Virus record (IMG/VR): IMGVR_UViG_3300011577_000001 | DNA from: a virus | Taxonomy: Duplodnaviria > Caudoviricetes | Direction: 5' to 3' (one strand) | DNA length: 64,000 nt | In this document: piece after piece, positions 1 through 64,000 of the stretch | How positions within the stretch are numbered: position 1 is the first letter of the stretch | How the letters are laid out: each line of letters begins with the position of its first letter | Notes under the pieces: generated by a model | Seen by the model: only the letters and a program-made list of their open reading frames with translations | The model's database searches: none | Told to the model about the DNA's origin: nothing | Made by a program: the position numbers and the translations under genes

Positions 1-855
1 GTTCCCAGCAGTCACCTTCCAACGCATGGTCCCGGTGGAACCACAGTCGCCGTAGTGTACCCGTTGAAGCGTACCGCAACCGAGTTGGAGCTGTCGGTTG
101 AAGTATTCGGAATCCGCCACCGGGTCTTTTGCAGCTTCCAACGCTTTGGATGCCGATCGAGATTCGATCAACGCGTCGTACAGGCTGATCAGACCTTGGG
201 TGTAGTTCCGCATCACCGGATCGTGGAAGATCCGGGAGTCTACGTCAGTCAGGAAGCCCCGCAGAGAAACCACCTGCAACGTCTGACCGATGCTCACCAG
301 CTTAGACTTCACAGCCTTAGCAATTGGGTTGCCGATCAGTTCGTTGGGGTCTTTCAACACCGCCGTCACAGCACGATAAGTTTCATCGATACTCTGTTGG
401 GTCGGTTTCGCATTGGCGTTGGCCGCTGCGATCTTCGGATGCCGGATCACTTGGATGAAGTCAGTAATGCAGATACTGGCTACATGTTTCTCCTGCATCG
501 TCACGGTGTTGTTGTAGATCACCTGCTGCGTGTCGTAGATTGCTCGCGACCACTCTTCGTTGTCGTAGCTGATCCCGTTCGCGTTGCAGTAGTCCACTGC
601 CAAGGAGCGCCCCACGGCCATGAGGTCGTTGAACGTTTCCTTGGTCAGACGGTCATTCCCCATGTGCGACTTCTTGAGATGGGGGATCTGCGGGTAACGG
701 CGGTTGAACAAGGCGCAATACCACACGTAGATCGTGGACTCACGCTCAACCAGAAGGTCACCATCGTCGTATTCGATGATGAACTTGTCGTCCGGGAAGG
801 TCCAGACATCTTCTTCACTCTGCTGGTAAATCTCGCGTGCAGGGTAACGATTCAT
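1..855 (-). CDS. Non-virion RNA polymerase beta'-like subunit (phiKZ gp74-like), truncated by the window edge
   Basis: Not in the ORF track because it runs off the window. The N-terminus translated by hand from ATG 855 (AGGAGG SD) is MNRYPAREIYQQSEEDVWTFPDDKFIIEYDDG, resembling gp74. It follows the gp71/73-like gene as in phiKZ. Confidence 0.85.
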   Translation of the reverse strand, partial: MNRYPAREIYQQSEEDVWTFPDDKFIIEYDDGDLLVERESTIYVWYCALFNRRYPQIPHLKKSHMGNDRLTKETFNDLMAVGRSLAVDYCNANGISYDNEEWSRAIYDTQQVIYNNTVTMQEKHVASICITDFIQVIRHPKIAAANANAKPTQQSIDETYRAVTAVLKDPNELIGNPIAKAVKSKLVSIGQTLQVVSLRGFLTDVDSRIFHDPVMRNYTQGLISLYDALIESRSASKALEAAKDPVADSEYFNRQLQLGCGTLQRVHYGDCGSTGTMRWKVTAGN

Positions 856-865
856 ACTGGCCTCC

Positions 866-3043
866 TTAGGACTCTTCTTTCTTATAGACGAAGCGCATGC
901 CCGCACATTCAAGGATGTGGTTCACGAACACGTTGTTTCGACCATTACCCACCGGGAACTCTTTCCGGTCGATAACTTCCTTGATATCGGTAGGTTTCTC
1001 AGCTCGCATGATGTTTGCCAAGATTTCCTTACCGACGGTCGGGTTGTTGGACTGATCGATGATATCCGCCCACACTTCGCCACCACAGGTCGCCGCACCC
1101 AGACGCACTTCCGCCTCACCAGTCATCCGTACAGGCTGCGCAGCCCCTGGGTAACTGTTCTTGTCAGACTTGGTGATCTTGGCTGGGATACCGTGGTGTT
1201 GCAGTTTCGCTGCCGAAACGCCCGACCAATCGCCACCGGTTTTCTCCAGGACGATGATGTAGGCGCTACCGATCAATACAGGCTCGACGGTAGTGATTTC
1301 CTTGCCGAGGTAACCGATGAACTTAACCGGACCGTATACTGGCGGGAACTCCGCCTGCAACTGTTCGATCATGGTCGGGTAATCGACTGGGTTGTTGTTC
1401 GGCATCCACAGGTAGATCCCGTCCCGTAGAACGGAGAGCACGTGTGGTTCACCGGCGTTCGGATAGTCCGGCTCCATCATCATCTGCACCATCCACGGCG
1501 AGCAGATCTGATAGAAGCGCAGCAACGAACTGTACGCCAGTTGTACTTTCTCTGGGTCCAACCGCACACCAGGTTGTGGTGTTGTGAAGCGCAGCAACGA
1601 TTTAACCTCCTTAGGGACGTCGCTACCATCGCGATTGAAACCGAACAGCTCACGCAGGTTCTTGGTCAGACGGTCTGCCGAGGCGTTGATATACGGCTCG
1701 TACATGCAACCCAGGTTCATCCGCTTGATAACGGAGTAGGGCTCCATGATGATGTCAGCCCGGTTACCCTCAGCATCGACAGGCATCCGGTGGGCTGGCC
1801 ACACTTGGCAGATTACGCCTTTGTTACCGTGACCACCAGAAAGCTTGGCACCATCGGTTGGATGGGTGTCGAACTCAATGGTGATTTCCACCCGCCAATC
1901 GTCAAGCGGTTGCCGTCGATAGGTTTTACTCGCTTGTTGCCCTTGCGAGTTGGGTTTGTTCACATAGCCCAGCGCCTGGAAGATCAGCTCGTGGAACTCA
2001 GGAGTCAACGACAGGTTAGCGCCGTGAGACTTCTTGAGCTTGTAGTACACGTCCAGGATTTTCTGGGAGAACTTCAGGTTCGCCTGATAATACTTGTTCA
2101 TCTGGCGTTCCATACCCACAGGCGTCGGAGGATTCCGGTTGGTATCCTCGTGATACACCTGTACGTCAATGACGCGCGCACCCGGTTGAACATAGGTGAG
2201 TTTGTCGTAGACGTAGTCGACTTCTTGCAGAGCACCCACAGACATCTCTACGGGAGCCAGCAATGGATCGTACGGGCGAGTGGCAAACAGCAGGCCGTCT
2301 GGACGAACGTAGTCGCCAATGTCCGGGAACGGCTTGTACTGACCGGGGTTTTCCTTGTCGTGATACAGATTCAGGAACATGTGTTTCGAACCTGCCGACT
2401 CGGTGTACTTCTTGAAGCCTTTTGCAACGAGGTGAGGGCAGACGTCGTCAGCCACAATCACGCCGTCCTCGATAACCCCCGGCAACGACATGTACGCCAC
2501 CTTGAGTTCACGACCCAAGTTGTAGTTACCGTCTTTGTCATGGTTCGAGGAACGTGCCACCACGGAACCAGCAGGAATGCTAGCACCGGCATAAAGCTTG
2601 GAGGTCACGTCTTTGTTGAACTGGTACTTGAAACCAAAGTACTGGTGTTTGCAGTTAAACCGGGGGACCACCAAGACCCCAATTTCTAGTGTCTCCGCAT
2701 CTTCGTAGATGTAAACAGTTTCAGGGTTTTCAGCAATGGTGTCCACACCAATGGAAAACGGATAGCGTTCGATCTCTGCAATGATGTTCACATTGCGGTC
2801 AAACCTTTTCTCAAAGGTGAAACGACCGAACTCTCGTTCTGTGCCGGTTTGTTGCCGACGGGGTGTTGCTCCCTTAATTACCAGTGCTTGACCGTACTGC
2901 GAGTTGACCATCTGCACACGAGACGAACTGTTGGCGCGCAGGTGAGTAATGATACTACCTTGGCCAGTGATCTCTGGAAACAGTTGGTAATCTGTCGCCA
3001 TCGGGTCCGCGTTCGAATAGTGCGGAATGGGTGTATCGTCCAT
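866..3043 (-). CDS. Non-virion RNA polymerase beta-like subunit (phiKZ gp71-73-like), uninterrupted
   Basis: Beta-subunit motifs SSSRVQM, EDGVIV, GAKLSGGHGNKGVI, KRMNLG, and PVRMTGEAE; 725 aa. Confidence 0.93.
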   Translation of the reverse strand: MDDTPIPHYSNADPMATDYQLFPEITGQGSIITHLRANSSSRVQMVNSQYGQALVIKGATPRRQQTGTEREFGRFTFEKRFDRNVNIIAEIERYPFSIGVDTIAENPETVYIYEDAETLEIGVLVVPRFNCKHQYFGFKYQFNKDVTSKLYAGASIPAGSVVARSSNHDKDGNYNLGRELKVAYMSLPGVIEDGVIVADDVCPHLVAKGFKKYTESAGSKHMFLNLYHDKENPGQYKPFPDIGDYVRPDGLLFATRPYDPLLAPVEMSVGALQEVDYVYDKLTYVQPGARVIDVQVYHEDTNRNPPTPVGMERQMNKYYQANLKFSQKILDVYYKLKKSHGANLSLTPEFHELIFQALGYVNKPNSQGQQASKTYRRQPLDDWRVEITIEFDTHPTDGAKLSGGHGNKGVICQVWPAHRMPVDAEGNRADIIMEPYSVIKRMNLGCMYEPYINASADRLTKNLRELFGFNRDGSDVPKEVKSLLRFTTPQPGVRLDPEKVQLAYSSLLRFYQICSPWMVQMMMEPDYPNAGEPHVLSVLRDGIYLWMPNNNPVDYPTMIEQLQAEFPPVYGPVKFIGYLGKEITTVEPVLIGSAYIIVLEKTGGDWSGVSAAKLQHHGIPAKITKSDKNSYPGAAQPVRMTGEAEVRLGAATCGGEVWADIIDQSNNPTVGKEILANIMRAEKPTDIKEVIDRKEFPVGNGRNNVFVNHILECAGMRFVYKKEES

Positions 3044-3102
3044 AAAACGCTCCTGACAGAGGGAGTTTTGTTACCATTGAAACAGGCGCACGAAGCCTAT
3101 GT

Positions 3103-3135
3103 CCCAATAATAGTATAGGTTTCAAATGATTTTTG
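3103..3135 (-). promoter_or_regulatory. Early (virion RNAP) promoter-like motif
   Basis: Minus strand reads TTTGAAACC-TATACTAT, a variant of the phiKZ early TATATTAC consensus that recurs 13 times in this window. Confidence 0.55.
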
Positions 3136-3154
3136 TTGGATGTGAGGTTTTACT

Positions 3155-3499
3155 ATGGCCATGCCAATTGCCCAGAAAATGATTGACCCTGGAGCGCAGG
3201 TCTATTACGACCCCGCATTCAGGCGCGTGCTCGAAACACATCTAGGTCTACTGCGTAACATGCAGGACACCAAGCCAGTTGAAATCAGTAACGACCTTGC
3301 GTACAAGTACGAATACGATTTCTACGGGTTGCTCCAGGCTAAAAACGTCCCGGAGTATTTACACTGGGTAGTCATGCGGGTTAATGACATGACCGATCCA
3401 CGGGAATACCTGAGTACCATGAACCAGTTCCTCTATCCACCGATTGAAGTCATTGAGAACATCCGTCGGATTTATGCAACCACTGTCAATAAGCTATAA
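3155..3499 (+). CDS. Conserved small protein, LysM/T4 gp53 baseplate-wedge-like
   Basis: 114 aa with YGLL...LHWVVMRVNDMTDP, resembling the gp53/LysM pattern. The start lies within TATG and a terminator follows. Confidence 0.5.
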   Translation: MAMPIAQKMIDPGAQVYYDPAFRRVLETHLGLLRNMQDTKPVEISNDLAYKYEYDFYGLLQAKNVPEYLHWVVMRVNDMTDPREYLSTMNQFLYPPIEVIENIRRIYATTVNKL

Positions 3500-3543
3500 A
3501 AAGAAAAGGGAGGGTTTGACCCCTCCCTTTTCTTTATGCCGTC
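3499..3543. terminator. Bidirectional intrinsic terminator
   Basis: AAGAAAAGGGAGGG-loop-CCCTCCCTTTTCTT between convergent genes, followed by TATGCCG. Confidence 0.85.
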
Positions 3544-3546
3544 AGG

Positions 3547-4896
3547 TCAGATCCCGTTAGGGAACATGACCTGTTGCTGCTGACCGAAGAGACCCGGAGT
3601 CGGTTGACCACGGAAGCTGTTCTGGTTGTTGAAGAAGCTGTTCGCCTGCGGCTGTGCGTAGCCACCACGAGACACCTGCACAGGTGGGTGGAAGGCTTGC
3701 GGCTGCTGGTTGAACAGACCGGGCTGAGCGAAACGATTCGCCTGCTGGAACGCGGCGTTTTGTTGTTGCAGCGCTGGGGACTTGGCGAGCAGCTCTTTCC
3801 ACGAACCCTGGGCTGGTGCTTGCTCTTGCTGAGCAGTGACCGGTTGCTGGCTGAACGGTGGATCGAACGGAATGTCGCTGTTGCTCTGTTGCGGGAACGG
3901 AGTAGGAGCAGCGGATTCACGCTCAACCACAGCTTGAGCCAGGCGATTCACGTTGGCCTTCGGAGCACCGGTGACACCACCGAGTGCAGCCTTGATGCCT
4001 TCGTGACCGTCACCTACATCACCCTCGTTGCCAGCCAGCGACGGAATCAGGTCGCGGTACTGGGCCAGATCGTCGATGTGATCGGCGAAGGACAGGTCGA
4101 TGTGCAGTTCGTCTGGATTGTCCAGGTGTTTGCGGAACAGGTGAGTAACCTTGTTCAGCTTCTTGGCGATCTTGACGAACGAACTCAGCAGCGCGTGCAG
4201 GTTCGGAGCGGCCAGGCTGTTGCTGCCGAACGAGTAGGCTTCTGCGACGTCCGCATCCGGGAGGATGTAGTTGAACAGCGCGAGGATTGCCTTCTTGTTC
4301 TTGAGCGACCCCATGTTGACTTCGTAGGCTTTGGTGCCTTCGGATTTCAACTGCTCGATCAGTGGGAAGTCCACGACCGCCACACGCTGGTAGCTTTTAC
4401 CTTTGTAGTGACCACCACGCTTGATGAACAGCGACATCAGGCGACGTTCGCCGTCGATCGAGATCACGTCCATCAGGTTGTTGAGCTTCTTGAGGGTGTC
4501 AGCGTTGACCGAACCGATCAGCGACAAGAACTCCGACTGGGTCGGAGACAGCTTCTTGTGGTAGTCGGTATCGACAGCCATACCCATCAGGTCGGTCAGC
4601 AGGCAGGAAGCCACGGTGGTGATACGAGCCATCACCGCCACTTTCAGCTTACGGATCATCGGGGACTCGCCCCGAATGATCGCTTCGGACATGGGGTGGA
4701 ACGCGATGGTGTTCTCCCAGTCCGGGTTCTGGAGTACCGAAGGTGCCGGGAAGACAATGCGCTTCCCGTTACACATGGCCGGGACTTTCTCGCCGCCGAT
4801 TACGTAGCTGACGAGATTGTCGTCGCCGACCACGAAGTTGTTCGCAGCCAGGATGGCGCGATACAGTTCGAGGATGGTCATAGTTTTCCTTCCCAT
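3547..4896 (-). CDS. phiKZ gp70-like core protein with Q/N/F-rich disordered C-terminal tail
   Basis: 449 aa, syntenic between picA and the gp71-73-like gene. The tail contains GLFNQQ and GLFGQQQQ. Confidence 0.7.
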   Translation of the reverse strand: MGRKTMTILELYRAILAANNFVVGDDNLVSYVIGGEKVPAMCNGKRIVFPAPSVLQNPDWENTIAFHPMSEAIIRGESPMIRKLKVAVMARITTVASCLLTDLMGMAVDTDYHKKLSPTQSEFLSLIGSVNADTLKKLNNLMDVISIDGERRLMSLFIKRGGHYKGKSYQRVAVVDFPLIEQLKSEGTKAYEVNMGSLKNKKAILALFNYILPDADVAEAYSFGSNSLAAPNLHALLSSFVKIAKKLNKVTHLFRKHLDNPDELHIDLSFADHIDDLAQYRDLIPSLAGNEGDVGDGHEGIKAALGGVTGAPKANVNRLAQAVVERESAAPTPFPQQSNSDIPFDPPFSQQPVTAQQEQAPAQGSWKELLAKSPALQQQNAAFQQANRFAQPGLFNQQPQAFHPPVQVSRGGYAQPQANSFFNNQNSFRGQPTPGLFGQQQQVMFPNGI

Positions 4897-6371
4897 GGGT
4901 TATGTTGATGACCCGACATCGGATCGTTGAATTGCGGCTGCTGGACAGGCACCTGAACATTGTAGTTCTGTGGAGTCTGCGGCGCGTGGTGTTGAATGTC
5001 CAGGTTGCGGGCGATCGTTTCGAAATCGCTCACCAGACCGAACACGTGCTCTTTGTTGTACGACAGGACCGGAGCGAACAGGGCCGAGGCACAGGTCGGT
5101 GCGCAGTAGTCCTGAGCAGGACCGCCTTGCATGCTGACTTTTACCCAAGTTTCGCCGTGCATGTCCACCATACCAGTCAAGCTGAACTTGATCTGGCTGT
5201 TGTGAGACAGGCCGCGCAGCACCGAGCCGATCAAGCGTTGCTTGAACATTTCGATGTAGCGAGTCATGTCGAACGCTGCGAAGGCGTGGTAGTCTTTGAC
5301 GTCCACGATGTACTCACCGCCGAAGGTGTCGTTAGTAGCTACGAACACCACGCCAGTCAGGAACAGATCCGACATCAGAGCCGGTACCTGAGTGGCTACA
5401 GCGATTGCTGCCAGGGTTTCCCCGTTGGCCGCGTTCCAGTTCGCAGTCGAACCACGGTTGTGCAGCGCATGAGCAAACTGCGACTGACCGCCTGCTACCG
5501 CCGTGACGTTGTCCAGACCCGGAGAGATGCTGCACAGCGCACCGTAAGTGATGCTGCCATCCTCGTTGAAGTTCAGCGTCTTACAGATCGCATGGAACAG
5601 CGGGTCTTCGGTAATCACGCCTTCTGCCACGTTACCGATGGCGTACTGCATGGCGTCTGGCATGGTGGACTGCCCACCCATACCGTTGACCACCGAGTCA
5701 CGGAAGTTCGACATCACCGAAGCCGCGTAGTGGTTCGGGATCTCGTTCACCAGCTTCGACTTCTTCGGCAACTGGTCAGCAAAGACCAAGCGACCGTCAG
5801 CGTAGTGAGCGCCGCCAGTTTGCGACGAGACTTCCAGTACCGAGAAGATGTCTTCTGGACGGATAGCCATTGCCACGTTTTCTTGGCTGGCGTTGAAGCT
5901 TGGGTTGTACGCACCGAACAACAGGTGGCTGGAATCGATGACGTTGGTACGCTCACCCAGGTGCTGGATGGTGACCGACTTGTCGAAGTACAGCTTGAGG
6001 TTCGGATCGATCACGGTGTTCTGGCTGTCCACACGGTGGTAGCCAGGGTAGTCGGTGTAGCCCGACACGTAGGTGATCAGGTTAGCGCCCATGGCGCGGG
6101 AATGTACTTCCATCATGAAACGCAGGCGCTGCTCACCAAACCCGTTGGCGATTTGTACTTGCGTATAGATGTCAGCACTCGGCTTGAGCATCATGCCACC
6201 CAGACCGGACAACGTACCTGCGTTGATCTGACGTCCGTTACGGGTGCTCTCCTGCAACATCGACAGCACTTGGCTGTCCACGTTGTCGCCCATGTAGTAC
6301 GGACGCAGGTACTGGTCGTTGTACGTGCCGGTCGGCGTGAACAACAACTTAGCGATTTGGAAATTGGACAT
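4878..6371 (-). CDS. picA: Phage-nucleus protein import factor PicA/Imp1 (phiKZ gp69-like)
   Basis: 497 aa, directly downstream of the gp68-like gene. Segments NGFGEQRLRF, SSHLLFG and IRPEDI resemble gp69 as I recall it. Confidence 0.75.
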   Translation of the reverse strand: MSNFQIAKLLFTPTGTYNDQYLRPYYMGDNVDSQVLSMLQESTRNGRQINAGTLSGLGGMMLKPSADIYTQVQIANGFGEQRLRFMMEVHSRAMGANLITYVSGYTDYPGYHRVDSQNTVIDPNLKLYFDKSVTIQHLGERTNVIDSSHLLFGAYNPSFNASQENVAMAIRPEDIFSVLEVSSQTGGAHYADGRLVFADQLPKKSKLVNEIPNHYAASVMSNFRDSVVNGMGGQSTMPDAMQYAIGNVAEGVITEDPLFHAICKTLNFNEDGSITYGALCSISPGLDNVTAVAGGQSQFAHALHNRGSTANWNAANGETLAAIAVATQVPALMSDLFLTGVVFVATNDTFGGEYIVDVKDYHAFAAFDMTRYIEMFKQRLIGSVLRGLSHNSQIKFSLTGMVDMHGETWVKVSMQGGPAQDYCAPTCASALFAPVLSYNKEHVFGLVSDFETIARNLDIQHHAPQTPQNYNVQVPVQQPQFNDPMSGHQHNPWEGKL

Positions 6372-6406
6372 CTTCGTATTTGACCTTCTGAGTCAGTGAG
6401 TTTAGA

Positions 6407-7936
6407 TTAGGCCGGGATACGCTCAATGATCAAGCGCGCCAACTGATTTTTGATTTCAGCAGGCAGGACCATATCGCCATTGACAATGTAGCGGGAGAGT
6501 TCCGGGAGCAGTTCCTGAGGCAGGTTCAGACTCCAGTAGTTCTTCGACATCTCGCTGACCAACATGTTGATCGCTTTGATAGCCACATTGTTTTGCCGGT
6601 CGTTTTGACCAGCGTTCGCTTTCCCGCCTTGGCGTTGAGCGTATGGATAACGCTCCAACAGTGCCGCAACGTGATCACGAGAGACACGCGCACGGTAATC
6701 GTTGTTACCCAACGAGTACTCATCAGCCAGCACGACAGGCTGTGCGCTCATCAAGGCTGCGAGTTCCTTGAAGTCCCAATGCCACAGCAGCGCTTGGGTT
6801 ACACCCATGGTGCGCAGCAAGGCAGGTTTGTTCAGGCTTGGGATTGCCCGGGCTGACAGGGATTTCGACATCACCCACTGACACAGGGTCATGTGGTGTT
6901 GCTCAATGCGCATCCCCGACATCCTCGTGAGAATTCCCACGAAACCTTCTACCAGTTCTGATGGGATCGTCGGATCGACCTTCCGCGCCATACCAAGGTA
7001 GTTCTCCGTATAAACAGACAACATCACGATGTCGCCGTTGGAGACTTCCTGTTTGATCTTGTAGTTCTCTGCCGAGGAAATGTTATCTTCCTCAGTTTCC
7101 CGGGACTTGTTGGTCTTCGGGATGATCGCGCCGTCTTTCCAGAAGTTACGATCCAGCGAACGCAAGCTGGTGTCGATCGTGTGGTACACGTTCGAGATCA
7201 CGCTGCAATTGTTATCTTCAACGGTGACTTCACCGATGCAGACTTTGCGCACGATCACTTTCGCCAACAGCCAGGTAGGCAGGGCTTCGGAACCCAGTGC
7301 CTTGTAAACCGCCCCGTTCGAAACTTTCTCGGCTTGAGCGTACGGTTCAATGTACACCCGCAGTCTTTCCATCGCTGGAGTTTCGTACAGCCACGATTTA
7401 CCGATCAAGCCCAGAGTGTGGAACTCTTTCAAGTTGTTGCCAACCTGAGGCAAGATCACTTCGGCGTATTCACCGAAGATTGGGACCATTGCATTCAAAG
7501 CCACCGACATGATGGCCATGCTGTAATAGTCATCCCGCAGGTACGTTTTCTCCCACGGTTTGTCGTCATACTCCGTTTTGGTGGTGGTGGGCATGTAGAT
7601 CTTTCCGTACATGCGGATGTAGTTCGTAACCCCTTCCAAGCTGATGAGCTTGTAAAGATCACGGACCAACGCCATGATGCGCATCTTCATGCGCGACATT
7701 TCCGCAACGGATTTGATCACCTCGTGGATCTGACAGTAGATCTGCCAGATTTCGAACTGCTTCTCGTGGGGCAACGAGGCAAAGAATGCGTTGATCTGCA
7801 AAAACAGACTCGGCAAATCTTTGAAGTTGTTCCGACGATACAGAATCGAAACGCTCCAGTCCAACGACTCAAGTCCGTGCACGATACGGATTGTAGTGAG
7901 TTCATTGGGCTTCTCACTAGCATTTAGAATTTGCAT
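6407..7936 (-). CDS. Non-virion RNAP promoter-specificity (sigma-like) subunit (phiKZ gp68-like)
   Basis: 509 aa helical protein with TYLRDDY, PIFGEY and ENYKIKQEVS; canonical position between chmC and picA. Confidence 0.78.
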   Translation of the reverse strand: MQILNASEKPNELTTIRIVHGLESLDWSVSILYRRNNFKDLPSLFLQINAFFASLPHEKQFEIWQIYCQIHEVIKSVAEMSRMKMRIMALVRDLYKLISLEGVTNYIRMYGKIYMPTTTKTEYDDKPWEKTYLRDDYYSMAIMSVALNAMVPIFGEYAEVILPQVGNNLKEFHTLGLIGKSWLYETPAMERLRVYIEPYAQAEKVSNGAVYKALGSEALPTWLLAKVIVRKVCIGEVTVEDNNCSVISNVYHTIDTSLRSLDRNFWKDGAIIPKTNKSRETEEDNISSAENYKIKQEVSNGDIVMLSVYTENYLGMARKVDPTIPSELVEGFVGILTRMSGMRIEQHHMTLCQWVMSKSLSARAIPSLNKPALLRTMGVTQALLWHWDFKELAALMSAQPVVLADEYSLGNNDYRARVSRDHVAALLERYPYAQRQGGKANAGQNDRQNNVAIKAINMLVSEMSKNYWSLNLPQELLPELSRYIVNGDMVLPAEIKNQLARLIIERIPA

Positions 7937-7960
7937 ACAAGCTTCCTAGTCGAAGTACTG

Positions 7961-7990
7961 CACTTGGATGATATATACTTCAAAAATCTT
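7961..7990 (-). promoter_or_regulatory. Early promoter motif
   Basis: Minus strand reads TTTTTGAAGTA-TATATCAT-CCAAGTG upstream of the gp68-like gene. Confidence 0.7.
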
Positions 7991-8094
7991 CGTGTCGACT
8001 TTTCTCAAGCGACACATAGCCCTTCGATTCAGGACAAGTTACCTAAGAGAAAGGAGTGGATCGTATTGATCCACTCCTTTCTCTCTTTATGGGT

Positions 8095-8862
8095 TTACAT
8101 CGGGAAATCGTCGTCGCCGAAGGAATCAGCGCCGCCACCGGTACCAGCACCATCACCGCCCCAATCGTTGTTGCGCTGGCCACCGCCACCGCCGCCACCA
8201 TTGTTGTTACGGTTGTAGTTGTTACCGCCGCCACCACCGTTACCGCCACGGTTGTAGTTGTTGCCACCGCCGTTGTTGTCTTTCGGCTTCGGCTCGGTGT
8301 AGTTGACGGCAGCCACAGCAGCCATCATGTTTTCCAGCATGTTCGCGTAACCAGCCAAGAAGTAGTTGGACGCTTCACGCTTGTTCATCGGCTCGCCGTT
8401 CACGTCGATCATGACGTGGTAGTTGGTCGGCAGCATGTTGAACTTGAGGTACGGACGATCTTTGGCCACGCAGGCCAGGAACAGCACGCCGTCTTTGTCG
8501 CGACCGACCAGAGTGGTCGAGATCAGCTTCGGCTCGGCCGAGCGCTCACCGCCGAAGAAGACGTGGTTCAGGTTTTGCAGCTTGAGGACTTGGTTGTCGT
8601 CGAGGGTGATCGCTTTACGCATCATCTCGATCAACAGGTAGAACGTCGGCATGTCCATGGCGCCACGGATGTTGCCGTTGTTCTTGTCGTTCGGGACGTT
8701 GGTGTAAACGTCGATGCGCGGGTTGTTCGCTACCAACGAGATTGCCCAGGAACCCGGCTTGGTCGCACCTTGCACGGGTGGGCACGACAGGCGCAGTTTG
8801 AATTCGTCCAGGGCATTCTTCGGACGGGGTGGTGCTTGGAAACGACCTTGTTGACCAGCCAT
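8095..8862 (-). CDS. chmC: ChmC/Imp6 nuclear-shell-associated RNA-binding protein (phiKZ gp67-like)
   Basis: Start moved to ATG 8862 (GGAG SD). Globular N-domain, then an N/G-rich disordered tail and acidic end (DDDFPM); syntenic upstream of the gp68-like gene. Confidence 0.75.
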   Translation of the reverse strand: MAGQQGRFQAPPRPKNALDEFKLRLSCPPVQGATKPGSWAISLVANNPRIDVYTNVPNDKNNGNIRGAMDMPTFYLLIEMMRKAITLDDNQVLKLQNLNHVFFGGERSAEPKLISTTLVGRDKDGVLFLACVAKDRPYLKFNMLPTNYHVMIDVNGEPMNKREASNYFLAGYANMLENMMAAVAAVNYTEPKPKDNNGGGNNYNRGGNGGGGGNNYNRNNNGGGGGGGQRNNDWGGDGAGTGGGADSFGDDDFPM

Positions 8863-8924
8863 TGTGAATCTCCAACTTGCGTACAAATGATGAGTGATCG
8901 CTGTAAACAGTTACAGTGACCTAT

Positions 8925-9776
8925 TTAAAACATCGACAACAGGATCGCTTTGAAGGTTGGATGCAGTGGTTCCGCTTGGATGTCCATCCGCATCTTGTCC
9001 AACGTGGTGGTGGGATTCCACCGCCGCGCTTCCGCTAACTCGATGATTTGTTTCTTTTCCTTCATCGGGAAGGTGTTGAAGTGAACGCCGTCACCAAAGA
9101 ACTGGAGGGTTACATGGTTGAACGGCATCCGCGACAATTCTTTACCGCCTGTGAGCTTTGAGTTCCAGGAGGTGTATGCCTTGATCTTACCCGTGTGGGA
9201 CTCCAGTAACCGAAGGCGGGAGAACTGATACCGAGACAATAAGTCAATCGGCATGTGGGTAATGATCAGTGCATCATCGGGATTTTGCGGCAGCTTCATG
9301 TCGCTTTGCATTACCACCATGTCCAAGTGCATCTCAGGGATACGACTTAGAACGTTGCGCTCAAGTTCAGCATTGAACAACTGCTTCTCGGTTTTGGGTT
9401 CCCGAATGAAGCAGTTCTTGTATTGCGACTTAAGGCTTTGGTACGACTGAACGTACGGTACCAATTTACAGCGACGCTGCGTGTTCATCTGAACGGCTGA
9501 GGCAAGGATTCTCAACTCAGCCGTCAAGGCGTCAAGCAGTGGATCAGGGAAGACTTTATCCTGATCTTGGGTTGGGATTGCTCCCATGATGTTACGGATC
9601 AGCGTGCGCAGGTTAACCCAAAGCGCAGTAGCCGATTGTAGCGGCGGCTTGGCCTTGTGCTCTGGGTGGTCTTCTGAGATCCCCATCGCACTTTCCAAAG
9701 CCAAGGCTGTTGCAATGGAAACGGGTACTTGCGTACCCATCTCACGATTACCCAGTACTTGGTAGTAGCGATCCAT
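8925..9776 (-). CDS. Conserved core protein (phiKZ gp66-like), possibly a PIN/5'-nuclease-like fold
   Basis: 283 aa with LWVNLRTLIRN, THMPIDLL, LLESHTG and QFFGD; between sbcD and chmC. The function is inferred only. Confidence 0.6.
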   Translation of the reverse strand: MDRYYQVLGNREMGTQVPVSIATALALESAMGISEDHPEHKAKPPLQSATALWVNLRTLIRNIMGAIPTQDQDKVFPDPLLDALTAELRILASAVQMNTQRRCKLVPYVQSYQSLKSQYKNCFIREPKTEKQLFNAELERNVLSRIPEMHLDMVVMQSDMKLPQNPDDALIITHMPIDLLSRYQFSRLRLLESHTGKIKAYTSWNSKLTGGKELSRMPFNHVTLQFFGDGVHFNTFPMKEKKQIIELAEARRWNPTTTLDKMRMDIQAEPLHPTFKAILLSMF

Positions 9777-10893
9777 TCATGTATTCCTCAGCCAGCGCAA
9801 GATGCTCTGGAGAAAACCCTCTCGCTCGCAACCTTTCCAGTACCATTGGAACGACCGACGTCGGTGTGATAGCCACTGGCGTAAACGGTGTAACAATGCG
9901 GTTGACTGCTTCGCGAGTGATCTTTTCGCCATCTGTCCACTTGCCACTTAACGAGTGCAGGTTGAAATGTTTCTCGACCTCTTTGAAGCCGAGTTGGATA
10001 GGATCACCCTTATTACCGAGGACCCGGATGAACGTACCGATAGGCATGGTGTCCGCCAAAGCTTGGATGCGGTTCATGCACTCTTCCAGCTCGTAACCCT
10101 TGAGGTCAATGGTCTTGTACAACATCGCGTCTTCGTTCACCACGAAAGTGATCTCATGGTTTCCGTGTTCGCGATCAACCACCACGCGGTAGTGACCTTT
10201 GTCTTCCTCTTCCCCGTGACTCAGGCGTTCCAGAGAACCAGCAGCCAGGATGTTCCCGTACTGCGAGCGCTTGTGGATGTGTCCGCCAAAGACGAAGTAC
10301 CTGGTGATTCCCATGTACCTCTCGGGGATGTGGGTTGGAACCGGAACGTGGCTCGGAAGCTGGTAGTTAAACGCACCGTGCAAAATGGTGAAGTCTACCT
10401 TTTCCAAACCTTTCTCGGTCATGACCTGGACAACGTCTTTCCAAACATCGTCAGTCTCCACACGCCATTCGTCAGGTACGTAAAGAATGTTGATACCGAA
10501 CCGTTCGATGTACTCGATCGACAGGGTTTCAATCCACTTCACGTCAGCCCCGATAGACGCAATCTCGTTCTCGGAGATTACGTTAGCACTCTGCTTCCAG
10601 TCGTGGGACGGTGTCCCTTCCAGAATGCGCACCACAATGTCACGGCGCTTACACATGGAAAGGAACCAGAAGAACCAGCGACGGATCTGGTCAATCAACA
10701 CAACCTCAGAGTGCATGATCAGACGGTCGTAGAGATCGCCTGCGATGATGATCAAGTCCAGCTCACCAGTCTCTGCGTTATCCGGGAACGCTTTGTACAG
10801 CGCTTTCAGGACGTGGCTGGTGGGGGTATTGTGATGGCCTAGGTGAACATCCCCCGTTTCACCTATACGCAGCTTACGCGAGGTCGAAGTCAT
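9748..10893 (-). CDS. sbcD: SbcD/Mre11-like metallophosphoesterase nuclease (phiKZ gp65-like)
   Basis: Metallophosphoesterase motifs GDVHLG, AGDLYD, GTPSHD, LHG and GHIH. Confidence 0.88.
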   Translation of the reverse strand: MTSTSRKLRIGETGDVHLGHHNTPTSHVLKALYKAFPDNAETGELDLIIIAGDLYDRLIMHSEVVLIDQIRRWFFWFLSMCKRRDIVVRILEGTPSHDWKQSANVISENEIASIGADVKWIETLSIEYIERFGINILYVPDEWRVETDDVWKDVVQVMTEKGLEKVDFTILHGAFNYQLPSHVPVPTHIPERYMGITRYFVFGGHIHKRSQYGNILAAGSLERLSHGEEEDKGHYRVVVDREHGNHEITFVVNEDAMLYKTIDLKGYELEECMNRIQALADTMPIGTFIRVLGNKGDPIQLGFKEVEKHFNLHSLSGKWTDGEKITREAVNRIVTPFTPVAITPTSVVPMVLERLRARGFSPEHLALAEEYMNGSLLPSTG

Positions 10894-11437
10894 CGGACAG
10901 GAATCCAGCAGACTGAACGGGAGCAGCTTTCTGAGCTGGCGCTTTGCCTGGCTCTACGGCAGATGCTTCGGTGTCTAAGGATTTCAGTCCATAGTAGTCA
11001 AAGACCTTACGCCATTCCAACACTTCACGATCGTACAGACGACGACCTTCTACACGTTGCACCAGAGCGTTCTGGATGTAACGCTGGCCCAGCATCGGGA
11101 TCATGTCATCCTTTTGCATGGCTTTGGAGATGTGCTCGAACATGCTGTCGCGTGGATTGCGAGCATGACCGAAGTTCACAGGTCGACCAATGGCCGGACA
11201 CTTGAACAGGAAGGTTTGCCCTTGATACACATTGATCGGACGCAGCAAGGAATCCGATACAGCGAACCACGCCGAGAAATCTTTCGGTGGCTCTTTGCTC
11301 AGGATCAACGGCAGAATTGTATCGCGGAACTGATGTTCCTGAATACGCGGAAGATCTTCTTCGAATGCTTTTTCTAACACTGCGAAGGCTTCTTTTACTC
11401 TGTCGTCGTTTGGTACCGGTTTGCTAAGTGGGTTCAT
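10874..11437 (-). CDS. Conserved hypothetical protein
   Basis: 187 aa with AGGAGG SD, overlapping the sbcD start. Confidence 0.7.
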   Translation of the reverse strand: MNPLSKPVPNDDRVKEAFAVLEKAFEEDLPRIQEHQFRDTILPLILSKEPPKDFSAWFAVSDSLLRPINVYQGQTFLFKCPAIGRPVNFGHARNPRDSMFEHISKAMQKDDMIPMLGQRYIQNALVQRVEGRRLYDREVLEWRKVFDYYGLKSLDTEASAVEPGKAPAQKAAPVQSAGFLSDDFDLA

Positions 11438-11517
11438 GATAGTCCTCCTACGAAAGACCCAGGGCTCTATACCCTAGGTCTTTCGCATAAAGAGTTACGT
11501 GGTGAGTAGCGGTACGT

Positions 11518-12240
11518 TTATCGCGACTGACCCGCGCCCGGCAAACCCGGACGAGAGTCTCCGACGGTACGGGCACGGACTTGTTCAGTCAGACCTTGAA
11601 CCATCTGTTGCATCTGTTGCGCCGGAGTCAGGTGTTCGAACACACCTTGATCTACAGCAGGCAGACCAGCGGAGGGCTGGAGTGCCGGTTGCAGAGACTT
11701 CGGCAGGGCTGGGGCGACGCGGGCCGCACCAACAGGTTGAGCCACAGCTTCGGCAGGCGCTGGCGCTTGGTCCATGATGAAGGAGGTTTCGTCGATCGGC
11801 TCAGCCGACGCACGATACACTTCGACATAGAATGCGACGTTCACGGTGCCGCCAGTCTGGTGCTGGAACTCGTGAGTCAGTAGCGCAGCCAGCGCTTCAT
11901 CCACTTCCAGAACTTCGAACTGGTCGGAACCCAGCTCACGGCGGGTATGGATGTGCACCTTGCCAGGATTGATCGGATGATCATAAGCGTCCTGGTAAAT
12001 GCGGTACATAGTATTCTCGGTCAGGCGCTCGAATACCTTGAACACCAGTTGAGGAGCTTGGGGCTCTTCGTGGTGGTGGTCATGACCGTGGCTGTGGCCT
12101 TGCGCTTGGCGCAGCGAGATCAGTTGGGAGACGGTGATACCCAGGTCACGAATAGCGACCAGCAGGGAGTTCTCCAGACCATCCAAACGTTGTTCGATGG
12201 CGATCAGGCGTTGCTCATGGCTCGGTTGGTTCTTGGACAT
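11518..12240 (-). CDS. Hypothetical protein with N-terminal coiled coil and His-rich tract
   Basis: 240 aa with heptad N-terminus and HSHGHDHHHEE; a terminator hairpin follows at about 11451-11485. Confidence 0.7.
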   Translation of the reverse strand: MSKNQPSHEQRLIAIEQRLDGLENSLLVAIRDLGITVSQLISLRQAQGHSHGHDHHHEEPQAPQLVFKVFERLTENTMYRIYQDAYDHPINPGKVHIHTRRELGSDQFEVLEVDEALAALLTHEFQHQTGGTVNVAFYVEVYRASAEPIDETSFIMDQAPAPAEAVAQPVGAARVAPALPKSLQPALQPSAGLPAVDQGVFEHLTPAQQMQQMVQGLTEQVRARTVGDSRPGLPGAGQSR

Positions 12241-12251
12241 CGGTGTTTCCT

Positions 12252-12653
12252 CTACCCGTTGTTGGCGTCAAAGATAGCGACGACTTTCGAGTTGATGACT
12301 TGGATCTCCTTACCGACACTATAAATAGTGGCGTCTTGGGTCACAGTAGCATCCACCCGAAGGTTGATATTGTCAGGGTTGGTTTCGTCAACTGCCGAGA
12401 TCGACACGTCCACTTGGATGGTGTCAAAGTAGGGAGTGATGAAGTTCATTACCACGCGTTTGGTTTCCGAGCGCAGTAAGCTGCGATTATCCGCACACTC
12501 CTTGATCAGGTTTGGCAGAGAAGAAATCTGGCCCTGATACAGGTGACTCTGGGAAAAGTCACTCAAAAAGAAATAGCTGATCAACTTATCCAGCTTCTCT
12601 GAAATGTTTCCGACCCAGCCGGAAGCACTCAGACTTGGCACTTGAACGGCCAT
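12252..12653 (-). CDS. Conserved virion protein (phiKZ gp62-like), possibly T4 gp25-like sheath-initiator fold
   Basis: Start moved to ATG 12653 (MAVQVPSLS); 133 aa with two helices followed by beta strands. Confidence 0.55.
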   Translation of the reverse strand: MAVQVPSLSASGWVGNISEKLDKLISYFFLSDFSQSHLYQGQISSLPNLIKECADNRSLLRSETKRVVMNFITPYFDTIQVDVSISAVDETNPDNINLRVDATVTQDATIYSVGKEIQVINSKVVAIFDANNG

Positions 12654-12751
12654 GACTCTACCCTCTAAAAGACATATAAAGGAAGAAGAGGGTAGAAAGG
12701 ACAAAAAAAGAAAGGGAGCCGAAGCCCCCTAACTTTTCCCAGCCCGCAGGA

Positions 12752-13366
12752 TTAAAGAGAGGCGTTGTAACGACTGGTTGGGTCGTCACGGCCTTCTTTA
12801 ATCTTACGGATCAGATTACCGATCGAGTTTTCCAGGATGACTTGTTCGTCATGCTGCAACTCGCGGTCACCTTCGAGGAGTTCTTCGAAGAACGTCCACG
12901 CTACCCAGTCTTCTTCGGTTTCCTGCACCACACCATTCATGAGGCGGCGGTAGTCATAATGATCATGACCAATCGCATCCCCGTGGATGTTCTTGTAGGT
13001 ATCGGAGTAACCGTCGAGTTTCTGAGCCAAGTACCTTGCCCGGATGAACGGGTCTGCCATCAGGTAACGCTGCATGACCGGTGGAGCATGTTGCATCTGT
13101 GCAATCGATTCAAGCAGCCGGATTACATCAGCATCCCACATGGTCTGGACACTACGGACCGCAGCACGCGCTGCCCGCATCGCATCTTGACCGAAATACT
13201 GATCCCATTTTTGCGTGGCCATCTGCACGAACGCCCGCCCAGAATCCGTAAGGTTCTGTGTGAACATCTGTGCCGATTCAGCCAGGTATTGCATTGTTGA
13301 CTCAGCTCGTGGCGCGTACGCCAACTCGTTAAACGCCAACGAGCCGCCTTCGATATAGCCTGCCAT
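12752..13366 (-). CDS. Conserved phiKZ-family core protein (gp59-61 region)
   Basis: 204 aa with MQRYLMADP, GYSDTY, HYDYRR and DPTS; good SD and terminator. Confidence 0.7.
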   Translation of the reverse strand: MAGYIEGGSLAFNELAYAPRAESTMQYLAESAQMFTQNLTDSGRAFVQMATQKWDQYFGQDAMRAARAAVRSVQTMWDADVIRLLESIAQMQHAPPVMQRYLMADPFIRARYLAQKLDGYSDTYKNIHGDAIGHDHYDYRRLMNGVVQETEEDWVAWTFFEELLEGDRELQHDEQVILENSIGNLIRKIKEGRDDPTSRYNASL

Positions 13367-13407
13367 GGTAGCTCCCTCGTTACATACTTTATTGGCTACC
13401 TGTAAGA

Positions 13408-13689
13408 TTAGACGTGCTCGAACCCTCGGGCCTTAAGCCAATCAGGTTGAGCGTTCGTTGCGACCAGCACCATGGAGTCGGTTCCTTTGTCCACCAGGTA
13501 CAGGTCATACTGCTTCTTGTCGTCGTTCTCACGACCACGCAGTTCGAAAACCACGTTGTGTTCCTCGAGTCCCTGTTTCATCAACACGAAGTCTTCCGCA
13601 GGTTGCGGGAACATGGCAAGGTAGAGAGCAGGGGTGGAGTGGTGTCCATCCTTGATCATCTGGAGCACTTTCTCAGCACTGGTGTTCAT
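13408..13689 (-). CDS. Hypothetical protein
   Basis: 93 aa with AAGGA SD, co-oriented with neighbours. Confidence 0.6.
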   Translation of the reverse strand: MNTSAEKVLQMIKDGHHSTPALYLAMFPQPAEDFVLMKQGLEEHNVVFELRGRENDDKKQYDLYLVDKGTDSMVLVATNAQPDWLKARGFEHV

Positions 13690-13736
13690 AGTTTCCTTTT
13701 CCTTAAAAGGGAAGGGGGACTCAAGTCCCCCAGAGG

Positions 13737-15179
13737 TTAGCGGCCATGGTGAATGAAGTTGGCAATGGTTGCGATGATAGGTGCCGGGAGCGATACGTGT
13801 CCAGAGATTGCCCTGGGGTTACGCAGATCCAGTACACCGTTATGCGGGGCCAACGGGTCTAACTTGAGAAGCGTCTTTTCGTCCAGGATCACAATGCCGT
13901 TCAAGGCGTCACCGTCAAAGTCAGCGTTCATACCGGAGAGGATGTTCACCGACGGGCTGATGGTGTTGATCTTGGGGTCTTTCTTGATACGACGGATGTA
14001 CAGGCGCTGAGCCGAGAGACGAGTCAGCGTTGGGTTTCGCTGGAAGATTACCGCAATACCGCCACGGGGACCTTCTGCGATCAGTTCCTCAAACAGCTCA
14101 TCCAGCAGTGGGTGATACCGCAGGGTGTGCTCGTAAAGGAACTTGTTGATTTCGTTCGGACTGAACAGTTGGTCAGTGCCCGGAACGCAACGGCGCAGCA
14201 GCTTACTGGTCAGGTGGACCTTGAGGGTCATCACCGCCATTGGCCACGGCATTTCCAGATCTTCGTAGTGGTGCGGGTCAGACAAGGACGAGATCACACC
14301 ACGGAACGAGTAGTTCACTCGAGAGCCGAAGATGTGTTTGCGGTACCATCCTGGCTTACCGCCCAGTTGCCCTGCAATGAATGGTGCATAATAAGCCACC
14401 AACATGTTCAGAGCTTTGATCGTCATCACTTCAATCTGCCGAGGTTTCAGCGGAGTCGGTGAGTTTTCGATCGAACTGAATGTCCGCATCGCGTTGATCG
14501 CCGGAGTCATCCCAGTATCGGCATAAGTGCCGGTGGCCGTATTCTCCGTGATGAAGGAGATCCGACTTGGACAGGGAATGTACTTCGAGAAGATCGCATG
14601 GCGATACATCTGAATGAAGAGCAGCGTGTCATCCATCTGCTGCTGGTTCTTGTTGTTCGGAAGAATCTCCCGCAAGAACAAGTTCATCAGGTCATCGAAA
14701 TGCCTGTAGAACGTATTGATGCCGCGACCGATGTTGAGCCCTTTGAGGTACTGCAACACGTTTTGTGCATCGTTGTTGGGAGGAATGTAGGACGGATTTG
14801 TAATCCAGTCCAGCAAGTTCGTTCCCTTGTAGGCGAAGATCGGTTTCAGCACATGCAGAGCCCAGGGGTTGATCAGTGCGTCAATACCACGTGGCGCAGC
14901 AATCCACAACAAGGACTCCAGAGGTCTTTCCGTAACCGACATACAGGGAAACCCGCAGTGGTCACACACAACGCCTACGTTGTGCTCGTACTTGACTCTC
15001 TTACATTCACATGACGGCACGACGTCTAAGGTGTCACCCTCATAACGCGTCATGATCATTTGGTTCAGTCGTTCCCGATCCAGCTCGGTAGTAACATCGA
15101 AGTCGTTGATGATCACGGGAGCTGTTGTCAACTTGTTGAACAACTCGTCATGACTCACGATTTCCGCTTCTACGCCCAT
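13737..15179 (-). CDS. Non-virion RNA polymerase beta' catalytic subunit (phiKZ gp55/56.1-like), uninterrupted
   Basis: Catalytic NADFDGD motif, zinc-finger cysteines (CEC...CDHC) and RNPTL. Confidence 0.95.
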   Translation of the reverse strand: MGVEAEIVSHDELFNKLTTAPVIINDFDVTTELDRERLNQMIMTRYEGDTLDVVPSCECKRVKYEHNVGVVCDHCGFPCMSVTERPLESLLWIAAPRGIDALINPWALHVLKPIFAYKGTNLLDWITNPSYIPPNNDAQNVLQYLKGLNIGRGINTFYRHFDDLMNLFLREILPNNKNQQQMDDTLLFIQMYRHAIFSKYIPCPSRISFITENTATGTYADTGMTPAINAMRTFSSIENSPTPLKPRQIEVMTIKALNMLVAYYAPFIAGQLGGKPGWYRKHIFGSRVNYSFRGVISSLSDPHHYEDLEMPWPMAVMTLKVHLTSKLLRRCVPGTDQLFSPNEINKFLYEHTLRYHPLLDELFEELIAEGPRGGIAVIFQRNPTLTRLSAQRLYIRRIKKDPKINTISPSVNILSGMNADFDGDALNGIVILDEKTLLKLDPLAPHNGVLDLRNPRAISGHVSLPAPIIATIANFIHHGR

Positions 15180-15196
15180 GGGCTACTCCTGAAGAG

Positions 15197-15234
15197 ACGG
15201 ACATAAAAAGAAAAGGGGACCGAAGTCCCCTTTT
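15197..15234 (-). terminator. Intrinsic terminator after chmA
   Basis: GGGGAC-TTCG-GTCCCC hairpin plus T-tract on the minus strand. Confidence 0.85.
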
Positions 15235-15259
15235 ACTCATTGCAACAACCTACCGCTGA

Positions 15260-17278
15260 TTAGCGGTTCCAGGTCCCGGTGAAGGGAGAGCTGAACAGGC
15301 GCGAGCCTTGTTGCTGACCGCCACCGTAGTTGAAGAAGCCACCAACGTTGTTGGCAACCAGGTGGTTCAGGTCGTAGCCACCACGCTGAGTCAGGACGTT
15401 GTTATCGTCCAGGCCCTTGGCAGGACGCACGTTCAGACCGCAACGTACGATTGCTTCGGACAGCGCGTCCATGAAGGCGTTGTCGAACGACACGCGACGA
15501 GCGAAGCCCTTGACGTGGATTTCCGAGGCCAGGAGCTGGCGCAGGATTTCCTTGCGCTGAGCCAGGCGGATTTCCAGCGGGACCTGCACGTTGCGGTGGG
15601 TTTCTTCCCAGGCTTCGACCAGTTTCGGGTTGGTCTTGCCAGCCAGGTTGAGGATGGCCAGGTAGTCGATTTCACGCAGGTCACGACGATTGCCTTCGCG
15701 ATCGTAGTAGAAGCCCAGGTGGATGCGATCCTGATCGTCGTAGCAAACCGGCTTGGTCGCGTCGAACAGTTGCTGGAAGTGACCCATGGTCAGGTTGTTG
15801 GCCGCTTGCAGGATGGCCAGACGAGCGTTCTCGTCGCCGTTGGCGGCGGCGATGTAGGTCTGGTGAATCCAGGACAGCTCGCCAACCTCGGCGATGTCGA
15901 GGGTGAAGATCAGCTTCGGCGCGATCAGGGTGTTGATGAGCTGGCGCATTTCGTTGTCACCGAAGTCGGCGGAACGAGTCGGCAGTGCATCAGGCTTGGC
16001 GTTCGGGTCACCGGTCAGGTTGACTTCGTAGCCGACAGCACCCAGGTCTTTCAGATCGACGTCGGTAGCCTTGCCCTTGTTGGCGCGCCAGGTACCGGTG
16101 TACAGCGCGTTGCGGTTCAGACCGAAGGCGGTAGACAGGGTCAGCAGTTGCAGTTCCATGTTCACGGCGTCGGTCAGGGTGTCGACCGAGGTCATCACCA
16201 GACGCGGCTGGTACATCTGAGTCGCCATCATTTGCTGCTGGCCGAACATACCGAAGGCGTTCTGCTGCGGCTGGAAGCCCGCTTGTGCCGGTTGGTACAT
16301 CAGGTCAACGTACGCACCCACGCGGGTGAGCTGACGGGTTTGTTGCAGGCTGAACTGCGAGTCGGCTTGGGACTGCGCGGACATGGTGACGATGATGTCT
16401 TCACGTACCGGCATGCCAACCAGGTCTTCGCCGTGCTGACGAGTGAACTCGACACGCGCGCTCAGTTGGTCACCAGCGCCGACTTCGCCCAGGGTGAACG
16501 GCTCTTCGGTGCCGCCGAGCTGGTTGTCCATGATGGTGTAGCAGGCCTGGGTGCTGTTGTGCAGCAGGCGGTTGAAGCGGTTCTCGGTGCTGACTTCGGC
16601 TTCGGCCGGGATCACGATGCCACCGGCGTCGTGGACCTGAGCGTTCATGCCGTAGGTGTTGATGACGAACTGCTCCAGAACTTGCCAGTACGACTTGTTC
16701 AGGTAGATGTCACCCGGTACGATGTCGACTTCGACGGTGGTGCCGCCCAGGTTGACGCTGTTCGGGTCCAGCGGCGCACCGCTCGATTCGATCAGCATGC
16801 TGTAGACCGCGATGTGGTCTTGGCCCTGGAAGTTCTCGTGGTAGCAGACCAGGATGCTGGAGAAGGTCACCTTGGACTGGTTGTTGTCCAGTACCAGGAT
16901 GTTGAATTCCTTCTTCTGCTGTTCGGTCAGCACTTTGGCGGCGCGTTCTTTCAGACCGGTCTGGATGGTCTGCACGTCTTCGCCGGACATGTTACGAGGA
17001 ACCGGACGGCGGTGGTTGGCGTTGACGTCGAGGACCGAACGGCCACGGCTGCCGACGCGAGAGTTTTGCTGGTTCATCTGAGCACCTGCGTTGAAAGGTT
17101 GTTGCGGTTGAGCGTTACCGCCAGTCGGCTGTTGCTGACCACCGGCTGGTTGTTGTGCTTGCTGGGTCTGATCAGCACCCTGCGGATTGAGGCCTGCTTT
17201 CAGCATGGCTTCTGCCATTGCGCTGTTCGCAGGTTGGTTCGACTGGCTCTGGCCAGGTTGGTTACGTTTGACGGACAT
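15260..17278 (-). CDS. chmA: Chimallin, major phage nuclear shell protein (phiKZ gp54-like)
   Basis: Start moved to ATG 17278 (AAGGA SD). 672 aa with Q-rich N-tail, RRDLREIDYL and strongly biased codon usage; directly upstream of the gp55-like gene and preceded by an early promoter. Confidence 0.9.
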   Translation of the reverse strand: MSVKRNQPGQSQSNQPANSAMAEAMLKAGLNPQGADQTQQAQQPAGGQQQPTGGNAQPQQPFNAGAQMNQQNSRVGSRGRSVLDVNANHRRPVPRNMSGEDVQTIQTGLKERAAKVLTEQQKKEFNILVLDNNQSKVTFSSILVCYHENFQGQDHIAVYSMLIESSGAPLDPNSVNLGGTTVEVDIVPGDIYLNKSYWQVLEQFVINTYGMNAQVHDAGGIVIPAEAEVSTENRFNRLLHNSTQACYTIMDNQLGGTEEPFTLGEVGAGDQLSARVEFTRQHGEDLVGMPVREDIIVTMSAQSQADSQFSLQQTRQLTRVGAYVDLMYQPAQAGFQPQQNAFGMFGQQQMMATQMYQPRLVMTSVDTLTDAVNMELQLLTLSTAFGLNRNALYTGTWRANKGKATDVDLKDLGAVGYEVNLTGDPNAKPDALPTRSADFGDNEMRQLINTLIAPKLIFTLDIAEVGELSWIHQTYIAAANGDENARLAILQAANNLTMGHFQQLFDATKPVCYDDQDRIHLGFYYDREGNRRDLREIDYLAILNLAGKTNPKLVEAWEETHRNVQVPLEIRLAQRKEILRQLLASEIHVKGFARRVSFDNAFMDALSEAIVRCGLNVRPAKGLDDNNVLTQRGGYDLNHLVANNVGGFFNYGGGQQQGSRLFSSPFTGTWNR

Positions 17279-17358
17279 CTCGTGTTCCTTTTCATTGGGG
17301 TTGAGCACTACGACACACCATTTGCCTATGCTCTATTTATTTACATTGGGCATGGTGT

Positions 17359-17390
17359 CACTTAGGTAATATGTGGGTCAAATCGCTTTG
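17359..17390 (-). promoter_or_regulatory. Early promoter of chmA
   Basis: Minus strand reads TTTGACCCA-CATATTAC-CTAAGTG. Confidence 0.75.
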
Positions 17391-17498
17391 AATCCAATAC
17401 CACCAACCGGTTACAAAGATCATGCGCCCATAACGCTAAGTGCCGAAGCACCTAGTTGAGAGCATTCTCCTATAACATAGTGCAGTGTATGTAAGAAA

Positions 17499-17795
17499 TT
17501 ACTTTATCCTTACATTGCTGATCAGCGAGTACACGTTAAGTCCTTTCGCCTTTGCAGCTTTTCGAGCTTCCATCTCGGCAGGTAGTTCGAAGGTTTGCTT
17601 GGAGTCAAACACAAACTCCGTGATATCGTGCCCACGGTTATTGCTGATTCCCAACGTCACCCGACGCTCGAACTTCTTCCGGGTCTTCGCAACGGCCTTC
17701 GCCGGTTCCGAGGCAGCAGGAGTTTGTCCAGTAGTACGGGCAATCTCCAAACGCAGCGCTGCTTCGAAATCCGAGAGTTCTTTGCTAACAACCAT
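17499..17795 (-). CDS. Small basic hypothetical protein
   Basis: 98 aa with AAGGAG SD; early-type promoter at 17849-17880. Confidence 0.65.
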   Translation of the reverse strand: MVVSKELSDFEAALRLEIARTTGQTPAASEPAKAVAKTRKKFERRVTLGISNNRGHDITEFVFDSKQTFELPAEMEARKAAKAKGLNVYSLISNVRIK

Positions 17796-17904
17796 GGTTC
17801 AACTCCTTAGTTGAAAAAAGTTTATAAGACAGATTACCTAGTGTCTGTCACGTGGATATTATGTATTTGAAATTCCTTTTAATCAACTCTAAAGGGCCGC
17901 CCCA

Positions 17905-19005
17905 ATGTACAGCCTTTTCAATGAACCGATCTGGGGTACGCAAGGTGCTAACATTACCTTCCCCAAGTATCAGCGCGCTATTCAGGGGCTGCGCCAGAAT
18001 CTCGAGAAGGTGATCGAGTACAACCGTACCTATCCACGTGCTGTTGATAGTGGTCACTTCCTCGTGAAATTGCTGCAATCCCTTAACGTACCATTATCCA
18101 TGGACGTCAACATTTACAGGGACCGGGTTGAAGAAGCGGCTGAAGGCGCCAGTATGGCGTTCAACATGACCTCTTCATTATACAGGGGTCGCGTGTTCAG
18201 TCCAGGACTTTTCTATGGGCCGGGGTCTTACGAGATCGTGATTGCCCACTCAGAAGAATTCGATCTGCGGGGAATCGAAGACAACTGGGAAGACTTATGT
18301 CCTGTGACGTTCCTGACCCATCCCAAAACTGACCTTGGCATGGACACACCCATCGGCTTCCAAACCAACGGCGAGGAAGGTCTGACCATTGTGTTGGTCA
18401 ACATCCCGATGCTGGCGGTTCAGTACCGGATGTGGCGTATCCGAGAATGGCACCAGAACAATGAAGCCCAACGGACGATCATGCAGTTCATGTCTTCGTA
18501 TCCGTTGAACAACGCTTTACATTCCCAGCTAGACTTGGCGATCCTCAACCGGTTCATGGCGGTTTACCGTGGTGATCCTCGAGGAATGTCCATGGTTCGA
18601 AAACCCTACACCCTGACACGCTGGGAAGCAGAGTTGGACTTTGGTCTGGACCAGTACGCCGAGGACTTGCAGAAACGTAAGTACACCTTCGATCACTTCC
18701 TCTCTGTGTTCAAGGGAGTGTCGTCGTGGACCCTGCGTGATGCTATTCGTATTCCTCGGATGGTACCAACCCGACAGGTTACTTGGGCGTTGGCAATGTC
18801 CAGGGCTCGTGTAGTGGACTTCCTGTTGGATTGGACCAAAGAGAACAACGTTGACCGCAACAAAGGTTACTGTAACGACATCCAGTTGGAGACTTCCAGA
18901 ATGCTCAATGACAGTGCTCTTCGCAGTTCCCTCCCGCGCTGGGCATATCCGGCATGGGAAGACCTCTTTAAAGAGATCGTCGCCAAAGCTAAAAGCGTCC
19001 GCTAG
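17905..19005 (+). CDS. Conserved phiKZ-family protein (gp52-like, probably virion-associated)
   Basis: 366 aa on the plus strand between chmA and DNA polymerase, as in phiKZ; bidirectional terminator at 19005-19050. Confidence 0.65.
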   Translation: MYSLFNEPIWGTQGANITFPKYQRAIQGLRQNLEKVIEYNRTYPRAVDSGHFLVKLLQSLNVPLSMDVNIYRDRVEEAAEGASMAFNMTSSLYRGRVFSPGLFYGPGSYEIVIAHSEEFDLRGIEDNWEDLCPVTFLTHPKTDLGMDTPIGFQTNGEEGLTIVLVNIPMLAVQYRMWRIREWHQNNEAQRTIMQFMSSYPLNNALHSQLDLAILNRFMAVYRGDPRGMSMVRKPYTLTRWEAELDFGLDQYAEDLQKRKYTFDHFLSVFKGVSSWTLRDAIRIPRMVPTRQVTWALAMSRARVVDFLLDWTKENNVDRNKGYCNDIQLETSRMLNDSALRSSLPRWAYPAWEDLFKEIVAKAKSVR

Positions 19006-19041
19006 AGAAACGGGGAAGCCGCAAGGCCTCCCCGTTTCCCT

Positions 19042-21270
19042 TTATGCCGCGGTAGACGCTGGAACAAAGTCCGAAACCAACTTGGTATTATTGTCGTTAG
19101 ACAAGAACACGCCGAGCGATTCCAAGATCAGATAGAACGGTCGGACTGTAGAGTATACCAGTTTGCGAATGTTCATTGCTGACAGCACTTCTTTTGGTAG
19201 ACCTGTCAACTCCACTACGTCCTTAGGCAGCAGCAACGTGGTAGCGTTGGTTTTGCCAGCGTAAGTCGCAGTAAGGGTTTCTTTGATCTGCGGATCTTCG
19301 ATACCATCCAACCAGAGTTGCAGTGCCGTTTTGTTCGGCAGGTCGAGGGATACCTTGATCGCTTGGTACGGCGGCTTTGGAGCCTCGCCGTATTTTGGAC
19401 GGAACACTCGCTCCCACAGGAGGTAGTGTTGGTATGGTGACTGGCCTGGGTTTGCATAAGCAGCCGGGTCTTTCACCGAAGTCCGTGCCAGGTAAGTCGA
19501 TTCAGCACGCATCACAGAACCGATAATGCCGTGTTCGATATCTGCCACACGTTGCATGATCTCGGTGATGCTGATCTTCTTACCGTCGATTACAGTATCC
19601 ATGATCTCGCACATGGTGGCCGTAACCTGTTTCATGATTGCTGGAGGACAGTTCGAGTCTTTGAGGTAAACCCCTTTGATCTCTTCTTCCAACTCAGCAA
19701 ACACGTTCCCTTCTTTGGCTGCCTTGTAGGCGTAGTAATGCTTAGCCATCGAAGTCAGCGAGAACACCGAGAAAGCAAACTCGTTCTTCATCGCCAGTAC
19801 GTTCAGCTTGTCTGGTACCACACCGAGTGTAGTCGACAGCATAGCCAACACGTGGATGATCGACTGCGTAGCCAGGTAAACCATGGTGTAGTCCACGGCA
19901 AAAGCGGTTTCGCTAAAGTCAATCTTACCGGTGTACCACTCAACCCAGTTCTGCACGGTGAAGATCGTGGAGTCTGTGTCGGAGGTGATCGCAACGTGAC
20001 GGACAGAATCTCGAATCCATGCAACCGAAGCAGGCATGTTGTCGGATACCCAAAACGCTTTGATCAGGTACTGGTAGTCGTTCAGTACAGCGTGGATGTT
20101 CTTGATGGTCGCACCGATCAAGCAGTAGTTCGCAGGATTGACTTCCAACAAACGACCCAGACCCAAGCCTTGTAGCTCCTTAGCGCACAGGAGGCTCACA
20201 AACGCTTTTAAGTCTGCATCCATACCCTTGACATAGACTTTCGCTTCTTCAAGCTCCAGCGGCACCTCAGCCTTCATAGAGAGGCGTGCCATGAACACCC
20301 GCATTGGTCCGTCGTTGTACTTCGCTAGATGCCAGCAATCGCCGACATACGCAAAGGCCGAACGTTGCAGATCGTTCATCCCTTCAACCAGCTTACGGAT
20401 TTCCGCAATCTGACTTTTGTTGTTCCAGTAGTGGTGGGTGGAGTACAGGATCAGCTCCATGACTTCATCCACGGTCGGAGCACGGAAACCGTACAGCGAC
20501 ATGGCTTTCTCGATCAACTCATAGTCAACATGACCAATGATGCTGACGATGTTAGCCTTCACTACATCAGGACACCAGTAGTGACGGTTACCGGCCAAGA
20601 ACTTCTCGTTGTTGGCGTTCCCCAAACTGGTAGCCACTCGACAGGTCGAAGTCAGGCTCGAGTGAGCAGACTTGTTGTGCAGAATGGTGGAGGTCGACGC
20701 CTGTGCCCCGGACAGACTGTTGTTGGCAATCTTGTACGTAGTCTGTTCGTTCTCCTTGAGTTCCGCCAGTTCTTCCATCTGAGTGGCGTGTCTGCGAAAC
20801 TTTGCCGCGGCAACGGTATCGCCTGATTTCTCAGCCTCGGCTGCTTTCAGGTTCGATTCTTGTTGCTCCATCTGTGCATTGTGACCTTCCTTCTTCACAG
20901 CACCCCGGCCGACGATGTTACCGGTGATGTATTCCGACAACAGGGACGGAATAACGTCTGGGTGTTCGTACACAGTCATGGACGGTGCAAACAACCAGTT
21001 GTTGTCCTTGATGTCCTTGAGGTAAGTTGAGTAGGTCATCTCCGTACGCTCACGGTCACCGACTTTGTTGCGGTGCAGGCAGTACAGAGCTGGGTCTTTG
21101 ATCTCGAATTTACCACCAGGACCTGTCACGCGATGAATGTAAGCCTGACAGTCTTCCAACGGCTTCCCCGTACGGACATGCAAGAATATCGCCATGTCTC
21201 GACGGTAGTTAGCCAGAATATCGAGGTCTCGCTTATAAGCGGACGCTGGCTTGATGAAATGGTTTTCCAT
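19042..21270 (-). CDS. Family-B DNA polymerase catalytic subunit (phiKZ gp50-like)
   Basis: PolB motif B (YKIANNSLSGA) and motif C (TSDTDSTIF); start moved to ATG 21270 (GGGAG SD). Confidence 0.9.
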   Translation of the reverse strand: MENHFIKPASAYKRDLDILANYRRDMAIFLHVRTGKPLEDCQAYIHRVTGPGGKFEIKDPALYCLHRNKVGDRERTEMTYSTYLKDIKDNNWLFAPSMTVYEHPDVIPSLLSEYITGNIVGRGAVKKEGHNAQMEQQESNLKAAEAEKSGDTVAAAKFRRHATQMEELAELKENEQTTYKIANNSLSGAQASTSTILHNKSAHSSLTSTCRVATSLGNANNEKFLAGNRHYWCPDVVKANIVSIIGHVDYELIEKAMSLYGFRAPTVDEVMELILYSTHHYWNNKSQIAEIRKLVEGMNDLQRSAFAYVGDCWHLAKYNDGPMRVFMARLSMKAEVPLELEEAKVYVKGMDADLKAFVSLLCAKELQGLGLGRLLEVNPANYCLIGATIKNIHAVLNDYQYLIKAFWVSDNMPASVAWIRDSVRHVAITSDTDSTIFTVQNWVEWYTGKIDFSETAFAVDYTMVYLATQSIIHVLAMLSTTLGVVPDKLNVLAMKNEFAFSVFSLTSMAKHYYAYKAAKEGNVFAELEEEIKGVYLKDSNCPPAIMKQVTATMCEIMDTVIDGKKISITEIMQRVADIEHGIIGSVMRAESTYLARTSVKDPAAYANPGQSPYQHYLLWERVFRPKYGEAPKPPYQAIKVSLDLPNKTALQLWLDGIEDPQIKETLTATYAGKTNATTLLLPKDVVELTGLPKEVLSAMNIRKLVYSTVRPFYLILESLGVFLSNDNNTKLVSDFVPASTAA

Positions 21271-21362
21271 TAGTGCTCCCGAAAGCGGTAGTCCCACATT
21301 CTATTACCCACGGACAGATTTAAATACAGACGTCATAAAAGGAGGCCGAAGCCTCCCTCTAT

Positions 21363-21980
21363 TTATTCCTCAGCGGAACCTTCTTGCTCTGCAACCACAT
21401 TCGCCATATCGACGTTGATGGTCCACTCTTCGAAGAGCTTGCCGATGTGGGCTTTCTCTTCTTCGGTGCGTTGGGCAGGTTGGTTCACGATCACTTCTTT
21501 CAGTGGGAACGGGAACTTTGGCAGCTCGGTCCCTTCGGACTTCACTTCCAGATCAATCTTGATCCATGGGTGACGCTCACCGCTCTGGGTGGTATACACG
21601 TCCACTTCCCATTTCAGGTCGGTACCTTCGATGTTGAAGAAGTACCGGGTCTTGTTCAGGCCTTTGTCGGCGAACATGCGGAAGAGATCGAAGTAGTCCT
21701 TGGTGCAGATCTGTTCGACTTCCCGCTTACCGAGTTCGGCGGAGAACTTGGCCTTGACGCACATGTGGTACACGTTGTCGTTGATGGCCCGTACGCGACA
21801 CTGAGCGAAGTTACCCTCACCACGATCGCGGTAAGATTCCCATTGCTCTTGTTTCTCCTGGCCGTCGGCCTGTTCCAGGAAACTCCAATCCTCTACACGA
21901 GCAAAGAACGTGTATTCGATTTCTTGTTGGACTTGCCCGTTGGCTTCATCCTCGAGCGAAATCCTCAAACGCTTCAACAT
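21363..21980 (-). CDS. CYTH (triphosphate tunnel metalloenzyme) protein
   Basis: EIEYTF (ExExK-like), RVR, KTRY, WEVDVY and IDLEV. Confidence 0.8.
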   Translation of the reverse strand: MLKRLRISLEDEANGQVQQEIEYTFFARVEDWSFLEQADGQEKQEQWESYRDRGEGNFAQCRVRAINDNVYHMCVKAKFSAELGKREVEQICTKDYFDLFRMFADKGLNKTRYFFNIEGTDLKWEVDVYTTQSGERHPWIKIDLEVKSEGTELPKFPFPLKEVIVNQPAQRTEEEKAHIGKLFEEWTINVDMANVVAEQEGSAEE

Positions 21981-22028
21981 TGTCCATCCCTCGCAAAAAA
22001 AAAAAGAGCTAGGGCCGAAGCCCTGTAC

Positions 22029-22442
22029 TCAGAGTGGTTTCGCCGACAGTTCCACGTGATCGTATCCGTTCGCCGCCAACAACGCCAGGATGTGCTCGTA
22101 GTCATCAGGTTTGACTTGAGAGATCTTGGCGTAGAGGGTTTCGAAGTTCATGGATACGATGGTGGATTCCCTGATCCATGGCAAGCCGAGGATTTCGAAC
22201 TCGCCAGAGGGATGTTGAATGCGCACGTACATGTACGCAGTCGGATCGTCCGGCGTACCGGCTGGGAGTGAGGGATAAACGTTGACGTGTTTCTCCTGCA
22301 CGCTGAGCCCCAGAGCACGAGCCGTGGTGTCGTCGATGATGCCCAACACTTTCACGTTCTTGTAGCTCGAAGGGAGCGCAGCGGCAGGGTAGACTGAAAA
22401 CGAGACAGTGCTCTTGGGGATCAGTAAGTCCTGGGTAGCCAT
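22029..22442 (-). CDS. Conserved core protein (phiKZ gp49-like)
   Basis: 137 aa with HVNVYPSLP and ILGLPWIRE. Confidence 0.7.
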   Translation of the reverse strand: MATQDLLIPKSTVSFSVYPAAALPSSYKNVKVLGIIDDTTARALGLSVQEKHVNVYPSLPAGTPDDPTAYMYVRIQHPSGEFEILGLPWIRESTIVSMNFETLYAKISQVKPDDYEHILALLAANGYDHVELSAKPL

Positions 22443-22789
22443 GGGAAGTAGGTCTCCTTGAACTCGACGAAGATCAAGCCTCGTCCGTTCAATACTTTAA
22501 TAGAAAGAAGAGGACCTCTTACCATTGATTGCCAGAACCGTTCCCGCCTGATTCCTTCCACCAGATCCCAAAACAACTGGAATTGCTCGTGGTCGTACTC
22601 AGGGATATCGTAGTCATGCGGATCTACGATACCCAGAACAATGCTGATTAGCAGCTCAAGGTATTCAGTGCGCTCTTCATCATAAGGTGTATCCTCATAA
22701 TGATTCCCCTCCAAACAGGAAGAACGCAAAACCCCGTACTGCTTTAGAGCCTCCGCCAGGCTGTGTGACACGAAGGCAACTCGACCCAC
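22421..22789 (-). CDS. Hypothetical protein (position of phiKZ gp48)
   Basis: 122 aa, GTG start with GAGG SD. Confidence 0.6.
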   Translation of the reverse strand: MGRVAFVSHSLAEALKQYGVLRSSCLEGNHYEDTPYDEERTEYLELLISIVLGIVDPHDYDIPEYDHEQFQLFWDLVEGIRRERFWQSMVRGPLLSIKVLNGRGLIFVEFKETYFPWLPRTY

Positions 22790-22797
22790 GATGACCT

Positions 22798-23154
22798 CTA
22801 CTTAGTAGCCACCACCATTACGGTCTGGCTAACGAGTGCTTGGAAACGGTAGTTTAACTTACCGGATTCATCGTACAGGCGCATCTGACGCATGCACTTC
22901 TGCAACCCGTTAGCCAGGTTCTGGAGTGCATCCACCATGATGTCACCATCGAACCCTGAACCGCCTTCGCGGAGATTCAGTTCACGGTGCGACTCGATGT
23001 AAGCGGTAAGTGTGTTCATGTTATTACTATCGTGCAAATGATTAATTACATCAGACACGATTGTTTTCAGATCATAGTCCACCACAGACATTCGTGCTAC
23101 GGCGGCTTGGAACTGACTTAAAACATGGACACTGTTGAGAGCACAAGTAAGCAT
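22798..23154 (-). CDS. Hypothetical protein (position of phiKZ gp47)
   Basis: 118 aa with GAGG SD. Confidence 0.6.
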   Translation of the reverse strand: MLTCALNSVHVLSQFQAAVARMSVVDYDLKTIVSDVINHLHDSNNMNTLTAYIESHRELNLREGGSGFDGDIMVDALQNLANGLQKCMRQMRLYDESGKLNYRFQALVSQTVMVVATK

Positions 23155-23189
23155 GGGAAATCCTCGTCATAAAGCGAGGGCCAATGCCC

Positions 23190-23606
23190 TCATCGAAATG
23201 GTTCAATCAAGATGTTGTTTCCGATCCATCTGCGGATCTCGTGATAACCATAGTTGGGTAGTGGGGTATAGCAGTTAACCATACTTACTACGCGGTCATG
23301 AATTTCACTGGCCAGTGCGGTAAGCTGGTGTATCTCGATAGCCTCACTGTCCGTAAGCTCGGTTTGAGCATTAGGACGGTGTGCTATAAAGTAGTCGGAC
23401 ATGACAGCCAACGTCGACCACATGGTGGGTCGTTTATCAAACGATTGGTTGAGGTCCGACAGGGAGAACGATAACTCGACTAAGCCCTTCACGCTGAGCT
23501 GGTGCTCAGCGAGATAGCTTTCGAGGTGATCGTACTCTTTGACAATTCGTTCGACGGGAACGAGGATATGTTCATTTTGCACGATAACCAATCCTTCCAT
23601 ATCCAC
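23190..23606 (-). CDS. Hypothetical protein
   Basis: 138 aa with GAGGAG SD. Confidence 0.6.
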   Translation of the reverse strand: MDMEGLVIVQNEHILVPVERIVKEYDHLESYLAEHQLSVKGLVELSFSLSDLNQSFDKRPTMWSTLAVMSDYFIAHRPNAQTELTDSEAIEIHQLTALASEIHDRVVSMVNCYTPLPNYGYHEIRRWIGNNILIEPFR

Positions 23607-23626
23607 TCTCCTCAGAGTGTGTCAGG

Positions 23627-24058
23627 TTAGTAGATGTCTATTAAGTACCCGCGATCAGTGTGCTTGAGGTCAAACGACCAATCACGGTTCCGCATCAACT
23701 TGCCAACGTACTGTCTGGCAATGCGACGAGTTAGCCCATACACGTACTCGTAATGCCGAAGCATCCGGTGATCATTGTGAAAGGCATAATACTCGTCGTT
23801 GCACATGTTGTCGACCAACACCTCATCCATCGCCATGACCAGACTTTCGTCGTACGCCATTGGATCGTGGGTCAACTCACCATGTAGCACATTCAGAATG
23901 AAATCTGCCCGACCCATGCCGAGCATGTTCAGAATGCGCTGCTCCATCACTGGAAAATGCGAATCGGGGATATAGATGTACACGATATCTTTCTCAGATG
24001 TCGGTGAGGTATCCAGTAATCCCAAGCTGTCGACGAAGTTCCTCAGGATACCAGTCAC
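23627..24058 (-). CDS. Hypothetical protein
   Basis: 143 aa, tightly packed in the operon. Confidence 0.55.
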   Translation of the reverse strand: MTGILRNFVDSLGLLDTSPTSEKDIVYIYIPDSHFPVMEQRILNMLGMGRADFILNVLHGELTHDPMAYDESLVMAMDEVLVDNMCNDEYYAFHNDHRMLRHYEYVYGLTRRIARQYVGKLMRNRDWSFDLKHTDRGYLIDIY

Positions 24059-24500
24059 CTTTGTCCACTCCTTCTTGTATCTGTCGACGCAATACGTCAG
24101 TCGGGTTCTCAGGGCGACTGCGTGCTAGTTGATGGATCACCACGTCTCCGCGTGGGGTCAAATCAAAGTCCCAACTCCAGTCTTCTACTTCCACTTGTAC
24201 CAATGACCACACATACTTCTTAATGGAGTCAATGGCTTCTTCGAGCATATCCTCGACTTGGTCAACAGGAATCCGATCGCTATATGACTGAATGTAGTTG
24301 ACCAAGCTTTGGTAGTTCGACATTACGTTTCCATAGAAAACGTTTTCCACTAACCCGAAGTAGAAACCACTCAGGTCAATGAACTTGGCTTGGGCGCCCA
24401 AGTATTCAGCTAGGCGCCCCTCCAATTGTCTAATGACAGGAGCCCCAGGGATGACAGTTGACGCCACGAGAGTTACTCCAATCCCAAATCCGGTAGTCAC
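23994..24500 (-). CDS. Hypothetical protein
   Basis: 168 aa, tightly packed in the operon. Confidence 0.55.
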   Translation of the reverse strand: MTTGFGIGVTLVASTVIPGAPVIRQLEGRLAEYLGAQAKFIDLSGFYFGLVENVFYGNVMSNYQSLVNYIQSYSDRIPVDQVEDMLEEAIDSIKKYVWSLVQVEVEDWSWDFDLTPRGDVVIHQLARSRPENPTDVLRRQIQEGVDKGDWYPEELRRQLGITGYLTDI

Positions 24501-24948
24501 CTTTACGCTCCAGAATCAAGTTATAACCGAACTCCTTGATTTCGAACACATCCCAGCTCGGTTGATCGCCGAAGTACTTACCGAAGATCTGATTGATCAG
24601 ACATTCGATTGGGTCACCAACGGCATCTACAAACATAGCTTTAAATTGCGGATGTAGATATTCATCGTTTGGACACAAGCGAGCCATTGCTCCCGCCCGG
24701 TGGCCACGTTCGATGAACTCTTTCGGGAACGGGCCAAAAGCACGGGTGAGTTTCTTCTCCCGTGTTTCAATCTCCCACCAAGGTAGCCAACTACGCAGTT
24801 GTTGGAGCACCATCGCTTTGGCCAAGAGTATGCACTTTGGCCGTGTTGCTGCCGGGATCAAGTGGTGCGCACCGATCTCCAAGTAGAAGTTATCAAGCCT
24901 GTACTTCAGTTGCAGCGCAATGGTTTCTACTGGATACAAGAAGTTCAT
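24430..24948 (-). CDS. Hypothetical protein
   Basis: 172 aa with GAGG SD and the segment LILERKGDYRIWDW. Confidence 0.6.
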   Translation of the reverse strand: MNFLYPVETIALQLKYRLDNFYLEIGAHHLIPAATRPKCILLAKAMVLQQLRSWLPWWEIETREKKLTRAFGPFPKEFIERGHRAGAMARLCPNDEYLHPQFKAMFVDAVGDPIECLINQIFGKYFGDQPSWDVFEIKEFGYNLILERKGDYRIWDWSNSRGVNCHPWGSCH

Positions 24949-24955
24949 GCCAACC

Positions 24956-25306
24956 TCATTTACTGAACAAGTACAACCCAGTTGTGAGGATCTCCAAACG
25001 AAGTTCTCCTTCCGGGATGTGATGGTAACCGCATGAGGTTATCAATTTGAACAAACGCTCTCGAAGTAGGTTAGACGAATCCATGTCGTGGATAGTTCTC
25101 AGAACAGGAACCGAAGTCTCCTGTTTAATGCTGAGTAGTGTACAGGATTCGATTACATCGATAACCCATGCACGTTCTATCACACCGACTGTAGTCATGA
25201 AATCGCATCCAGGAAACAGATCGCGATTCTTCGAGAGAGCCTGCACAACCTCACCATGTATCAACGGTTGTATGTTGCGATAATCCGCAACCAATTGAAG
25301 GCCCAT
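24956..25306 (-). CDS. Hypothetical protein, first gene of an early operon
   Basis: 116 aa directly downstream of the early promoter at 25333-25362. Confidence 0.6.
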   Translation of the reverse strand: MGLQLVADYRNIQPLIHGEVVQALSKNRDLFPGCDFMTTVGVIERAWVIDVIESCTLLSIKQETSVPVLRTIHDMDSSNLLRERLFKLITSCGYHHIPEGELRLEILTTGLYLFSK

Positions 25307-25332
25307 AGTTTCTTACCTTTCTGAAGGTTAGT

Positions 25333-25362
25333 CACTTGGATAATATAGGTCTAAAACTTATT
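25333..25362 (-). promoter_or_regulatory. Early promoter
   Basis: Minus strand reads TTTTAGACC-TATATTAT-CCAAGTG. Confidence 0.75.
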
Positions 25363-25454
25363 GGGATGGCGTCTATGACGCTTTCTCTATAGGATCAGGG
25401 GTATGTGTCAATTTAAACAGTCTGTTGCTTAAAACGCAAAATAGACGGCATAAA

Positions 25455-25768
25455 AGGTAAATCCCCACAACGCACCCCGCGGACACGAGGAGCGCCGTGG
25501 GGCGCCTCACCAACAACACAAGGTCCGCTTAGGAGGACGGACATGAAGCGACACCCGGATCGCTTCCCTAAACACACTCAGTCAAGGTCGGCCGCCAGAG
25601 AACCGAGAGTGTTTAAGGCTGCGGTCAAGACGCTAAATCCCGTCGATGGTTAACGGGAGGGTCTACAACAACAACTTGTGGGATTCGCCGTCCCACCAGA
25701 CCTTTTCAGTTACTTAGCACTTGCGAGGCGCTAAGTACTTCCTTACTGCCCCTGTGATGGAAGGTCTA
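25455..25768. ncRNA. Putative structured ncRNA (hairpin series with CAA-rich linkers)
   Basis: No credible ORF. Consecutive hairpins CCCCAC/GTGGGG, AAACAC/GTGTTT, TCCCGT/ACGGGA, GTGGGA/TCCCAC and TACTTAGC/GCTAAGTA. Confidence 0.5.
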
Positions 25769-25769
25769 G

Positions 25770-26095
25770 GTACACAGGAGTCCTACCCTAACACGGGTTG
25801 GATTACACGCACAAGGCGACAAGCCGCGCTCGCAGCGGCCGCCGTGCAGGTGTCAAGCAGCTTTCGCCCTTTGGGCTGTCTACACTTACAGGATGACTCG
25901 GTTCTTAGCCAAGGTCCTGATTTGGGGTTCTGTCCTGAAAGTAGTAACAGTTCCTACGACACTGGGGTTTAATCCAGGAAAGCTCAACTCAAGAGTGAGT
26001 GGGGAAGCCGAAACCTCCCAGACAGTTAATGGCCCGACGGGGTGGGGTCCTGTCCAAGGTTAGGGTAGATTAGCTCCTAACCAAGACTTTCGATA
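25770..26095 (-). ncRNA. Putative ~325 nt multibranched ncRNA
   Basis: Long-range 10 bp helix CTACCCTAAC (25783-25792) with GTTAGGGTAG (26059-26068); minus-strand UUCG and GAAA loops with G-U pairs. Confidence 0.6.
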
Positions 26096-26105
26096 CACTC
26101 ACGTT

Positions 26106-26192
26106 TGGTACCCGAAGTCGGACTCGAACCGACATGGCTCAAGGCCGTCGCATTTTAAGTGCGGTGCGTCTCACCAATTTCACCATTCGGGC
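26106..26192 (-). tRNA. tRNA-Leu(TAA)
   Basis: Cloverleaf with anticodon loop CTTAAAA, long variable arm, GTTCGAGTC and encoded CCA. Confidence 0.93.
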
Positions 26193-26277
26193 AAATGGGT
26201 GCCTTCTCTACTTTGCCAGGTAAGGGTTCTTTGTTTCCACGCGCAGATCCACTCATTGACGAGAGAAGACATTGAAA

Positions 26278-26376
26278 GGGGTCCCCTGATGGATTCGAAC
26301 CACCGACCGTCGCATCCATTCTGTCCCAGGTTTGGACCAAGATGCACAACTCTAACCGACTGAGTTTAAGGAGACC
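26278..26376 (-). ncRNA. tRNA-like RNA with extended anticodon arm and no CCA
   Basis: Acceptor GTCTCCT/AGGGGAC, D arm and T arm (GGTTCGAATCC) are present. The anticodon stem GCATC/GATGC encloses about 24 nt containing a GTCC/GGAC hairpin. Confidence 0.7.
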
Positions 26377-26453
26377 ATCAACTGAATTCCCTGGGGAACC
26401 TTAATCGACTTGGAAGCCATTCAAAGTTTGATGGGAGACTCCCCAAGGGAAAG

Positions 26454-26541
26454 TGGCGGAAGGACAGGGACTCGAACCCTGGGACCTGTTACAGTCGGCG
26501 GTTTTCAAGACCGCTGCAATACGCCGCTATGCGACCCTTCC
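26454..26541 (-). tRNA. tRNA-Ser(TGA)
   Basis: Anticodon loop CTTGAAA, long variable arm, GCCA end. Confidence 0.93.
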
Positions 26542-26547
26542 GAAAAT

Positions 26548-26848
26548 CAAGCCAGGGCTATTCCCTGGAGTCACTCCCATGGCTAGGCACCATGACCGAT
26601 TAGAGCGAGGTCCTAAGCGAAACCGATCGGCACGGTTACTCGCTTACTCTTTCGAGTACGGATGTCTAGGCGTCTCGTTGTGTGAGCAACGATCCACTCG
26701 CCCGCAGGACAGGGCCACCAGCAGGGCAGGCGCTTGGTGTTCCTTGGTCAGGCTTTCGCCCGAGACAGCAGTTTCAGCATTCCTTTCGGGATATGCTTAG
26801 TCTTCGCTTTACGACGAGGACTGTAGAACGGAAAACCAGGCATGGCTC
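26548..26848 (-). ncRNA. Putative ~300 nt structured ncRNA between two tRNA-Ser genes
   Basis: Ends pair (AGCCA..GGTTTTCC with GGAATAGCC..TGGCT); three C-GAAA-G tetraloop hairpins on the minus strand. Confidence 0.65.
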
Positions 26849-26864
26849 TCTCCTTCTTAGAAAG

Positions 26865-26952
26865 TGGCAGTAGGTGAGAGATTCGAACTCTCGTGGCTGT
26901 TACACCAACACGCTTTCCAGGCGTGCCTTTTCGACCGCTCAAGCAACCTACT
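26865..26952 (-). tRNA. tRNA-Ser(GGA)
   Basis: Anticodon loop CTGGAAA, long variable arm, GCCA end. Confidence 0.92.
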
Positions 26953-26970
26953 GTGAAAGGTAAAGCAAAG

Positions 26971-27421
26971 TTCAATCAATACCCGGTGTGTGGTATCTTT
27001 TCGTTTACAGATCTGGTGGCCCAGCCAGGATTTCGGGTTGTACCTGGAATGCTACCTTGGAGGGTAGAGTTATACCTTTCGGCGTTTTTAACTATTGGGC
27101 CTTTCTTACCACACCACTGATTGAATCCCGCGAGGGAACTTCCAAACAGATAGACAAGATTCCTTTGTAACGCGTATTGTATTCGCTCTCTTTCAAACGA
27201 GTGGCCAGGGGAGCCTTCGGACCCTACTCCCACGTGGAACCCCGGTTGGTGGGGCTGCTTTAGAGCTTTTAGCGACTGGCCTTTCTACGTTACCGCTGTC
27301 TATCAAAATCACAAGCAGTAGATTTCACCGTACCGTCGGCTGTGATGTTACTTTCTACTTGCCTAGGCTTTCGCCTTGATTCCCTGCATCCAGACTCGCG
27401 TTACTGGATACTGCTTGTGAT
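26971..27421 (-). ncRNA. Three tandem closed structured domains (putative ncRNA or ncRNAs)
   Basis: Closing helices TTCAATCA/TGATTGAA (26971-27125), GATAGACA/TGTCTATC (27149-27304) and a perfect 13 bp ATCACAAGCAGTA/TACTGCTTGTGAT (27308-27421). Confidence 0.6.
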
Positions 27422-27463
27422 CTTTGTCAACCATCTTGTCGAGGACGACAACACAGTCGAACA

Positions 27464-27539
27464 TGGCACGCACCCAGGGAGTCGAACCCCGAACCTACGG
27501 ATTTGGAATCCGTTGCTCTGCCAATTGAGCTAGGCACGT
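27464..27539 (-). tRNA. tRNA-Trp(CCA)
   Basis: 76 nt cloverleaf, anticodon loop TTCCAAA, CCA end. Confidence 0.93.
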
Positions 27540-27546
27540 GTAAAAC

Positions 27547-27622
27547 TGGTAGCACCAAGTGGGCTCGAACCACCGACCTCACCCTTATCAGGGGTGCGCT
27601 CTACCAACTGAGCTATAGCGCT
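27547..27622 (-). tRNA. tRNA-Ile(GAT)
   Basis: 76 nt cloverleaf, anticodon loop CTGATAA, CCA end. Confidence 0.95.
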
Positions 27623-27629
27623 ATGAAAC

Positions 27630-28001
27630 TTAACCGCGACGGTTATAGTTGACGCGCTGGACTTCCAGCTCGACATACAATTCCATCGGGTATTGAGAAG
27701 GCAGTTCTACCGAGACACGCGCGATGGCAGTCTCAGGGTTGACGAATACCGCAAACGGAGCATTGGCGAAGGAGCCCAACACGCCTTGCATCTGGACACC
27801 ACGCTCGGTTTCGCTCTTGATCGGGCTGGTGATGTTGCAGGCAATGTCCACACCGTCAACGGTGGTGACACGCACTGCTTTCACCGACTCGATGGAGTCA
27901 GTACTGTCGAACTCTTCGGTCTGTGTAGCAATCAGACCAAACAGGTTGACTTGGCTAACCTTGAGCGGCAAACGAACGTGGTCAACAGGATACTTGTACA
28001 T
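27630..28001 (-). CDS. Beta-rich hypothetical protein, paralog of the C-terminal domain of the upstream Tad2-like fusion
   Basis: 123 aa; aligns by eye with residues ~90-211 of the upstream ORF. Confidence 0.7.
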   Translation of the reverse strand: MYKYPVDHVRLPLKVSQVNLFGLIATQTEEFDSTDSIESVKAVRVTTVDGVDIACNITSPIKSETERGVQMQGVLGSFANAPFAVFVNPETAIARVSVELPSQYPMELYVELEVQRVNYNRRG

Positions 28002-28010
28002 GACAGCCCC

Positions 28011-28646
28011 TTATTCAGAACGACGGTTGCGTTGGCCGTACTCGATGCGAAGAACCGCGAACAGCTCAACCGAATTCTCGGCAGCAGATGAACGCGTTGG
28101 CATGCAACCCCATTTCTGGGTGTCAACTTGGATGTTGACGTGTTGCTTACCGTTGAGGCGATCCGCAAAGGTCTTCAAGCGAGTCTCAGTACGGTGTCCC
28201 GGTACTTCGACGACGTTGCTCTTGACGACCAACCCATCAGCAGTCTCCAGGTGAACGACTTCCACCGAGAAGATAGCATCAGGACCCTCCAACACGGCGC
28301 CGGTTTCACCAGCCAACGTGAAGAGGTTTTGTTCAACGCCGTTCAAAGGAACGCGCACGTCAACCTTGGCAACGTAATCCTCAGCATCAAGGACTACCCA
28401 GTCGTCGGCAAGGATGTCGGACTGAGAAGCAACCCACGGGACAAAATCACCGTTGTGCGCTTTCAGACCCAGCCAAGGTCGCAGAGTCGGTGCAGGGTCC
28501 TTACGAACGTTGAGACCAACGGTGCGAGCACCCACGTCATAATGGCCAGAGCCAACCATGACGACCCACATGCCTTTACCGTTCCAGCCTTCGCGTGTGG
28601 CGCGAGAGCCATGCTTCAAAGCCGTAAGGGCTTGACCGAACTCCAT
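28011..28646 (-). CDS. tad2: Tad2/DUF2829-like cyclic-nucleotide sponge fused to an unknown C-terminal domain
   Basis: Start moved to ATG 28646 (AGGAG SD) because the longer ORF runs into tRNA-Ser. MEFGQAL...REGWNGKGMW...PWVASQSDILADDW is the DUF2829/Tad2 signature. Confidence 0.8.
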   Translation of the reverse strand: MEFGQALTALKHGSRATREGWNGKGMWVVMVGSGHYDVGARTVGLNVRKDPAPTLRPWLGLKAHNGDFVPWVASQSDILADDWVVLDAEDYVAKVDVRVPLNGVEQNLFTLAGETGAVLEGPDAIFSVEVVHLETADGLVVKSNVVEVPGHRTETRLKTFADRLNGKQHVNIQVDTQKWGCMPTRSSAAENSVELFAVLRIEYGQRNRRSE

Positions 28647-28667
28647 GTGAAGCTCCTGTTGTGAATG

Positions 28668-28753
28668 TGGCGGTGGGCGAAGGATTCGAACCTTCGGGGC
28701 CGCAACCCTCTCCCTTAGCAAGGGAGTGCGATAGACCGCTCTGCCAGCCCACC
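28668..28753 (-). tRNA. tRNA-Ser(GCT)
   Basis: Anticodon loop TTGCTAA, long variable arm, GCCA end. Confidence 0.93.
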
Positions 28754-28776
28754 CATTTGAAAAGATGAAACGAAAT

Positions 28777-28853
28777 TGGCTGGGATAGTTGGGCTCGAAC
28801 CAACGACCTGGTGATTAACAGTCACCCGCTACTACCAACTGAGCTATATCCCA
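28777..28853 (-). tRNA. tRNA-Asn(GTT)
   Basis: Anticodon loop CTGTTAA, GCCA end. Confidence 0.94.
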
Positions 28854-29356
28854 TTATAACGAATACCAAGAGCTACCCGACGAACCGTGTCTTTACCGAT
28901 TTCAAACTCCCGAGCAATTGCTCGATAGCTCATGGTACCGACCAGTTCAAGGATAGCCTTGACTGACTCTTCATCAAGCGCAGCATGTGGGCTGTCAAAC
29001 CCTTTCTTGCCTTCATACAAACCTAAGGCTTGCGCATGATCAATATTACCTTGATGCGTTACCCACTCCAAGTTATCCCACCGGTTATTTGTCTTATCCG
29101 TGTCCTTATGGTTCACGAAGGGAAGATTCAACGGGTTAGGGACAAAAGCCTTGGCCACTTGTACATGAGCCCTTAAACAGAACGACTTACCTTTCCTTCC
29201 TCCTATCTTGGAGGCGTGAGTAAGATAGCCATTATGGTTGGGCGTCAGTGCCAAATCTTGGAACGTGCGAATGCTAAACAGTGTCCCGAAATTGCCGATC
29301 ATGAAGAGATCAGGGTAGTCAGGACATTCCGTGAAGACTTCAAATTCATACGACAT
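28844..29356 (-). mobile_element. Free-standing HNH homing endonuclease in the tRNA cluster
   Basis: VNHKDTDKTNNRWDNLEWVT...N HNH motif plus C-terminal HTH; own early promoter at 29381-29410. Confidence 0.88.
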
Positions 29357-29428
29357 GTACTACTCCAGTAAGTGTTACTTCCTGTAAGTAATATACATCT
29401 GAACTATTTTAGTCTCCTAGGAAGGAGA

Positions 29429-29505
29429 TGGCGCCTCCGAGGGAACTTGAACCGTCGACCCCCGGCGTGACAGGCCGGTGCTCTAACCAACTGAGCTACG
29501 GAAGC
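29429..29505 (-). tRNA. tRNA-Asp(GTC) with a disrupted T stem (possible pseudo-tRNA)
   Basis: Anticodon loop CTGTCAC and CCA end are normal, but T stem GACGG/TCCCT has two mismatches and two G-U pairs. Confidence 0.8.
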
Positions 29506-29699
29506 GAAAACGTCCTGAGGAAAATGGACTCTGCAATCACCCAGACTGTGCCTGTAGGTGCATCGCGTGTAGGCTCAAGGTTCATGTAGACAACCATGGG
29601 CCAAGAACAATCCTGAGCGTGTCGACCGACGTGTAGCACTCGGAAGCGCAACCCGCTAGGAGAGAGGTACTCTCGATCCTTCTCGACAAACTCTAACAT
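29496..29699 (-). CDS. Small DUF1653-like protein
   Basis: 67 aa with FRVLHVGRH, MVVY and VWV...F...F; GAGGA SD. Confidence 0.6.
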   Translation of the reverse strand: MLEFVEKDREYLSPSGLRFRVLHVGRHAQDCSWPMVVYMNLEPTRDAPTGTVWVIAESIFLRTFSLP

Positions 29700-29720
29700 T
29701 GTTCATTCCTCTAATTCGGC

Positions 29721-29950
29721 TCCGGCTTGCTTCCCACCGCTTCGGTGGTTCACTGTACAACTCACCTGTAAACCAGACGACCCGCCGGAGAGGTCTTTAA
29801 CTAACTACGTCAGCACACCTAAGGTTCCGAAGAAGGTAGGTACTTGATGTAGATCCACTGGAGTACTAGCTCTCGTCGACGTTGGCACTAACGAGATTGG
29901 GTGATCCTCCCGGCGGGGACATCCGCCGAGTTAATGCACAGTGAGCCGGA
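29721..29950. ncRNA. Putative ~230 nt structured ncRNA
   Basis: Closing pairing of TCCGGCT+TCACTGT with ACAGTGAGCCGGA; internal hairpins CTACGTCA/TGATGTAG, TCTCGT/ACGAGA and CGGCGG/CCGCCG. Confidence 0.6.
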
Positions 29951-29974
29951 TTTTCGTAACGCACAAAGGCAAAC

Positions 29975-30256
29975 GACACGGCATGGCAAAGGATCGTAAG
30001 GGTGGTCTCCCCGTAGTTCTCCCACGAGGTTAAGGGACCGCTGCGGCGCTATGCTAGATGCTTTTGTCCGCTGCGACAATCCAAGACCGTTGTTTGACAC
30101 GCCTCGCCTCATTGGGTTGGAATTCCCGAGACTTATTTTCCCTGACTGATGACGCTCTCAGCATCGACCGAGCGGGTTACTCCTTTCCAAGGGAGCACCT
30201 ATCTAAGTCTTACAAGGTAAAACCACCGTATCGCCAGCAAGGGTCGTCGCGGTGTT
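29975..30256. ncRNA. Putative ~280 nt structured ncRNA
   Basis: ORF-free, with nested pairings GACAC/GTGTT, GGTGGT/ACCACC and AGACTTA/TAAGTCT. Confidence 0.45.
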
Positions 30257-30261
30257 AAAAG

Positions 30262-30348
30262 TGGTGGTCGAAGGATGGAATTGAACCTCTAGCACAAGGC
30301 GGCGCGTTTACAGCGCGCTGACAGTAGCCATCTGTCTCTACAACGACC
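30262..30348 (-). tRNA. Atypical tRNA-Tyr(GTA)-like gene
   Basis: Anticodon arm GCGCG-CTGTAAA-CGCGC and ACCA end, but the acceptor has U-U mismatches, the D stem is 5 bp and the T stem is bulged. Confidence 0.65.
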
Positions 30349-30355
30349 GTGAAAC

Positions 30356-30486
30356 TGGTGCCCCGTTACTCTATTACGAGTGTCTGTTAGACTGACCCCG
30401 TGAGAGGGGAGTTTGGGTTTGACCGGCTCTACATTCCCACCCCGAAGGGTTCACAATGCGATCTCCGATGACCTCAGACCAGGACA
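30356..30486 (-). ncRNA. CCA-terminated non-tRNA stable-RNA candidate
   Basis: Acceptor-like stem GTCCTG/CGGGGC followed by ACCA, with CCC-TTCG-GGG and other hairpins; no D loop or TTCGA T loop. Confidence 0.6.
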
Positions 30487-30499
30487 TGAAACTAGAAGA

Positions 30500-30632
30500 T
30501 GGCCCCGCTACGTGGACTCGAACCACGGACCTCCCGCTGGCACGCGCATTCAAACGTCATCACTGCCGGAAGGGCTGCTAGCGACGTAACCGCATGTCTA
30601 ACGAGTGCTCTAACCAACTGAGCTATAGCCGG
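30500..30632 (-). ncRNA. tRNA-like RNA with a ~60 nt hairpin replacing the anticodon loop
   Basis: Canonical D arm (AGCTCAGTTGGTTAGAGCA), T arm (CGTGGTTCGAGTCCACG) and GCCA end. The anticodon stem continues through CATGCG/CGCGTG and ACGTCG/TGACGT. Confidence 0.75.
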
Positions 30633-30635
30633 GAT

Positions 30636-30872
30636 GTGAGAGAAGGCCGCTACCCCGATCTACGGGCCGTGATACTCTCGGGGACTCAGGCGAAAGGGAA
30701 CCAAAAGCCTAAGAACTGCGGTATGCAAGCGCAGTCGTCTATTACCCCAGAGTCGGGTCGCAATATCATTCGATGGTGTGTGGGGTCCGTCAAGTCTCCA
30801 CGTTCCCTCTCGGTGGCGAAACCAAGAGCGTGCTGGAACTTACCATTCAAACAAATCACGTCATTCTCTCAT
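30636..30872. ncRNA. Putative ~235 nt structured RNA at the upstream end of the tRNA cluster
   Basis: Closing helix GTGAGAGAA/TTCTCTCAT; internal ACTGCG/CGCAGT, AGGC/GCCT and GGGG/CCCC stems. Confidence 0.5.
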
Positions 30873-30950
30873 GATATCATTGAGCTATGTATTTTTTTAC
30901 TGCATTTGTAGGGACAAAAAAAAGAGGGCCCCGAAGAGCCCCGACTTTTA

Positions 30951-31349
30951 TTAAGGTATTTCAGGGAACCCAACGATCTTGAGGATCAGGTTCCGTTTGC
31001 GTCTGTACCAACCATCAGGCATCGCGGGTATTCCACGAGCTTCGGATTCTTTACGAATCTCTTCATCGGTCTTGAAGAGCAGGGGGACCGGGAAGTAGTG
31101 CCAGGCATTGGGTTGACCGTAACGCACCAAGGCGTGAGCAGCCTTGCGGCTCCACTCTTTCTCGGTGATACCTTTACGCAGTTCTTCTTTCAGTTGCTCT
31201 TGCAGTTCCTCAGGCGAGGACGGGTTGAGCAGACTGATGTAATGGGTGCTCTTCTTTTTGGATCGACGAGCAGCGTAGATAACGCCACCGAGTTCGTGGT
31301 GAACTTGGTTACCGTTACTGTAAGTGTGGGTGTAATATTCGCGAGTCAT
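30951..31349 (-). CDS. Early hypothetical protein
   Basis: 132 aa with early promoter at 31402-31432 (CATATTAC) and terminator at about 30915-30942. Confidence 0.7.
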   Translation of the reverse strand: MTREYYTHTYSNGNQVHHELGGVIYAARRSKKKSTHYISLLNPSSPEELQEQLKEELRKGITEKEWSRKAAHALVRYGQPNAWHYFPVPLLFKTDEEIRKESEARGIPAMPDGWYRRKRNLILKIVGFPEIP

Positions 31350-31483
31350 GATGAAGGTTACCTTCGAAGGCTATTAGGTTAGAGGTTTATCACCAACTAT
31401 TCACTCGGGTAATATGTATCTGAAAGTAGTTTGAATCGACCCGAATAGAATGAGTGGGTTTTCTTTATATGGGGAGTTCTTAA

Positions 31484-32101
31484 ATGAACCGGTTACAACA
31501 ATTGGTGGAGGAAGGAGAACTTTCCTATACCTACAGTCCTGAGGGCATAGACCTTCTGGATGCAGCAGGGGTTGAAGTACCCACCAAGGAGATCTTTGTT
31601 CTTCTGACTGATACCAAGACTCTCGTGAGTAAGGTCAGTCGGATGGTGACGGGTGATCCTTATAACCACGTTTCCTTAATGCTGTCCGATAACTTCGACG
31701 ACGGGATCTACACGTTCAGTCTGGGCAACGGGATCAATGGCATAAAAGGCGGGTTCATGGTGGAAGACCGTGCCAACCTTAAAGGCTCACGGTACTCCAT
31801 GTATCGCATGGCTGTCACACAGGCGGTATACGACAAGATCAAAGCGCGGGTGACAGACTACATCAATGGGGTGGAGAAAACCTCCTACAACCACCTAGGG
31901 TTGTTTAACGCGATCTTCAAGAAGAACATCTTCAAGTCAGAAGACGATCAGACATCCATCTGTTCGGAGTTCGTAGTCGAAGTCTTGAAGTTCTCCGGCG
32001 TAGAACTCTTTGCCAAAAGATTCTCCAGCTCTGTAAGGCCTTACGAGTTGATCAAGTCCAAGCTACTCAAGTTCCACAAACGCGGCGTCATAAAACCCTG
32101 A
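31484..32101 (+). CDS. Permuted papain-like NlpC/P60 (YiiX-like) enzyme
   Basis: YNHVSL (His) precedes SICSEFV (Cys), the permuted order; YN.LGL segment. Confidence 0.72.
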   Translation: MNRLQQLVEEGELSYTYSPEGIDLLDAAGVEVPTKEIFVLLTDTKTLVSKVSRMVTGDPYNHVSLMLSDNFDDGIYTFSLGNGINGIKGGFMVEDRANLKGSRYSMYRMAVTQAVYDKIKARVTDYINGVEKTSYNHLGLFNAIFKKNIFKSEDDQTSICSEFVVEVLKFSGVELFAKRFSSSVRPYELIKSKLLKFHKRGVIKP

Positions 32102-32135
32102 CTTTCCGACCTCACTTCGGTGGGGTCGGTTTATG

Positions 32136-33205
32136 ACGGCATAAAAGCTAGGCTCGAGGTTCCCTTAGGTCTGGCGCTACCAGATCCTGAAGAGTCCCTG
32201 CGGCTTCGCTTTTATGTTTCTTACTTTCAGATAACGACGTAAGTTCGACGAGTCTGGATTCAAGTCCGCATTGGTAGCAAGCCCAACGTCAGTCGACTAA
32301 CCCAAATCTGCCTCCCCGTATCGCCCCGGTATCACACAGACACCAATTCCTGAAACGGCTTTATTTGCTCGTCACTTCCAGCCCCACGATAGTTTAATAG
32401 ACCAGAAGCGCCCACCGGTACCGACAACCGGCGCTACTCCCATGTCTACATGCCTTCGCAGTAGAAAGCGCAAGGGTCCTGATTGTTGTTTGCCGGAACT
32501 CCCCTCTGTACCCGGCCACAAACTGATGACGAGCTGTCGCATCAGTCCATGAAGTACGAATACTCGTACCAGGCTAAGAATCCCCAACCAGAACCACATC
32601 TTCAACACATTCGTCACGGTGTTGCGCGTTGACCGTCGGATTCCCGATTCATCTAATTAGACTTTTGGTCTCCTATACCAGACACGTACCTCGAACGTAC
32701 GGTAGCGGCGACGCCGGTGCGAGACTCGGTCTCGCAGTCTTCTCATCGAACGCTGGCTCCCCCAAGAGCCAGAGCATCATGTCAACACGATCCCTCCAAA
32801 GATCACCAAGGGGAATCGTAGCCTCAGCAAACTGCCTTACTGTACCGCAAAACAGTCCAACTTGCTCGGCTGTGACATGATGCGGATTGTTGGAGCGCCA
32901 AAGTTGATCACCGTTTCCGATGAGCTGTACCTCGTGCCCCAACAACAACTGTCCAATCAACGAACCCAACCCGAGACAGCCCCCAACAATGAGAACTCTC
33001 AAATGGTCGTCCTTACTCAGCCCAAACCAATCCCCGAAGGACGATTAGCTACCATGTGGCGGCTAGGGTCGTACTTCTCTTGAGGATACGGCTCGGTCCA
33101 AGGCTTTCCTTGACAACAAACGCAATGGAACGGCGATGCAGGTGGTGTTGGCAGCATCACGATGGTGTCACATTTATCGCAAGCGTATTCCTGCATGTCG
33201 TTCTC
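32136..33205 (+). ncRNA. Putative ~1.07 kb ornate ncRNA convergent with phuZ
   Basis: No credible ORF. More than 10 helices, including the 11 bp GCATCATGTCA/TGACATGATGC; G-U pairs and C/A-rich loops favour the plus strand; TATG at 32132. Confidence 0.6.
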
Positions 33206-33208
33206 CTT

Positions 33209-34174
33209 TTACAAGACCAGGAAGTCGTTGGTGGTCTGGTCTTTCTCGGTCACGATTGCTTTGGCCGAAGCACGGCCTTCGCGACGCTCCACGAAACCTT
33301 CCACCGTACGGTTGAGGGTGTCGTAAGACTGACCCAGGAACTGGGTCGAGATCACGTAGTGCAGCTCGCTGACACCTTCGACCGGGGTCTGGAAGAAACC
33401 AGCGCAGGAGTATTCCGGCACCGGAGTTTGCAGTTGCGGTTGATCGCGGTCGGCGTACAGGCTGGCGATGGCGATCGGGTCCAGGATTTCCTTGACCTTC
33501 TCGGCGTCGCTGTAGATGTCCAGCAGGGCCAGTTGAGCTTCGACCGAAGTGGACTTGTTGAAGCGCAGCCAGTGCAGTACGTCCATGGTGTCCAGCTCGG
33601 CGTTCTGGCGAGAGGCCAGGTAGCGCAGGCAGGTGATGGCGAAGTGCAGTTGACCGTCGATGGTCGAACGGGTGGTGCCCTCGCCACTGTGGCGGTAGAA
33701 GGCAACGACCGGAACCTTGATACCGTTGGAGATCGCCGACAGCGACTTCAAGGTGTTCAGGCTGTTCTGCGCAGTGATAGTGGATTCGGCGGAACCCGCG
33801 CTGACCACGACCACGGCTTTGCCGCGCTCCAGGAGTTCGCGGACGATCAGCGGACCGATCACCGAACCCGAGCCACCCGAGGCGGAGAACACGACGATGT
33901 TGAAATCTTCTGGTGGCTGAGCCAGCAGGATTTGCTTGATGCTGTCTGCGATGGCCTGGTGGTTTTCGCGACGGACCTTACCGGAACCGTCGGTGCCTTC
34001 CAAGACGAAGATCGCTTCGGACGGGATCGAAGAATCCAGGTTGGAACGGCTGGTGTCTACGAAGGAGACCAGCGGGGTGGCGAAACCTGCGACGTCTTTC
34101 TGACCGAGGTAACGCTTGGCGATGTTGTTACCCAGACCGCCTGCGCCGTAAATACGAACTTTGCCCTGAGACAT
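33209..34174 (-). CDS. phuZ: Phage tubulin PhuZ
   Basis: GAGGLGNNI, GSGKVR, tubulin signature SGGSGSVIGP, ELDTMD and a C-terminal hydrophobic tail. Confidence 0.95.
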   Translation of the reverse strand: MSQGKVRIYGAGGLGNNIAKRYLGQKDVAGFATPLVSFVDTSRSNLDSSIPSEAIFVLEGTDGSGKVRRENHQAIADSIKQILLAQPPEDFNIVVFSASGGSGSVIGPLIVRELLERGKAVVVVSAGSAESTITAQNSLNTLKSLSAISNGIKVPVVAFYRHSGEGTTRSTIDGQLHFAITCLRYLASRQNAELDTMDVLHWLRFNKSTSVEAQLALLDIYSDAEKVKEILDPIAIASLYADRDQPQLQTPVPEYSCAGFFQTPVEGVSELHYVISTQFLGQSYDTLNRTVEGFVERREGRASAKAIVTEKDQTTNDFLVL

Positions 34175-34373
34175 GAATCTATTCCTTGCATGAAGTGACG
34201 GTTAAGTCGGTTGAACTTACTGCATAGTAATGTCGCGATTTCCAAGGCGACTGTTCAAACCAACTGAGAGCTGCATGTTCTCTCAATTCATATCACCACT
34301 AAATCTTTTTTTACGTAACCATAGGAAACGCCGGGCATTCTATGACCCATGGTTCAACTTTTCCGAGGTCATT

Positions 34374-35189
34374 ATGAACCCGATTCAAAAAGCAATCTCG
34401 GACGTGAAGATGGCCATCCCTCGGCCTATCCTGGAACGCACGTTCATGAAGCCGGACCCATACGCCATTGGAACCCGGTCATCTTTCAACCCAACTGCAC
34501 TGGATTTCCGTATCCGCACCCAAGTCATTGAAGGTAACGTTCTGCCTGACTGTAACTTGGTGGGTGGTACTGAGGTCACTATTCCTTTGGTCTCGGTGAT
34601 TCCTCAGTGGGTGTCTGACTACAATGTGGTCTACCGCATCCCGAAATCCTTGACGCAAAACCGCAGCATCCTGCGTCTGCTCCACTTAACCTTCGGTGAC
34701 GGTGGTGTGGTCGGCAGTATGAACTTGGCAATCCAAGGTCGTTCTGCTTTAATGGATGGTGCACAGGGCGTTCTCCAGTCCCACTTACCGATCCCTATTG
34801 TCTCCACGGCTAACCTTGAGTTGTTGGCGGAGAACGTGGTATTGGTCAAAGACAACATCACAATGCCTGGGAACCCGTTCCTGCGTTGTGTGGTGGAAGG
34901 CGACTCTGAACTGAACCACCTGCAACCAACGTCTTATAAAGCGTTCTCTAAGTTGGTAGTGTTGGCAACCAAAGCCTATATCTACAACAACATTGCTATT
35001 CCGATGGACCAAGCGGAACTGTCCGGCGGTATGGCTCTGGGGCGCTTCAAGGAAATCGTTGATGGCTACTCAGATGCTTACGAGCAGTACGAGCAGTACT
35101 TCGAAGAGACGTGGAAAAAGGTGAGTTTATTTAACGATCCAGAAGCCAACAAGCGACACCTCAAGCTGTTGACTGGCGGTCGTTATTGA
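34374..35189 (+). CDS. Conserved phiKZ-family virion-associated protein
   Basis: Start moved to ATG 34374 (GAGG SD, upstream TATG at 34341); CNLVGG and LATKAYIYN. Confidence 0.7.
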   Translation: MNPIQKAISDVKMAIPRPILERTFMKPDPYAIGTRSSFNPTALDFRIRTQVIEGNVLPDCNLVGGTEVTIPLVSVIPQWVSDYNVVYRIPKSLTQNRSILRLLHLTFGDGGVVGSMNLAIQGRSALMDGAQGVLQSHLPIPIVSTANLELLAENVVLVKDNITMPGNPFLRCVVEGDSELNHLQPTSYKAFSKLVVLATKAYIYNNIAIPMDQAELSGGMALGRFKEIVDGYSDAYEQYEQYFEETWKKVSLFNDPEANKRHLKLLTGGRY

Positions 35190-35237
35190 TCCATAGGAGC
35201 AAAAAAAGAAGGGGTGCGAGCCCCTTCTTTATGCCGA

Positions 35238-36434
35238 TTACAATATTATTGGCTCTACAATCCATCGAGCCATATACGGAATTTTGGGATACTTGTCGAT
35301 CCAGCTTCTTAGTGCTGAGCGCGCCCAACCAAAGAAGCTAGCTACATCTTTCAAAGACGGATAGTAGTCTACCTGTCCGGTGTACGTATCCAAAACCTTG
35401 TAAGGTACAGCTCCCCTGGATTTGCGAATCAAGGAAGCTTGTTTCTGATCCTCGTCGTAAACGGGAAATGGGGTATCGTTATCGGGTCTCTTGAAGGAAT
35501 AACCTTTGAAAGGCAAGACGCTCCCGCCATTGATAAAAGTTCTTATTGTGTTTTCACAAACACCGGTAACCCTAACGGCTTCTTGGCCTGAGGCGAAGGT
35601 ATACTCAATTCCAGTAGGGTGATGTTTGGCGAGGATACAATCCACATATGCTTTCCTGCTGAAATACTTAACTCTAGAATCTAAAGCTTGATCAACCGTG
35701 TATGCAGGGACTTCTCGCAAATCTTTGAACCACTTAAAGGTGTAGCCCGCAACCATACTTAAATCGCATTTCTTCAAAGCGTTAAGAATGGTATTTCTAA
35801 GGACCCCTGTGAGTATCGACATGGTGCTAACATTCTCCGACACTAAACGAGTTCCCAATACGTGATCAATGGCTACTATTTTGTCCTCAGTCTTGTGAGC
35901 TGGTCTATGTTCCGACAAGTTATGGCTAAGGATAAATTTATCTTTGTACTTCGGCTTATCTGGATGTCCTAGTAGTCTCTTGATTGCTTCTGGGGTCGAC
36001 CCTAGGGCGCGAGCGGCAGCCTCCATTGAATGGAAGCTAACGACCTGTCCGGTCTCAGTATCACAGGCCGTAATTTGCAGATTGTAATTAGTCAATCCGT
36101 TTTCTAAGGCGTGCTGTACATTACCTGAACCAGTTTCCCATTCCAGATTACCAGACGCGTTGTGATACTTAACTCCGTCTTTATGGTTAACTTGGTAAAG
36201 CTTTCCATCTGACGGAGGAGGTCCGTTAAAAGCTTTACACACCAGCACATGTACCAAGCGTTTAGTGTGTCCTTCTTTTGCGGACCAAAGGTTTACTCTA
36301 CGGTAGCCATCTTCCTTTACAAAATGTTGAGATACGTCACGATAGTAACCTTTTGATTTCCAAACTCTTACATTTCCCTGGTCACTGATTTCATAGCCGG
36401 GGAAATCTTCAATGACTTTCCACTCTTCGGACAT
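35238..36434 (-). mobile_element. NUMOD4-HNH homing endonuclease with repeated C-terminal DNA-binding modules
   Basis: EWKVIEDFPGYEISDQGNVR and VNHKDG..HN...NLEW; AT-richer than flanks; own early promoter at 36460-36490. Confidence 0.88.
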
Positions 36435-36502
36435 GGTAGGTGTTCCTACAGTTAGTTGTCACAAGGATGATATAGATCTCAAATCTTTTTCAGGTAAATC
36501 CC

Positions 36503-37252
36503 ATGTCATATCAAGAAGGCAAGGACAGTACGTTTACACACAACGGGAAAGAGTACCCTTTAGACCCCTTCATTCAACGAGCCGCCAAACAACGGGTCGT
36601 ACAACTGCGGGTTAAGGATCTCAAATGGAATCTGGATGGCATCTCCCTGAATCCGATGCGGGTGCTTCACGCCGATACCAGTGTTCCAATCCTGTTCACG
36701 GTTGATCCTCAATGGGGTTACGTCGTCATTGACGGTACTCACCGCCTAGCTAAGGCTGTCCAGCAAAACAAGTACTCGCTTCCTGCCCGTGAGATCCCGA
36801 TTGGTTGGTTCGATGAGATCGGTACGGTCTCTATGGAATCAGCTACTGATCCAATCACGGTAGGTCAAGTCACTCGAGAACAAGCCTTCGAATGGTTAGC
36901 TCAACACGAACAGTCTCACCCAGAACCGTACAATGAAGCGGCCTTCTCCGCACAAGGGGCTGGAGTTGACCGTGTCTACGCTTTTGCTTGGTGTGGGGAT
37001 GAAGTCGTAGGCTACGCGAGTCTGTTAAATGGTCAGCGTTACCTGATTGACTGCTACGTCTGTCCCCATGCCCGTCGTCGGGGTGTAGGGCGTCAGTTGA
37101 TTGATTCCCTGCTCGTAGACCTCGTCGTAGTCAAGTCCTATCAGACAGCCATCATTGAGTGGTTGGAGAAATGTGGCTTCCGGCTCGAGAATGACTTTGT
37201 CAACACCAAGATCTACCGTAAGTACCACGGACCTAAGGTACACGCTTACTGA
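36503..37252 (+). CDS. ParB/Srx-like domain plus GNAT acetyltransferase fusion
   Basis: VIDGTHRLAKA (ParB-N) and YVCPHARRRGVGRQL..CGF (GNAT motif A), linked by VSMES. Confidence 0.72.
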   Translation: MSYQEGKDSTFTHNGKEYPLDPFIQRAAKQRVVQLRVKDLKWNLDGISLNPMRVLHADTSVPILFTVDPQWGYVVIDGTHRLAKAVQQNKYSLPAREIPIGWFDEIGTVSMESATDPITVGQVTREQAFEWLAQHEQSHPEPYNEAAFSAQGAGVDRVYAFAWCGDEVVGYASLLNGQRYLIDCYVCPHARRRGVGRQLIDSLLVDLVVVKSYQTAIIEWLEKCGFRLENDFVNTKIYRKYHGPKVHAY

Positions 37253-37290
37253 CGGCATAGAGGCTCCCGTGTGGGAGCCTTGTTATGCGC

Positions 37291-37626
37291 TTAGTAGCGG
37301 ATGCGGTGTTTGTGCCAGTTCGGATCGTGTACGATATTCTCGTAACCCGATTTGTACAGCACAAAGCTACCGACTGAGGTGAACACCTCGATGCAATTGG
37401 TTTTGTCTTGAATCTCCCACGATACCAAACGTACGTCATCCTTGTACGACTGAGGTAATTCAGTGGCATGCTTACGAGCGTACTCCTGAATAGCGCCAAT
37501 CATCTTCAGCTTCACGGGATCAAGCAAACTAGCTCGATCCAAGTCCCGACTGTTACAACGCCCCACACGTCCAGTCAAGTCCTCGATCAGCTTCTTAAAG
37601 CGAACGGTGTGTAGTGTGTCAGACAT
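37291..37626 (-). CDS. Hypothetical protein
   Basis: 111 aa ending at a bidirectional terminator (37260-37281). Confidence 0.6.
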   Translation of the reverse strand: MSDTLHTVRFKKLIEDLTGRVGRCNSRDLDRASLLDPVKLKMIGAIQEYARKHATELPQSYKDDVRLVSWEIQDKTNCIEVFTSVGSFVLYKSGYENIVHDPNWHKHRIRY

Positions 37627-37629
37627 TGC

Positions 37630-38040
37630 TAAGTTCTTCTGAGAGTTAGTGTTGGTATTACATAGCCATTACTGACTCAATGTAAGTAAATATACTCTCT
37701 TTTAAAAATTTCGGAAATTTTTTATGGTTTTCTTTAAAGCTCTCAGTGTTGCCAGTTGCACTGTGGTCTTGTTGTACTCACGTACAGACCACTATGCCTG
37801 TCACTGTAGGCATAGGGTTCCCTGCCGGGAACAAAGGCTAGGATAGACTGTGAGCAGGCTATGCTACGCAGCCGCTCTTAAAGCTTATTTAGATAAGCTT
37901 CGCTTTTGTTTATTTGACCCACCCCAAACCCCTCCCTACCTCACTAAAACTTACAAAAAAAAAACTATATCTACAAAGTATATATCTTGTTCAGTATTCA
38001 TTTACTTAAACCTTAGACAAAGGACTAGGTAGGGAGCGTA
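37630..38040. other. Non-coding AT-rich region with tandem hairpins (candidate origin or packaging site)
   Basis: Inverted repeat AAAAATTTC/GAAATTTTT, three abutting hairpins, a C-rich tract and an A tract. Confidence 0.35.
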
Positions 38041-38053
38041 CTCCCTACCGGTC

Positions 38054-38860
38054 TTATGCTGCACGTTTAACATCGACTCGTAGTCTTCTAGCCAGGTAAG
38101 CTTCCCTAGAAGCCCTAGCTTCTTCCTTCGAATACTTAGGGAAAGGAGTAGGATCATTAACATACTTGAAGACGTAGCCGCCGATGAGAGTCAACCTTCG
38201 GTTAACAACCCTGGTTTCAATGGTAGTATTTGCTACCCCAGTCAATAGAGTCATTACACCTAGGTTATCAGCCACGATGTGTTTCTCAGTCACGTAGTCA
38301 AAAGCTATGATGGCTTTACTACGAGGATAGATAGTGGGTATAGCTTCATCGAGCAAAGGTTCGAGTAAATACCTTCCGTCCAACTTCAAATCAGGATAGC
38401 AACCCAAATACCTCTTTATGGCAACAAAACCCAAATTGAAACGACTAGCAGCCGAACCAATGCTAGGGATAATTTCCATAGAACCAGAAACGGTGTCGTA
38501 AACTCTAACTCGAATGTTACGGGTTATGAGATTAGAATCCATAGCGTGCTCAAGGTTGGCTTTAGCGGTAACCCACTCTAAGTTGCTGTAGTGGTTGTTT
38601 AGTTTATCTCCATCCTTGTGATTAATGTGATTTTGTTTATCGCTAGGTGGATCTCCTAAGAAAGCATAAGCAACCAGCCTATGGATCTTCTTGTGACGCG
38701 ATTTATGACCTCTTTTGTTCAAAGTTATCCTCAGGTACCCTTTTGGGGTTAATTGAGGTTTAAGTAGTTTAACCGCACCCTTCTTGTTACTCCGCACTTG
38801 TCCCGACTCACTAACCTGGTAACCGGGGTAATCGATAACATCTTTCCAAACTTCCGACAT
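38054..38860 (-). mobile_element. NUMOD4-HNH homing endonuclease
   Basis: WKDVIDYPGYQVSESGQVRS, HRLVA and INHKDGDKLNNHYSNLEWVT; own early promoter at 38883-38913. Confidence 0.9.
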
Positions 38861-38947
38861 GGTTGAAATCCTGATTGATCGTCACTTGGATGATATACAT
38901 TTGAAAGGAATTTAAACGGCATAAGCAGGGGGACTAACCCCCTGCAA

Positions 38948-39355
38948 CTATAAGTAAAAGTAGTCTGACGTCTTAACATCGTCGTGGATACGGAATGGAG
39001 AGTTGATAAGCAAGGTGTGGAACGTACCAGGATCAACGACTAGTAACTCCTTTCCCAACTGGATGTAGAAACGATCATACCGCAATCCTTTCAACTGATT
39101 GATCACCGTCATCGAACAATCGAAACGATTAGGACGAACCTTGATGTCATCCTTAAAATTTACGATTGGGATGTAGTCGTAGAGAAACAGACTCAACGGA
39201 CCATGATCATCCGCATCATCTTTCCCCAGATACCGTACCGCAGCAAAACCCTGCACAGAGCCCTTTAAGAGGTCCTCTACAGGCCGTTCACTGTTTCCGA
39301 GTACACAACCTAAGATGTCAGCTAACGTCGCATCTACGCTGATTGCCTGCCCCAT
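38948..39355 (-). CDS. Hypothetical protein
   Basis: Start moved to ATG 39355 (AGGAGG SD); 135 aa. Confidence 0.65.
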   Translation of the reverse strand: MGQAISVDATLADILGCVLGNSERPVEDLLKGSVQGFAAVRYLGKDDADDHGPLSLFLYDYIPIVNFKDDIKVRPNRFDCSMTVINQLKGLRYDRFYIQLGKELLVVDPGTFHTLLINSPFRIHDDVKTSDYFYL

Positions 39356-39398
39356 ACTAACCTCCTGCATAAAAGGGAGCCGAAGCTCCCTTCGATGA

Positions 39399-39890
39399 TT
39401 AGACCGCACACGCCACATACAGCGCTGCGTCTTCCAAGCTGGCCACTACTACTGCACCCGAATCAGAACACTGGGTGAGTAGCTTTGAACGTTCTTCGTT
39501 GACAGGACGACCGACAACGATAGCGTTCTCTGGTTCTTCGATAGCAGCCGCCACACGCTGCTCTTCAAATTCCGAAGTACCAGGTTCCTCAGGCAGCACG
39601 AAGATACGAGTTGCCGATGCGATAGCCTTGATGGTGTCAACCACTGCCTGCTCTTGGAGCTGGATGGTTTCCAGGGAAGGGGTGTTGGACGCTTCAACGT
39701 TCCAGACTTTGACTTCCTTGTGGCACTCCATCATGATGGCTTCCCACTCACCAGAACTCACATCACCGTAGATGATCACGTTGCGCTCGTTCTGAATCCC
39801 GTCCACAGCCAGCTCGTCATTGGGAGCTGCCTTGTTTTCAGGAGCCTCATCTGCTTCGTCCGATGGATCGAAGTATTCACTAAGAGACAT
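39399..39890 (-). CDS. Acidic protein, possibly a degenerate nucleoside 2-deoxyribosyltransferase-like fold
   Basis: Start moved to ATG 39890 (AAGGAG SD). Pattern VIIYG..W..WN..GAVVVASLEDAALYV. Confidence 0.5.
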   Translation of the reverse strand: MSLSEYFDPSDEADEAPENKAAPNDELAVDGIQNERNVIIYGDVSSGEWEAIMMECHKEVKVWNVEASNTPSLETIQLQEQAVVDTIKAIASATRIFVLPEEPGTSEFEEQRVAAAIEEPENAIVVGRPVNEERSKLLTQCSDSGAVVVASLEDAALYVACAV

Positions 39891-39967
39891 ATAAAGCTCC
39901 TTTAGCAGTTTGGTCTCATAAGATCGCAAAAAAAAGAGGGAGTGTGACCTCCCTTCTTTTTGACGCG

Positions 39968-40612
39968 TCAAACGCGTTGCCGCAAGACAGCCTTGCCACG
40001 AGACACTTGGATGAACACCCCATTCTTGGAGCCGTCCTTTTGCCCAGTGATCGTGAGAAGGTCTACCTCCATATTTGCATTCTTGGCACGCTTTACGTTT
40101 TCTTCGTTCAGCGTTCCGTTTTTGTTGAGCAGAGTGTTGTGGATGCGAAGACCCAGCAACCGCAGCTCGTCGACCTTGGGTTGTGCTTCTTGTGGATATC
40201 CTTCGAGCAGACACACGTGCTCATAGAAGATCGCAAAGTGGTTGATCATTTGTCCCACTGGATCTTCTTTGGCTGCGCCGTTGGGTTCTGTCATGGTACG
40301 GTTTCCTACGTTGGCCCACCGATCCCGCAACTCTTTAAAGGCCTGACGCAGAGGTTCTTCACCCATGCGCTCAACCATGTACTTGGTCATCCCGCTGATC
40401 ACGCTGTCTTTGGTGAACGTGACATTGGGATTCTCGAACAGATACTGTTCGAGGAAAGTACGAGGGCGAGGTTCATAGTCATTACCTGGATGCATACCTT
40501 TTAACGCAGCCGGGTCATCACCGGTGAAGCTGGGGGCTGGTGGAATGCCAGTGTCCATGATGGAACTGAAGTCGCACGGGATTTCGTCTTCTGAGACATG
40601 AGTTTGGTTCAC
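39968..40612 (-). CDS. Hypothetical protein
   Basis: 214 aa, GTG start with GGAG SD, flanked by terminators. Confidence 0.65.
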   Translation of the reverse strand: MNQTHVSEDEIPCDFSSIMDTGIPPAPSFTGDDPAALKGMHPGNDYEPRPRTFLEQYLFENPNVTFTKDSVISGMTKYMVERMGEEPLRQAFKELRDRWANVGNRTMTEPNGAAKEDPVGQMINHFAIFYEHVCLLEGYPQEAQPKVDELRLLGLRIHNTLLNKNGTLNEENVKRAKNANMEVDLLTITGQKDGSKNGVFIQVSRGKAVLRQRV

Positions 40613-40672
40613 GGGGTTAGCTCCGTAAGAAAAAAGAAAAGTCCCCAGGAGCCGAAGCTCCCAGGGTATTGC

Positions 40673-41275
40673 TTACAGGGTGGATTGACCGCCCTGTTGG
40701 GCCGTTTGGCTGAGTGCGTTCAACGCCTCCACCAGCGCCGGATCGGCGACTTGGGAGAACGCATCACGCAGCTCGGTATCCATCACAGGCTCAGGTTGCT
40801 CAGCTACGTTGGTAGCAGAACCGTCCAAGCCATGAACCACGGCGACATTCATCCGATGGATGGTACCTTTGCGGCCGCGAGTGATACCGACGACCTTGGC
40901 CTTGACCAGTTCTTCAACTTTGGCCTTGAACCCAGGTTCGATCAGCTCTTTCGCTTCGGCGATGGTTTCGTAGTGCTCGCCTTTCTTCAGCAGCGCTTTG
41001 GCCTCATCGTGATTACCGGCGCGGTGAGCCGCTTCGATTTTCAGCGAGAGGTTGAACATCTTGTCAGCCATCTTCTCGACGGTGTAGTCTTTCAGAACGT
41101 ATTCCGAAATACGACGCTCGGTCGGACGATTGATGGTGGCTTCGCGCAGCTTCTGAACTTCTTCAGCCGAACGGACTTGTACTTCAACCGGGCGAGGAGC
41201 CAGGAAGGAAGCGAGGGCCTGCTCGATGAAAGTGCGAGGACCCATTTTTGCGGTGGTGGTGTATGCGTTGAACAT
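40673..41275 (-). CDS. Early hypothetical protein
   Basis: 200 aa with AAGGAG SD and strongly biased codon usage. Confidence 0.72.
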   Translation of the reverse strand: MFNAYTTTAKMGPRTFIEQALASFLAPRPVEVQVRSAEEVQKLREATINRPTERRISEYVLKDYTVEKMADKMFNLSLKIEAAHRAGNHDEAKALLKKGEHYETIAEAKELIEPGFKAKVEELVKAKVVGITRGRKGTIHRMNVAVVHGLDGSATNVAEQPEPVMDTELRDAFSQVADPALVEALNALSQTAQQGGQSTL

Positions 41276-41351
41276 GGTGACTCTCCTTAGAGCGTTAGCT
41301 TAGGGTTTGGGTCAGCCGACATGACTGACCCGGTTGGGGGAGGGGTTGATA

Positions 41352-42170
41352 TTACTGTTGGGTGGTGAAAGCGAAACCGGTAACGTTACCTTCGGCATCG
41401 GTCAGAGGACGAGTACCGAAGAACCCAACCAGTTCACCGTTGGCCAGCGCAGCACCAACGGGTTTGTTGTCGAACGAGCTAGGCAGGTTCAGCAACAATT
41501 GACGCAGGTCTTGAATGGTGAGCTGAGGAACTTCCAACTCATCTTCTTGACCATCGACGCGAACGATATCCCACAGCACGTTGCCGGACATATCGCTGTA
41601 GCGAGCAGCAGCAGCGCGAGCCGACATGGTGCGGGTGTCCAGGTTACCGCCTACCGAGTAGCTGCTCAGTTCAGCGCGGTAGGTGTTTTCTTCTTTGTCC
41701 ACGTCCAGGTGCAGGGCGTTCAGGCAGAACACCTTGCCTTCCATCAGCGCGACGATTTCTTCGCGCTCACCTGGCTTGCCGAACTTGGCCACGTGGGACA
41801 GTTGGACATTGCGGTTGCCAGTGGAATCGTGCAGGTCGATGATCAGACCTTTCTGAGCCAGAGTCGACTTGACCAGCTTGTCGTTCTGTTCAGCTTTCTT
41901 GCGGAAGATCCGTTCAGCTTTGGTTTCCAGATCCAGCCACAGCTTCTCGATCGAAGCGCGGAAACCACCGCCAGCCGAGAAGCCCTCGACTTTGACCTGA
42001 CCTTCTTCGACCCAGGCATTGTCGATGTTGGTATCTGCACGAAGCAGGAAGACCATCGGAGTGCCGTCGATGCCAGCAACAACAGCATGCTTCGAGTAGC
42101 CACCTTCGTTACGAGCGAACTCGATAACTTGAGCAACTACAGCTTCTACCGCTTCTTTAGTGAATTCCAT
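41352..42170 (-). CDS. Early hypothetical protein
   Basis: 272 aa downstream of the early promoter at 42227-42257 (CATATTAC). Confidence 0.72.
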   Translation of the reverse strand: MEFTKEAVEAVVAQVIEFARNEGGYSKHAVVAGIDGTPMVFLLRADTNIDNAWVEEGQVKVEGFSAGGGFRASIEKLWLDLETKAERIFRKKAEQNDKLVKSTLAQKGLIIDLHDSTGNRNVQLSHVAKFGKPGEREEIVALMEGKVFCLNALHLDVDKEENTYRAELSSYSVGGNLDTRTMSARAAAARYSDMSGNVLWDIVRVDGQEDELEVPQLTIQDLRQLLLNLPSSFDNKPVGAALANGELVGFFGTRPLTDAEGNVTGFAFTTQQ

Positions 42171-42315
42171 GATGCTTTCCTTCTGAGGATTAAATAGTTT
42201 GTTTGAAAGGGATTTGTTATCCTATTCACTCGAGTAATATGTATCTGAGATTTCTTTATTTCGACTTTTTGCCCAGGCTTAATTTATGACTACAGTTACT
42301 CCTGAGGAAGGCGTC

Positions 42316-43542
42316 ATGGCCAGTACTATCAAAGGGGTCTTCAACGATGAACTCGGAGACCTGGAGCTTGACCCTAAGCTCGCAAAACGTTTGTCACATT
42401 TCAAGCACGCCTTTATCAACAAGAACGAAGACCACATCAACTTCTTCGGTGGTAACCTTCTGGGCGTAGAGATTGTTCGTTATCTCCAGTCTGACCGCGA
42501 CCAGTGGTTCAGCGAAGTGCTGGATATCGACGACGTCACCCTGACTGAGAAACTCTACAGTCTGGACGCGATCAACGAGGAGTTCAAACGAACTTCCGAC
42601 GTGGTGAACCTGACCAGTGTTTGGTTACTCCATGCGCTTTATAATTCGAAGCGACTCACTGCTTCGGAGAAAGAGAAGGCGATGATCGATGTGGCGTACA
42701 TGCTACAGGTGAAATTCATCACCAGTATCTTTGCCCACTACTTCAAGTTCCCAGCGGACAAAGAGATCGCCCAAGCCGTTTATGAGTCCCTGAGTTACAA
42801 GTTCGCCTTGAAGCGAGCCGGTAGCTGGAACGCGTTATTCATCGAACGTTCCAAGGACATCATCGCGCACAACAGCATTCACTTCAAGACCATCAAAGAC
42901 TTCAACGACGATGAGGCGATCCTGTACATGATCACCGACATCCAAGGTCGTATCCGTGAAGTGGTCAAGAAGATGTACGCGGTGCTGATCCAGATGCGCG
43001 ACGACAAGAACCGCATCACCAGCACCTCTAGCGTTGCTCTGACCACCGATGGCGAGATGATCCTCAAAGACCGCCAACGGAACTTCTCCACGTACAAGCG
43101 GTATATCCACGAGATCATCCCTGACCGTACCACGTTCATTCGTGATGAGGTCGTGTCTGTTATTACAGATGCCATGCACACTATGTCACCTAAGCTGTTC
43201 CTTGACGTGCTGGAACATTGTTCGGCCAACTATGGCAAAACAAACCACGCCGAGATCGGTGAACTGTGTGATGAAACCCTGCTTCACGCTTTCGACTGGT
43301 TATCGGCCAACAAGGCGTTGCTGCGTAACCAAGCTGACCTCGGTAAGCTGTTGACCCGTCTGCGTTCGCTCTACATGGCGTCCCGGATGGTTGATCCAAC
43401 TCTGCTCAAGATGCGGGATCTGGCTGACAGTATTGTCGAGAAGTCCAGCACTTCCAAGAACAAGGCCATGCAGGCTGCTCTGCGTACAGGCCTGCAACTG
43501 TACATCGTGCTTCGGACTTTCACGATGAACTACTACTCCTGA
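42316..43542 (+). CDS. Conserved phiKZ-family virion-associated protein
   Basis: Start moved to ATG 42316 (GAGGAAGG SD; TATG at 42285). Contains FFGGNLLGV and LSYKFALK; adjacent to terminase. Confidence 0.7.
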   Translation: MASTIKGVFNDELGDLELDPKLAKRLSHFKHAFINKNEDHINFFGGNLLGVEIVRYLQSDRDQWFSEVLDIDDVTLTEKLYSLDAINEEFKRTSDVVNLTSVWLLHALYNSKRLTASEKEKAMIDVAYMLQVKFITSIFAHYFKFPADKEIAQAVYESLSYKFALKRAGSWNALFIERSKDIIAHNSIHFKTIKDFNDDEAILYMITDIQGRIREVVKKMYAVLIQMRDDKNRITSTSSVALTTDGEMILKDRQRNFSTYKRYIHEIIPDRTTFIRDEVVSVITDAMHTMSPKLFLDVLEHCSANYGKTNHAEIGELCDETLLHAFDWLSANKALLRNQADLGKLLTRLRSLYMASRMVDPTLLKMRDLADSIVEKSSTSKNKAMQAALRTGLQLYIVLRTFTMNYYS

Positions 43543-43550
43543 GGCATTTC

Positions 43551-43913
43551 ATGAAACGACTCATCCCGCTCTTTAAAGTGTTGGGTACTCAGTTCAACAC
43601 CGAACACACTGAAACCGTGTTGCGAGTTGAACGTGCTCCTTTCGAGGGAGACCTGCGTAAGCTGATCACCTCCACCGAGAAGATTATTCGGGTAACCACC
43701 CGCATTGAACGCTGGCAGTTCTTGTGGTGGAACGGGTATGAGGAAAAGTCGTGGGTGAACTACCACATCATCCACCGACTCAAGAAAGGCGTCAAGAATG
43801 GTAAGACTCTGATGGCGTTCGCTGATCGTCATGAGGGGACCATTGTGAACTACCATAAGCTCGATCAGTTGTATAGCAAATCGTTGGAGCAAGTCTTCGC
43901 CAAAGTTGGTTGA
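43551..43913 (+). CDS. Hypothetical protein
   Basis: 120 aa with GAGG SD; bidirectional terminator at 43913-43952. Confidence 0.65.
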   Translation: MKRLIPLFKVLGTQFNTEHTETVLRVERAPFEGDLRKLITSTEKIIRVTTRIERWQFLWWNGYEEKSWVNYHIIHRLKKGVKNGKTLMAFADRHEGTIVNYHKLDQLYSKSLEQVFAKVG

Positions 43914-43951
43914 CAGCATAGAGGGAGGCCTGGTGGCCTCCCTCTATGCCG

Positions 43952-46162
43952 TTATGCAGCCCGAGGTGATCCCCATGGACTGGAAACTTGCGGAGCGTGA
44001 CGCTTCTGACCCCAAGAGATCCCCTTGGAGAAGAAGTCGTTTTGTTGCACCCGCGCTTGACGGTTGGCTTTCACCAAACGCTCTTCCGAGGCACGCTTGA
44101 TCAGGGCGTTCATGTTGTTCACTTCCTCGGTGTCGTCTTTGATACGTCCGCTCAAGAACCGCAGACGTGCTTCCAGACGAGCAATGGTGAACGTGTCTTG
44201 CGCTTCGCCGAGACGAGTGTAGAGTTCATCCAACTCTGCTCGGAATTCCTTCTGCGTTTGCCGTTCACGGATTTCCTGAGGCGTGAGCACACGAGAGTTA
44301 TCACTAACCGCCGACATGACCAAGTTCTCATCGATTCCGTACCAAGCCAAGTTGGTTCCCAATTGCAAGAACCAGTTAGCCAACAGCCACGCAATGACGG
44401 TGTCGTCGTGACCCGATGCTTCGTGGTCGATACGTCCTCGCTTGACCACCAACGCTCGAATTTCGTTGGAGAGCGCTTTGTCCCTGACGAGGTGACCACC
44501 TTTCTTCGCCGCGTTCTGCAAGACCGTCGAGTACAGGATGTTCCGAGATTCGGAGGTGGTGTTGAAACCGAAGTACTTCTTGGTGGAGTCCATGAAAGCT
44601 TCGGAACGAGTGCCAGGTTTCTGAATCTCTTTGAACAGCTCTTGACGTTCGGACGATTCCTCCACGATGCGGTTGAAGATCCGACGGTACGGGTCGATCC
44701 CGTGTTTCGGCAGAGTCAACAGCAGGGAGTCCACGATCATCTGGCCAGTAGACTTCTTCTCTGGTACGACAGTCATGTTCGGGTACTTGACCATCAGTTC
44801 TGCCAATGCGTTGGAGAAGCGGATCAAGTTGGTCTCGTTCACAGTGAACGCACCCACTACCGACATATCCTTGACAGACAGAATCACACCAGCGATGGCG
44901 TCTCGACCCACCGCTTCCGAGGTATCGAGCCCCAGGATGAAGTGGTCGGTGAGTTTCGCATGAGCCAACTCGCGTTCGTCCAAGTACCAACGAATGACGT
45001 ACAGCTCTTTCGTGATCTCGGTGTGCTTGATCTCGATAACACTGTCGCGGATCTTTTCGTTGAGTGCTGGCGTAAGCGGGGAACTCTGCGTACCCGATGT
45101 CCACACGTTGAAGAAGTCGCGGTCTGCCGCATCGCCAAAGGAACTGGCCTGAGACATTGCCTCGTACAGCCACTCGTCGGTGTAGCCCAATTGACGGTGG
45201 GAGAAGGTGGCATTGATGATGAGCTTACGTCCACCACAGTTGCGACGAACCATTTCCACCAACGCAGCACGGTCGACACAGTCGAAGAACAGCTCGGTCC
45301 AGGTAGCACCGCCGACGATCATGTCGTACATGAAGCGACCATCACGGTCGTCTTTCTTACCAGCCGTTGTAGTGAAGATGTTGCCGTACGGACGGCCGAA
45401 CTTCTTCGCTTCTTCACGAGCAGTGGTAGCAGCAGCCAGTGCAGCAGGCAGGGTAGTGCCGATGTGGCTGATGAACGGACCTTCGTCGATGTGTGCGATA
45501 GGTGCAGTGAGTCCACGACCCAGGTTGTTTGCTGCGGATTCAGAAGACTGAGCAACGCCAGTGGTGTAGAAGTTCTGGTGGTACTTACAAGTAACTTCGA
45601 ACTGGTTGTCGGAGTCTTCACGAGTAAGCGGGACGAGGTAAGCTGGGAGCAGGTCACGCAGCTTCTTGATACGCTCCACGTTCTTCTTACGGAGGGTATC
45701 GTCCTTTGTAATCATGTTGATGATGGAGTTACCAGCACCAATGAACAGCAGCCACAGCATGATACAGTCAGTAGACACAGACTTACCGGTCTGACGTGGC
45801 TGGATCAGCGCGATATCAATGCTGTTCAAGAAAGCCCACGTGGTTGCAATGTTACCACGGTTGGCTTTGTAGGGAATTGGGTTTGGACCTGCGACAGGTG
45901 GAATGCGCACTACTTCACGCAGGAAGTACCACATGTTCCAGCGACACTCAAGACCGATAGCGATCTTGGTGGCTTCGGACAGAATGGCGGAATGGGGGTC
46001 AACACCTTTGAGGTCTGGGTTGATCAGCGCTAACGGGAAGAATCGGTTCTTAACACCCATCTCCCCATAAAGGGACACCAGGCGTAGGAACGATTCATTC
46101 GACGTCTCGAAATCTGGACGAGCGGTAGCGAACCGTGTCCAGTCGTTGTTAAATAGAATCAT
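43952..46162 (-). CDS. terL: Terminase large subunit (phiKZ gp25-like)
   Basis: Walker A PRQTGKS, Walker B HIDEG, TTTAG, nuclease LGLDTS and HDDTVIA; start moved to 46162. Confidence 0.95.
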   Translation of the reverse strand: MILFNNDWTRFATARPDFETSNESFLRLVSLYGEMGVKNRFFPLALINPDLKGVDPHSAILSEATKIAIGLECRWNMWYFLREVVRIPPVAGPNPIPYKANRGNIATTWAFLNSIDIALIQPRQTGKSVSTDCIMLWLLFIGAGNSIINMITKDDTLRKKNVERIKKLRDLLPAYLVPLTREDSDNQFEVTCKYHQNFYTTGVAQSSESAANNLGRGLTAPIAHIDEGPFISHIGTTLPAALAAATTAREEAKKFGRPYGNIFTTTAGKKDDRDGRFMYDMIVGGATWTELFFDCVDRAALVEMVRRNCGGRKLIINATFSHRQLGYTDEWLYEAMSQASSFGDAADRDFFNVWTSGTQSSPLTPALNEKIRDSVIEIKHTEITKELYVIRWYLDERELAHAKLTDHFILGLDTSEAVGRDAIAGVILSVKDMSVVGAFTVNETNLIRFSNALAELMVKYPNMTVVPEKKSTGQMIVDSLLLTLPKHGIDPYRRIFNRIVEESSERQELFKEIQKPGTRSEAFMDSTKKYFGFNTTSESRNILYSTVLQNAAKKGGHLVRDKALSNEIRALVVKRGRIDHEASGHDDTVIAWLLANWFLQLGTNLAWYGIDENLVMSAVSDNSRVLTPQEIRERQTQKEFRAELDELYTRLGEAQDTFTIARLEARLRFLSGRIKDDTEEVNNMNALIKRASEERLVKANRQARVQQNDFFSKGISWGQKRHAPQVSSPWGSPRAA

Positions 46163-46238
46163 AGTGAAAGGTTCCGGTATTTGGGTCGAATACTCATAGA
46201 CTAGGGGCATAAAGCCCGGGAAATCCCGGGCCTCATGT

Positions 46239-47921
46239 TTAGAGCGCTTCGACTTGCAACGTTACCATACCGCCCATGCCCAGTTGGAGGTCGCCCTCTT
46301 GCTGGCGCTTGATGAAGCGGATGAACAGCGATTCGCCGTTCTTCGGTACCGCCGGAACCTGGATCTCCGTGTTCCAACGATCGATGGGGTAAGCGTATTC
46401 CTTATCCCCGATCATCAGGACGAAGTAGTTCGGTTCTGGTGCTTCGACTTCAGACTGCGTATTGATCAGAGGTTGCGCGTTGTAGAACACGTCCTTGATC
46501 CACAGCTCTTTGAGTACGTAGCCAGAATCGATCTTCAGCTTCCAGTTGTTGACGTTGATGAACTTCGCACGTGCACGCAGACCCTTACCGTACAGCTCAG
46601 GTTGCCCTGGGTAGTACTCAATGTTCCAGCCGTTGGATTCGGTATTACCCGGAGCCAACAGTGCAACACCGATGGACTGCGCATGACGCCAGTTGCTGTA
46701 CGAGCTGTCGACGTCTTGCATGTTGATACCAACCGAAATGCGCTGGATCGGACCATAGGAGATCGGATCGAACGGATTCGAGTTGATGTTGAAGGTCACC
46801 TTGTCGGTTACGTCGTAGAACTCGGAACGGTTCAGGTTGAACAGGAACCAACGCAGACGATAGCCACTGGTGGCATCGACCCATTCCGGGAAGCAGAACA
46901 GCTTGACCGAGAACGCACCGTCCATCCGCGTAGTGGTTGCCCAATACGGTTGCGACATGAACTTCTGCACGTTCGCCGAAGCGCCGTACACGTATTCATC
47001 AGCAGACAGCTTGTACGTGAGCACCAGGTCGATCTTCTGGCCCACGATGGTGCCAATGAAGTTCTGCAACCCGTACAGGTTGAACTTGGTGCCGTCCAGC
47101 GGGAAGAACTTCCGCGAACCGTCGGAGTAGGTCACCACACCCCGCGCGTTGATCGCATCCACCGGCATGTTGATAGCGAAACTCAACAGGCTGTCGTCGC
47201 CTTCGGTGAGGAATGGCGATTCCAAGTGGATACTGGTGACGAACTTCTTCGAAGCATCCGTGGTGCGGATGAACGCAGTGTTCATGATCAACAGCTTGGT
47301 GATGGAAGTCACGTTACCCACGTCGTCGTACAGTACCGCAGTCACGACTTCGTTGTCCGGCAGTTGTTGCAGCGTGTAGCCAACCATCGGCGCTTTGACC
47401 GCGTAGTTGAGCGCCGTGTCTACACCAACGTCAGACTTGGGAACTTGAACCAGCTCCAGAGGGATGTTCTCACCGAGCAGCGTACCGCCCTGATCGTACA
47501 TCGCCGAGATCACCTTCGACTCGTCACCGATGTCAGTGCCCCAGAACACTTTGAGACTGGTCACGGTGGTGCCGTATACCCGCAGGCGCGAGTCCAGTGC
47601 CAAGATGTGTGGAGTGACAGAAGTGTCGAGGTAAGCACGGTAGGATTCGTTCTGATGTTCGTACCCAACACCCAACAGGATGTCGAGATCGGAGACGTCT
47701 TCCCCTTCCTTCGGTGCTTCGTATTTCTTGAGTTGACTCAAGCCGGTGAGCAGGTTTACAGCAACCACCTGCCACAGACCCGTCACCCAGTCCCAAACCT
47801 CGTCATCGACGTTCGGAACGTAACGACCCGTACCGGTCGGACCGGTATAGATCTCACTCTTACGCCACCGACGGTGACCCCGGTTGGGATCAGAGATCGG
47901 GACGATAAACGTATCGCTCAT
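46239..47921 (-). CDS. Virion structural protein (phiKZ gp26-like, baseplate region)
   Basis: 560 aa beta-rich protein with IYTGPTGTGRYVPNVDD; syntenic with terL. Confidence 0.75.
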   Translation of the reverse strand: MSDTFIVPISDPNRGHRRWRKSEIYTGPTGTGRYVPNVDDEVWDWVTGLWQVVAVNLLTGLSQLKKYEAPKEGEDVSDLDILLGVGYEHQNESYRAYLDTSVTPHILALDSRLRVYGTTVTSLKVFWGTDIGDESKVISAMYDQGGTLLGENIPLELVQVPKSDVGVDTALNYAVKAPMVGYTLQQLPDNEVVTAVLYDDVGNVTSITKLLIMNTAFIRTTDASKKFVTSIHLESPFLTEGDDSLLSFAINMPVDAINARGVVTYSDGSRKFFPLDGTKFNLYGLQNFIGTIVGQKIDLVLTYKLSADEYVYGASANVQKFMSQPYWATTTRMDGAFSVKLFCFPEWVDATSGYRLRWFLFNLNRSEFYDVTDKVTFNINSNPFDPISYGPIQRISVGINMQDVDSSYSNWRHAQSIGVALLAPGNTESNGWNIEYYPGQPELYGKGLRARAKFINVNNWKLKIDSGYVLKELWIKDVFYNAQPLINTQSEVEAPEPNYFVLMIGDKEYAYPIDRWNTEIQVPAVPKNGESLFIRFIKRQQEGDLQLGMGGMVTLQVEAL

Positions 47922-47924
47922 GGC

Positions 47925-50495
47925 TTATACCCATCCGTCTTTGATGGACACGAAGTGACTCAAGTCGACTTTGTTATCCAGGTAAAGGGCAATCGCCCGT
48001 TTCAGGAAGTTGTACTGGTAGATGTTCAACTCCGTTTCGTACGACAGGTGGTGTGGGTGGATACTGACATACCGAGTGTCCACACCTTGCGTGCACGGAT
48101 CAAACTCCAACAGATACTCGTAGTCCTTCAACCAGCGCTTGATCTCCACGTCCCCGTAGTAGGCTTCCATCTGGTCGTCCCAGATCAAACCCGTTCGGAG
48201 GTCGAACAACACCTTACACGCAAACGGGCTGAATACCTCGTAGCGCTCTTCGATGATGTTCGGTACGTTGATCACAGGCTCTGGTAACTTGAGCGTCAGA
48301 TAGTCCGAGATCGCCGTGTCGATCGCACGAGACTTGGCTCGCAGCGAATACGTGTTCTCATCCACCAAGTCGCGCAAAGGAACCACGACATCGTCAATGA
48401 CGTAAGGGCTACCGTTCTTCACTTCGCTGGTGATAAACACCCCGCTGTGTTCTTCGGCAAAGGCCAACACGTCACGCGTTTTGGTCTGTCCCCGTACGAT
48501 CATCCGCATGACCTTGTCGTCACGAATGTCGAACCGCTTATTACGACTGAGCAGTCCGTTCCACACGAAGCCAAACTCAGCAGGAGGCTCGAGCGTCAGG
48601 TCATCCAGCGGGAACCCGGTAGCACGCCCAGTGATTTGCTGGGTTCCGTTCTCGATCATGAACTCACGGTTCGTAATCGTTACGTACGGCCAGTTCATGA
48701 AGTAGTCCAACCCTTCAATGATGGGGTGTCCATTCAAGAACAGTTCCAGCTTGCCCATCGGCAAGTTCATTTCCTGCTCGTACCAATTCCCATCCGTGCG
48801 CTTCTCGGTCGCTTTGATCGGGAAGTAGTACAGGCCATCCGGTGCCGTGATCTCGATATTGAAAGCGAGGAACTTACGGTCGTCACGAACTGCCGTGTAC
48901 CAACGTACGCGGTCCAGTACCCACGTTACTTTACCATCAGCCAACACGTAGTCGACATCAGGTGTTGCGGTTACCCATTCGAAAGAAGGAGTACCGGCGA
49001 CCATGGAGCACTTGTAGAACCGATAGTTACAAGACGGGTTCAGGGTGCTGGTCTTCTGGTGGTAAATGGTGTCCAACGAGTTAGACCCAATCCCAACCAA
49101 AGCTTCAACCAACTTACAACCTTCATTGCGAGGGTTATAGTACTCCCCTGAGGTGTGCGGGTAGTAGCCCAACAACTTACCGTTCACATCGTGCTCGAAC
49201 ACGGTGGCTTCGTATTGGAGCCCATAGGGCAACTTCACGAAACGGTCACGCGGATAGATGGTCACCTTTTGGGGGGTGTCCGCTACCAGCTTGGAGATCG
49301 CGTTGTACCCGTAGGCTTGCTGAACCATCTCGCGATTGATCTCAGGGCCTAAGGAACGCATGATCTGCGTGTACATCGAGGCTTCGAGTTCTTCTGCACG
49401 CCAGACCTTTACAGTCGACTCCAAACCGAGCATCGCTTTCGGGATGTCAGCAGGCTTCAACTTGTACAGCTCTTTAATGCGGGAGTTCTCATCTACCAGT
49501 GGTCGTTTCCAACCTGCCTCACGAATGCACAGCCGTACGGTGATTTCAGCCAAGTCGTGCCACCCTTCGGTTGCAGCAACAAAGCCTGCCACGTAAGGCA
49601 CTACAATCGAGTAGTCCTTGTGCGTGACCATCCGCATCGAGTCGTCTTGGTTCTTGTGATGGTAGATGCCCCGGTAACGACCATTGGACTCTTTCTTGAT
49701 CAGATAGATGTCAATGTCGTCACGGTAATCGATGGTGTCCTTCTGATCAGCCAGGTAGTGGAGCAAGTACTTACGCTTGTTATCCAGTTTGCTGACAAAC
49801 GTCGGAAGGTTCTTGAGGGGCAAGTCCACAACCCGACGGATAGTCGAATCGTAAACGTACTCCAGGATGTCCCCTACCTTGATGCGATCAGGTTGGAAGT
49901 CATCCACCAAGTAGCCGTTGTGATAGGCGTACGTGTGACCGATCTTAGCGCGCCACGCTTGGTACTCGCGCTGGTAGGTCAGGAGCAGGGCCCGGTCACC
50001 GGTGTAGGCGTAGCCTTTAACCTTGATCTGGTTCGCATCGGGATACGAACGGGTCGAGGCGAAGAAGGCGTTGGAATACACGCGGAAGAAAACTGGGTTG
50101 TGATACAGGTCACCAAAGATCTCGCTACGTTTGATGGCGATGACGATGTTGCGATCCCCCATCACTTGCAGGTACGCCATATGGCGAGGGATTTGTACAC
50201 CGTCAATGTTGTACAGATCCACCAACATCTTCGCCTGCTCACACACAGTCGAGAACGGGGTCCAAGTCTTCCAGGAGTTGATTAACCCCAAAAGCTTCGG
50301 ATGGATCTGGCCAATCCAGTACACGTGGAACAAGTCGGTGCGGTTCGGCAGAGGGATGGTCTGCCATTCCACATCAACATAGCGAGCTTCACCAAATTTG
50401 TCCGTGATGTGGGCCATTTGGTAAATGTATTGGTAATCCTGATCGGGAGTACACCAGACATTGTCTAAGGCGTGCTCAATCAGGAAGTCAGCCAT
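47925..50495 (-). CDS. Virion structural protein (phiKZ gp27-like)
   Basis: 856 aa with NVWCTPDQD and AYGYNAIS; syntenic. Confidence 0.75.
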   Translation of the reverse strand: MADFLIEHALDNVWCTPDQDYQYIYQMAHITDKFGEARYVDVEWQTIPLPNRTDLFHVYWIGQIHPKLLGLINSWKTWTPFSTVCEQAKMLVDLYNIDGVQIPRHMAYLQVMGDRNIVIAIKRSEIFGDLYHNPVFFRVYSNAFFASTRSYPDANQIKVKGYAYTGDRALLLTYQREYQAWRAKIGHTYAYHNGYLVDDFQPDRIKVGDILEYVYDSTIRRVVDLPLKNLPTFVSKLDNKRKYLLHYLADQKDTIDYRDDIDIYLIKKESNGRYRGIYHHKNQDDSMRMVTHKDYSIVVPYVAGFVAATEGWHDLAEITVRLCIREAGWKRPLVDENSRIKELYKLKPADIPKAMLGLESTVKVWRAEELEASMYTQIMRSLGPEINREMVQQAYGYNAISKLVADTPQKVTIYPRDRFVKLPYGLQYEATVFEHDVNGKLLGYYPHTSGEYYNPRNEGCKLVEALVGIGSNSLDTIYHQKTSTLNPSCNYRFYKCSMVAGTPSFEWVTATPDVDYVLADGKVTWVLDRVRWYTAVRDDRKFLAFNIEITAPDGLYYFPIKATEKRTDGNWYEQEMNLPMGKLELFLNGHPIIEGLDYFMNWPYVTITNREFMIENGTQQITGRATGFPLDDLTLEPPAEFGFVWNGLLSRNKRFDIRDDKVMRMIVRGQTKTRDVLAFAEEHSGVFITSEVKNGSPYVIDDVVVPLRDLVDENTYSLRAKSRAIDTAISDYLTLKLPEPVINVPNIIEERYEVFSPFACKVLFDLRTGLIWDDQMEAYYGDVEIKRWLKDYEYLLEFDPCTQGVDTRYVSIHPHHLSYETELNIYQYNFLKRAIALYLDNKVDLSHFVSIKDGWV

Positions 50496-51483
50496 TGAGA
50501 ACCTCGATCAGACGTGACATGTTGAGGATGAACGACTTACCGGCACCGGAGCGGTCACAGGCTTGTACGATCTTGGCGATACCGGAGTTACGGTAGCTAC
50601 GATCGAGCAGAGACATGTAGACCATGGCGAGGAAGGTAGGTACGTGTTCCAGAGCAACGGCGACGCACTCTTTGGCGTTCAGGCCAAACCAGCCACCACC
50701 GACCAGTGCGTAGATCAGCGGAACGTTCAGGCTTTCAGCACGCTTGTTGTCCAGCACTTCACGCAGTACGTCGATGTAGTCCTGGATGGATTCCATGTGA
50801 CGCAGAGCACCGGCCTTGTCGAAGATCACTTCGGCAGGGATGCGGGTAGCACGAGCAACCTTGAGCGACAGGCGCTGCAATTCACGCTCATCGAACGGAC
50901 CGGACTCACCACCCACCGGACCTTCTTGGAAGTGGCAGGCGTAGAACACTGCGCTGACCATGGTAATCAGCATTTGTTCTTGTGGCGAGAAGTGCAGTTG
51001 GCGAGTGATGCGCTCAGCCAGGAAACGGGAGAACACTGCCATCGGCAGATCGCCCAGGCCAGCCATGTCTGCCACACCGTTCTTGAGGGCATAACTGGTC
51101 AGTGCTGCACGTACGCTGTTGAAGGCGTATTCGGCGTAGTTGGCCGGTACCAGAGGACCACCATCGCCACCGCGAGCGTAGGAACGGCTGTCGATGATGA
51201 CGAGCTGTCCATCGTAACGGTCTTTGAACGGATAGGGGTGAGCAAACGGAGGAATCTCCTTGTTACCCGGAACGATCCCCCAGACCGAATTGATGGTCTT
51301 GCCGTTGATCTGAATAGGTGCCAGGCCACCTTCAATCTCGGCCAGTTTCAGGCCCTTTTCAACTGCGCCCATCTGGTATCCGGCGCAGGGTTTGCATTCG
51401 TACGGAGAAAGCTTCATTCGGTCAAGTCCCCTTGAAGGATATTTGTAAAAGTTTACAAAACCGACATATGTACTTTCCGACAT
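50488..51483 (-). CDS. Virion structural protein (phiKZ gp28-like)
   Basis: 331 aa with IPPFAHP and VALEHVPTF; divergent from the sheath gene. Confidence 0.72.
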   Translation of the reverse strand: MSESTYVGFVNFYKYPSRGLDRMKLSPYECKPCAGYQMGAVEKGLKLAEIEGGLAPIQINGKTINSVWGIVPGNKEIPPFAHPYPFKDRYDGQLVIIDSRSYARGGDGGPLVPANYAEYAFNSVRAALTSYALKNGVADMAGLGDLPMAVFSRFLAERITRQLHFSPQEQMLITMVSAVFYACHFQEGPVGGESGPFDERELQRLSLKVARATRIPAEVIFDKAGALRHMESIQDYIDVLREVLDNKRAESLNVPLIYALVGGGWFGLNAKECVAVALEHVPTFLAMVYMSLLDRSYRNSGIAKIVQACDRSGAGKSFILNMSRLIEVLNG

Positions 51484-51623
51484 GGATAGTATGATGTATT
51501 ACATCGGTTAAGGCAACTATACCATTCAAGTCAAAACGCCCCAGAAAGGACCATGGCCTCGAGGGAAACGAATCTTGCGTGGTTTACAGCGGTACTTTAG
51601 ATAGATCTATCACAGGAGCTGTT

Positions 51624-53684
51624 ATGATCACCATCAGAAACGCTGCTCCTCGCTCAATCCTGTTGGGTATCAAAGATGAGAGTGGTCGGGCCCCGGTTGT
51701 AGAGCCGGAACAGATTCCCTCTCACCTGGCACACGTGTTCACGTTCGCTGAGCGTGGCTCTCTGCTTCCCCAATTGGTTGTCGGGGACAGCCTTCTCACC
51801 GCCTACGGTGCGAAGACTTTCGACTACCGGTCCAAGTTCGCCACTCACCAGACTCCGCTGATCAACACCATCAATGGTGAAGCGAACAGCATGATGGTGC
51901 AGCGCTTGGTTCCTGACGACGCCACCACTGCGACCCTGGTCCTGTGGCTGGATTGCGTTGCCGACGAAATCCTGGACTACGAGCGTAACGCCGACCTGAG
52001 CTACAAGCTCGACGCGAACAGCGCCCGCATTCCGAAAGCCGACAAGATCGCGGGCAACCGCGTACGTTGGAAGGCCGAAGTTCTGCCTGCCGACACCGAC
52101 CTGGCCGAACTGACCAGCAAAGTCGGTGAAATCGTTGCAGACAAGGACGGCGCCCAGTCGACCATGTACCCGATCCATGCGTTCTCGATCTCGTCTCCGG
52201 GCGGTTTCGGTAACCTGGTGGGTCTGCGTCTGTCGGCCCCGACCATGCTGTCGTCCAACCCGATCGACAACACCACTGCTGAAGAGGCGAAAGCCTACCT
52301 GTACCGGATCGCCTTCGTTGAGCGTCCTGACCAGTTCAGCACCCCGGCGATCATCGAGACTCGCCAAGGCGAACAGTTCATCGACTTCGCCTACAAGGAA
52401 GGAGTGATCAACACCCGTACCGACAGCCTGGTGTCTGCAAACGACACTCTGCTGCAAGCGTGGAACGCTCCGGCGATCAACGGCATCCCGGCTACCGTCG
52501 GTGTGGTTGACCAGATGCACGTGTACCAGGACAACATCGAAACCCTGCTGGCTGTATTCCAGGGCACCGAAGCTGAACTGGGCCTGATCTCCGAAGACGA
52601 GGAGGACCTGCACCTCTTCAACTTCGTCGGTGGCACCACCCTGGAAGGCATCCCGTACTACACCTACGTAGTCGAGGGTCCGACCTCTGGTGGTCTGCTG
52701 ATGGCTGACTCCGCGACCCACTACTTCGCTGGTGGTTCTGACGGTACCATGACCAACGAAGTCTTCGACAAGTTGGTTGCTGCTCAAGTCTCCAACTACG
52801 GTAACGTAGCTGGCTTCGACTTCCTGGACACTGCGATCTACCCGCAGAGCTGCATCTATGACTCCGGTTTCACCCTGGAGACCAAGAAGAAGCTGCTGAC
52901 CGTCCTGGGTCGTCGTAAAGACATGTGGGTTGTGCTCTCCACTCAGGATGCTTCTGCTCGTCAGAACACCACGTCGGAAGAGTCCAGCATCGCGATCTCC
53001 CTGCGGACCGCGGCGCGCATGTACCCTGAGTCGGAAGTTTACGGTACGCCGGTTTGCCGCGCGATCGTGATCGGTCACTCGGGTTACCTGATCAACTCCA
53101 AGTGGACCAAGCTCACCCCGCTGACCATCGAGTTCGCGGCCAAGTGCGCTCGCTACATGGGTGCTGGTAACGGTATCTGGAAGTCGGCTCAGTCCTTCTC
53201 CATTTCCCCGGCCAACCAAGTCACCATGTTCCGCAACGTGAACGCTTCCTTCAAGAAGGCAGACGTACGTTCGCAGGACTGGGAAAACGGCCTGGTATGG
53301 GTACAGAACTACGACCGTCGTAGCCTGTTCTTCCCAGCGTTCCAAACCGTCTACGATGACGATTCCTCGATCCTGAACAGCTTCTTCAACATGGCCATCG
53401 CCGTGGAACTGGAAAAGATCGCAGACCGTGCTTGGCGCGATCTGACCGGCATCGACGGTCTGACCCCTGGTCAATTCATCCAACGCAGTAACCGTCTGAT
53501 CCAAGACGCTGTGAAGGGTCGTTTCGATGGTCGCGTTACCATCGAGGTTGACACCATCCTGACTGCTGCGGACACCCAGCGCGGCTATAGCTGGACCTGC
53601 AAGATCACCATGTATGGTAACAACATGATGACCGTGGGTACCTTCACTATCGTCGCCCGTCGTCAAGAGGATCTCGCACAATGA
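51624..53684 (+). CDS. Contractile tail sheath protein (phiKZ gp29-like)
   Basis: Start moved to ATG 51624 (AGGAG SD). Contains GIKDES, YDSGFTLETK, YPES..YGTPVCRA and TVYDDDSSILN. Confidence 0.9.
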   Translation: MITIRNAAPRSILLGIKDESGRAPVVEPEQIPSHLAHVFTFAERGSLLPQLVVGDSLLTAYGAKTFDYRSKFATHQTPLINTINGEANSMMVQRLVPDDATTATLVLWLDCVADEILDYERNADLSYKLDANSARIPKADKIAGNRVRWKAEVLPADTDLAELTSKVGEIVADKDGAQSTMYPIHAFSISSPGGFGNLVGLRLSAPTMLSSNPIDNTTAEEAKAYLYRIAFVERPDQFSTPAIIETRQGEQFIDFAYKEGVINTRTDSLVSANDTLLQAWNAPAINGIPATVGVVDQMHVYQDNIETLLAVFQGTEAELGLISEDEEDLHLFNFVGGTTLEGIPYYTYVVEGPTSGGLLMADSATHYFAGGSDGTMTNEVFDKLVAAQVSNYGNVAGFDFLDTAIYPQSCIYDSGFTLETKKKLLTVLGRRKDMWVVLSTQDASARQNTTSEESSIAISLRTAARMYPESEVYGTPVCRAIVIGHSGYLINSKWTKLTPLTIEFAAKCARYMGAGNGIWKSAQSFSISPANQVTMFRNVNASFKKADVRSQDWENGLVWVQNYDRRSLFFPAFQTVYDDDSSILNSFFNMAIAVELEKIADRAWRDLTGIDGLTPGQFIQRSNRLIQDAVKGRFDGRVTIEVDTILTAADTQRGYSWTCKITMYGNNMMTVGTFTIVARRQEDLAQ

Positions 53685-54538
53685 GCCGTTTAGCAGATAC
53701 CATCCTTGACAACAAAGCGTACAACCAGTACGGGCGCTCGGCCATGGTCGACATCCGTAAGGGTGGTTCCAACGGTCCGGCACCGGACTACGCGGCGTAT
53801 GTAACCAACTCCGCGTACGTTCGTCGGAACATCATCGCTATCCTCATCGAGGCCCCTCGCGGGTTCCAAGATCTGGAAGACCCGGACTACTGGGTTTCCA
53901 CTCTGAAGAACCTGGTCGAGCTGGCACCGAAGACCATCGAGGGTCTGTCTCAGACCCTGACGGTTGAGCACATCGAAAACCCATTCGGTGGTGCTGGTGA
54001 GGTTCAGCAAGATATTTCGAACGTCACCCGTCAGCGTTCGGCTCCTCAGTTCACCTGGAACGAGAAGTACGGCAAGGCCGTTGCTTCCTTCCTGAACGGT
54101 TGGGTGCTGAACCTGATCATGGACCCGGACACCAAGTACCCGCGCGTTGTCAAGAACACCGACAAACCGGCGGACTTGCTCCCCGACTACACCGGGATGA
54201 CCGTGCTCTTCATCGAGCCGGACCCAACCCACACCAAGGTGATCACTGCCTGGCTGTCGACCAACATGCGCCCAACCGGCACTGTTGCGGAGATCTCCGG
54301 TAGCCGTGACATCACCGCTGCGCTGCAAGGTGCGGACTACTCGGTTGAGTTCACTGCCCTGACCCAAATCGGTGAAGGCGTGAACAGCTTCGCTCAAGAG
54401 ATCCTGGACAACATGACTCTGACCGGCGCTAACCCGAGCCTGCAAGAAGCTTTCGTACGAGAAATCGACGCGGAAGTAGAAGCAGCCGACACCGGCTACG
54501 CCAACCGCATCGAGAAAATGGCTTCGGCCACTATCTAA
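53681..54538 (+). CDS. Tail tube protein (phiKZ gp30-like)
   Basis: Overlaps the sheath stop (ATGA); contains YVRRN, EKYGK and LFIEPDPT. Confidence 0.88.
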   Translation: MSRLADTILDNKAYNQYGRSAMVDIRKGGSNGPAPDYAAYVTNSAYVRRNIIAILIEAPRGFQDLEDPDYWVSTLKNLVELAPKTIEGLSQTLTVEHIENPFGGAGEVQQDISNVTRQRSAPQFTWNEKYGKAVASFLNGWVLNLIMDPDTKYPRVVKNTDKPADLLPDYTGMTVLFIEPDPTHTKVITAWLSTNMRPTGTVAEISGSRDITAALQGADYSVEFTALTQIGEGVNSFAQEILDNMTLTGANPSLQEAFVREIDAEVEAADTGYANRIEKMASATI

Positions 54539-54630
54539 GCGGTGACATACGCGGGGGCCTTCGGGTCCCCGTTTATGCCGTATTTTGTGAAGGCCTTCGT
54601 TCTTAACACTTCATTCTAGGGAAAGCAACC

Positions 54631-55887
54631 ATGCTTAAGCAATACATGGAGCCTGATCAGCTCCCCACTACCAACTGGTCCATGGAGTCGATCGAAAGCC
54701 TGATCGCTTCCGGGAACGCCCAACTGGATCGCTTCGAAGCGCTCTGTGTGGCGATGGAAGAAATCGAGGACATCCACAATGACCTCCAGACCCTGATCGA
54801 AAACAACGATGCGAACCAGACCACTGCGGTCATGATTCGTGAACGTATCGAGAAGGTCGAAGACGACACCGGCATCCGTGCAGAAATCCCTGCTCTGGAA
54901 GACCATGGCGACGACATGATCGCTTACCACCAGATCTCGATGGAAGCAGTATCGGGTATCTGGAACCGCATCAAGCAAGCCTACGTCTCCGAATGGCAGA
55001 CCATGTTCGATGGCTTCTCCACCCTGTTCGGTGGCTACCGTCGTTGGGGCTTGAAGCAACAGGCTCGTCTGCACCGCCTGCGTCAAGAGTGGAAAGACAA
55101 GAAGCCAGAACTGAACGAACAACGTCACAAAGGTTCGCTCGCTGGTCAAACTGTCTACATGGCGTTCACCATCGAAGGTCGCATGTCCAAAGACCCGGTC
55201 GGCGACATGCAGAAAGACTTGGCTAACGCTAAGTACCTGACCCAGGAATATCCGAAAGCTCTGGCGATGTACCTCGAGAAAGTTCGTGGTATCATCAATG
55301 GTGGCAAGTACGACAGCGACGATGGCTTCGAGTCCTCGGTCCTGGGCAAGTTGGGCAGCCTTGAGCATCCTTCGCAAGTTCTGAAATCCCCAATCATCGG
55401 TAAAGGCAACGTCATGTTGCACAACCGTGGCCTGGAGATCAAGAAAGGTCGTTCAGTCAAGCCGGTTGGCGCGGACGAGAAATACCGCAAATTGGCAGAC
55501 CTGTCGGTTCAGACTTACGTGAAAGAGTTCATCTTCACTTGGTCCAACCTCAACGCTGGTATCATCGAGGACTTCTACCTGTCCACCGCTGATGTCGACA
55601 AGTTGCTGGATCTGTGCGACGAGTACTGCAAGTGCTTGATCAACGCGATGGAAGTATTCCGTCCGATGCAGAAAGCCATGAAAGGTCTGGCTGACTTCGC
55701 GAAGAAGAACATCGAAACTGAACGTCTGAACGGCACCAACCAGAAAGCGTTCAAACAGATGCTGTCCTTCGTGCGCGGTCTGCGTCGCTACGCCAAAACC
55801 CCGTATCGCGTAGAGATCACTCGTATCCAGGGTGTGATCATCGCGTCACGCATCATCGCCAGCCGTACTATCGCTACTGCGAAATGA
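54631..55887 (+). CDS. Internal head protein with acidic propeptide
   Basis: N-terminal acidic helical region with prohead-protease-type sites SME, ALE and SME. Confidence 0.7.
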   Translation: MLKQYMEPDQLPTTNWSMESIESLIASGNAQLDRFEALCVAMEEIEDIHNDLQTLIENNDANQTTAVMIRERIEKVEDDTGIRAEIPALEDHGDDMIAYHQISMEAVSGIWNRIKQAYVSEWQTMFDGFSTLFGGYRRWGLKQQARLHRLRQEWKDKKPELNEQRHKGSLAGQTVYMAFTIEGRMSKDPVGDMQKDLANAKYLTQEYPKALAMYLEKVRGIINGGKYDSDDGFESSVLGKLGSLEHPSQVLKSPIIGKGNVMLHNRGLEIKKGRSVKPVGADEKYRKLADLSVQTYVKEFIFTWSNLNAGIIEDFYLSTADVDKLLDLCDEYCKCLINAMEVFRPMQKAMKGLADFAKKNIETERLNGTNQKAFKQMLSFVRGLRRYAKTPYRVEITRIQGVIIASRIIASRTIATAK

Positions 55888-55932
55888 CGGCATAAAGGCA
55901 AAAAAAAAAGCAGGGGCCGAAACCCCTGCTTT

Positions 55933-56325
55933 TTATGCCGCCTGTTTTTGACGATATTCCAAGACCAACTCGTGTGTCTGCATGAACAACTCCACCCGCT
56001 CCAAGAAGGCCAGATCCAAAGAACATTTGAACTTGTACCCGTTCTTCTGACAGTACTCGTGGAACTTGTGGTAGTTTTCCTCAACGTTGGCAAACCGATC
56101 GGTATACGCCAGACACCATTGAAAGACGGTCAGAGGTAAGCCTTGATCGCCCCGCACCTGATGAATACGCAGTGGTAAGCCTTCCCGTTCGAACTCCTCA
56201 ACGAACAGATCAAAGTCGGCAACGTTGTACATCATCAGGCCAACTTCATTCAGGTTGTCGAAGTCCCGCTCCCCAGCGAGAATCGCAGCCACCATCTTCT
56301 TATACCACTTAAGGTTTAACCCCAT
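55933..56325 (-). CDS. Hypothetical protein
   Basis: 130 aa with AAGGA SD. Confidence 0.6.
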   Translation of the reverse strand: MGLNLKWYKKMVAAILAGERDFDNLNEVGLMMYNVADFDLFVEEFEREGLPLRIHQVRGDQGLPLTVFQWCLAYTDRFANVEENYHKFHEYCQKNGYKFKCSLDLAFLERVELFMQTHELVLEYRQKQAA

Positions 56326-56355
56326 GGTCAGTATCCTTACGATGCTCTTGTCATA

Positions 56356-56718
56356 TTAGATCAGTTCGCCCATGTCCGTAGCTGGAAGGCCTTGGGACGT
56401 CGCATACGCAATCAAACGGTCCTTGAGGTTATGTCGGTGACAGAACACTCCCGCTCGACACATACAGGCCACTACAACGCGTTCTAGCCGTACTACACGA
56501 TCCCACTCTTCTTGGTGGTCGATCTGTTTCTGGTCCAGGATTTCATTGTAGCGACGGGTGTACTCTTCTTGGCTCAGGCCAGAGTACTTGATCCCGTGAA
56601 CGATTTCTTTGATTGGCGAGAAGGCAGGGTTGCCATTACGCCAAGTGGTGTCGATGAACTCGATTCCCAGTTCCTTAGCTCGACGCCATTTGCCCATTTG
56701 CAGCGTGTAGATTTCCAT
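56356..56718 (-). CDS. DUF488-like protein
   Basis: MEIYT, FSP and CMCRAGVFCHRH (CxC..CHR motif); start moved to 56718. Confidence 0.6.
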   Translation of the reverse strand: MEIYTLQMGKWRRAKELGIEFIDTTWRNGNPAFSPIKEIVHGIKYSGLSQEEYTRRYNEILDQKQIDHQEEWDRVVRLERVVVACMCRAGVFCHRHNLKDRLIAYATSQGLPATDMGELI

Positions 56719-56798
56719 ACCCAACTCAGCCAAAAAAAAAAGAGGTCAGCATAAAAGCGGTAGGGTGTTACCCCTACCGCTTGGCCTAGGCCGGGTGA

Positions 56799-57683
56799 TC
56801 AGCCAGCGAGAGCAGCTTTCGCGCGCTCGTTGATGCTGTCACGGACTTTCTTCAGCACACCCTTGTTGGCGTGAGCGTTGACGCCGTACTTCATCGAGAC
56901 GATGCCGTACTTGGTGATGACCGCGTTCGGATCGCGCTCTTCGCCTTCTTTCGGGATGCCGCCAGCCGGGTACTCTTTCGAGCGCTGGATAGTACCGGCA
57001 ACGCTGTCGGTGCCGTAGCCGAATTCGACGCTGAGCTGCTCGAGCTTCTCGTCGGCCTTGAAGGCTTCGATGCCGATCTGGCCCAGGGCTTCTGCGGTGG
57101 CAGCGACCAGGTTCACAGCGTGGTTCTGGTGCAGGGTACGGGACTCGGTGGTGATGCCTTCGGGCAGGGTGGTGTCACCGATGTCTTTCGGCAGGGAGAT
57201 GATCGAGCCGTCGCGGGTGTGAGCAGCGACCAGGGTGGCAGCCAGAGCTTCGACGGTTTCCAGGGCAGTGGCTTTCTTCGATTCGGACATTGCAGTTTTT
57301 CCTTGCGGGTTGATGAGATCACGGGTTGCGTTGCGGATATCTCTTACATATCCTTCAACCTTTCCGTAATCAATTACTGGTTGATTCAGGTTTCTCTCGA
57401 AACTCTCGAAGACTTCGGCGGCTGCCTTGTCTGCGATTACTTTGATTTCCTCATCGCTCAACTGCCGAGGTGGCGGGTAAACGAGTTGGATAACTTGTGC
57501 CAGTTCTTCGACGATTTCAGTTTGAATGTCATCGTCGATGTTATCGAACCAGCTATCGAAGCCACTACGACCATCCAAAGAGCGGATGACCGCATTAGCA
57601 GCTCGTGTTGCACGACAGCTCAGATCCATGTCTTCAAAGACGGGATACATATCTGCGCGGTCGAGTGTAGCTTGTGCGGACAT
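56799..57683 (-). CDS. Early protein with probable second in-frame start at 57290
   Basis: 294 aa ORF after the early promoter at 57712-57742; internal AAGGA SD plus ATG, with a codon-usage shift. Confidence 0.65.
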   Translation of the reverse strand: MSAQATLDRADMYPVFEDMDLSCRATRAANAVIRSLDGRSGFDSWFDNIDDDIQTEIVEELAQVIQLVYPPPRQLSDEEIKVIADKAAAEVFESFERNLNQPVIDYGKVEGYVRDIRNATRDLINPQGKTAMSESKKATALETVEALAATLVAAHTRDGSIISLPKDIGDTTLPEGITTESRTLHQNHAVNLVAATAEALGQIGIEAFKADEKLEQLSVEFGYGTDSVAGTIQRSKEYPAGGIPKEGEERDPNAVITKYGIVSMKYGVNAHANKGVLKKVRDSINERAKAALAG

Positions 57684-57745
57684 GGTGAATCTCCAATCAA
57701 GCTAGGTATTGCACTAGAGTAATATATACCCCAGATTCTTTTCAA

Positions 57746-58135
57746 TCACATATTGCACATGCACTCAGAAGTACAGAGCGTAGGGTCACGAGGGCGAATC
57801 ATGGCTGTAGTGCCAAGATCAGCTTCCCACAAGATGCGAGGATTAAATCCCTGCCGCTCGACAGCTACCAGTTTTCCGGTAGCTGGGAAGAGAAAGCCTT
57901 GGAAGTTGTCTACCATGCGCGCTGACTGAACAGCATAGCGAATAACCATTTTTCCATGGTTACCATCAACTCGACCAATAGTATCGACTGTGAGTTGAAT
58001 GCCTGGCTCACAAACCCAGGAGGCTTCGTAGACTTCTAACTCCCCATACTCAGTCACAATGGTGTCGCCCATACCGAGGCGTTTGATGTCCATCGAAATG
58101 GCTTCGATCATCATCGCCACCCTCGATTCGACCAC
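57746..58135 (-). CDS. Early hypothetical protein
   Basis: 129 aa, in operon. Confidence 0.55.
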   Translation of the reverse strand: MVESRVAMMIEAISMDIKRLGMGDTIVTEYGELEVYEASWVCEPGIQLTVDTIGRVDGNHGKMVIRYAVQSARMVDNFQGFLFPATGKLVAVERQGFNPRILWEADLGTTAMIRPRDPTLCTSECMCNM

Positions 58136-58446
58136 AGGTCTTTCGGCATACCGCCGTCAGTCTCTTCAACTTGTTTGGACTTTGGAGCTTCGCGGCGAAC
58201 TTTGATGTGCTCTGGCACGGCCACCGACGAAATGATTTTCTTCACATCACCATGGCGACAACGTACAACCATGCGATCACGTTGCATCAGTACACGACCG
58301 TCACTCAGTGGGAAGTGTACGTCAGATACTGCGTGGATATTCGAGGCCGGAATATTCTCCCGACCAATCACCTTCGCTTCCAGACTATCGAGGATGTCCC
58401 CGATCTTAAGGTCACGGATGTGGACTAGCTCTTCAACGTAGCGCAT
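58111..58446 (-). CDS. Early hypothetical protein
   Basis: 111 aa, in operon. Confidence 0.6.
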   Translation of the reverse strand: MRYVEELVHIRDLKIGDILDSLEAKVIGRENIPASNIHAVSDVHFPLSDGRVLMQRDRMVVRCRHGDVKKIISSVAVPEHIKVRREAPKSKQVEETDGGMPKDLWSNRGWR

Positions 58447-58449
58447 GTG

Positions 58450-58794
58450 TTACCCCTTGGATCGTAGTAGTGGGGTCTCGATTCTGGGTTGAGCAAAGAT
58501 CTTGAAGGTCTTCGGGAAGTTCTCTTCCTTAACTACCTTGCCTTCATTGTTCACGTACATCATCACACCGGAGTGCGGGAACAGGTAGGCTTGATAACCG
58601 CGACCATCACGGAACTGATGGCGCCAGACATTCATGGGTTCTTTGCCAACCCACTGACCCAACGAATTGGTCTTACCCTCATAGTTAGGTTCAGGTACGT
58701 AACTTCTTCCTACATATGTCAGGTCGTAAGCGGGAAGATAGTCACCAGCGAAGATCATGTCGATGGTGGCGTTCTCAGGCTTTACTGTACTCAT
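58450..58794 (-). CDS. Early hypothetical protein
   Basis: 114 aa, ATGA-coupled to the upstream gene. Confidence 0.6.
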   Translation of the reverse strand: MSTVKPENATIDMIFAGDYLPAYDLTYVGRSYVPEPNYEGKTNSLGQWVGKEPMNVWRHQFRDGRGYQAYLFPHSGVMMYVNNEGKVVKEENFPKTFKIFAQPRIETPLLRSKG

Positions 58795-59024
58795 CCCTTG
58801 CGTCCTTTCTTAAACGTGTAGACTACGACCAACCCAACGGTCAGCACCAGTACATAGAACAACTGAGAGATCTCAAGGGCATCGCGGTGTTCAACAACAA
58901 CTGCGAGGTAGAAGAACAACACCAGATACAGCATGGTGGTGATGACAATGAAGGCACCAGTCTTCGACCAAGTCTTGATAAAGCTTATGAACTCTTTCAA
59001 GGCTTCCCAATTTTCTTTTAACAT
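58791..59024 (-). CDS. Early two-TM membrane protein
   Basis: 77 aa with two hydrophobic helices and a basic C-terminus; early promoter at 59071-59102. Confidence 0.65.
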   Translation of the reverse strand: MLKENWEALKEFISFIKTWSKTGAFIVITTMLYLVLFFYLAVVVEHRDALEISQLFYVLVLTVGLVVVYTFKKGRKG

Positions 59025-59170
59025 TTTCTCCTCCTGAGGATAAATAGATCTCTACAACTTTGTAGCTTATCCCCTAGGTAATATGTGTCTGAAATATCTT
59101 TAGATAGAATGCGATTTAAGCGGCATAAAAGCCCTAGGGGTATAACCCCTAGGGTCTTATGACGATCGCA

Positions 59171-59884
59171 TCACCAGCGAGCGCTGGGAGGCTCCTGATA
59201 GGACAACAGCTCTGCTGTCGCTCCTTTGACCTTCTTCCACTCGGTGGCGTCGAGTTTACGGAGATTAGTAACCTCCCCTTTGTCCCAACCTTTCACCCAG
59301 CGGGAGAACTCAAAGGTCCAGTAGCCTTCGGTCAACATGATGTCGTGACTGAACCGAATGGTCGCACCTTTGGAAACCTCGAAGAACACCTCGATGGTTT
59401 TCTCACCCACGGCGTTGCGTTGATACTCACGCACCGAACGGTAGAAATACTTGCCGATTATCTCAGCAGGGTATTGCCACTTCTCCGGTTTGTAAGGAAC
59501 CAACCAACGTTCGTCAGTGAAGTCAGCGTCGTAGAGGACTTTGACATTAGGCTTGACCGATACCTCATTACGGAAACCGTAGACGTACCAGCCGTCCTTC
59601 CATCCCTTGTTTGAACGCCCCCATTCCCAATCGGCTCGATCCTGTTGATAACCCAAGATACAACCGAAGATGGTGGGTGCCACACTCACACGAGGAACAG
59701 AACGATCTTCTTTCGGAGCAGAACGCTGTGTCAACTGTGGGACGAACTTCTTGATTCCTGGATTAACGGAAATATGGTACAGGAATTCCTGACCCAAGTC
59801 CTCAGGGGAAATGATCTCACAGTTCTTGCCAACACCGTTGCGGAATGACGCGATGTACGCTTCACAGGCTTCGACGTCGTTCAT
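59171..59884 (-). CDS. Conserved protein downstream of the prohead protease (phiKZ gp174 position)
   Basis: 237 aa with YHIS, EDRSVPRVSVAPT and ERWL; ends PPSARW. Confidence 0.65.
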   Translation of the reverse strand: MNDVEACEAYIASFRNGVGKNCEIISPEDLGQEFLYHISVNPGIKKFVPQLTQRSAPKEDRSVPRVSVAPTIFGCILGYQQDRADWEWGRSNKGWKDGWYVYGFRNEVSVKPNVKVLYDADFTDERWLVPYKPEKWQYPAEIIGKYFYRSVREYQRNAVGEKTIEVFFEVSKGATIRFSHDIMLTEGYWTFEFSRWVKGWDKGEVTNLRKLDATEWKKVKGATAELLSYQEPPSARW

Positions 59885-59893
59885 ACCGCCCCC

Positions 59894-60658
59894 TTACCAG
59901 CGAGCAGACGGAGGCAGGACCAAACCAGCCTTACCGTGTTTCTTCCAACCGAAGTCGATGAAGATTGCAGAACCGGAAACGCCGCCAGACGATTCCATCG
60001 AAACCCCAGCACCCACACCAGTGTCCATGGCTTCAACGTGTTCGCGGGTGAACTCCATCTCTTGGAAGGATTCCAGAGACGGAGCATTCCATTTACGAGC
60101 GTAGTCGATACCAGGCTCGTTCACGTAGTCCCAGGTCACGATGGTGCGGATGTGCTTGACGAGGCGACCACCTTCGATCTTATCGTCAGTCAGGGAACGT
60201 ACCGAGAAGCACACGCTCTCGTTCGGGTTTTCCAGCGACTCACCCAGGTTGTCACCACGAGGACCCGACGGCTTGACGCGACCAATCACAGCAACGACGC
60301 GTTGACCAGACTTGTCCTTAACGGCGTTCTGTTCGATGCGTACGTCAGCGAAGTGGCAGCAGACGTTGTCTTCGTAGATGGTCGACACACGACGCAGGAA
60401 GCTACGCATGTCTTGGTTGGGGAGTTGTTTCGGGTGACCGTACTCGCCACGGCAAGCACCAGTCTCGATCCGGCGCATCAGGCTGGACGATTGCTCGAAC
60501 AGCGCTTTAGCCGAAGCCAGTGGGTAGAACGCGCCACCACTGTTGTAACAGTCCAAACCACCCAGCACCAGCTCGTAATAGCCTTCGCTGTCGGGTTTGA
60601 TCTTTCCTACTTTGTTTGTGCCGAGCAACGCGACACAACCATAACTGACACGTTCCAT
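59894..60658 (-). CDS. Prohead maturation protease (phiKZ gp175-like)
   Basis: GEYGHP (His), FSVRS (Ser) and TWDYVNEPG (Asp); C-terminal SLE/SME autocleavage-type sites. Confidence 0.9.
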   Translation of the reverse strand: MERVSYGCVALLGTNKVGKIKPDSEGYYELVLGGLDCYNSGGAFYPLASAKALFEQSSSLMRRIETGACRGEYGHPKQLPNQDMRSFLRRVSTIYEDNVCCHFADVRIEQNAVKDKSGQRVVAVIGRVKPSGPRGDNLGESLENPNESVCFSVRSLTDDKIEGGRLVKHIRTIVTWDYVNEPGIDYARKWNAPSLESFQEMEFTREHVEAMDTGVGAGVSMESSGGVSGSAIFIDFGWKKHGKAGLVLPPSARW

Positions 60659-60664
60659 AGCACG

Positions 60665-61387
60665 TTACCTTCTCAAGAGTCCTTCGATAGGCTCTACCGT
60701 GTCGGAAGGGTTTACCAATGCGGAGGTTAAGCCTTCTTCCCAATAGGCACCTACCAGTTTAGCGGTGGTGTTACTTGCCCCGTACGTAACGCTTCTCAGC
60801 GGAATGAACGTGGGGTCAATCGCCAAGTCCTTCTCAGTTTTGATAGACTGGCGGTAATACTGCGTGCGGTCGTCTGCCAAACGGCTGATGGCGGCTACAA
60901 TCATTTCCACGATGGCGTGGTTAGCCCCCACCGAGACTCCCGCGTGATGGCGAGCGCTCTCGAAGATACGGCCCAGTTCTTGGTAACCCATGAACCACGG
61001 CACGTGTCCCTTACCTAACAGCTCGGAATAAATCCGGTAGATAAAGATGTCGCTCTTGAGGAGGTTGATGTTGGCAATCACCACTGAACCAGGAGTAAAC
61101 ACGAACTCGATGTAGTCTTCGTCTTCGATCTTGATGTAGTTGGTGATAGTGGGCTCGATGCGCATCATGGCGTTGGCCAACGAAACACCCAAGTAGGTGT
61201 CGTCGACCGTGATTGCAAAGATACCAGAGATGGAAGTCTCGGTACCCAGGAACGCCATCTGTTGTTCAGCAAAACGGGCAGGGATGTAGATTTTTACCCC
61301 ACGCGTAGTCACTAGCGTGCCATCCTCCATCTCTTTCAAGCTAGCATGGACTTTGGCGGCGTCACGTTTTAATTTTCTCGGGTCCAT
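60665..61387 (-). CDS. Conserved protein (phiKZ gp176-like)
   Basis: Start moved to ATG 61387 (GAGGAG SD); contains GHVPWFM and NTTAKLVGAY; syntenic. Confidence 0.7.
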   Translation of the reverse strand: MDPRKLKRDAAKVHASLKEMEDGTLVTTRGVKIYIPARFAEQQMAFLGTETSISGIFAITVDDTYLGVSLANAMMRIEPTITNYIKIEDEDYIEFVFTPGSVVIANINLLKSDIFIYRIYSELLGKGHVPWFMGYQELGRIFESARHHAGVSVGANHAIVEMIVAAISRLADDRTQYYRQSIKTEKDLAIDPTFIPLRSVTYGASNTTAKLVGAYWEEGLTSALVNPSDTVEPIEGLLRR

Positions 61388-62150
61388 GGGACTCCTCATC
61401 GAAATACCACTCCTTAAATGCGTCGCTGGTACTTTGACACCGGTGTTTAATCGTACTATAGGAAATGTTTAAAGCTCGACTGGCTTCTTTACAATTACCG
61501 TAGGTTACACCATTAATGACGATCGGTTTGAACAAATGTTTTCTTGAGTCTAGCATATTCTGCTTAGCCTCTTCGGTATGTTTTCTACCCAAATGTAAAC
61601 GACTCATCACTTCTCTGGCTTCAGGGCTACTCCACTGTTGTTTGGCCTTCTCTCTCAAGTTAGCCCTTACAGTGGGGTCCTTCATCCGTTTGATAGTTGC
61701 TGACCGCTGTTTATCCACAGTGGTCTGGGAAGCCTTCTTTCCAGTACGCAGGGTCTTAAGTATTTCGCGGTGCTCTGGAGTGACCTCGTGTCCCAATCCA
61801 CTTATTCTTACGTCCATCGAAACATTAGTAACCTCTGCCCCACTTTTTACGTAGAGGTCAAGTAACTCCTGTTCCTTACAGTAGGCGGTTTCTCGATCGG
61901 GAGTCATGTGGAACATAACCGAAAATCTACGATCTGAGTCATACGCTATCTGGAGTCGCTTGTTTTCATGGAGCCCTTTGCTAAATCGGAGACGATGAAC
62001 CCGCATCCGTCTCACTAAATCGCCACTACTGCCGATGTAAATCTGCCCACTGGCGGTATGTGTGATTATGTAGGCACCACAATTACTGGGAAGAAGTTTT
62101 TTGGGAAGATTGAAGAAATCAAACCTAACCTTGTATTCGACGGCGTTCAT
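61362..62150 (-). mobile_element. Free-standing GIY-YIG homing endonuclease with NUMOD3 repeats
   Basis: GAYII...IYIGSS...R...H and HTEEAK; AT-richer than flanks; own early promoter at 62179-62208. Confidence 0.88.
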
Positions 62151-62225
62151 TGGAAATTCCTAAAGAGAGTAAAATCATCACCTAAGTAATATATCCCTAA
62201 ATTAATTTCCAATGAACATTTACCC

Positions 62226-63671
62226 TTACTGACCAGGTGCGTCTTTGGTGATCAGAGTCGCAACCCAAGTCGGGATGAACTCCATCAGAGCCAACAGGCC
62301 CACTTCACGCATTTCCAGCTCAGGGTGTTCCTTAGCGACGCTGTCCATGGTGGTCAGGATGTCGTAGGCGTTGGTGTGAGGGAAGATCACCGAGCAGATC
62401 ACCTTACGCACGGTAATGAAGAGGTCGTCTTCGTACCAGTTGTTCGGCATGTTGCGGATGTACTTGTGCAGCTCGGTCACGTACACCTTGCGTTCGGTCA
62501 CGAGCAGGTCATCAGGCATCTCCTGAATCTCTTTCTCGATCGCCCGTACCAGGCCGGTCTGGAAGTGGTTGGCCTTCTGCAAGCGCAGGTTGGTGGCCAT
62601 CACACGTTCCTGGGATTCCCAGACCTTGATGTAACGGTCCTTACGCTCCAGCAGGATGTCGTAGTTCGAGTTGCGATCCGAAACGAATGCACCGAACAGG
62701 ACTTCTGGAGTACCACCGGCTTCAAGCCACTTGTCGTAGACGTCAGCGTTCACGCGGATCTCGACAGGGTTGATGCCGATGTCGTCTTCACGGAAACGCG
62801 ACCAGTCAGCCACCAGCACTTTACGCTTGGCGTTGGACTCACGACGTTCCAGGGTACGGCAAACAGCACGAGCAGCTTGGCTCATGATGTCGATGACGTA
62901 CTCTTTGTACTCGTTCAGACCAGCCTGTACACCTTCCGGGGTGATCTCGCACAGACGCGAGGCCAGCAGGAAGATCACCAGGATCTGAGTCGGTTCGACG
63001 TACAGATGGTTCAGGTGAGCCAGCAGCGACGGGTTGTAGGTCTCGTCACGGTTGACGAAGATCTTGTTGTAGATCTCCTGAACGTAACCGTCTGGCAGGG
63101 TGGCAATGAAGTTCTCCAGCTCGGTGTTGAAGCGAGCCACGCCAGTTTCAACCAGCGCCAGAGGAGTAGCAATGCCGTCAGCCATCGGTACGGTGATGCT
63201 CAGCTTGACGTCCTTCACAGGAGTCTCGTTGTAGCGCTCAACCAGACCGGTCAGGTAGTGACTGTCCCAGATGTCGGCGAACTTGTCAGCACGCACCGAG
63301 ATGGCAGTGTTCTTCAGAGTCAGGGCGTCATCGACGTACTGCTGAACGAATTCGCAGGCCGACTTGACCGAAGGGTTGACTTGGTTGCGGGCAACGTCGA
63401 GGTTCCACGCCACGGTCTTCTTCAGGACTTCGATGACTTCGTCCATCACCAGGTCGTGCTCTACCACGCCAGCGGCGTTCTTGGCTTGAGCGCCGTACAT
63501 GATGCGTTCTTCGACCGACATCTCGAGGGTGCCGACGTCGGGGTTCGGCAGGTAGCCTGCACGGATCAGGGTGGCCAGAGGAGTACCGTCGATTGCACGA
63601 ATCGCCAGACCCTTGTTATCCAGTACCTGAGCCAGGCTCACTGCTGCCGTCAAGGAGTTATAGTTCAGCAT
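62226..63671 (-). CDS. Conserved protein (phiKZ gp177-like)
   Basis: 481 aa with ARNQVNP and YDKWLEAGGTPEVLFG; syntenic. Confidence 0.68.
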   Translation of the reverse strand: MLNYNSLTAAVSLAQVLDNKGLAIRAIDGTPLATLIRAGYLPNPDVGTLEMSVEERIMYGAQAKNAAGVVEHDLVMDEVIEVLKKTVAWNLDVARNQVNPSVKSACEFVQQYVDDALTLKNTAISVRADKFADIWDSHYLTGLVERYNETPVKDVKLSITVPMADGIATPLALVETGVARFNTELENFIATLPDGYVQEIYNKIFVNRDETYNPSLLAHLNHLYVEPTQILVIFLLASRLCEITPEGVQAGLNEYKEYVIDIMSQAARAVCRTLERRESNAKRKVLVADWSRFREDDIGINPVEIRVNADVYDKWLEAGGTPEVLFGAFVSDRNSNYDILLERKDRYIKVWESQERVMATNLRLQKANHFQTGLVRAIEKEIQEMPDDLLVTERKVYVTELHKYIRNMPNNWYEDDLFITVRKVICSVIFPHTNAYDILTTMDSVAKEHPELEMREVGLLALMEFIPTWVATLITKDAPGQ

Positions 63672-63673
63672 GG

Positions 63674-63868
63674 TTACACGACCCCTTGATCTTTGGTCAG
63701 TTTGCGTTGGATGGTAGCGGTGATCGCCGACTTCATGGTCGCCGGTGGAATACGCTCCCCGTTGATGGTGTTCGATACAGCTTCACCAGCAACAGCCATG
63801 ATCAGGTTAGCCGACAGTTCTACTGCGTTGGCTAACACCGTCAAGTTCTGCTCGTAATTTTTGGACAT
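63674..63868 (-). CDS. Small conserved hypothetical protein
   Basis: 64 aa abutting the next gene. Confidence 0.55.
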   Translation of the reverse strand: MSKNYEQNLTVLANAVELSANLIMAVAGEAVSNTINGERIPPATMKSAITATIQRKLTKDQGVV

Positions 63869-63919
63869 AACGGAACCCGTCTTGAGAGTTAACGATGGGG
63901 CTCCGAGGAGCCCCTAAAT

Positions 63920-64000
63920 TCAACCTTTTCTGTACGCCTCAACCACCTTCTTACTGAGGACCTTGAGAAGCGTGGTAGTGGTACCAATCAACTCAGGCGA
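63920..64000 (-). CDS. 3' end of a virion RNA polymerase beta-like subunit (phiKZ gp178-like)
   Basis: Hand translation gives SPELIGTTTTLLKVLSKKVVEAYRKG*. A hairpin follows at 63897-63914, and synteny with gp175-177 fits. Confidence 0.6.
   Translation of the reverse strand, partial: SPELIGTTTTLLKVLSKKVVEAYRKG

Follow-up and report, generated by a model that had tools for sequence, protein, structure and literature searches.

A 99-base gene in the tRNA island of an uncultured nucleus-forming (chimallin-encoding) jumbo phage probably encodes a maintained tRNA-shaped RNA that takes no part in decoding. Judged from aligned sequences of related phages, the tRNA body (acceptor stem, D and T arms, elbow nucleotides and the base of the anticodon stem) has been preserved through compensatory changes. 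The anticodon arm, non-canonical in every allele, is never a normal anticodon stem-loop, and its length and sequence vary such that it differs in almost every related phage. These two observations support the original prediction, made from the DNA letters, of a non-decoding tRNA-shaped RNA. The element lies in a 64,000-nucleotide stretch of IMG/VR record IMGVR_UViG_3300011577_000001 (hereafter, the window).

Genomic context

The chimallin shell protein gene of the window (15260-17308, minus strand) flanks the tRNA island together with genes for a divergent family B DNA polymerase and a split multisubunit RNA polymerase. The closest chimallin of any cultured phage reaches ~30-31% identity at most. 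The island occupies the minus strand from ~26100 to 30650 and contains eight tRNAs based on ARAGORN and Rfam. A strong terminator (30942-30925) precedes it, and no strong terminators were found between this position and the element. We gathered related contigs from IMG/VR and JGI metagenomes by means of the polymerase gene and a conserved spacer pattern; across the window and these relatives, islands hold 8-13 true tRNAs. There is no tRNA-His in the window, and relative L002 has one. A protein with a Tad2-like (anti-Thoeris) domain and an HNH homing endonuclease are also encoded within the island (Table 1).

Two spacers flank the element (26193-26277 and 26377-26453, minus strand), each forming a folding unit closed by its own helix. 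The downstream spacer motif GGATCTGCGC..GGAAACAAAGAACCC is kept in all related contigs (three IMG/VR and nine metagenome records). Elsewhere in the window, a low-scoring tRNA-like gene with a 3' end of A-CCA occurs at 30266-30348 on the minus strand; ARAGORN identified it as tRNA-Tyr(GUA) at a relaxed threshold only, and its Rfam tRNA-Sec score is 20.3 bits.

Architecture of the element

RNAfold predicted an intact cloverleaf on the minus strand, read 5' to 3' from 26376 down to 26278 (Table 1), in agreement with the earlier claim that the D arm, T arm and acceptor stem are kept. In this minimum free energy (MFE) structure, the acceptor stem (GGUCUCCU/AGGGGACC) has 8 bp, or 7 bp if G-1:C73 is counted separately, and the linker between the acceptor and D stems is longer than usual. 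The anticodon arm had been described as lengthened, with its loop replaced by a nested hairpin; the MFE structure likewise has an irregular hairpin tip of 26 nt, and along the arm the stem GCAUCU/GGAUGC leads through a 2x5 internal loop to the nested hairpin. The 3' tail reads C73-C-C-U, as it does in relatives L014 and L018:1834-1913, whereas an encoded CCA directly follows all eight true tRNAs of the window, so the difference in 3' ends was also predicted correctly.

Table 1. Positions of the element, its parts and two protein genes of the tRNA island in the window.
Feature	Position	Strand	Basis or location
tRNA-shaped RNA gene, 99 bases	26278..26376	-	RNAfold cloverleaf MFE; R1 model; ARAGORN intron search
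Acceptor stem 5' strand, GGUCUCCU (G-1 + positions 1-7)	26369..26376	-	pairs with 26280-26287
D arm: ACUC, loop AGUCGGUUA, GAGU; G18 and G19 present	26349..26365	-	MFE
Anticodon stem 5' strand, UGCAU (positions 27-31)	26342..26346	-	pairs with 26311-26315
26-nt tip replacing the 7-nt anticodon loop: CUUGGU + 19-nt insert + G	26316..26341	-	L014 alignment, R1
Nested hairpin, GUCC-AAACCUG-GGAC	26323..26337	-	MFE
19-nt insert relative to L014, CCAAACCUGGGACAGAAUG; boundaries movable by one G	26317..26335	-	alignment
Anticodon stem 3' strand, AUGCG (positions 39-43)	26311..26315	-	MFE, hand alignment
Variable loop, ACGGUC, 6 nt (one above usual; same in L014)	26305..26310	-	hand alignment
T arm: GGUGG, loop UUCGAAU, CCAUC	26288..26304	-	MFE
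Acceptor stem 3' strand, AGGGGAC + C73	26280..26287	-	MFE, hand alignment
Encoded C74 and C75, then U26277 where A76 is expected	26278..26279	-	sequence
Tad2-like (anti-Thoeris) domain protein	28011..28721	-	within tRNA island
HNH homing endonuclease	28844..29356	-	within tRNA island

Default ARAGORN made no call at the element; with intron search, it called a tRNA-Thr(GGU) with a 17-nt intron. The top Rfam match was tRNA-Sec (RF01852; 20.9 bits, E = 1.2, threshold 47), and no RF00005 match was listed at E <= 10 (gathering threshold 29 bits). Based on RF00005, the copies in relatives L008 and L011 scored 27.9 and 32.9 bits, and the copy in L014 had no match at E <= 1; Rfam tRNA scores of the clade's true tRNAs are 41-74 bits. 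The folding energy of the element is no better than chance (z = -1.14; 26 of 200 shuffles fold equally well or better), and it is the comparison with relatives that supports a real feature.

Of the features that define a canonical tRNA, the element has the acceptor, D and T arms and the elbow nucleotides. It also has a 5-bp anticodon stem, but the loop on it has 26 nt, whereas a canonical one has 7 nt, U33 and a purine at position 37. We rejected three other assignments: tRNA-Sec (based on the score given above, the 6-nt variable loop and the lack of a UCA anticodon loop); a group I intron, which would need a group I core and a length of at least ~200 nt (the insert is only 19-20 nt, with no Rfam intron match); and YrlA or another Y RNA (no match to model RF02553 at the element and no intact TROVE partner in relatives).

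A family of tRNA bodies with variable anticodon arms

We distinguished nine alleles of the same tRNA body (window, L014, L008, L011, L003, L005, L018a, L018b and L019b) in a clade that is small and in which several loci derive from the same or related samples. The window allele has the 26-nt tip with its nested hairpin. The alleles of L014 and L008 (the latter identical to L010 and L013) have the 7-nt loop CUUAGUG, L018:1834-1913 (identical to L019:489-568) has the 7-nt loop CUUCGUG, and L011 (identical to L012) has the 6-nt loop CUUAGG. At L003:4156-4237, the arm is a 9-bp helix with a UUCG cap. The remaining alleles (L005, L018:4057-4186 and L019:3682-3809) carry rods of ~60 nt; the L005 rod is capped by CUUAGG, and the L018 and L019 rods are distinguished by a compensatory C-G to U-A change.

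A hand structural alignment of six alleles has 124 of 126 stem cells paired and compensatory double changes at 17 of 21 pairs. Compensatory changes in the acceptor stem were seen relative to L014, L008, L003 and L005; the D stem covaries within the family (A-U/G-C and C-G/U-A), as do four of the five T-stem pairs, and the D loop AGUCGGUUA is invariant. Because MAFFT alignments A3 and A4 were out of structural register, we counted covariation on the hand-segmented alignment and on a model-based alignment (A7). In A7, 89.7% of cells are paired and both partners have changed in 15 of 21 pairs; its covariation is 0.657 versus 0.30 in shuffles (0 of 500 reach the observed value) and falls to <= 0.17 when partners are slid.

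A covariance model built from four alleles (R1) scored the window element at 86.3 bits (E = 1.5e-17). The six short-arm alleles score 56-96 bits with R1 and true tRNAs at most 47.6 bits; the three long-arm alleles, at 39.6-45.3 bits, fall within the true-tRNA range. The element has the features by which the family is recognized, namely a covarying body, the shared D loop, an odd anticodon arm, no CCA, and synteny by tRNA-Ser(UGA). Using R1, we found no family member in the tRNA region of phage phiKZ. The phiKZ genome (L093, AF399011) has an annotated 87-89-nt "tRNA-Asn(GUU)" with a long extra arm (804-892, minus strand), which is preceded by sequence resembling a tRNA 5' half.

None of the nine alleles encodes CCA. 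Position 37 is U wherever a 7-nt loop exists, and the same body carries A, C or G as the middle base of the "anticodon". Together with the low or absent Rfam scores, these are marks of a fold that is maintained without decoding, and the alleles that keep a 7-nt loop may still allow some decoding. Some genomes carry two paralogues of the family plus two further anticodon-less tRNA-shaped families.

One other tRNA-shaped family, of ~131-133 nt, occurs in the window at 30500-30633 (minus strand) and at L002:45-176, L003:1253-1384, L011:2366-2496 and L013:9609-9739. Its members have normal D and T arms, an encoded G-CCA, and a ~73-nt insert replacing the anticodon arm; their sequence is conserved among relatives, and their R1 score is ~38 bits. 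Hairpins capped by C(UUAG)G also recur in the clade, including a spacer hairpin 3' of the element in L003, L005 and L011 (GGUUCC-UUAG-GGAAC), the L011 loop and the tip of the L005 rod. The window has a spacer hairpin at 26386-26402 (minus strand) with CCAG in place of UUAG. The C(UUAG)G cap could be a common protein-binding or processing motif.

Comparison with the closest relative

The closest relative, L014 (JACCDR011056049.1), has the same gene in the same slot, which in both phages lies between tRNA-Ser(UGA) upstream and tRNA-Leu(UAA) downstream. Over the 200 nt upstream of the element, the tRNA-Ser gene is identical, the 77-nt spacer has four differences, and there is one 1-nt gap. Both copies share the D arm, variable loop, T arm and C-CC-U tail. 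The L014 anticodon arm is UGGCC-CUUAGUG-GGUCG, without the 19-nt insert, and three of five anticodon-stem pairs are changed on both sides between the two alleles. Of two acceptor pairs that also differ, one has changed at both bases (C-G to U-A) and the other from U·G to U-A.

The L014 copy itself has U37, no CCA, a G-1:C73 acceptor pair, and no Rfam tRNA match at E <= 1. We therefore did not find the situation named in advance as speaking against the original prediction, a normal tRNA at this site in relatives with uncompensated decay in the window: L014 is non-canonical too, and the differences between the copies are compensated.

In L014, the place of the neighbouring tRNA-Leu(UAA) gene (26106-26192, minus strand) is taken by a divergent allele of tRNA-Leu(UAA), while the surrounding sequence is nearly identical. 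This swap indicates that cassettes were exchanged between phages, and the breakpoints lie in the conserved spacers. Because the adjacent gene was also swapped, the difference between the window and L014 elements may stem from cassette recombination and not from selection on the arm. The slot is mosaic in the wider clade, with another element in L002 and L009 and no slot element at all in L005.

The alternative occupant of the slot is a different tRNA-shaped element (L002:4893-4985, L003:4360-4455 and L009) with a G3-U70 acceptor pair and a class-II-like D arm. The anticodon arm of this element has 5 bp and a triloop and covaries (GUCGC-AUU-GCGAC versus AGCGC-UAA-GCGCU), and the element is nested in a covarying outer stem (GAGAG/CUCUC versus GGGGG/CCCCC).

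The 19-nt insert

Where L014 has the loop CUUAGUG, the window has CUUGGU, 19 nt and then G. This comparison places the extra letters between loop positions 37 and 38, and the R1 model agrees. Since 37/38 is the canonical position of tRNA introns, the placement is consistent with an intron-containing decoding tRNA, which the original prediction had offered as an alternative. In that case, excision of the 19 nt would yield the loop CUUGGUG with anticodon UGG, and the product would be charged and used. The tRNA called by ARAGORN with intron search and the encoded C74 and C75 are also consistent with this explanation. However, a motif scan of the element found no strict bulge-helix-bulge (relaxed hits have 24-34-nt loops), and both would-be splice junctions lie inside helices of the MFE structure.

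We searched for processing enzymes in the records of relatives, namely G001 (the record of L002; complete at 243.7 kb, with terminal repeats) and two partial relatives. PF01974, PF01139 and PF09414, which represent the splicing endonuclease, RtcB and Rnl2-type ligase, were absent from all of these records, and positive controls were present; the ligase result does not extend to T4 Rnl1 (PF09511), for which the search had no positive control. The absence of a bulge-helix-bulge and of a splicing endonuclease or RtcB/Rnl2-type ligase makes splicing unlikely. In addition, the arm differs from that of L014 beyond the insertion, 19 nt is far below the size of self-splicing introns, U37 would persist in the spliced loop, and the same body has UAG, UCG or no anticodon in relatives. 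Splicing of such introns is not known from bacteria. Overall, we consider an intron-containing decoding tRNA highly improbable.

Persistence of the insert allele and database searches

Logan contig L094 is identical to the window over 2.3 kb, element included, and possibly derives from the source sample. Assembled contigs of four sequencing runs from four studies (X1, X2, X3 and X5) also cover the element. The nested loop in X3 and X5 is as in the window, and X1 and X2 lack one loop C (26329); among the differences listed for the run contigs, this 1-nt loop deletion is the sole internal one. Just outside the gene, X1, X2 and X3, but not X5, have T>A at 26378. The same X1 and X2 contigs have 16 differences within a spacer of ~100 nt (26602-26705). 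Judging from these contig sequences, the insert allele is real and stable.

Two element-specific patterns had no matches in IMG/VR, and a pattern of the L003 type matched L005 and L007 only. The spacer pattern and the insert pattern had no matches in GTDB genome contigs, and blastn against INPHARED phages returned generic tRNA-arm matches only. Within 1.57 Mb of related loci, we found no source copy of the insert (12-mers at chance level only), and the window contains no antisense target, with no complementarity to the insert reaching 12 nt. A full-text literature search, of incomplete coverage, returned no account of this family, nor of any tRNA body lacking an anticodon within the tRNA arrays of jumbo phages. 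The family is thus apparently undescribed; tRNA-like RNAs as such are already known.

Possible functions

The explanation that we tentatively prefer, at slightly below even confidence, is that a maintained non-decoding tRNA mimic is cut from the tRNA operon and occupies a tRNA-binding factor. The RNA would be transcribed together with the neighbouring tRNAs, host RNase P would recognize the tRNA body and cut the 5' end, and host 3' tRNA-processing enzymes would trim the 3' end. No CCA-adding enzyme was found in G001 and the partial relatives; the host CCA-adding enzyme could complete the encoded C74 and C75 of the window allele to CCA. The product would be a stable small RNA of ~97-100 nt, barred from decoding, with the anticodon arm as a variable appendage. 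Its tRNA shape would act as the mimic, and the likeliest target would be a host tRNA-directed defence or a processing enzyme. That the RNA works specifically as a decoy or competitor is plausible, and we give it rather less than even weight. If it were a decoy for anticodon nucleases, its arm should resemble the anticodon loop of the target, which is not the case for these arms, and the single-sequence folding energy, no better than in shuffles, also counts against the preferred explanation. So do the possible cassette recombination relative to L014, the 7-nt loops kept by two alleles, and the small clade with its partly shared samples. An extended version, which we regard as unlikely, is that a constant tRNA chassis with an exchangeable, fast-changing anticodon arm forms a natural "tRNA scaffold", a class of counter-defence RNA diversified by an arms race. 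Such an RNA would sequester or misdirect host enzymes to which tRNAs are known by their shape, for instance anticodon nucleases, acceptor-end transferases or Cas13-type RNases, and leave translation undisturbed.

The main rival to mimicry in trans, to which we assign a low but appreciable probability, is that the element is only a processing module. The body would then be kept for RNase P and 3' enzymes to cut the operon transcript, which would free or stabilize the flanking structured spacer RNAs and tRNAs, and the excised RNA would be functionless, with a drifting tip. The location between two conserved structured spacers, each with its own closing helix, in a tRNA array without a strong internal terminator is consistent with this proposal, as is the anticodon tip being the sole unconstrained part. 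The absent CCA also fits endonucleolytic 3' cutting, a link that follows from what is known of RNase Z/BN and phage T4 tRNAs. However, for RNase P and RNase Z the acceptor/T-arm minihelix and the elbow suffice, and compensation has nevertheless kept the base of the anticodon stem; the long arms also have a compensatory change of their own. Mimicry in trans is favoured over a processing module because the 8-13 true tRNAs already punctuate the island, because some genomes carry two paralogues and two further anticodon-less families, and because the Tad2-like gene lies alongside.

Two further explanations appear less probable still. The element could be a neutral relic, a former tRNA gene that lost decoding, gained an insertion in the anticodon loop and is heading to loss; the mosaic slot, the HNH endonuclease gene within the island, the missing CCA, the 6-nt variable loop and the long acceptor-D linker agree with this. 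The pairing and compensation across six alleles, the conserved D and T loops, and an allele that is nearly unchanged where the spacers of relatives diverged argue against it, and we judge a relic improbable. The element could also, by analogy with tRNA-His, be an amino-acid carrier that acts independently of an anticodon: A76 would be repaired and the RNA histidylated, and it would then be used outside the ribosome or soak up the synthetase. The G-1:C73 pair followed by CC(A) copies the acceptor identity of tRNA-His, and HisRS recognizes G-1:C73 in minihelices. G-1:C73 followed by CC-U is found in the window, L014 and L018:1834-1913 despite their differing stems, and the lack of a tRNA-His in the window, with one in L002, is also compatible with a carrier. 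However, L008, L003, L011 and L005 lack G-1:C73 and have tails of CGCA or AUGC, and a carrier role seems very improbable.

Implications

The usual explanations for tRNA genes in phages are codon supply and the replacement of tRNAs cut by host defences. In this family, the features needed for folding and processing are kept and decoding has been given up in various ways in close relatives, which suggests that the tRNA shape has a function in its own right. If the shape does have such a function, some of the "odd tRNAs" and "pseudo-tRNAs" of phages would be a separate class of small RNA. A decoy role, if true, would add RNA-based counter-defence to nucleus-forming jumbo phages and would provide a natural precedent for the tRNA scaffolds used in RNA engineering. 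If the element is a processing signal only, it would show how phage tRNA operons are punctuated.

Comparison with known systems

Folds resembling tRNA occur in the stable species 1 and 2 RNAs of the phage T4 tRNA cluster, in MALAT1 mascRNA and in engineered tRNA scaffolds, where the fold recruits RNase P and 3' processing to yield a stable small RNA, and inserts in the anticodon arm are tolerated. To our knowledge, no family with a hypervariable anticodon arm is known for T4 species 1 and 2 or mascRNA. The working mode proposed for the element would be similar to that of these RNAs. Relative to a canonical tRNA (RF00005), the element shares the acceptor, D, anticodon and T stems, U8, G18G19, the T loop UUCGAAU and a position in a phage tRNA array; it differs in its 26-nt tip, the lack of an encoded CCA, the long acceptor-D linker, the 6-nt variable loop and the sub-threshold Rfam score, and relatives that keep a loop differ in the pyrimidine at position 37.

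Archaeal and eukaryal intron-containing tRNAs, which undergo bulge-helix-bulge splicing (reviewed in PMC4090602), resemble the element in having extra letters at 37/38 and an insert that pairs with part of the anticodon loop. The element, unlike them, belongs to a bacterial virus, lacks a bulge-helix-bulge, and comes from a clade without a splicing endonuclease or RtcB/Rnl2-type ligase. Compared with tRNA-Sec and allo-tRNAs with a long acceptor (RF01852; PMC5389517), the similarity lies in the 8-bp reading of the acceptor stem and in tRNA-Sec being the top Rfam match, whereas the element has no long variable arm, no UCA, a 5-bp T stem and a normal D arm.

The two ends of YrlA (RF02553; PMC4201824) lie in a stem that binds Ro and takes the place of an anticodon arm, and the RNA works with Ro60. 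YrlA-type Y RNAs of bacteria and phages have a tRNA-like domain; they are non-decoding, mimic the elbow and acceptor of tRNA and are handled by tRNA enzymes, features that the element would share. The element differs in that its 5' and 3' ends lie in the acceptor stem and in having no RF02553 match. We found no intact Ro60/TROVE gene in relatives. In G001, a weak TROVE/Ro60-like match (25.1 bits) at 190175-190561 on the plus strand lies near the tRNA island; with three internal stops and a strand opposite to that of the genes, it is probably spurious.

Some phage tRNAs (PMC10264068) escape anticodon nucleases by changes in the anticodon loop, keep a loop of 7 nt and still decode. The element resembles those tRNAs in being phage-encoded, in having its variation in the anticodon loop, and in a plausible tie to host tRNA-directed defence. 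In the element's family, the loop has been replaced, capped or extended and decoding has probably been lost.

Follow-up and report, generated by a model that had tools for sequence, protein, structure and literature searches.

The solved Tad2 sponges, namely ModTad2 (9EIB, 8V3E), SPO1 Tad2 gp34.65 (8SME), HgmTad2/AcrIIA7 (8KBI) and SptTad2 (8WJD), are single-domain chains of 88-104 aa (158 aa in the AcrIIA7 chain 9kzr_A). In HgmTad2, gcADPR is contacted by W21, N22, G23, M76, A78, T82, V84, W87, L88, S90, T92 and D93 (10.1101/2023.11.15.567273). Tad2 is often fused to other sponges, as in Acb4-Tad2 of Pasteurella phage Pm86 and in Tad2-Sequestin (PF21825) (10.1101/2025.07.12.664507), and fusions of Tad2 to extra domains are already known. 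A review of 2026 (PMC13282480) and a transposon-mutagenesis preprint of 2025 (10.1101/2025.11.23.690004) name Tad1 of PhiKZ as the sole anti-defence protein so far described in jumbo phages. This protein, gp184/Tad1, is a minor capsid protein whose N-terminus is inserted in the capsid; the head protease releases its C-terminal part, which is then injected (10.1101/2025.11.23.690004; PMC11297242; PMC13282480).

Here we describe two adjacent genes, A and B, in a 64-kb stretch of viral DNA (hereafter the window, meaning the whole stretch analyzed). The first 87 residues of gene A are alike to the solved Tad2 sponges in sequence and predicted fold. Unlike those proteins, gene A adds a predicted C-terminal beta-sandwich of 124 aa, here referred to as X_A, and has a free paralog of this domain next door, X_B, which makes up the whole of gene B. 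Together the two copies define a domain family, X. What is new here is the X domain family itself, its tandem fused and free arrangement, its restriction to an uncultured nucleus-forming phage clade and a contrast in evolutionary rate within one gene. The features of the locus and two marker genes of the phage are as follows.

28668..28753, minus strand: tRNA-Ser(gct), 21 nt upstream of gene A (ARAGORN)
28653..28657, minus strand: Shine-Dalgarno AGGAG, 6 nt upstream of the gene A ATG (read from the sequence)
28646..28011, minus strand: gene A, 211 aa (P0001), with its ATG at 28646
28386..28646, minus strand: Tad2-like (DUF2829) sponge domain of gene A, residues 1-87
28011..28385, minus strand: X_A, predicted beta-sandwich domain fused in gene A, residues 88-211, coordinates including the stop codon TAA (28013..28011)
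~28380-28080, minus strand: divergent cassette, the core of X_A, delimited by nucleotide identity to the related locus L015
28007..28012, minus strand: Shine-Dalgarno-like AAGGGG of gene B, overlapping the gene A stop codon (read from the sequence)
28001..27630, minus strand: gene B, the stand-alone X_B, 123 aa (P0002), ATG at 28001 and TAA at 27632..27630
27547..27622, minus strand: tRNA-Ile(gat), 7 nt downstream of the gene B stop (ARAGORN and Rfam)
33209-34174 of the window: PhuZ tubulin
15260-17308 of the window: chimallin-type nuclear shell protein

Judged by the proteins it encodes, the window is from an uncultured nucleus-forming (chimallin/PhuZ) jumbo phage. In addition to the two markers, pieces of a multisubunit RNA polymerase beta subunit, a DNA polymerase, a large terminase and a tail sheath are encoded. 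The chimallin has only ~30 % identity to that of any phage in the record collection searched. A megablast search of the locus against 50,697 phage records returned tRNA similarity and no other nucleotide relative, and hence no cultured relative was found; a tblastn search of X_A against the same records gave no match. The relatives used below are metagenomic contigs of 231-244 kb.

Genes A and B are embedded in a cluster of eight tRNA genes, all on the same strand. The gene A stop and the gene B start are 9 nt apart, a spacer of the same length is present in five related loci (L001, L014, L015, L016 and L018), and translation of the two genes is therefore probably coupled. No promoter-like (sigma-70) or intrinsic terminator-like site was found between the tRNAs and genes A and B, which suggests that the pair is probably carried on the tRNA transcript.

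The earlier note on this DNA had read a DUF2829/Tad2 signature in residues 1 to ~87 of gene A, and profile searches bear this out. Residues 1-85 matched Pfam PF11195 (Tad2-like) with an E-value of 1.9e-23 and 83.2 bits (cut-off 25), covering model positions 1-72 of 73, and the N-terminal part matched the solved Tad2 chains 8v3e/9eib among PDB sequences with an E-value of 6e-16. The AF2 model of A aligned with ModTad2 (9eib_A) at Z 9.9 over 74 residues with 46 % identity, and with HgmTad2 (8kbi_A) at Z 9.7. In the HMMER alignment, the counterparts of the twelve gcADPR contacts of HgmTad2 are W21, N22, G23, L61, A63, D67, V69, W71, V72, S74, S76 and D77. Eight of these are identical (W21, N22, G23, A63, V69, W71, S74 and D77), three are conservative (L61, V72 and S76) and one is changed (D67 for T82), such that the GWNG and W-x-x-S-x-S/T-D motifs of the solved Tad2 proteins, which hold gcADPR contacts, are kept in gene A.

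HMMER aligned only the two conserved Tad2 blocks, between which gene A has 25 aa; this short insertion resembles that of SPO1 Tad2, and it is modeled with low confidence (AF2 pLDDT 54-58). The features of the HgmTad2 dual sponge, a long insertion (HgmTad2 residues 32-72) with R31, S47, F70 and N85, were not found in gene A, where the N85 column is a gap. Given the short insertion and the absence of N85, a cyclic-di-GMP site of the HgmTad2 type would not be expected. On homology and residue conservation, the Tad2 half of gene A is very likely a working sponge for Thoeris signals. The locus offers a clear candidate of the Tad2 type from a nucleus-forming lineage that is uncultured.

X_A and X_B are true paralogs. 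The earlier note had aligned the remaining ~125 aa of gene A with the next ORF, and the two domains do align significantly, both by BLASTP (E 6e-7 over 65 residues) and in an hhalign comparison of two profiles, one per type and each made from five homologues (93.7 % probability, E 1.9e-7, 110 columns). All three motif pairs that it had quoted are present in the end-to-end alignment, as is a C-terminal N-R-R tail common to the two copies, which is kept in both paralog types despite an overall identity of ~20 %. Residues D35, R121 and R122 are invariant across both types, and T47 and D49 are nearly so. The X domains are acidic, with a pI of 4.8-5.8.

To assess how widespread X is, we ran an exhaustive profile search against 1.84 billion (1.84e9) representative proteins. 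It returned eight hits, including six credible clusters, of which five are Tad2-X fusions and the sixth is the stand-alone B. Four of the fused clusters are Tad2-X proteins of ~210 aa and one, of 289 aa, has an extra N-terminal stretch before Tad2-X. Two long proteins were rejected as spurious, both having unrelated Pfam content: P0016 (1195 aa) showed no domain-level match, and P0017 (1743 aa) matched through six short repeats corresponding to profile positions 17-51. A Tad2 protein on another contig of 235 kb (P0020) carries a remote X domain that is without the N-R-R tail (hhalign 82 %, E 1.1e-5). A scan of IMG/VR added just two further loci, and word-index searches for A and B recovered close relatives only, those of gene B being four homologues with 83-90 % identity. 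When the six-frame ORFs of the window and of the fetched loci were all scanned with an HMM, no third copy of X was found.

Searches of X_A and gene B against Pfam, PHROGs and PADLOC gave no hit. In Pfam at E-values up to 1, gene A matched only PF11195 and gene B nothing, and neither Acb4 (PF13876) nor Sequestin (PF21825) was matched. The X profile found nothing among PDB sequences at E-values up to 10, and hence no solved sponge or capsid sequence. In all, X was found only fused to Tad2 or adjoining it, in relatives of one phage clade, and in the exhaustive profile search it was not met in fusion with any other sponge family.

The Tad2-X gene of the relatives always occupies the same slot in the tRNA island, and in L001, L003, L007 and L013 it is likewise preceded by tRNA-Ser(gct). 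Within this slot, three architectures were observed. Tad2-A followed by B is present in the window and in the five lineages that share the 9-nt spacer; Tad2 with an A-like X and without B is found in L007, where tRNA-Ile comes straight after it, and in L010; and Tad2 is fused directly to a B-like X in L003, L004 and L013. One sponge in one slot with three architectures (Tad2-A + B, Tad2-A alone, Tad2-B alone) amounts to a natural experiment. Between a protein with an A-like X (P0012) and one with a B-like X (P0013), the Tad2 domains are 71 % identical and the X domains 25 %, indicating that the split between A and B predates these lineages and that one copy was lost afterwards. The single-X relatives imply that one X suffices, and among the data examined no lineage has Tad2 without any X.

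Evolutionary rates were estimated as medians of the 15 pairwise comparisons that the six Tad2-A + B lineages allow. For Tad2, dN was 0.018, dS 0.48 and dN/dS 0.04; for X_B, the values were 0.067, 0.56 and 0.11; and for X_A, they were 0.37, 1.50 (a dS that is saturating) and 0.21. All three ratios are those of purifying selection, and Tad2, X_B and X_A hence each encode a working protein; these values together with the retention of the pair in six lineages show that genes A and B are real. X_A nevertheless changes ~20 times faster than the Tad2 domain of the same gene, and gene B is 82-98 % conserved across the six lineages.

Comparison of the window with individual relatives showed where this divergence is located. 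Nucleotide identity to L015 is 87-100 % in Tad2, falls to 52-70 % only at ~28380-28080, and is back to 87-95 % in the last ~70 nt of A and through B. The modules also rank the relatives differently: similarity to L015 is 98 % in Tad2, 61 % in X_A and 96 % in X_B, and similarity to L014 is 97 % in X_A and 85 % in X_B. The drop in identity and the disagreement in rank suggest that X_A is a divergent, recombining cassette between conserved flanks. Its fast divergence is not what would be expected from an invariant small-molecule ligand, but would fit a protein partner that varies, or a relaxation of constraint. A diversity-generating retroelement was considered as the source of this variability and, on a loose check, seems unlikely, since the differences affect every codon position and extend across the whole cassette, and no reverse transcriptase was seen among the large ORFs scanned.

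Structure prediction, which the earlier note had proposed, gave X_A and X_B the same predicted fold, an all-beta sandwich with one short helix. X_B was modeled with pLDDT 82 and pTM 0.73, and X_A, modeled inside full-length A, with pLDDT 82-91 in most blocks. Secondary-structure elements follow one another in the same order in the two models, which were made independently, and the top structural neighbours of both are the same. Foldseek found no solved structure in the PDB at E-values up to 1e-3. In a structural search that does not rely on Foldseek, the same four capsid chains headed the results for both: the capsid of the Staphylococcus jumbo phage S6 (7x30_A, residues ~150-284; Z 8.2 for X_B, with rmsd 3.3 over 111 aligned residues, and 8.1 for X_A), the PhiKZ capsid (8y6v_a, residues 249-469; Z 7.5 and 7.3), the phi-kp24 capsid (Z 6.8 and 6.7) and the P1 head (Z 6.7 and 5.7). 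Z values of 6.7-8.2 lie in the range that the tool states for typical best hits of models without a clear relative, and Z below 8 falls within its range for a common arrangement.

The PhiKZ stretch matched by X corresponds to the insertion (I) domain of that capsid protein, residues 248-472, which forms I-domain dimers between capsomers (PMC11297242). The jumbo-phage capsid I domain (PhiKZ gp120 248-472, S6, phi-kp24, P1) is thus the top structural match, covering 93-119 of the ~123 X residues, and it differs from X in being an insertion in the HK97 fold, X being free or fused C-terminally. The agreement of two independent models and the coverage of nearly the whole domain place the assignment above noise, and we predict with moderate confidence that X has a capsid I-domain-like fold. 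Neither the profile search of 1.84e9 proteins nor that of PDB sequences showed sequence homology between X and a capsid protein. The phage's own major capsid protein is encoded beyond the 64-kb window.

The reading that we favour, and hold tentatively, is that genes A and B together make up a counter-defence cassette of two genes within a tRNA operon, in which X is a protein-interaction accessory of the Tad2 sponge. We infer the sponge activity, the oligomeric state and any role of X. Residues 1-87 of gene A would be the sponge, by homology a homotetramer with ligand pockets where protomers meet, and would sequester TIR-made Thoeris signals (gcADPR-type) such that the host effector stays off. 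The X copies would pair mutually (A with A, A with B) or with another protein, and would in this way determine how the Tad2 core assembles, where it is located or how it is delivered. The accessory role is suggested by the exclusive attachment of X to Tad2, its capsid-I-domain-like predicted fold, its acidity and the cassette behaviour of X_A.

The pairing step is also touched by complex prediction. The X_A profile with the B profile scored 0.45, with a best control of 0.00; the three runs gave 0.00, 0.45 and 0.50, with contact agreement of at least 0 % and partner pLDDT of at least 67. For this procedure, 58 of 80 solved complexes pass the mark, as do 2 of 110 mismatched pairs; just 7 of the 80 solved complexes, but both of the passing mismatches, passed it with a score of 0.60 or below. 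The prediction is a weak hint that X_A may bind X_B. The suggestion of a hetero-oligomer partner made in the earlier note therefore survives in a weakened form: complex prediction leans weakly toward it, and pairing with B is not obligatory, as some relatives have a single fused X without a stand-alone copy.

Several observations count against an accessory role. Known fusions of Tad2 to other sponges favour a second sponge instead, and the C-terminal Arg-Arg pair and two Asp residues, all invariant, might just as well form part of a ligand site. Relaxed constraint on a passive spacer could explain why X_A diverges so fast. Finally, X is known from one phage clade and one locus, so that shared history, rather than function, may account for its linkage to Tad2.

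Of the other explanations, a second immune-signal sponge or signal-binding module, which would make A two-pronged and B an extra free sponge, is unlikely in our judgment, though it fares best. Guilt-by-fusion with Tad2 is how Sequestin was uncovered (10.1101/2025.07.12.664507), and X, like Sequestin, is found in fused and in free form; gene A also resembles Acb4-Tad2 and Tad2-Sequestin in combining Tad2 with another small domain that exists alone as well. The polar residues invariant in both X types (D35, R121 and R122, with T47 and D49 nearly so) would suit a binding site, and Lockin provides a precedent for a mostly-beta sponge. Sequestin is alpha-helical, whereas X is predicted to be all-beta, belongs to no Pfam family and occurs only with Tad2 in one jumbo-phage clade. 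Viral sponges typically recur in fusion with several different sponge families and form homo-oligomers with positively charged pockets between protomers (Tal et al., 2025 preprint). It counts against a sponge that the profile search never met X fused to Acb4, Tad1, Acb2 or Sequestin. The ~20-fold faster protein divergence of X_A than of Tad2 also argues against a sponge, as does the acidity of X, although this refers to overall pI and local pockets could differ. Furthermore, X has no sequence match to solved sponges, and among the structural matches listed no sponge, Lockin included, was a neighbour. Overall, an accessory role in protein interaction is likelier for X than one as a second small-molecule sponge.

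The predicted fold raises a further explanation, in which X mimics an I domain and tethers the protein to the capsid, so that the Tad2 sponge and B would be delivered with the DNA at the next infection. The capsid I domains of jumbo phages are the top structural matches of both X models, further look-alikes in BFVD are small proteins from nucleus-forming phages (including one with a virion structural protein annotation), and PhiKZ gp184/Tad1 is a direct precedent. Like gene A, the PhiKZ protein is a chimallivirus sponge with an extra non-sponge part, and in gene A it is this extra part that is capsid-like in predicted fold. The PhiKZ sponge, however, is a Tad1 with an N-terminal anchor cleaved by the head protease, whereas gene A is a Tad2 with a C-terminal X. 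In the aligned sequences, no conserved head-protease site was found in the Tad2-X linker, which reads LDAEDY, LEAEDY, LSANDY or LATEDY and has no conserved S/A/G-x-E. In addition, genes A and B reside in a tRNA/accessory island and not in a structural module, a partner with the conservation of the capsid does not predict a hypervariable X_A, and the Z values are modest and unaccompanied by capsid sequence similarity. Taken with these points, capsid tethering seems to us improbable.

That X is a passive scaffold or solubility extension from a lineage-specific duplication, with B a dispensable remnant, would account for relatives without B or without an A-type copy, for the fast divergence of X_A and for the confinement of the family to one phage clade, but appears inconsistent with purifying selection on all three modules (omega 0.04 in Tad2, 0.21 in X_A and 0.11 in X_B), with a B that is highly conserved in six lineages at a fixed 9-nt coupling spacer, with the lack of any lineage having Tad2 without X and with an N-R-R tail kept in both X types at ~20 % identity, and we consider it doubtful.

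The accessory reading and its competitors differ in what the locus would tell us. Should X prove to serve delivery, assembly or shielding, it would reveal how phages adjust the place, timing and manner of a sponge's action; should it prove to be a sponge, it would add a new family. X is testable with four proteins: A, the two halves of A, and B.

X is not alone in its predicted shape among nucleus-forming phages. The BFVD look-alikes of both X models are unannotated proteins of 100-200 aa from such phages, found with a Foldseek probability of 1.0 and TM-scores of 0.5-0.65. They come from Phabio (A0A1Y0SZ72), Psa21 (A0A481W6H9/A0A481W544), Noxifer, PS119XW (A0A5C1K869), PhiPA3 (gp366), PhiEaH1, pEt-SU, Eowyn and 201phi2-1. 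Unlike X, none of them is fused to Tad2, and hhalign gave PhiPA3 gp366 a probability of 0.8 % against X, with no significant sequence similarity. A more speculative proposal, which we regard as a long shot, would place these look-alikes and X in the same module class. X would then be a free-standing I-domain mimic, a docking or pairing module of nucleus-forming phages, with B and the hypervariable A loading Tad2 into or onto the virion for co-injection, or masking the sponge from host sensors of sponge proteins, and the cassette-like diversification of X_A would have been left behind by an arms race against a host protein. As for the look-alikes themselves, the virion structural annotation is carried by a single entry, and PhiPA3 gp366 is also located among tRNA genes.

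The window (1-64000) comes from a nucleus-forming jumbo phage, and the following genes of this lineage were located in it:

15260-17308, minus strand, chimallin
33209-34174, minus strand, PhuZ
43952-46210, minus strand, terminase
51579-53684, plus strand, tail sheath

Contigs related to the window are 231-244 kb in length. The best identity of its chimallin to phages of the phage-record collection was only ~30 %, and the window phage therefore represents an uncultured lineage.

Three further ORFs lie within or beside the tRNA gene cluster that surrounds gene A (the Tad2-like sponge domain fused to domain X) and gene B (the stand-alone X paralog):

28844-29356, minus strand, HNH endonuclease (PHROG 59, PF13392), within the tRNA island
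29496-29699, minus strand, 67-aa ORF, overlapping tRNA-Asp (29430-29506)
31484-32101, plus strand, 205-aa ORF, adjoining the island

At its 3' end, the HNH endonuclease ORF extends into the first 10 nt of tRNA-Asn (28777-28853). This overlap is suggestive of a homing-type insertion among the tRNA genes. The 67-aa ORF is conserved at the protein level in a distant relative (locus L013, 2105-2368) and is possibly another of the island's small accessory genes. The 205-aa ORF matched a PHROG family of enoyl-CoA hydratase/carnitine racemase-like morons weakly (E 1.2e-9). Most relatives also carry a conserved 60-aa gene downstream of B, or of their direct fusion of Tad2 to a B-like X, at these coordinates:

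L001, 6027-6209
L018, 2530-2712
L013, 3367-3549
L004, 4879-5061

The window lacks this gene and has tRNA-Ile directly after B. Pfam returned no match for the 67-aa ORF, the 205-aa ORF or the 60-aa gene.

Among the tRNA genes, long stretches (25307-26105, 26953-27463 and 29700-30950) contain no credible ORFs, and Rfam at the gathering threshold found nothing besides tRNAs in 24000-32000. Rfam listed seven tRNAs there compared to eight by ARAGORN, with tRNA-Ser(gga) (26865-26952) missing from the Rfam list.

In one relative's protein (P0019, 163 aa, on a 1908-bp contig), the Tad2-X reading frame is broken just past the Tad2 domain, with 91 % identity through residue ~95 and unrelated sequence beyond; either the allele is frameshifted or the contig was misassembled.

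PhiPA3 gp366 (locus L011 from HQ630627, 4242-4589 of the locus, minus strand) is a structural look-alike of X, and a V-x-I-P ... T-D-S motif gives the two a faint resemblance without statistical significance. The gp366 gene is also located among tRNA genes.

Follow-up and report, generated by a model that had tools for sequence, protein, structure and literature searches.

Codon supply and escape from defences that cleave tRNA are the usual explanations for the tRNA genes of phages. In the Lak megaphages, tRNA genes carry 'enigmatic introns' (Devoto et al. 2019, PMC6784885), and the note on them in that paper was the sole publication on such inserts found in our literature search. We have analysed a gene for a 133-nt tRNA-shaped RNA, located at 30500–30632 on the minus strand of a 64,000-nt stretch of phage DNA (hereafter, the window, which means this stretch at its full length). 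Like the Lak genes, it is a phage tRNA gene with an insert of tens of nucleotides at the anticodon loop that is highly conserved between phages and fits no known intron class, and, as in the operational definition of the Lak type, ARAGORN misses the gene in its default mode and calls it only when introns are allowed (PMC6784885). The Lak inserts, however, were interpreted as introns in tRNAs that are normal in other respects, and they come from a Bacteroidota megaphage whose genome is recoded (PMC6784885), whereas here U33 is lost in most copies, the insert changes more slowly than the tRNA shell, the arm as a whole appears to have been exchanged between orthologous shells and the phage is a chimallivirus.

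The species 1 and 2 RNAs of phage T4 (rnaC and rnaD) are stable non-tRNA RNAs of 119–139 nt encoded within a phage tRNA operon, and the 133-nt gene has the same kind of location. According to its annotation, its fold and a scan, rnaC combines a canonical T arm with a terminal stem and extra arms of considerable length. Both T4 RNAs lack a recognisable D arm, fall below the threshold of the tRNA model and lie at the 3′ end of their cluster. The 133-nt RNA, in contrast, is a complete tRNA save for its anticodon arm, comes first in its operon and has no sequence similarity to either of them. We conclude that it is a new variant among the phage tRNA 'introns' and the T4-type stable RNAs, a poorly understood group.

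Three further systems share parts of this design. In the scaffolds of Ponchon and Dardel, an RNA of interest is placed in the anticodon stem of a tRNA and is reportedly processed correctly and resistant to nucleases in bacteria. The 133-nt RNA is built alike, with its acceptor, D and T frame intact and a foreign structured RNA where the anticodon loop would be; unlike the engineered scaffolds, it is natural and conserved. YrlA RNAs (RF02553; partners of Ro60/Rsr) similarly combine a tRNA-like module with a long protein-binding helix that leaves at the position of the anticodon stem, but they are circularly permuted, end in the long helix and have a closed acceptor, and the window has no YrlA match. 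Group I introns of bacterial and phage tRNAs likewise interrupt bacterial-type tRNA genes within the anticodon arm. They are about 200 nt or more in length, whereas the present insert has 56 nt, no P3–P9 core and no Rfam match. The first-pass annotation had already judged it too short for a group I intron, rightly so.

Architecture and genomic setting of the 133-nt RNA gene

PHROG and Pfam matches, including chimallin and PhuZ, identify the window phage as a phiKZ-like nucleus-forming jumbo phage of the Chimalliviridae. It encodes a nuclear shell protein (15260–17308), a PhuZ-type tubulin (33209–34174), a split multisubunit RNA polymerase, a DNA polymerase and a terminase. The nearest cultured phages have only ∼45% protein identity to it, so the phage is uncultured. 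The 133-nt RNA gene forms the 5′ end of a tRNA island (26106–30632, minus strand) that contains eight ordinary tRNAs called by ARAGORN in default mode (Leu, three Ser, Trp, Ile, Asn and Asp). Two protein genes lie inside the island on the same strand. One (28011–28721) encodes a Tad2-like anti-Thoeris domain (Pfam, 82.8 bits) fused to a C-terminal part without assignment, and the other (28844–29356) has a domain match to an HNH_3 endonuclease with a helix-turn-helix. A further HNH endonuclease is encoded at 35238–36434.

Two other stretches of the island drew our attention. At 30258–30355 (minus strand), we observed a tRNA that resembles Tyr(GUA) but has a weak T stem; it has no ARAGORN call and scores 20 bits with the tRNA-Sec model. 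Over ∼94 nt, it shares 87–88% identity with stretches that lack annotation in phages of Pseudomonas, Erwinia and other hosts (KIL, phiPsa374 etc.; 48 records). As it resembles these stretches and is unlike the tRNA-Tyr of the relatives of the window phage, an exchange between unrelated phage families is suggested. The second stretch, of ∼130 nt, lies upstream of the tRNA-Asp gene (29507–29640, minus strand). Its part 29521–29600 is 92–97% identical in all relatives, and 29601–29640 is 90–95% identical in the close relatives and 80% in a distant one (L153, see below), while the adjoining DNA has only ∼50% identity. No Rfam family matched this stretch in an Rfam scan.

The first-pass annotation had placed the gene correctly at 30500–30632; its RNA runs from 30632 to 30500, so that RNA position i corresponds to window position 30633 − i. 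The Rfam tRNA model (RF00005) matches 30503–30632 over model positions 1–71 and reaches 41.2 bits, where 29 is the gathering score (E = 2.7e-6 in a search of 6.5 kb and 1.9e-7 in 471 nt), and 63 nt of the RNA occupy the seven anticodon-loop positions of the alignment. A default scan of the whole window missed the gene.

The 5′ strand of the acceptor stem, CCGGCUA (30626–30632), is preceded by an invariant C(−1) at 30633 and pairs with UAGCGGG (30504–30510) except at G3.G70; U8 and A9 follow it. The D arm GCUC-AGUUGGUUA-GAGC (30607–30623), with A14, G15, G18 and G19, shares a 21-nt identity with the D arm of the neighbouring tRNA-Asp. The anticodon stem is formed by CUCGU (30601–30605) and GCGGG (30533–30537), both strands being supported by the fold, the Rfam alignment and the consensus. 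Then come the variable loop AGGUC and the T arm CGUGG-UUCGAGU-CCACG (30511–30532), and finally the acceptor 3′ strand with the discriminator G73 and an encoded CCA (30500–30510), whose sequence CGGGGCCA is invariant in all five sequences known (the window and four homologues). All the nucleotides of the tertiary pairs that form the elbow are present (U8, A14, G15–C48, G18G19, G46, U54U55C56, A58 and C61). The body had been called a canonical tRNA, with textbook D and T arms and a GCCA end. The two arms and the GCCA end can indeed be read directly from the sequence, but the G3.G70 mismatch makes the acceptor stem less than textbook.

Within the arm, the 5′ strand of the anticodon stem is followed by UAGACAU (30594–30600), which comparison with the homologues identifies as the remnant of a Val(GAC) anticodon loop with A at position 33, and then by the 56-nt insert GCGG...GCCA (30538–30593). 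A GCGG direct repeat bounds the insert (30590–30593 and 30534–30537). In the minimum-energy fold, the anticodon stem CUCGU(U)/(A)GCGGG continues into CAUGCG/CGCGUG (6 bp; P2), then into ACGUCG/UGACGU (6 bp; P3) and ends in the hairpin GC-A-GCC/GGC-A-GU, so the earlier description of an anticodon stem prolonged through two 6-bp helices agrees with the fold. The insert supplies the 3′ strand of P2, a UUG bulge, P3, an internal loop and the apical hairpin, and the 5′ strand of P2 lies partly within the loop remnant, which is thereby drawn into the rod. The statement that a ∼60-nt rod stands in place of the anticodon loop is therefore right about a structured rod and wrong about the replacement: the insert, of 56–58 nt, comes after an intact-looking loop. 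Instead of a canonical 7-nt loop with U33 and an exposed anticodon, the RNA has 63 nt, A33 and an anticodon that is paired in the favoured fold. The folding energy itself is ordinary (z = +0.48 versus shuffles). Since it is no better than that of the shuffles, the case for the 133-nt RNA rests on the tRNA model score and on the comparative data.

A conserved motif, GGCCCGUAGAUCGGGGUAGCGGCC, which could be a leader hairpin or promoter, lies 12 nt upstream of the gene (30645–30668, minus strand), and the same string occurs upstream of the syntenic elements of other phages. In L153, L136 and the complete relative G001 it reads CCGUAG(A/G)UCGGGGUAGCGG. This string, with a small hairpin, precedes the first gene of the operon in every relative; in two of these (L136 and L128), a short hydrophobic ORF lies between the motif and the tRNA-like gene.

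Homologues, covariation and the conservation of the anticodon arm

We found relatives of the window phage in IMG/VR through a marker protein, and further ones by a PhuZ-anchored search of metagenome contigs. One of them, G001, is a complete 243.7-kb genome with terminal repeats and a marker protein 95% identical to that of the window; the marker of several other IMG/VR relatives is about 75% identical (the 75% group). The element of G001 has 84% nucleotide identity to that of the window. The PhuZ-anchored search added L132 (90%) and L135 (85%), and a 15-mer from the insert retrieved L153 (79%), a phage of the 75% group. L153 was the sole new homologue in the 15-mer scan, a 19-mer scan gave none, the remaining matches being due to chance, and the cultured phages of INPHARED contain no homologue. 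Each of the homologues heads its tRNA operon, with a tRNA-Tyr gene downstream of it.

The consensus fold of the five-sequence alignment is a cloverleaf with a rod, in which 96.2% of the cells are paired. Nine pairs change on both sides: three in the acceptor stem (5:68, 6:67 and 7:66, in L135 and L153), one in the D stem (C11–G24 to U–A in L153), two in the T stem (49:65 and 50:64) and three in the arm. Within the arm, the pair 51:76 is C–G in three sequences and U–A in the other two; G001 and L153 also have a rebuilt apical stem. P2, the central helix, is invariant, apart from a U.U mismatch in one sequence, and thus its covariation cannot speak for the rod or against it. The pairing and covariation values of the alignment were reached in none of 500 column shuffles, and in controls with slid partners the pairing fell to 34–50%. 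The covariation together with the shuffle and slide controls indicates that the tRNA-plus-rod shape is under selection, and the claim that the insert is structured rather than random is borne out by the four homologues. The complete tRNA elbow, acceptor stem and CCA covary as in a working tRNA. In the three closest relatives, the element is no better conserved than the non-coding DNA around it, and for this reason the strongest comparative signal comes from L153 and from the sister group described below.

The insert is 73–95% identical between the window and the four other phages. Between the window and L135, the arm is 95% identical, compared with 80% for the shell. Introns normally evolve faster than exons; by these comparisons, the arm is more conserved than the shell, which is the reverse of the usual rates.

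At the same operon position, four other phages carry a sister element, which is an orthologous tRNA shell with a different arm (L128:9843–9999, L129:10572–10730 and L130:7181–7338, all minus strand, and L136:13777–13933, plus strand). The sister arm is an unrelated, branched and nearly invariant stretch of 97–99 nt with a GCAA-capped hairpin. Comparing L130 with L153, we observed that the shells are 89% identical and the arms 31%, which is the chance level. Within the sister group, which belongs to the 75% group, the arms are 91–98% identical and the identity of the shells goes down to 52–75%; the shells of L128 and L136 are partly decayed, having lost U8 and the CCA. On reading the sequences, we found no splice point in the sister arm that would give a loop with U33. 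As shells that are 89% identical carry unrelated arms, these data point to the exchange of the arm as a cassette between orthologous shells.

Origin of the gene and the fate of its transcript

The loop remnants of the five sequences are CUGACAU in G001 and L135, UGGACAU in L132, and UAGACAU in the window and L153, so that GACAU is invariant. Deletion of one GCGG repeat and the intervening 52 nt gives the perfect arm CUCGU-NNGACAU-GCGGG. Because of the loop sequences of the homologues and this restored arm, we read the gene as a derivative of tRNA-Val(GAC) whose anticodon stem has been interrupted in its 3′ strand, a derivation that had escaped the first-pass annotation although the anticodon-loop sequence is still present. 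In the likely course of events, the insertion that interrupted the ancestral tRNA-Val(GAC) gene there would have left the GCGG duplication behind. ARAGORN labels the gene Gly(ACC) in the window and Gly(GCC) in L132; we set these labels aside, since the homologues keep GACAU and the junction is ambiguous.

U33 is almost universal in decoding tRNAs. Over the five sequences, position 33 is A, G, U, U and A, and U33 is therefore missing in three of the five; in L132, G33 is accompanied by an extra C opposite, which lengthens the rod. In the consensus fold, G34 and C36–U38 are paired and A35 is bulged. We also considered a free anticodon hairpin (CUCGU-loop-GCGG contiguous) with the insert as a giant variable arm. 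In constrained folds, this contiguous hairpin was 5–13 kcal/mol worse than the rod and the cloverleaf was often broken, and because of this cost the transcript should fold as a rod.

The identity elements of E. coli ValRS are A35, C36, A73 and a regular acceptor helix. All five sequences have C(−1), G73 and one internal acceptor mismatch (G3.G70 in three and U4.C69 in two), and their A35 and C36 are present but buried. As far as the sequences tell, aminoacylation by ValRS is disfavoured by the mismatch, by G73 and by the burial of the anticodon. The binding of EF-Tu or the ribosome, which the first-pass annotation had raised, is purely conjectural.

A script enumerating relaxed bulge-helix-bulge motifs (3-nt bulges on opposite strands, 4 bp apart, the criterion for a protein-spliced intron) found none at the exon-intron junctions. 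The single recurrent site that resembles one, ACGU/ACGU with CGC and UUG bulges, would restore no tRNA when cut. The domains PF01974, PF01139, PF09414 and PF09511 (EndA, RtcB and the Rnl ligases, including Rnl1 and Rnl2) are absent from the complete genome G001. These two results speak against the protein-spliced intron that the first-pass annotation had offered as an option. RNA ligases are encoded in one other contig (G005), but their occurrence does not follow that of rod-bearing tRNAs. With Rfam, we obtained no match to a group I or II intron, small ribozyme, riboswitch or YrlA at E ≤ 10, and the SNORD104 and mascRNA matches (13–15 bits) are noise. The string GUGAUGA resembles a box C, but there is no box D to go with it, and it lacks conservation, as G001 has GUGAGAA instead. 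The conserved internal loop NNUA/GAN fits, by eye, neither a K-turn (tandem sheared G.A beside a 3-nt bulge) nor the loop E consensus (GAUGGUA/GAGAGUA). We also set aside a connection with Ro60 and Y RNA, raised by GUCCGA and UUGAC strings in the sister arm, as their pairing is absent from the consensus fold. A TROVE match of 25 bits in G001 is antisense to real genes and has three stops, and the window ORFs of that region have no TROVE domain.

We slightly favour the reading that the gene makes a stable, non-decoding and unspliced tRNA-shaped RNA, in which the shell would be a handle for processing and stability and the rod the working part. It is the loop, the energetics, the acceptor, the mechanism, the evolutionary rates and the cassette results together that favour an unspliced RNA with a functional arm and the shell as its carrier. 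A decoding or spliced tRNA appears unlikely, given the loss of U33 in three of five sequences, the energy of the rod, the lack of a bulge-helix-bulge, group I or ribozyme signature, and the lack of EndA, RtcB and Rnl in G001. Processing and modification by the tRNA enzymes are established for any tRNA-shaped substrate. On these grounds, we infer that RNase P and the 3′ trimming enzymes would cut the RNA from the transcript of the tRNA operon, and that the tRNA-modifying enzymes and the L-shape would protect it. The anticodon arm would form a bulged rod of roughly 25 bp that has swallowed the former Val anticodon. This rod may be a binding module for a protein or RNA partner. It might, for instance, divert a factor that inspects the anticodon arms of tRNAs, or be a regulatory RNA on a scaffold, and the tRNA shell would be its interchangeable carrier.

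Some observations fit less well with an unspliced RNA and better with an intron-containing tRNA-Val(GAC), from which 56–58 nt would be removed by an unrecognised endonuclease, of the phage or its host, and a ligase or by a new small self-splicing RNA, leaving a 76-nt tRNA that decodes GUC and GUU. ARAGORN in intron mode calls the homologues Val(GAC) with an intron of 53–56 nt, removal at the GCGG/CGG repeat restores the anticodon arm in all five sequences and gives a flawless 76-nt cloverleaf, and two of the five keep the canonical CUGACAU loop, as in an intron-bearing tRNA. The invariance of GACAU could reflect selection on the anticodon and not on the helix. The insert pairs with the anticodon, like the introns of eukaryotic and archaeal pre-tRNAs, its high conservation would also suit a ribozyme or a mobile intron with exon co-conversion, and conserved unexplained inserts in phage tRNA genes have a published precedent (PMC6784885). 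Splicing by the host RtcB or by an unrecognised phage enzyme is conceivable. We nevertheless regard an intron as rather unlikely. Apart from the missing U33, junction motif, ribozyme match and splicing enzymes of the complete relative and a length far below that of group I introns, the acceptor mismatch and G73 occur in five of five sequences, the syntenic sister element is unable to form a canonical loop, and no relative examined has an intron-less allele.

The same features look different if the gene is a decaying tRNA-Val pseudogene, in which a neutral palindromic insertion is kept by linkage only. The GCGG duplication would then resemble a target site, and the loss of U33, the acceptor mismatch, the missing default-mode ARAGORN call and a folding energy no better than shuffles would be signs of decay. 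Against this stand the compensatory changes that the five phages show in four stems (acceptor, D, T and the arm), the invariant tertiary nucleotides and CCA, an arm better conserved than its shell, and an operon-head position kept in phages with only ∼75% protein identity. Nor is the insert a spreading, MITE-like palindromic repeat, as both the 64-kb window and the complete 243.7-kb relative have a single copy of it. Decay seems to us very improbable. A more specific version of the preferred reading, an unspliced RNA with a working arm, is a decoy for tRNA-targeting defences, whose shell and long arm would soak up a host anticodon nuclease, a different immune effector directed at tRNAs or an enzyme that modifies them, so that the real tRNAs would be spared during infection. 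It is known that the tRNAs of phages can act against systems that cleave tRNA (PARIS, Septu), the base of the anticodon arm with its bulged A35 is invariant, and the Tad2-like anti-Thoeris gene in the same tRNA island provides a suggestive context. The anticodon loop, which is the usual cleavage site, is base-paired here, though, and the gene has no genetic linkage to any defence-sensing gene. To our knowledge, no nuclease that targets tRNA-Val has been described, which also counts against a decoy, and we consider this version improbable.

Rod-bearing tRNA shells in other phages

The proposal of a family of long-anticodon-arm tRNA-like RNAs had been based on the 133-nt gene and on a second tRNA body of the window, termed mimic 1 (26280–26375, minus strand), and it holds when the syntenic elements of the sister phages, with their 98-nt arms, and the shells found in IMG/VR are included. 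The Rfam tRNA model gives mimic 1 a score of 31.5 bits, with 27 nt replacing six anticodon-loop positions, and ARAGORN in intron mode reads it as Thr(GGU) with a 17-nt insert. The tRNAs at the same place in the relatives are unrelated genes (ordinary, Ala or Ile-like).

We scanned IMG/VR for the exact D arm of the 133-nt gene with a T arm 62–90 nt downstream and obtained 80 distinct sequences. In 51 of them, at least six of the seven acceptor positions are paired and there is no internal T arm; 49 of these 51 have a T stem paired at five of five positions, and 16 have a closing anticodon stem at the canonical place. One D-arm sequence alone thus yields ∼50 distinct tRNA shells with inserts of 35–65 nt. 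By these counts, rod- or insert-bearing tRNA shells are common in uncultured phages.

A conserved, non-decoding, tRNA-shaped RNA suggests that the tRNA fold has a third use, in which it would carry a foreign RNA module and have it matured and protected by the tRNA enzymes of the host. We consider such a use because the arm is better conserved than the body and is apparently swapped between sister phages. It is possible, and we advance it as a tentative generalisation only, that nucleus-forming jumbo phages and many others use the tRNA fold as a natural and exchangeable carrier for various structured RNA cassettes in the anticodon arm of a single shell, which would be matured by the host and act as effectors against a factor of the host or of rival phages. 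The phage 'enigmatic tRNA introns' and the 50-year-old T4 species 1 and 2 RNAs would then be one undescribed class of scaffolded phage RNAs and not introns. If this is true, the unexplained phage tRNA 'introns' would have to be reinterpreted, natural templates for RNA-scaffold engineering would be available, and the 133-nt RNA would be a small defined object for finding RNA–protein interactions in chimallivirus infection. If the RNA is spliced instead, it would reveal a new route of tRNA splicing in bacteria or phages.

A few individual shells deserve mention. Just upstream of the sister element in L129 lies a further rod-type tRNA-like gene (10749–10849, minus strand). Its acceptor, CCCUGGG...GGGGCC, is as in the sister element, and a long perfect hairpin, AGAGACAC/GUGUCUCU, takes the place of the anticodon arm. 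A YrlA match of 23.6 bits in this contig spans two adjacent tRNA-like genes and was dismissed. The large IMG/VR phage contig L121 (1394–1532, minus strand; the same as L039, IMGVR_UViG_3300015263_000944) has a shell with a 64-nt insert located 5′ of a CAGACAA loop remnant (GAC, A33), and this contig encodes both Rnl1- and Rnl2-type RNA ligases. In nine other IMG/VR sequences (L004, L009, L059, L066, L081, L085, L087, L095 and L097), we observed a recurrent insert of ∼55 nt with the conserved ends TAAAA...GGGTTACTT. It splits the 5′ strand of the anticodon stem and is followed by an intact anticodon stem-loop (e.g. CTGTTAA, Asn), and on this basis these inserts look like a distinct class with fixed boundaries.

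Follow-up and report, generated by a model that had tools for sequence, protein, structure and literature searches.

The window, a stretch of 64,000 nt, derives from an uncultured nucleus-forming jumbo phage, and its other genes include those for the nuclear-shell protein (chmA, about 15260..17308, minus strand), a split RNA polymerase, a DNA polymerase and a terminase. The locus described here (Table 1) is headed by phuZ, whose product matches annotated PhuZ proteins in 203 phage records by tblastn, the best match in a cultured phage being that of Xanthomonas phage LucasX (43%). Across five viral contigs, PhuZ identity is 95% and 61-64%. Read along the phuZ strand, all homologues of the locus present the same order: phuZ, an ORF of 59-64 aa with two CxxC pairs, an ORF of 105-116 aa, a stretch of ~570-650 nt lacking credible genes, and a convergent gene for a 205-aa protein.

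The interval 32136-33205 did not match cultured phages when used as a DNA query, nor did the 205-aa protein. We collected 16 distinct homologues of the locus from viral contigs, metagenome contigs and Logan assemblies; 13 distinct relatives, divided between two clades with ~65% mutual identity across the non-coding part, underlie the structure counts given below, and three further relatives joined later. A loose DNA-pattern search of the viral contigs with a 16-mer was discarded, as it returned mostly chance loci, including L012.

Table 1. Features of the phuZ locus (positions are those of the window).
Feature	Coordinates	Strand	Remarks
Candidate ACATTAC-TATG promoter	34223..34233	-	49 nt 5' of the phuZ start; predicted
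phuZ (tubulin-like, 321 aa)	33209..34174	-	first gene in the unit; tblastn matches to annotated PhuZ
Zinc-ribbon gene, 59 aa, two CxxC pairs	33017..33196	-	AAGGAG 7 nt 5' of ATG; codon-position substitutions
ORF2, 109 aa, TTG start	32673..33002	-	N-terminal pattern R-V-L-I-V-G-G-C-L-G-L-G
Hairpin H1	32677..32703	-	overlaps last ORF2 codons and stop; alignment A3 pairs 3-5/28-30 and 7-11/19-23
5' domain, three-way junction	32465..32639	-	most conserved segment; z = -7.8
ORF3, 81 aa, judged non-coding	32372..32617	-	flat codon-position substitutions; indels
Variable middle region with conserved hairpins	32233..32464	-	z = -7.3; helices 11-13 with compensatory pairs
3' domain	32140..32232	-	z = -4.5; 6 compensatory pairs versus 0.9
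Terminator tail UUUUAUGCCGUCA, probable RNA 3' end	32134..32146	-	canonical tail for this phage group
Terminator of the 205-aa gene	32106..32142	+	10-bp hairpin (32106-32129), then TTTATGACGGCAT; contains plus-strand TATG (32132-32135)
Convergent 205-aa gene	31484..32101	+	78-94% identical among relatives; weak PHROG match only; bait for fetching relatives

A sequence-only reading had described the interval after phuZ as a gene-free kilobase, yet much of it is taken up by two small genes conserved on the minus strand. By their patterns of substitution, the zinc-ribbon gene and ORF2 are real protein genes. Substitutions in the zinc-ribbon gene are distributed 18:13:36 over the codon positions in comparison with L010, with similar results for other relatives, and its ATG shares nucleotides with the phuZ stop codon in the other clade. 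The corresponding figures for ORF2 against L001 are 22:18:36, and a third-position excess is seen against close relatives. In each of the 14 homologues listed, ORF2 begins with TTG and stays open, its length being 105-116 aa except in L002 (201 aa), and its N-terminal motif survives the synonymous differences between two very divergent versions of the protein. Pfam and PHROGs searches with ORF2, the zinc-ribbon protein and the product of a gene inserted in L046 gave no significant match, and the AlphaFold model of ORF2 has a pLDDT of 44. Among the distant chimallivirus contigs examined (L061-L072), a zinc-ribbon ORF of 59-74 aa with the CxxC...CxxC pattern likewise lies directly 3' of phuZ, and members of clade C carry an extra hydrophobic ORF of 71-72 aa between this ORF and their ORF2 relative.

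The 81-aa ORF3 fares differently. Because its substitutions show no codon periodicity (15:16:14, with the same outcome in all three frames), and with its frame disrupted by indels 3' of the conserved block, we judge that it is not a gene. Thus, of the 81- and 109-aa ORFs that had been named as possible true products of the interval, the 109-aa ORF is a credible gene and the 81-aa ORF is not. The purely non-coding part amounts to about 0.5-0.57 kb, not the ~1.07 kb that had been proposed.

On the comparative evidence, this stretch of ~570 nt (32705..32134, with a closed core of 501 nt at about 32636..32136) is a conserved multi-domain structured RNA encoded on the minus strand and codirectional with phuZ, where the sequence-only reading had placed an RNA convergent with that gene. 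Its consensus fold comprises 108 pairs (alignment A3, 13 sequences). When this fold is scored on the very alignment from which it was taken, 97.9% of cells are paired across the 13 aligned relatives, a share that falls to 37-45% once the 3' partners are shifted 1-3 columns along (slid controls). Pairs changed on both sides number 26, compared with 4-9 in the slid controls, although most of these compensatory events split just the two clades, and therefore the independent events are well below 26. Some helices do vary within one clade (pairs 151-158, 152-157, 163-195 and 133-214). The observed covariation score was reached in none of 500 shuffles. In a column-shuffle test of the consensus, the non-coding part yields z = -9.2 on the minus strand versus -5.1 for the antisense, and control coding regions (600 nt of phuZ and the 205-aa gene) give z of -1.2 to -1.6 in the same test.

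Folding of single sequences points in the same direction. For 32102-32705, z is -3.6 on the minus strand versus -2.2 on the plus strand, and over the sequences folded the values are -3.6, -3.0 and -2.6 (minus) and -2.2, -2.1 and -1.4 (plus). The whole interval folds with -440 kcal/mol on the minus strand versus -357 kcal/mol on the plus strand. The dense pairing noticed at the outset is thus present beyond chance, being better than shuffles on both strands and stronger on the minus strand. G-U pairs had been taken to favour the plus strand; the helices instead hold 182 G-U cells versus 7 A-C cells in the minus-strand reading. With compensatory pairs beyond those of the controls and no coding signature in the conserved block, the element has the general attributes of a structured non-coding RNA.

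The 5' domain carries 10 compensatory pairs versus 2.7 in shuffles, and between L003 and L010 its identity reaches 93.7%, versus 41% for the adjacent ORF2. A covariance model of this domain (R1) finds a single match in the window, at 179.6 bits. The middle region is barely alignable across clades. Landmarks of the 3' domain are an invariant GUAAGAAA, a closing helix formed by CAUAAAAGC and GCUUUUAUG, an invariant GCCGCAGGG and the sequence CUCGAG. This domain is short in the window and in L046, and most relatives carry a longer variant with an extra hairpin. Its forms cut across the clades, with the window, L046 and L005 on one side and the remaining relatives on the other (alignment A6, columns 555-640).

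The helices that the sequence-only reading had named are present, and several are conserved with compensatory change. The helix formed by CATAAAAGC and GCTTTTATG changes from A-U to G-C in L002 in the fitted alignment, and does likewise in L005 and L051 when judged by eye, the rows being offset there. Both CTGATG/CATCAG with its extension and the GTACGA region are conserved with compensatory change in relatives. The CTGGCTC/GAGCCAG helix, by comparison, is confined in the alignment to the window's own clade.

Two long-range pairings may close the structure. In one, ACGG at 32636..32633 would pair with CCGU at 32139..32136 and extend the closing helix by stacking, so that a core of 501 nt is closed. 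Alternatively, CAUAGGAG at the ORF2 stop could pair with the 3' strand CUUUUAUG, in competition with CAUAAAAGC. The two arrangements are mutually exclusive, and we regard both only as candidates because the nucleotides concerned are invariant or are altered on one side only.

Structural conservation extends into the coding part of the locus. Alignments of this part have z of -6.7 (seven sequences with the window type of ORF2) and -5.9 (five sequences with the other ORF2 type). Inside ORF2, the helices GCATCATGTCA/TGACATGATGC and TGCGAGAC/GTCTCGCA show compensatory change as judged by eye, and by the same kind of inspection the 11-bp GCAUCAUGUCA helix and a hairpin at 32719-32741 in the coding half seem to keep their pairing through compensatory changes. 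Another hairpin covers the Shine-Dalgarno site and start of ORF2. Hairpin H1 contains three pairs with compensatory change, and these changes alter ORF2 amino acids; nucleotides around the ORF2 stop are conserved whether they are read as stop or as sense codons. The mRNA for the zinc-ribbon protein and ORF2 is therefore itself structurally constrained. The two versions of ORF2 do not track the RNA tree, and this, together with the 3'-domain forms that cross clades, suggests that modules are exchanged between related phages.

The probable 3' end of the RNA is marked by a terminator tail. Three related genomes of ~240 kb each contain 17-21 copies of a 13-mer, YTTTATGCCGTCA, and no copy of the reversed control; the 13-mer lies directly 3' of a GC-rich hairpin in all 20 sites printed for one of them (G001). 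We first considered this 13-mer as a promoter; because all printed sites follow hairpins, it is read here as a terminator tail. At the end of the RNA, TTTTATGCCGTCA at 32146..32134 directly follows the closing stem, in the layout of the G001 sites. L046 carries, between this tail and the terminator of the convergent gene, an extra gene (L046 3397-3873) for a 158-aa protein without a known family, and its insertion immediately after the tail fixes the 3' boundary of the RNA. The hairpin of that convergent terminator includes one compensatory pair (helix 19). Tail sites lie at 32134-32146, 55884-55896, 56742-56758 and 59116-59132 in the window and at L081-L098, often as inverted pairs that flank bidirectional terminators.

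Late promoters of phage phiKZ consist of TATG, with the G as the start site (PMC4666361). Since the tail contains this core, a combined role in termination and restart is possible, and YTTTATGCCGTCA may serve as a dual terminator-promoter signal. On the minus strand from 34233 down to the tail at 32143, the only TATG is that of the candidate promoter upstream of phuZ, apart from another at 34292, and from this distribution we infer one transcript of ~2.1 kb. A scan for sigma-70 promoters and simple terminators returned nothing useful. Some tails are followed, 30-50 nt further on, by a recurring AT-rich motif with ATATTAC at its end, of which CATATTACTC is an instance (L081, L091 and L095 of G001, and ~59060-59100 on the minus strand of the window). 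This motif is a candidate promoter of another class, and a similar ACATTAC precedes the TATG 5' of phuZ (34233).

No catalogued RNA family matches the element at the level of sequence and structure models. Rfam 15 scans of the window at the gathering threshold, and of 29400-33400 with E values up to 10, gave only tRNAs and chance-level matches, none of which falls in 32102-33208; the same search of L003, L046 and the clade-C locus L061 with E up to 1 returned nothing in the region. The group I and II intron models (RF00028 and RF00029) did not match at E up to 10. ARAGORN reports eight tRNAs, all at 26.1-29.5 kb, and no tmRNA, and RNase P and tRNA-like Rfam models have no match in the region. 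The element matches none of GOLLD, ROOL, OLE, HEARO, raiA or any other Rfam 15 family in these scans. The earlier expectation of a large, ornate RNA is borne out in that the RNA is large, conserved and multi-domain.

There is nevertheless a likeness to GOLLD and ROOL, as the RNA is several hundred nucleotides long, multi-domain, supported by covariation, phage-borne and near a large tRNA array. It differs in being the 3' part of a protein-coding operon and not a free-standing gene beside tRNAs, and neither covariance model matches it at E up to 10. GOLLD and ROOL form oligomeric cages, as determined by cryo-EM (bioRxiv 10.1101/2024.12.08.627333). Among bacterial RNAs with dual functions or carried in 3' UTRs are Staphylococcus RNAIII, which includes hld, and the small RNAs derived from 3' UTRs. 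The locus resembles these in joining a structured RNA and small protein genes in one predicted transcript, with structure that overlaps the coding sequence; it differs in its far larger non-coding part, and target pairing was not found in the leaders and related genomes that we searched. The prohead RNA (pRNA) of phage phi29, a 174-nt RNA with a packaging role, is part of a protein machine. By description, the likeness to it is that of a phage-encoded structured RNA, and nothing links the post-phuZ RNA to capsids.

We favour the view that the RNA is the 3' part of a single phuZ-operon transcript and accumulates as a stable species that binds a partner, and we consider this hypothesis probably correct. 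Under this proposal, phuZ, the zinc-ribbon gene, ORF2 and the RNA would be transcribed together as one ~2.1 kb transcript from the ATTAC-TATG site before phuZ. The RNA would then build up in stable form, whether still joined to the message as its structured 3' part or released from it by cleavage, and would bind its partner through the invariant unpaired stretches. This partner would most likely be a protein, for which the co-transcribed zinc-ribbon protein and ORF2 are the obvious candidates. Folding that reaches into the coding part would couple translation of the small genes to the fold, for example, through the hairpin over the ORF2 Shine-Dalgarno site. As regards RNA partners, the longest complement to the chmA mRNA leader is 9 nt, falls in the variable region and does not exceed the background given by 60 other leaders. 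When three related genomes were searched for complements of two invariant segments, the matches were confined to the RNA gene itself or stayed at control level.

The second-ranked explanation is that the element acts purely in cis, as an oversized structured 3' UTR that protects the message from 3' exonucleases, sets termination or, by long-range pairing, gates translation of the small genes, with no independent existence. This is possible, though we rate it as rather unlikely. The RNA does end in a canonical tail, its 3' domain occupies the place of a plain hairpin elsewhere, and it is without a separate promoter of the TATG type. Moreover, the conserved structure enters the coding part, including the hairpin on the ORF2 Shine-Dalgarno site and start, and pairing is possible between the 3' end of the RNA and nucleotides at the ORF2 stop. 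Nevertheless, plain hairpins suffice at ~20 other terminators in one related genome. Those plain terminators share with the element the same tail, and the closing stem CAUAAA/UUUAUG is common to hairpins at 55.88-55.95 kb and 59.11-59.16 kb, but each consists of a hairpin of ~20-25 nt, whereas the locus has a branched 3' domain of 77-135 nt preceded by 450 nt of conserved folded RNA. An element of 500 nt with invariant unpaired stretches, and with a 5' domain more conserved than the genes that it would serve, is beyond what stabilization needs, and in L046 a further gene follows it.

Other readings are each unlikely. Domain content that varies by clade, the spread of two 3'-domain variants over the clades, the gene inserted in L046 and the HNH endonuclease gene 2 kb away would be in keeping with a mobile RNA element (for example, a degenerate self-splicing intron) or with a signal that acts as DNA, such as a replication origin or a packaging site. 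We consider both very improbable, because even permissive searches (E up to 10) match no group I or II intron, flanking exons are absent, and the element keeps a fixed position and a single copy in the three related genomes searched. As a terminator and a convergent gene follow the RNA, there is no downstream exon and the element does not qualify as a self-splicing intron. The G-U asymmetry and compensatory pairs indicate an RNA rather than a DNA signal.

Fewer chances still are given to a late RNA of ~1.07 kb from the plus strand, with its start at the TATG of 32132-32135 and with ORF2 and the zinc-ribbon gene in antisense orientation to it. That TATG does match the phiKZ late-promoter core, and the plus strand beats shuffles (z of -2.2 for the single sequence and -5.1 for the alignment), but all strand-sensitive measures point to the minus strand, and L046 is without the plus-strand TATG. 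In addition, because this TATG lies in the tail after the terminator hairpin of the 205-aa gene, a kind of tail of which there are ~20 per related genome, it is not evidence for the transcription start that had been placed there. Least probable of all is a third small protein, either ORF3 or a read-through fusion like that of L002, as what the conserved block truly encodes: in the loci examined the block is spanned by an open frame of 72-102 aa, gene callers predict ORF3 in some contigs and L002 fuses it to ORF2 (201 aa), but codon periodicity is absent from every frame, nucleotide identity is far above amino-acid identity, frames diverge past indels, and the L002 fusion depends on a private 2-nt gap that its relatives do not share.

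The R1 model recovers one copy of the RNA in the window and one in each of the three related genomes. It has no match in Xanthomonas phages LucasX and RTH11, in which the region 3' of phuZ is densely annotated with protein genes and leaves no gap of such size, or in 19 more distant chimallivirus contigs. In a third clade (PhuZ 58-60% identical), the zinc-ribbon gene, a relative of ORF2 and the convergent gene are all present, and in the same place there is a conserved non-coding stretch with a different interior. Retained landmarks include GCCGCAG, CUCGAG, a closing stem of the form GGCAUAAA...UUUAUGCCG, and the terminator tail. By its position and these landmarks, this clade carries a diverged counterpart of the RNA.

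A more speculative extension of the partner-binding hypothesis, which we regard as doubtful, is that several lineages of nucleus-forming jumbo phages possess a fast-evolving class of large ornate RNAs partnered with phuZ and the zinc-ribbon gene, and that these RNAs form a ribonucleoprotein with the encoded proteins and act in phage cell biology. If true, such a complex may serve the spindle and nucleus or phage messages outside the nucleus, and the RNA would represent a new functional class of viral RNA and not a UTR.

Large structured RNAs with strong covariation and without known function are rare, and each new one has offered a lead into new RNA biology. In our literature searches we met with no description of a comparable RNA from nucleus-forming jumbo phages; a review mentions only that phiKZ expresses non-coding RNAs. 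The RNA reported herein has clean boundaries and is bound to a defined operon of phuZ, a widely conserved zinc-ribbon gene and ORF2, and its conserved core of 175 nt can be searched for and synthesized. The annotation of the locus is also corrected, with two small genes and one non-gene, and with the terminator signal of this phage group recognized, transcription units can be better delimited in all related metagenomic genomes.

Several features of the neighbourhood were also recorded. A gene for a 398-aa HNH/NUMOD homing-endonuclease-like protein (35238-36434, minus strand) adjoins a DUF7484 gene, 2 kb from the RNA. The interval after phuZ had been called the longest gene-poor stretch in the window, a distinction that instead belongs to an RNA island of 5.6 kb at ~25300-30950, where the eight ARAGORN tRNAs lie on the minus strand and credible ORFs are very scarce. 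A similarity of the RNA to this island was considered and dismissed, the matches being short and at chance level, as was a shared 12-mer of the GGGAGTAGGGTC type. Within the island, at 30503-30632 (minus strand) and outside the ARAGORN calls, an Rfam tRNA match of 41.2 bits extends across 130 nt and suggests a tRNA-like gene with a large insertion.
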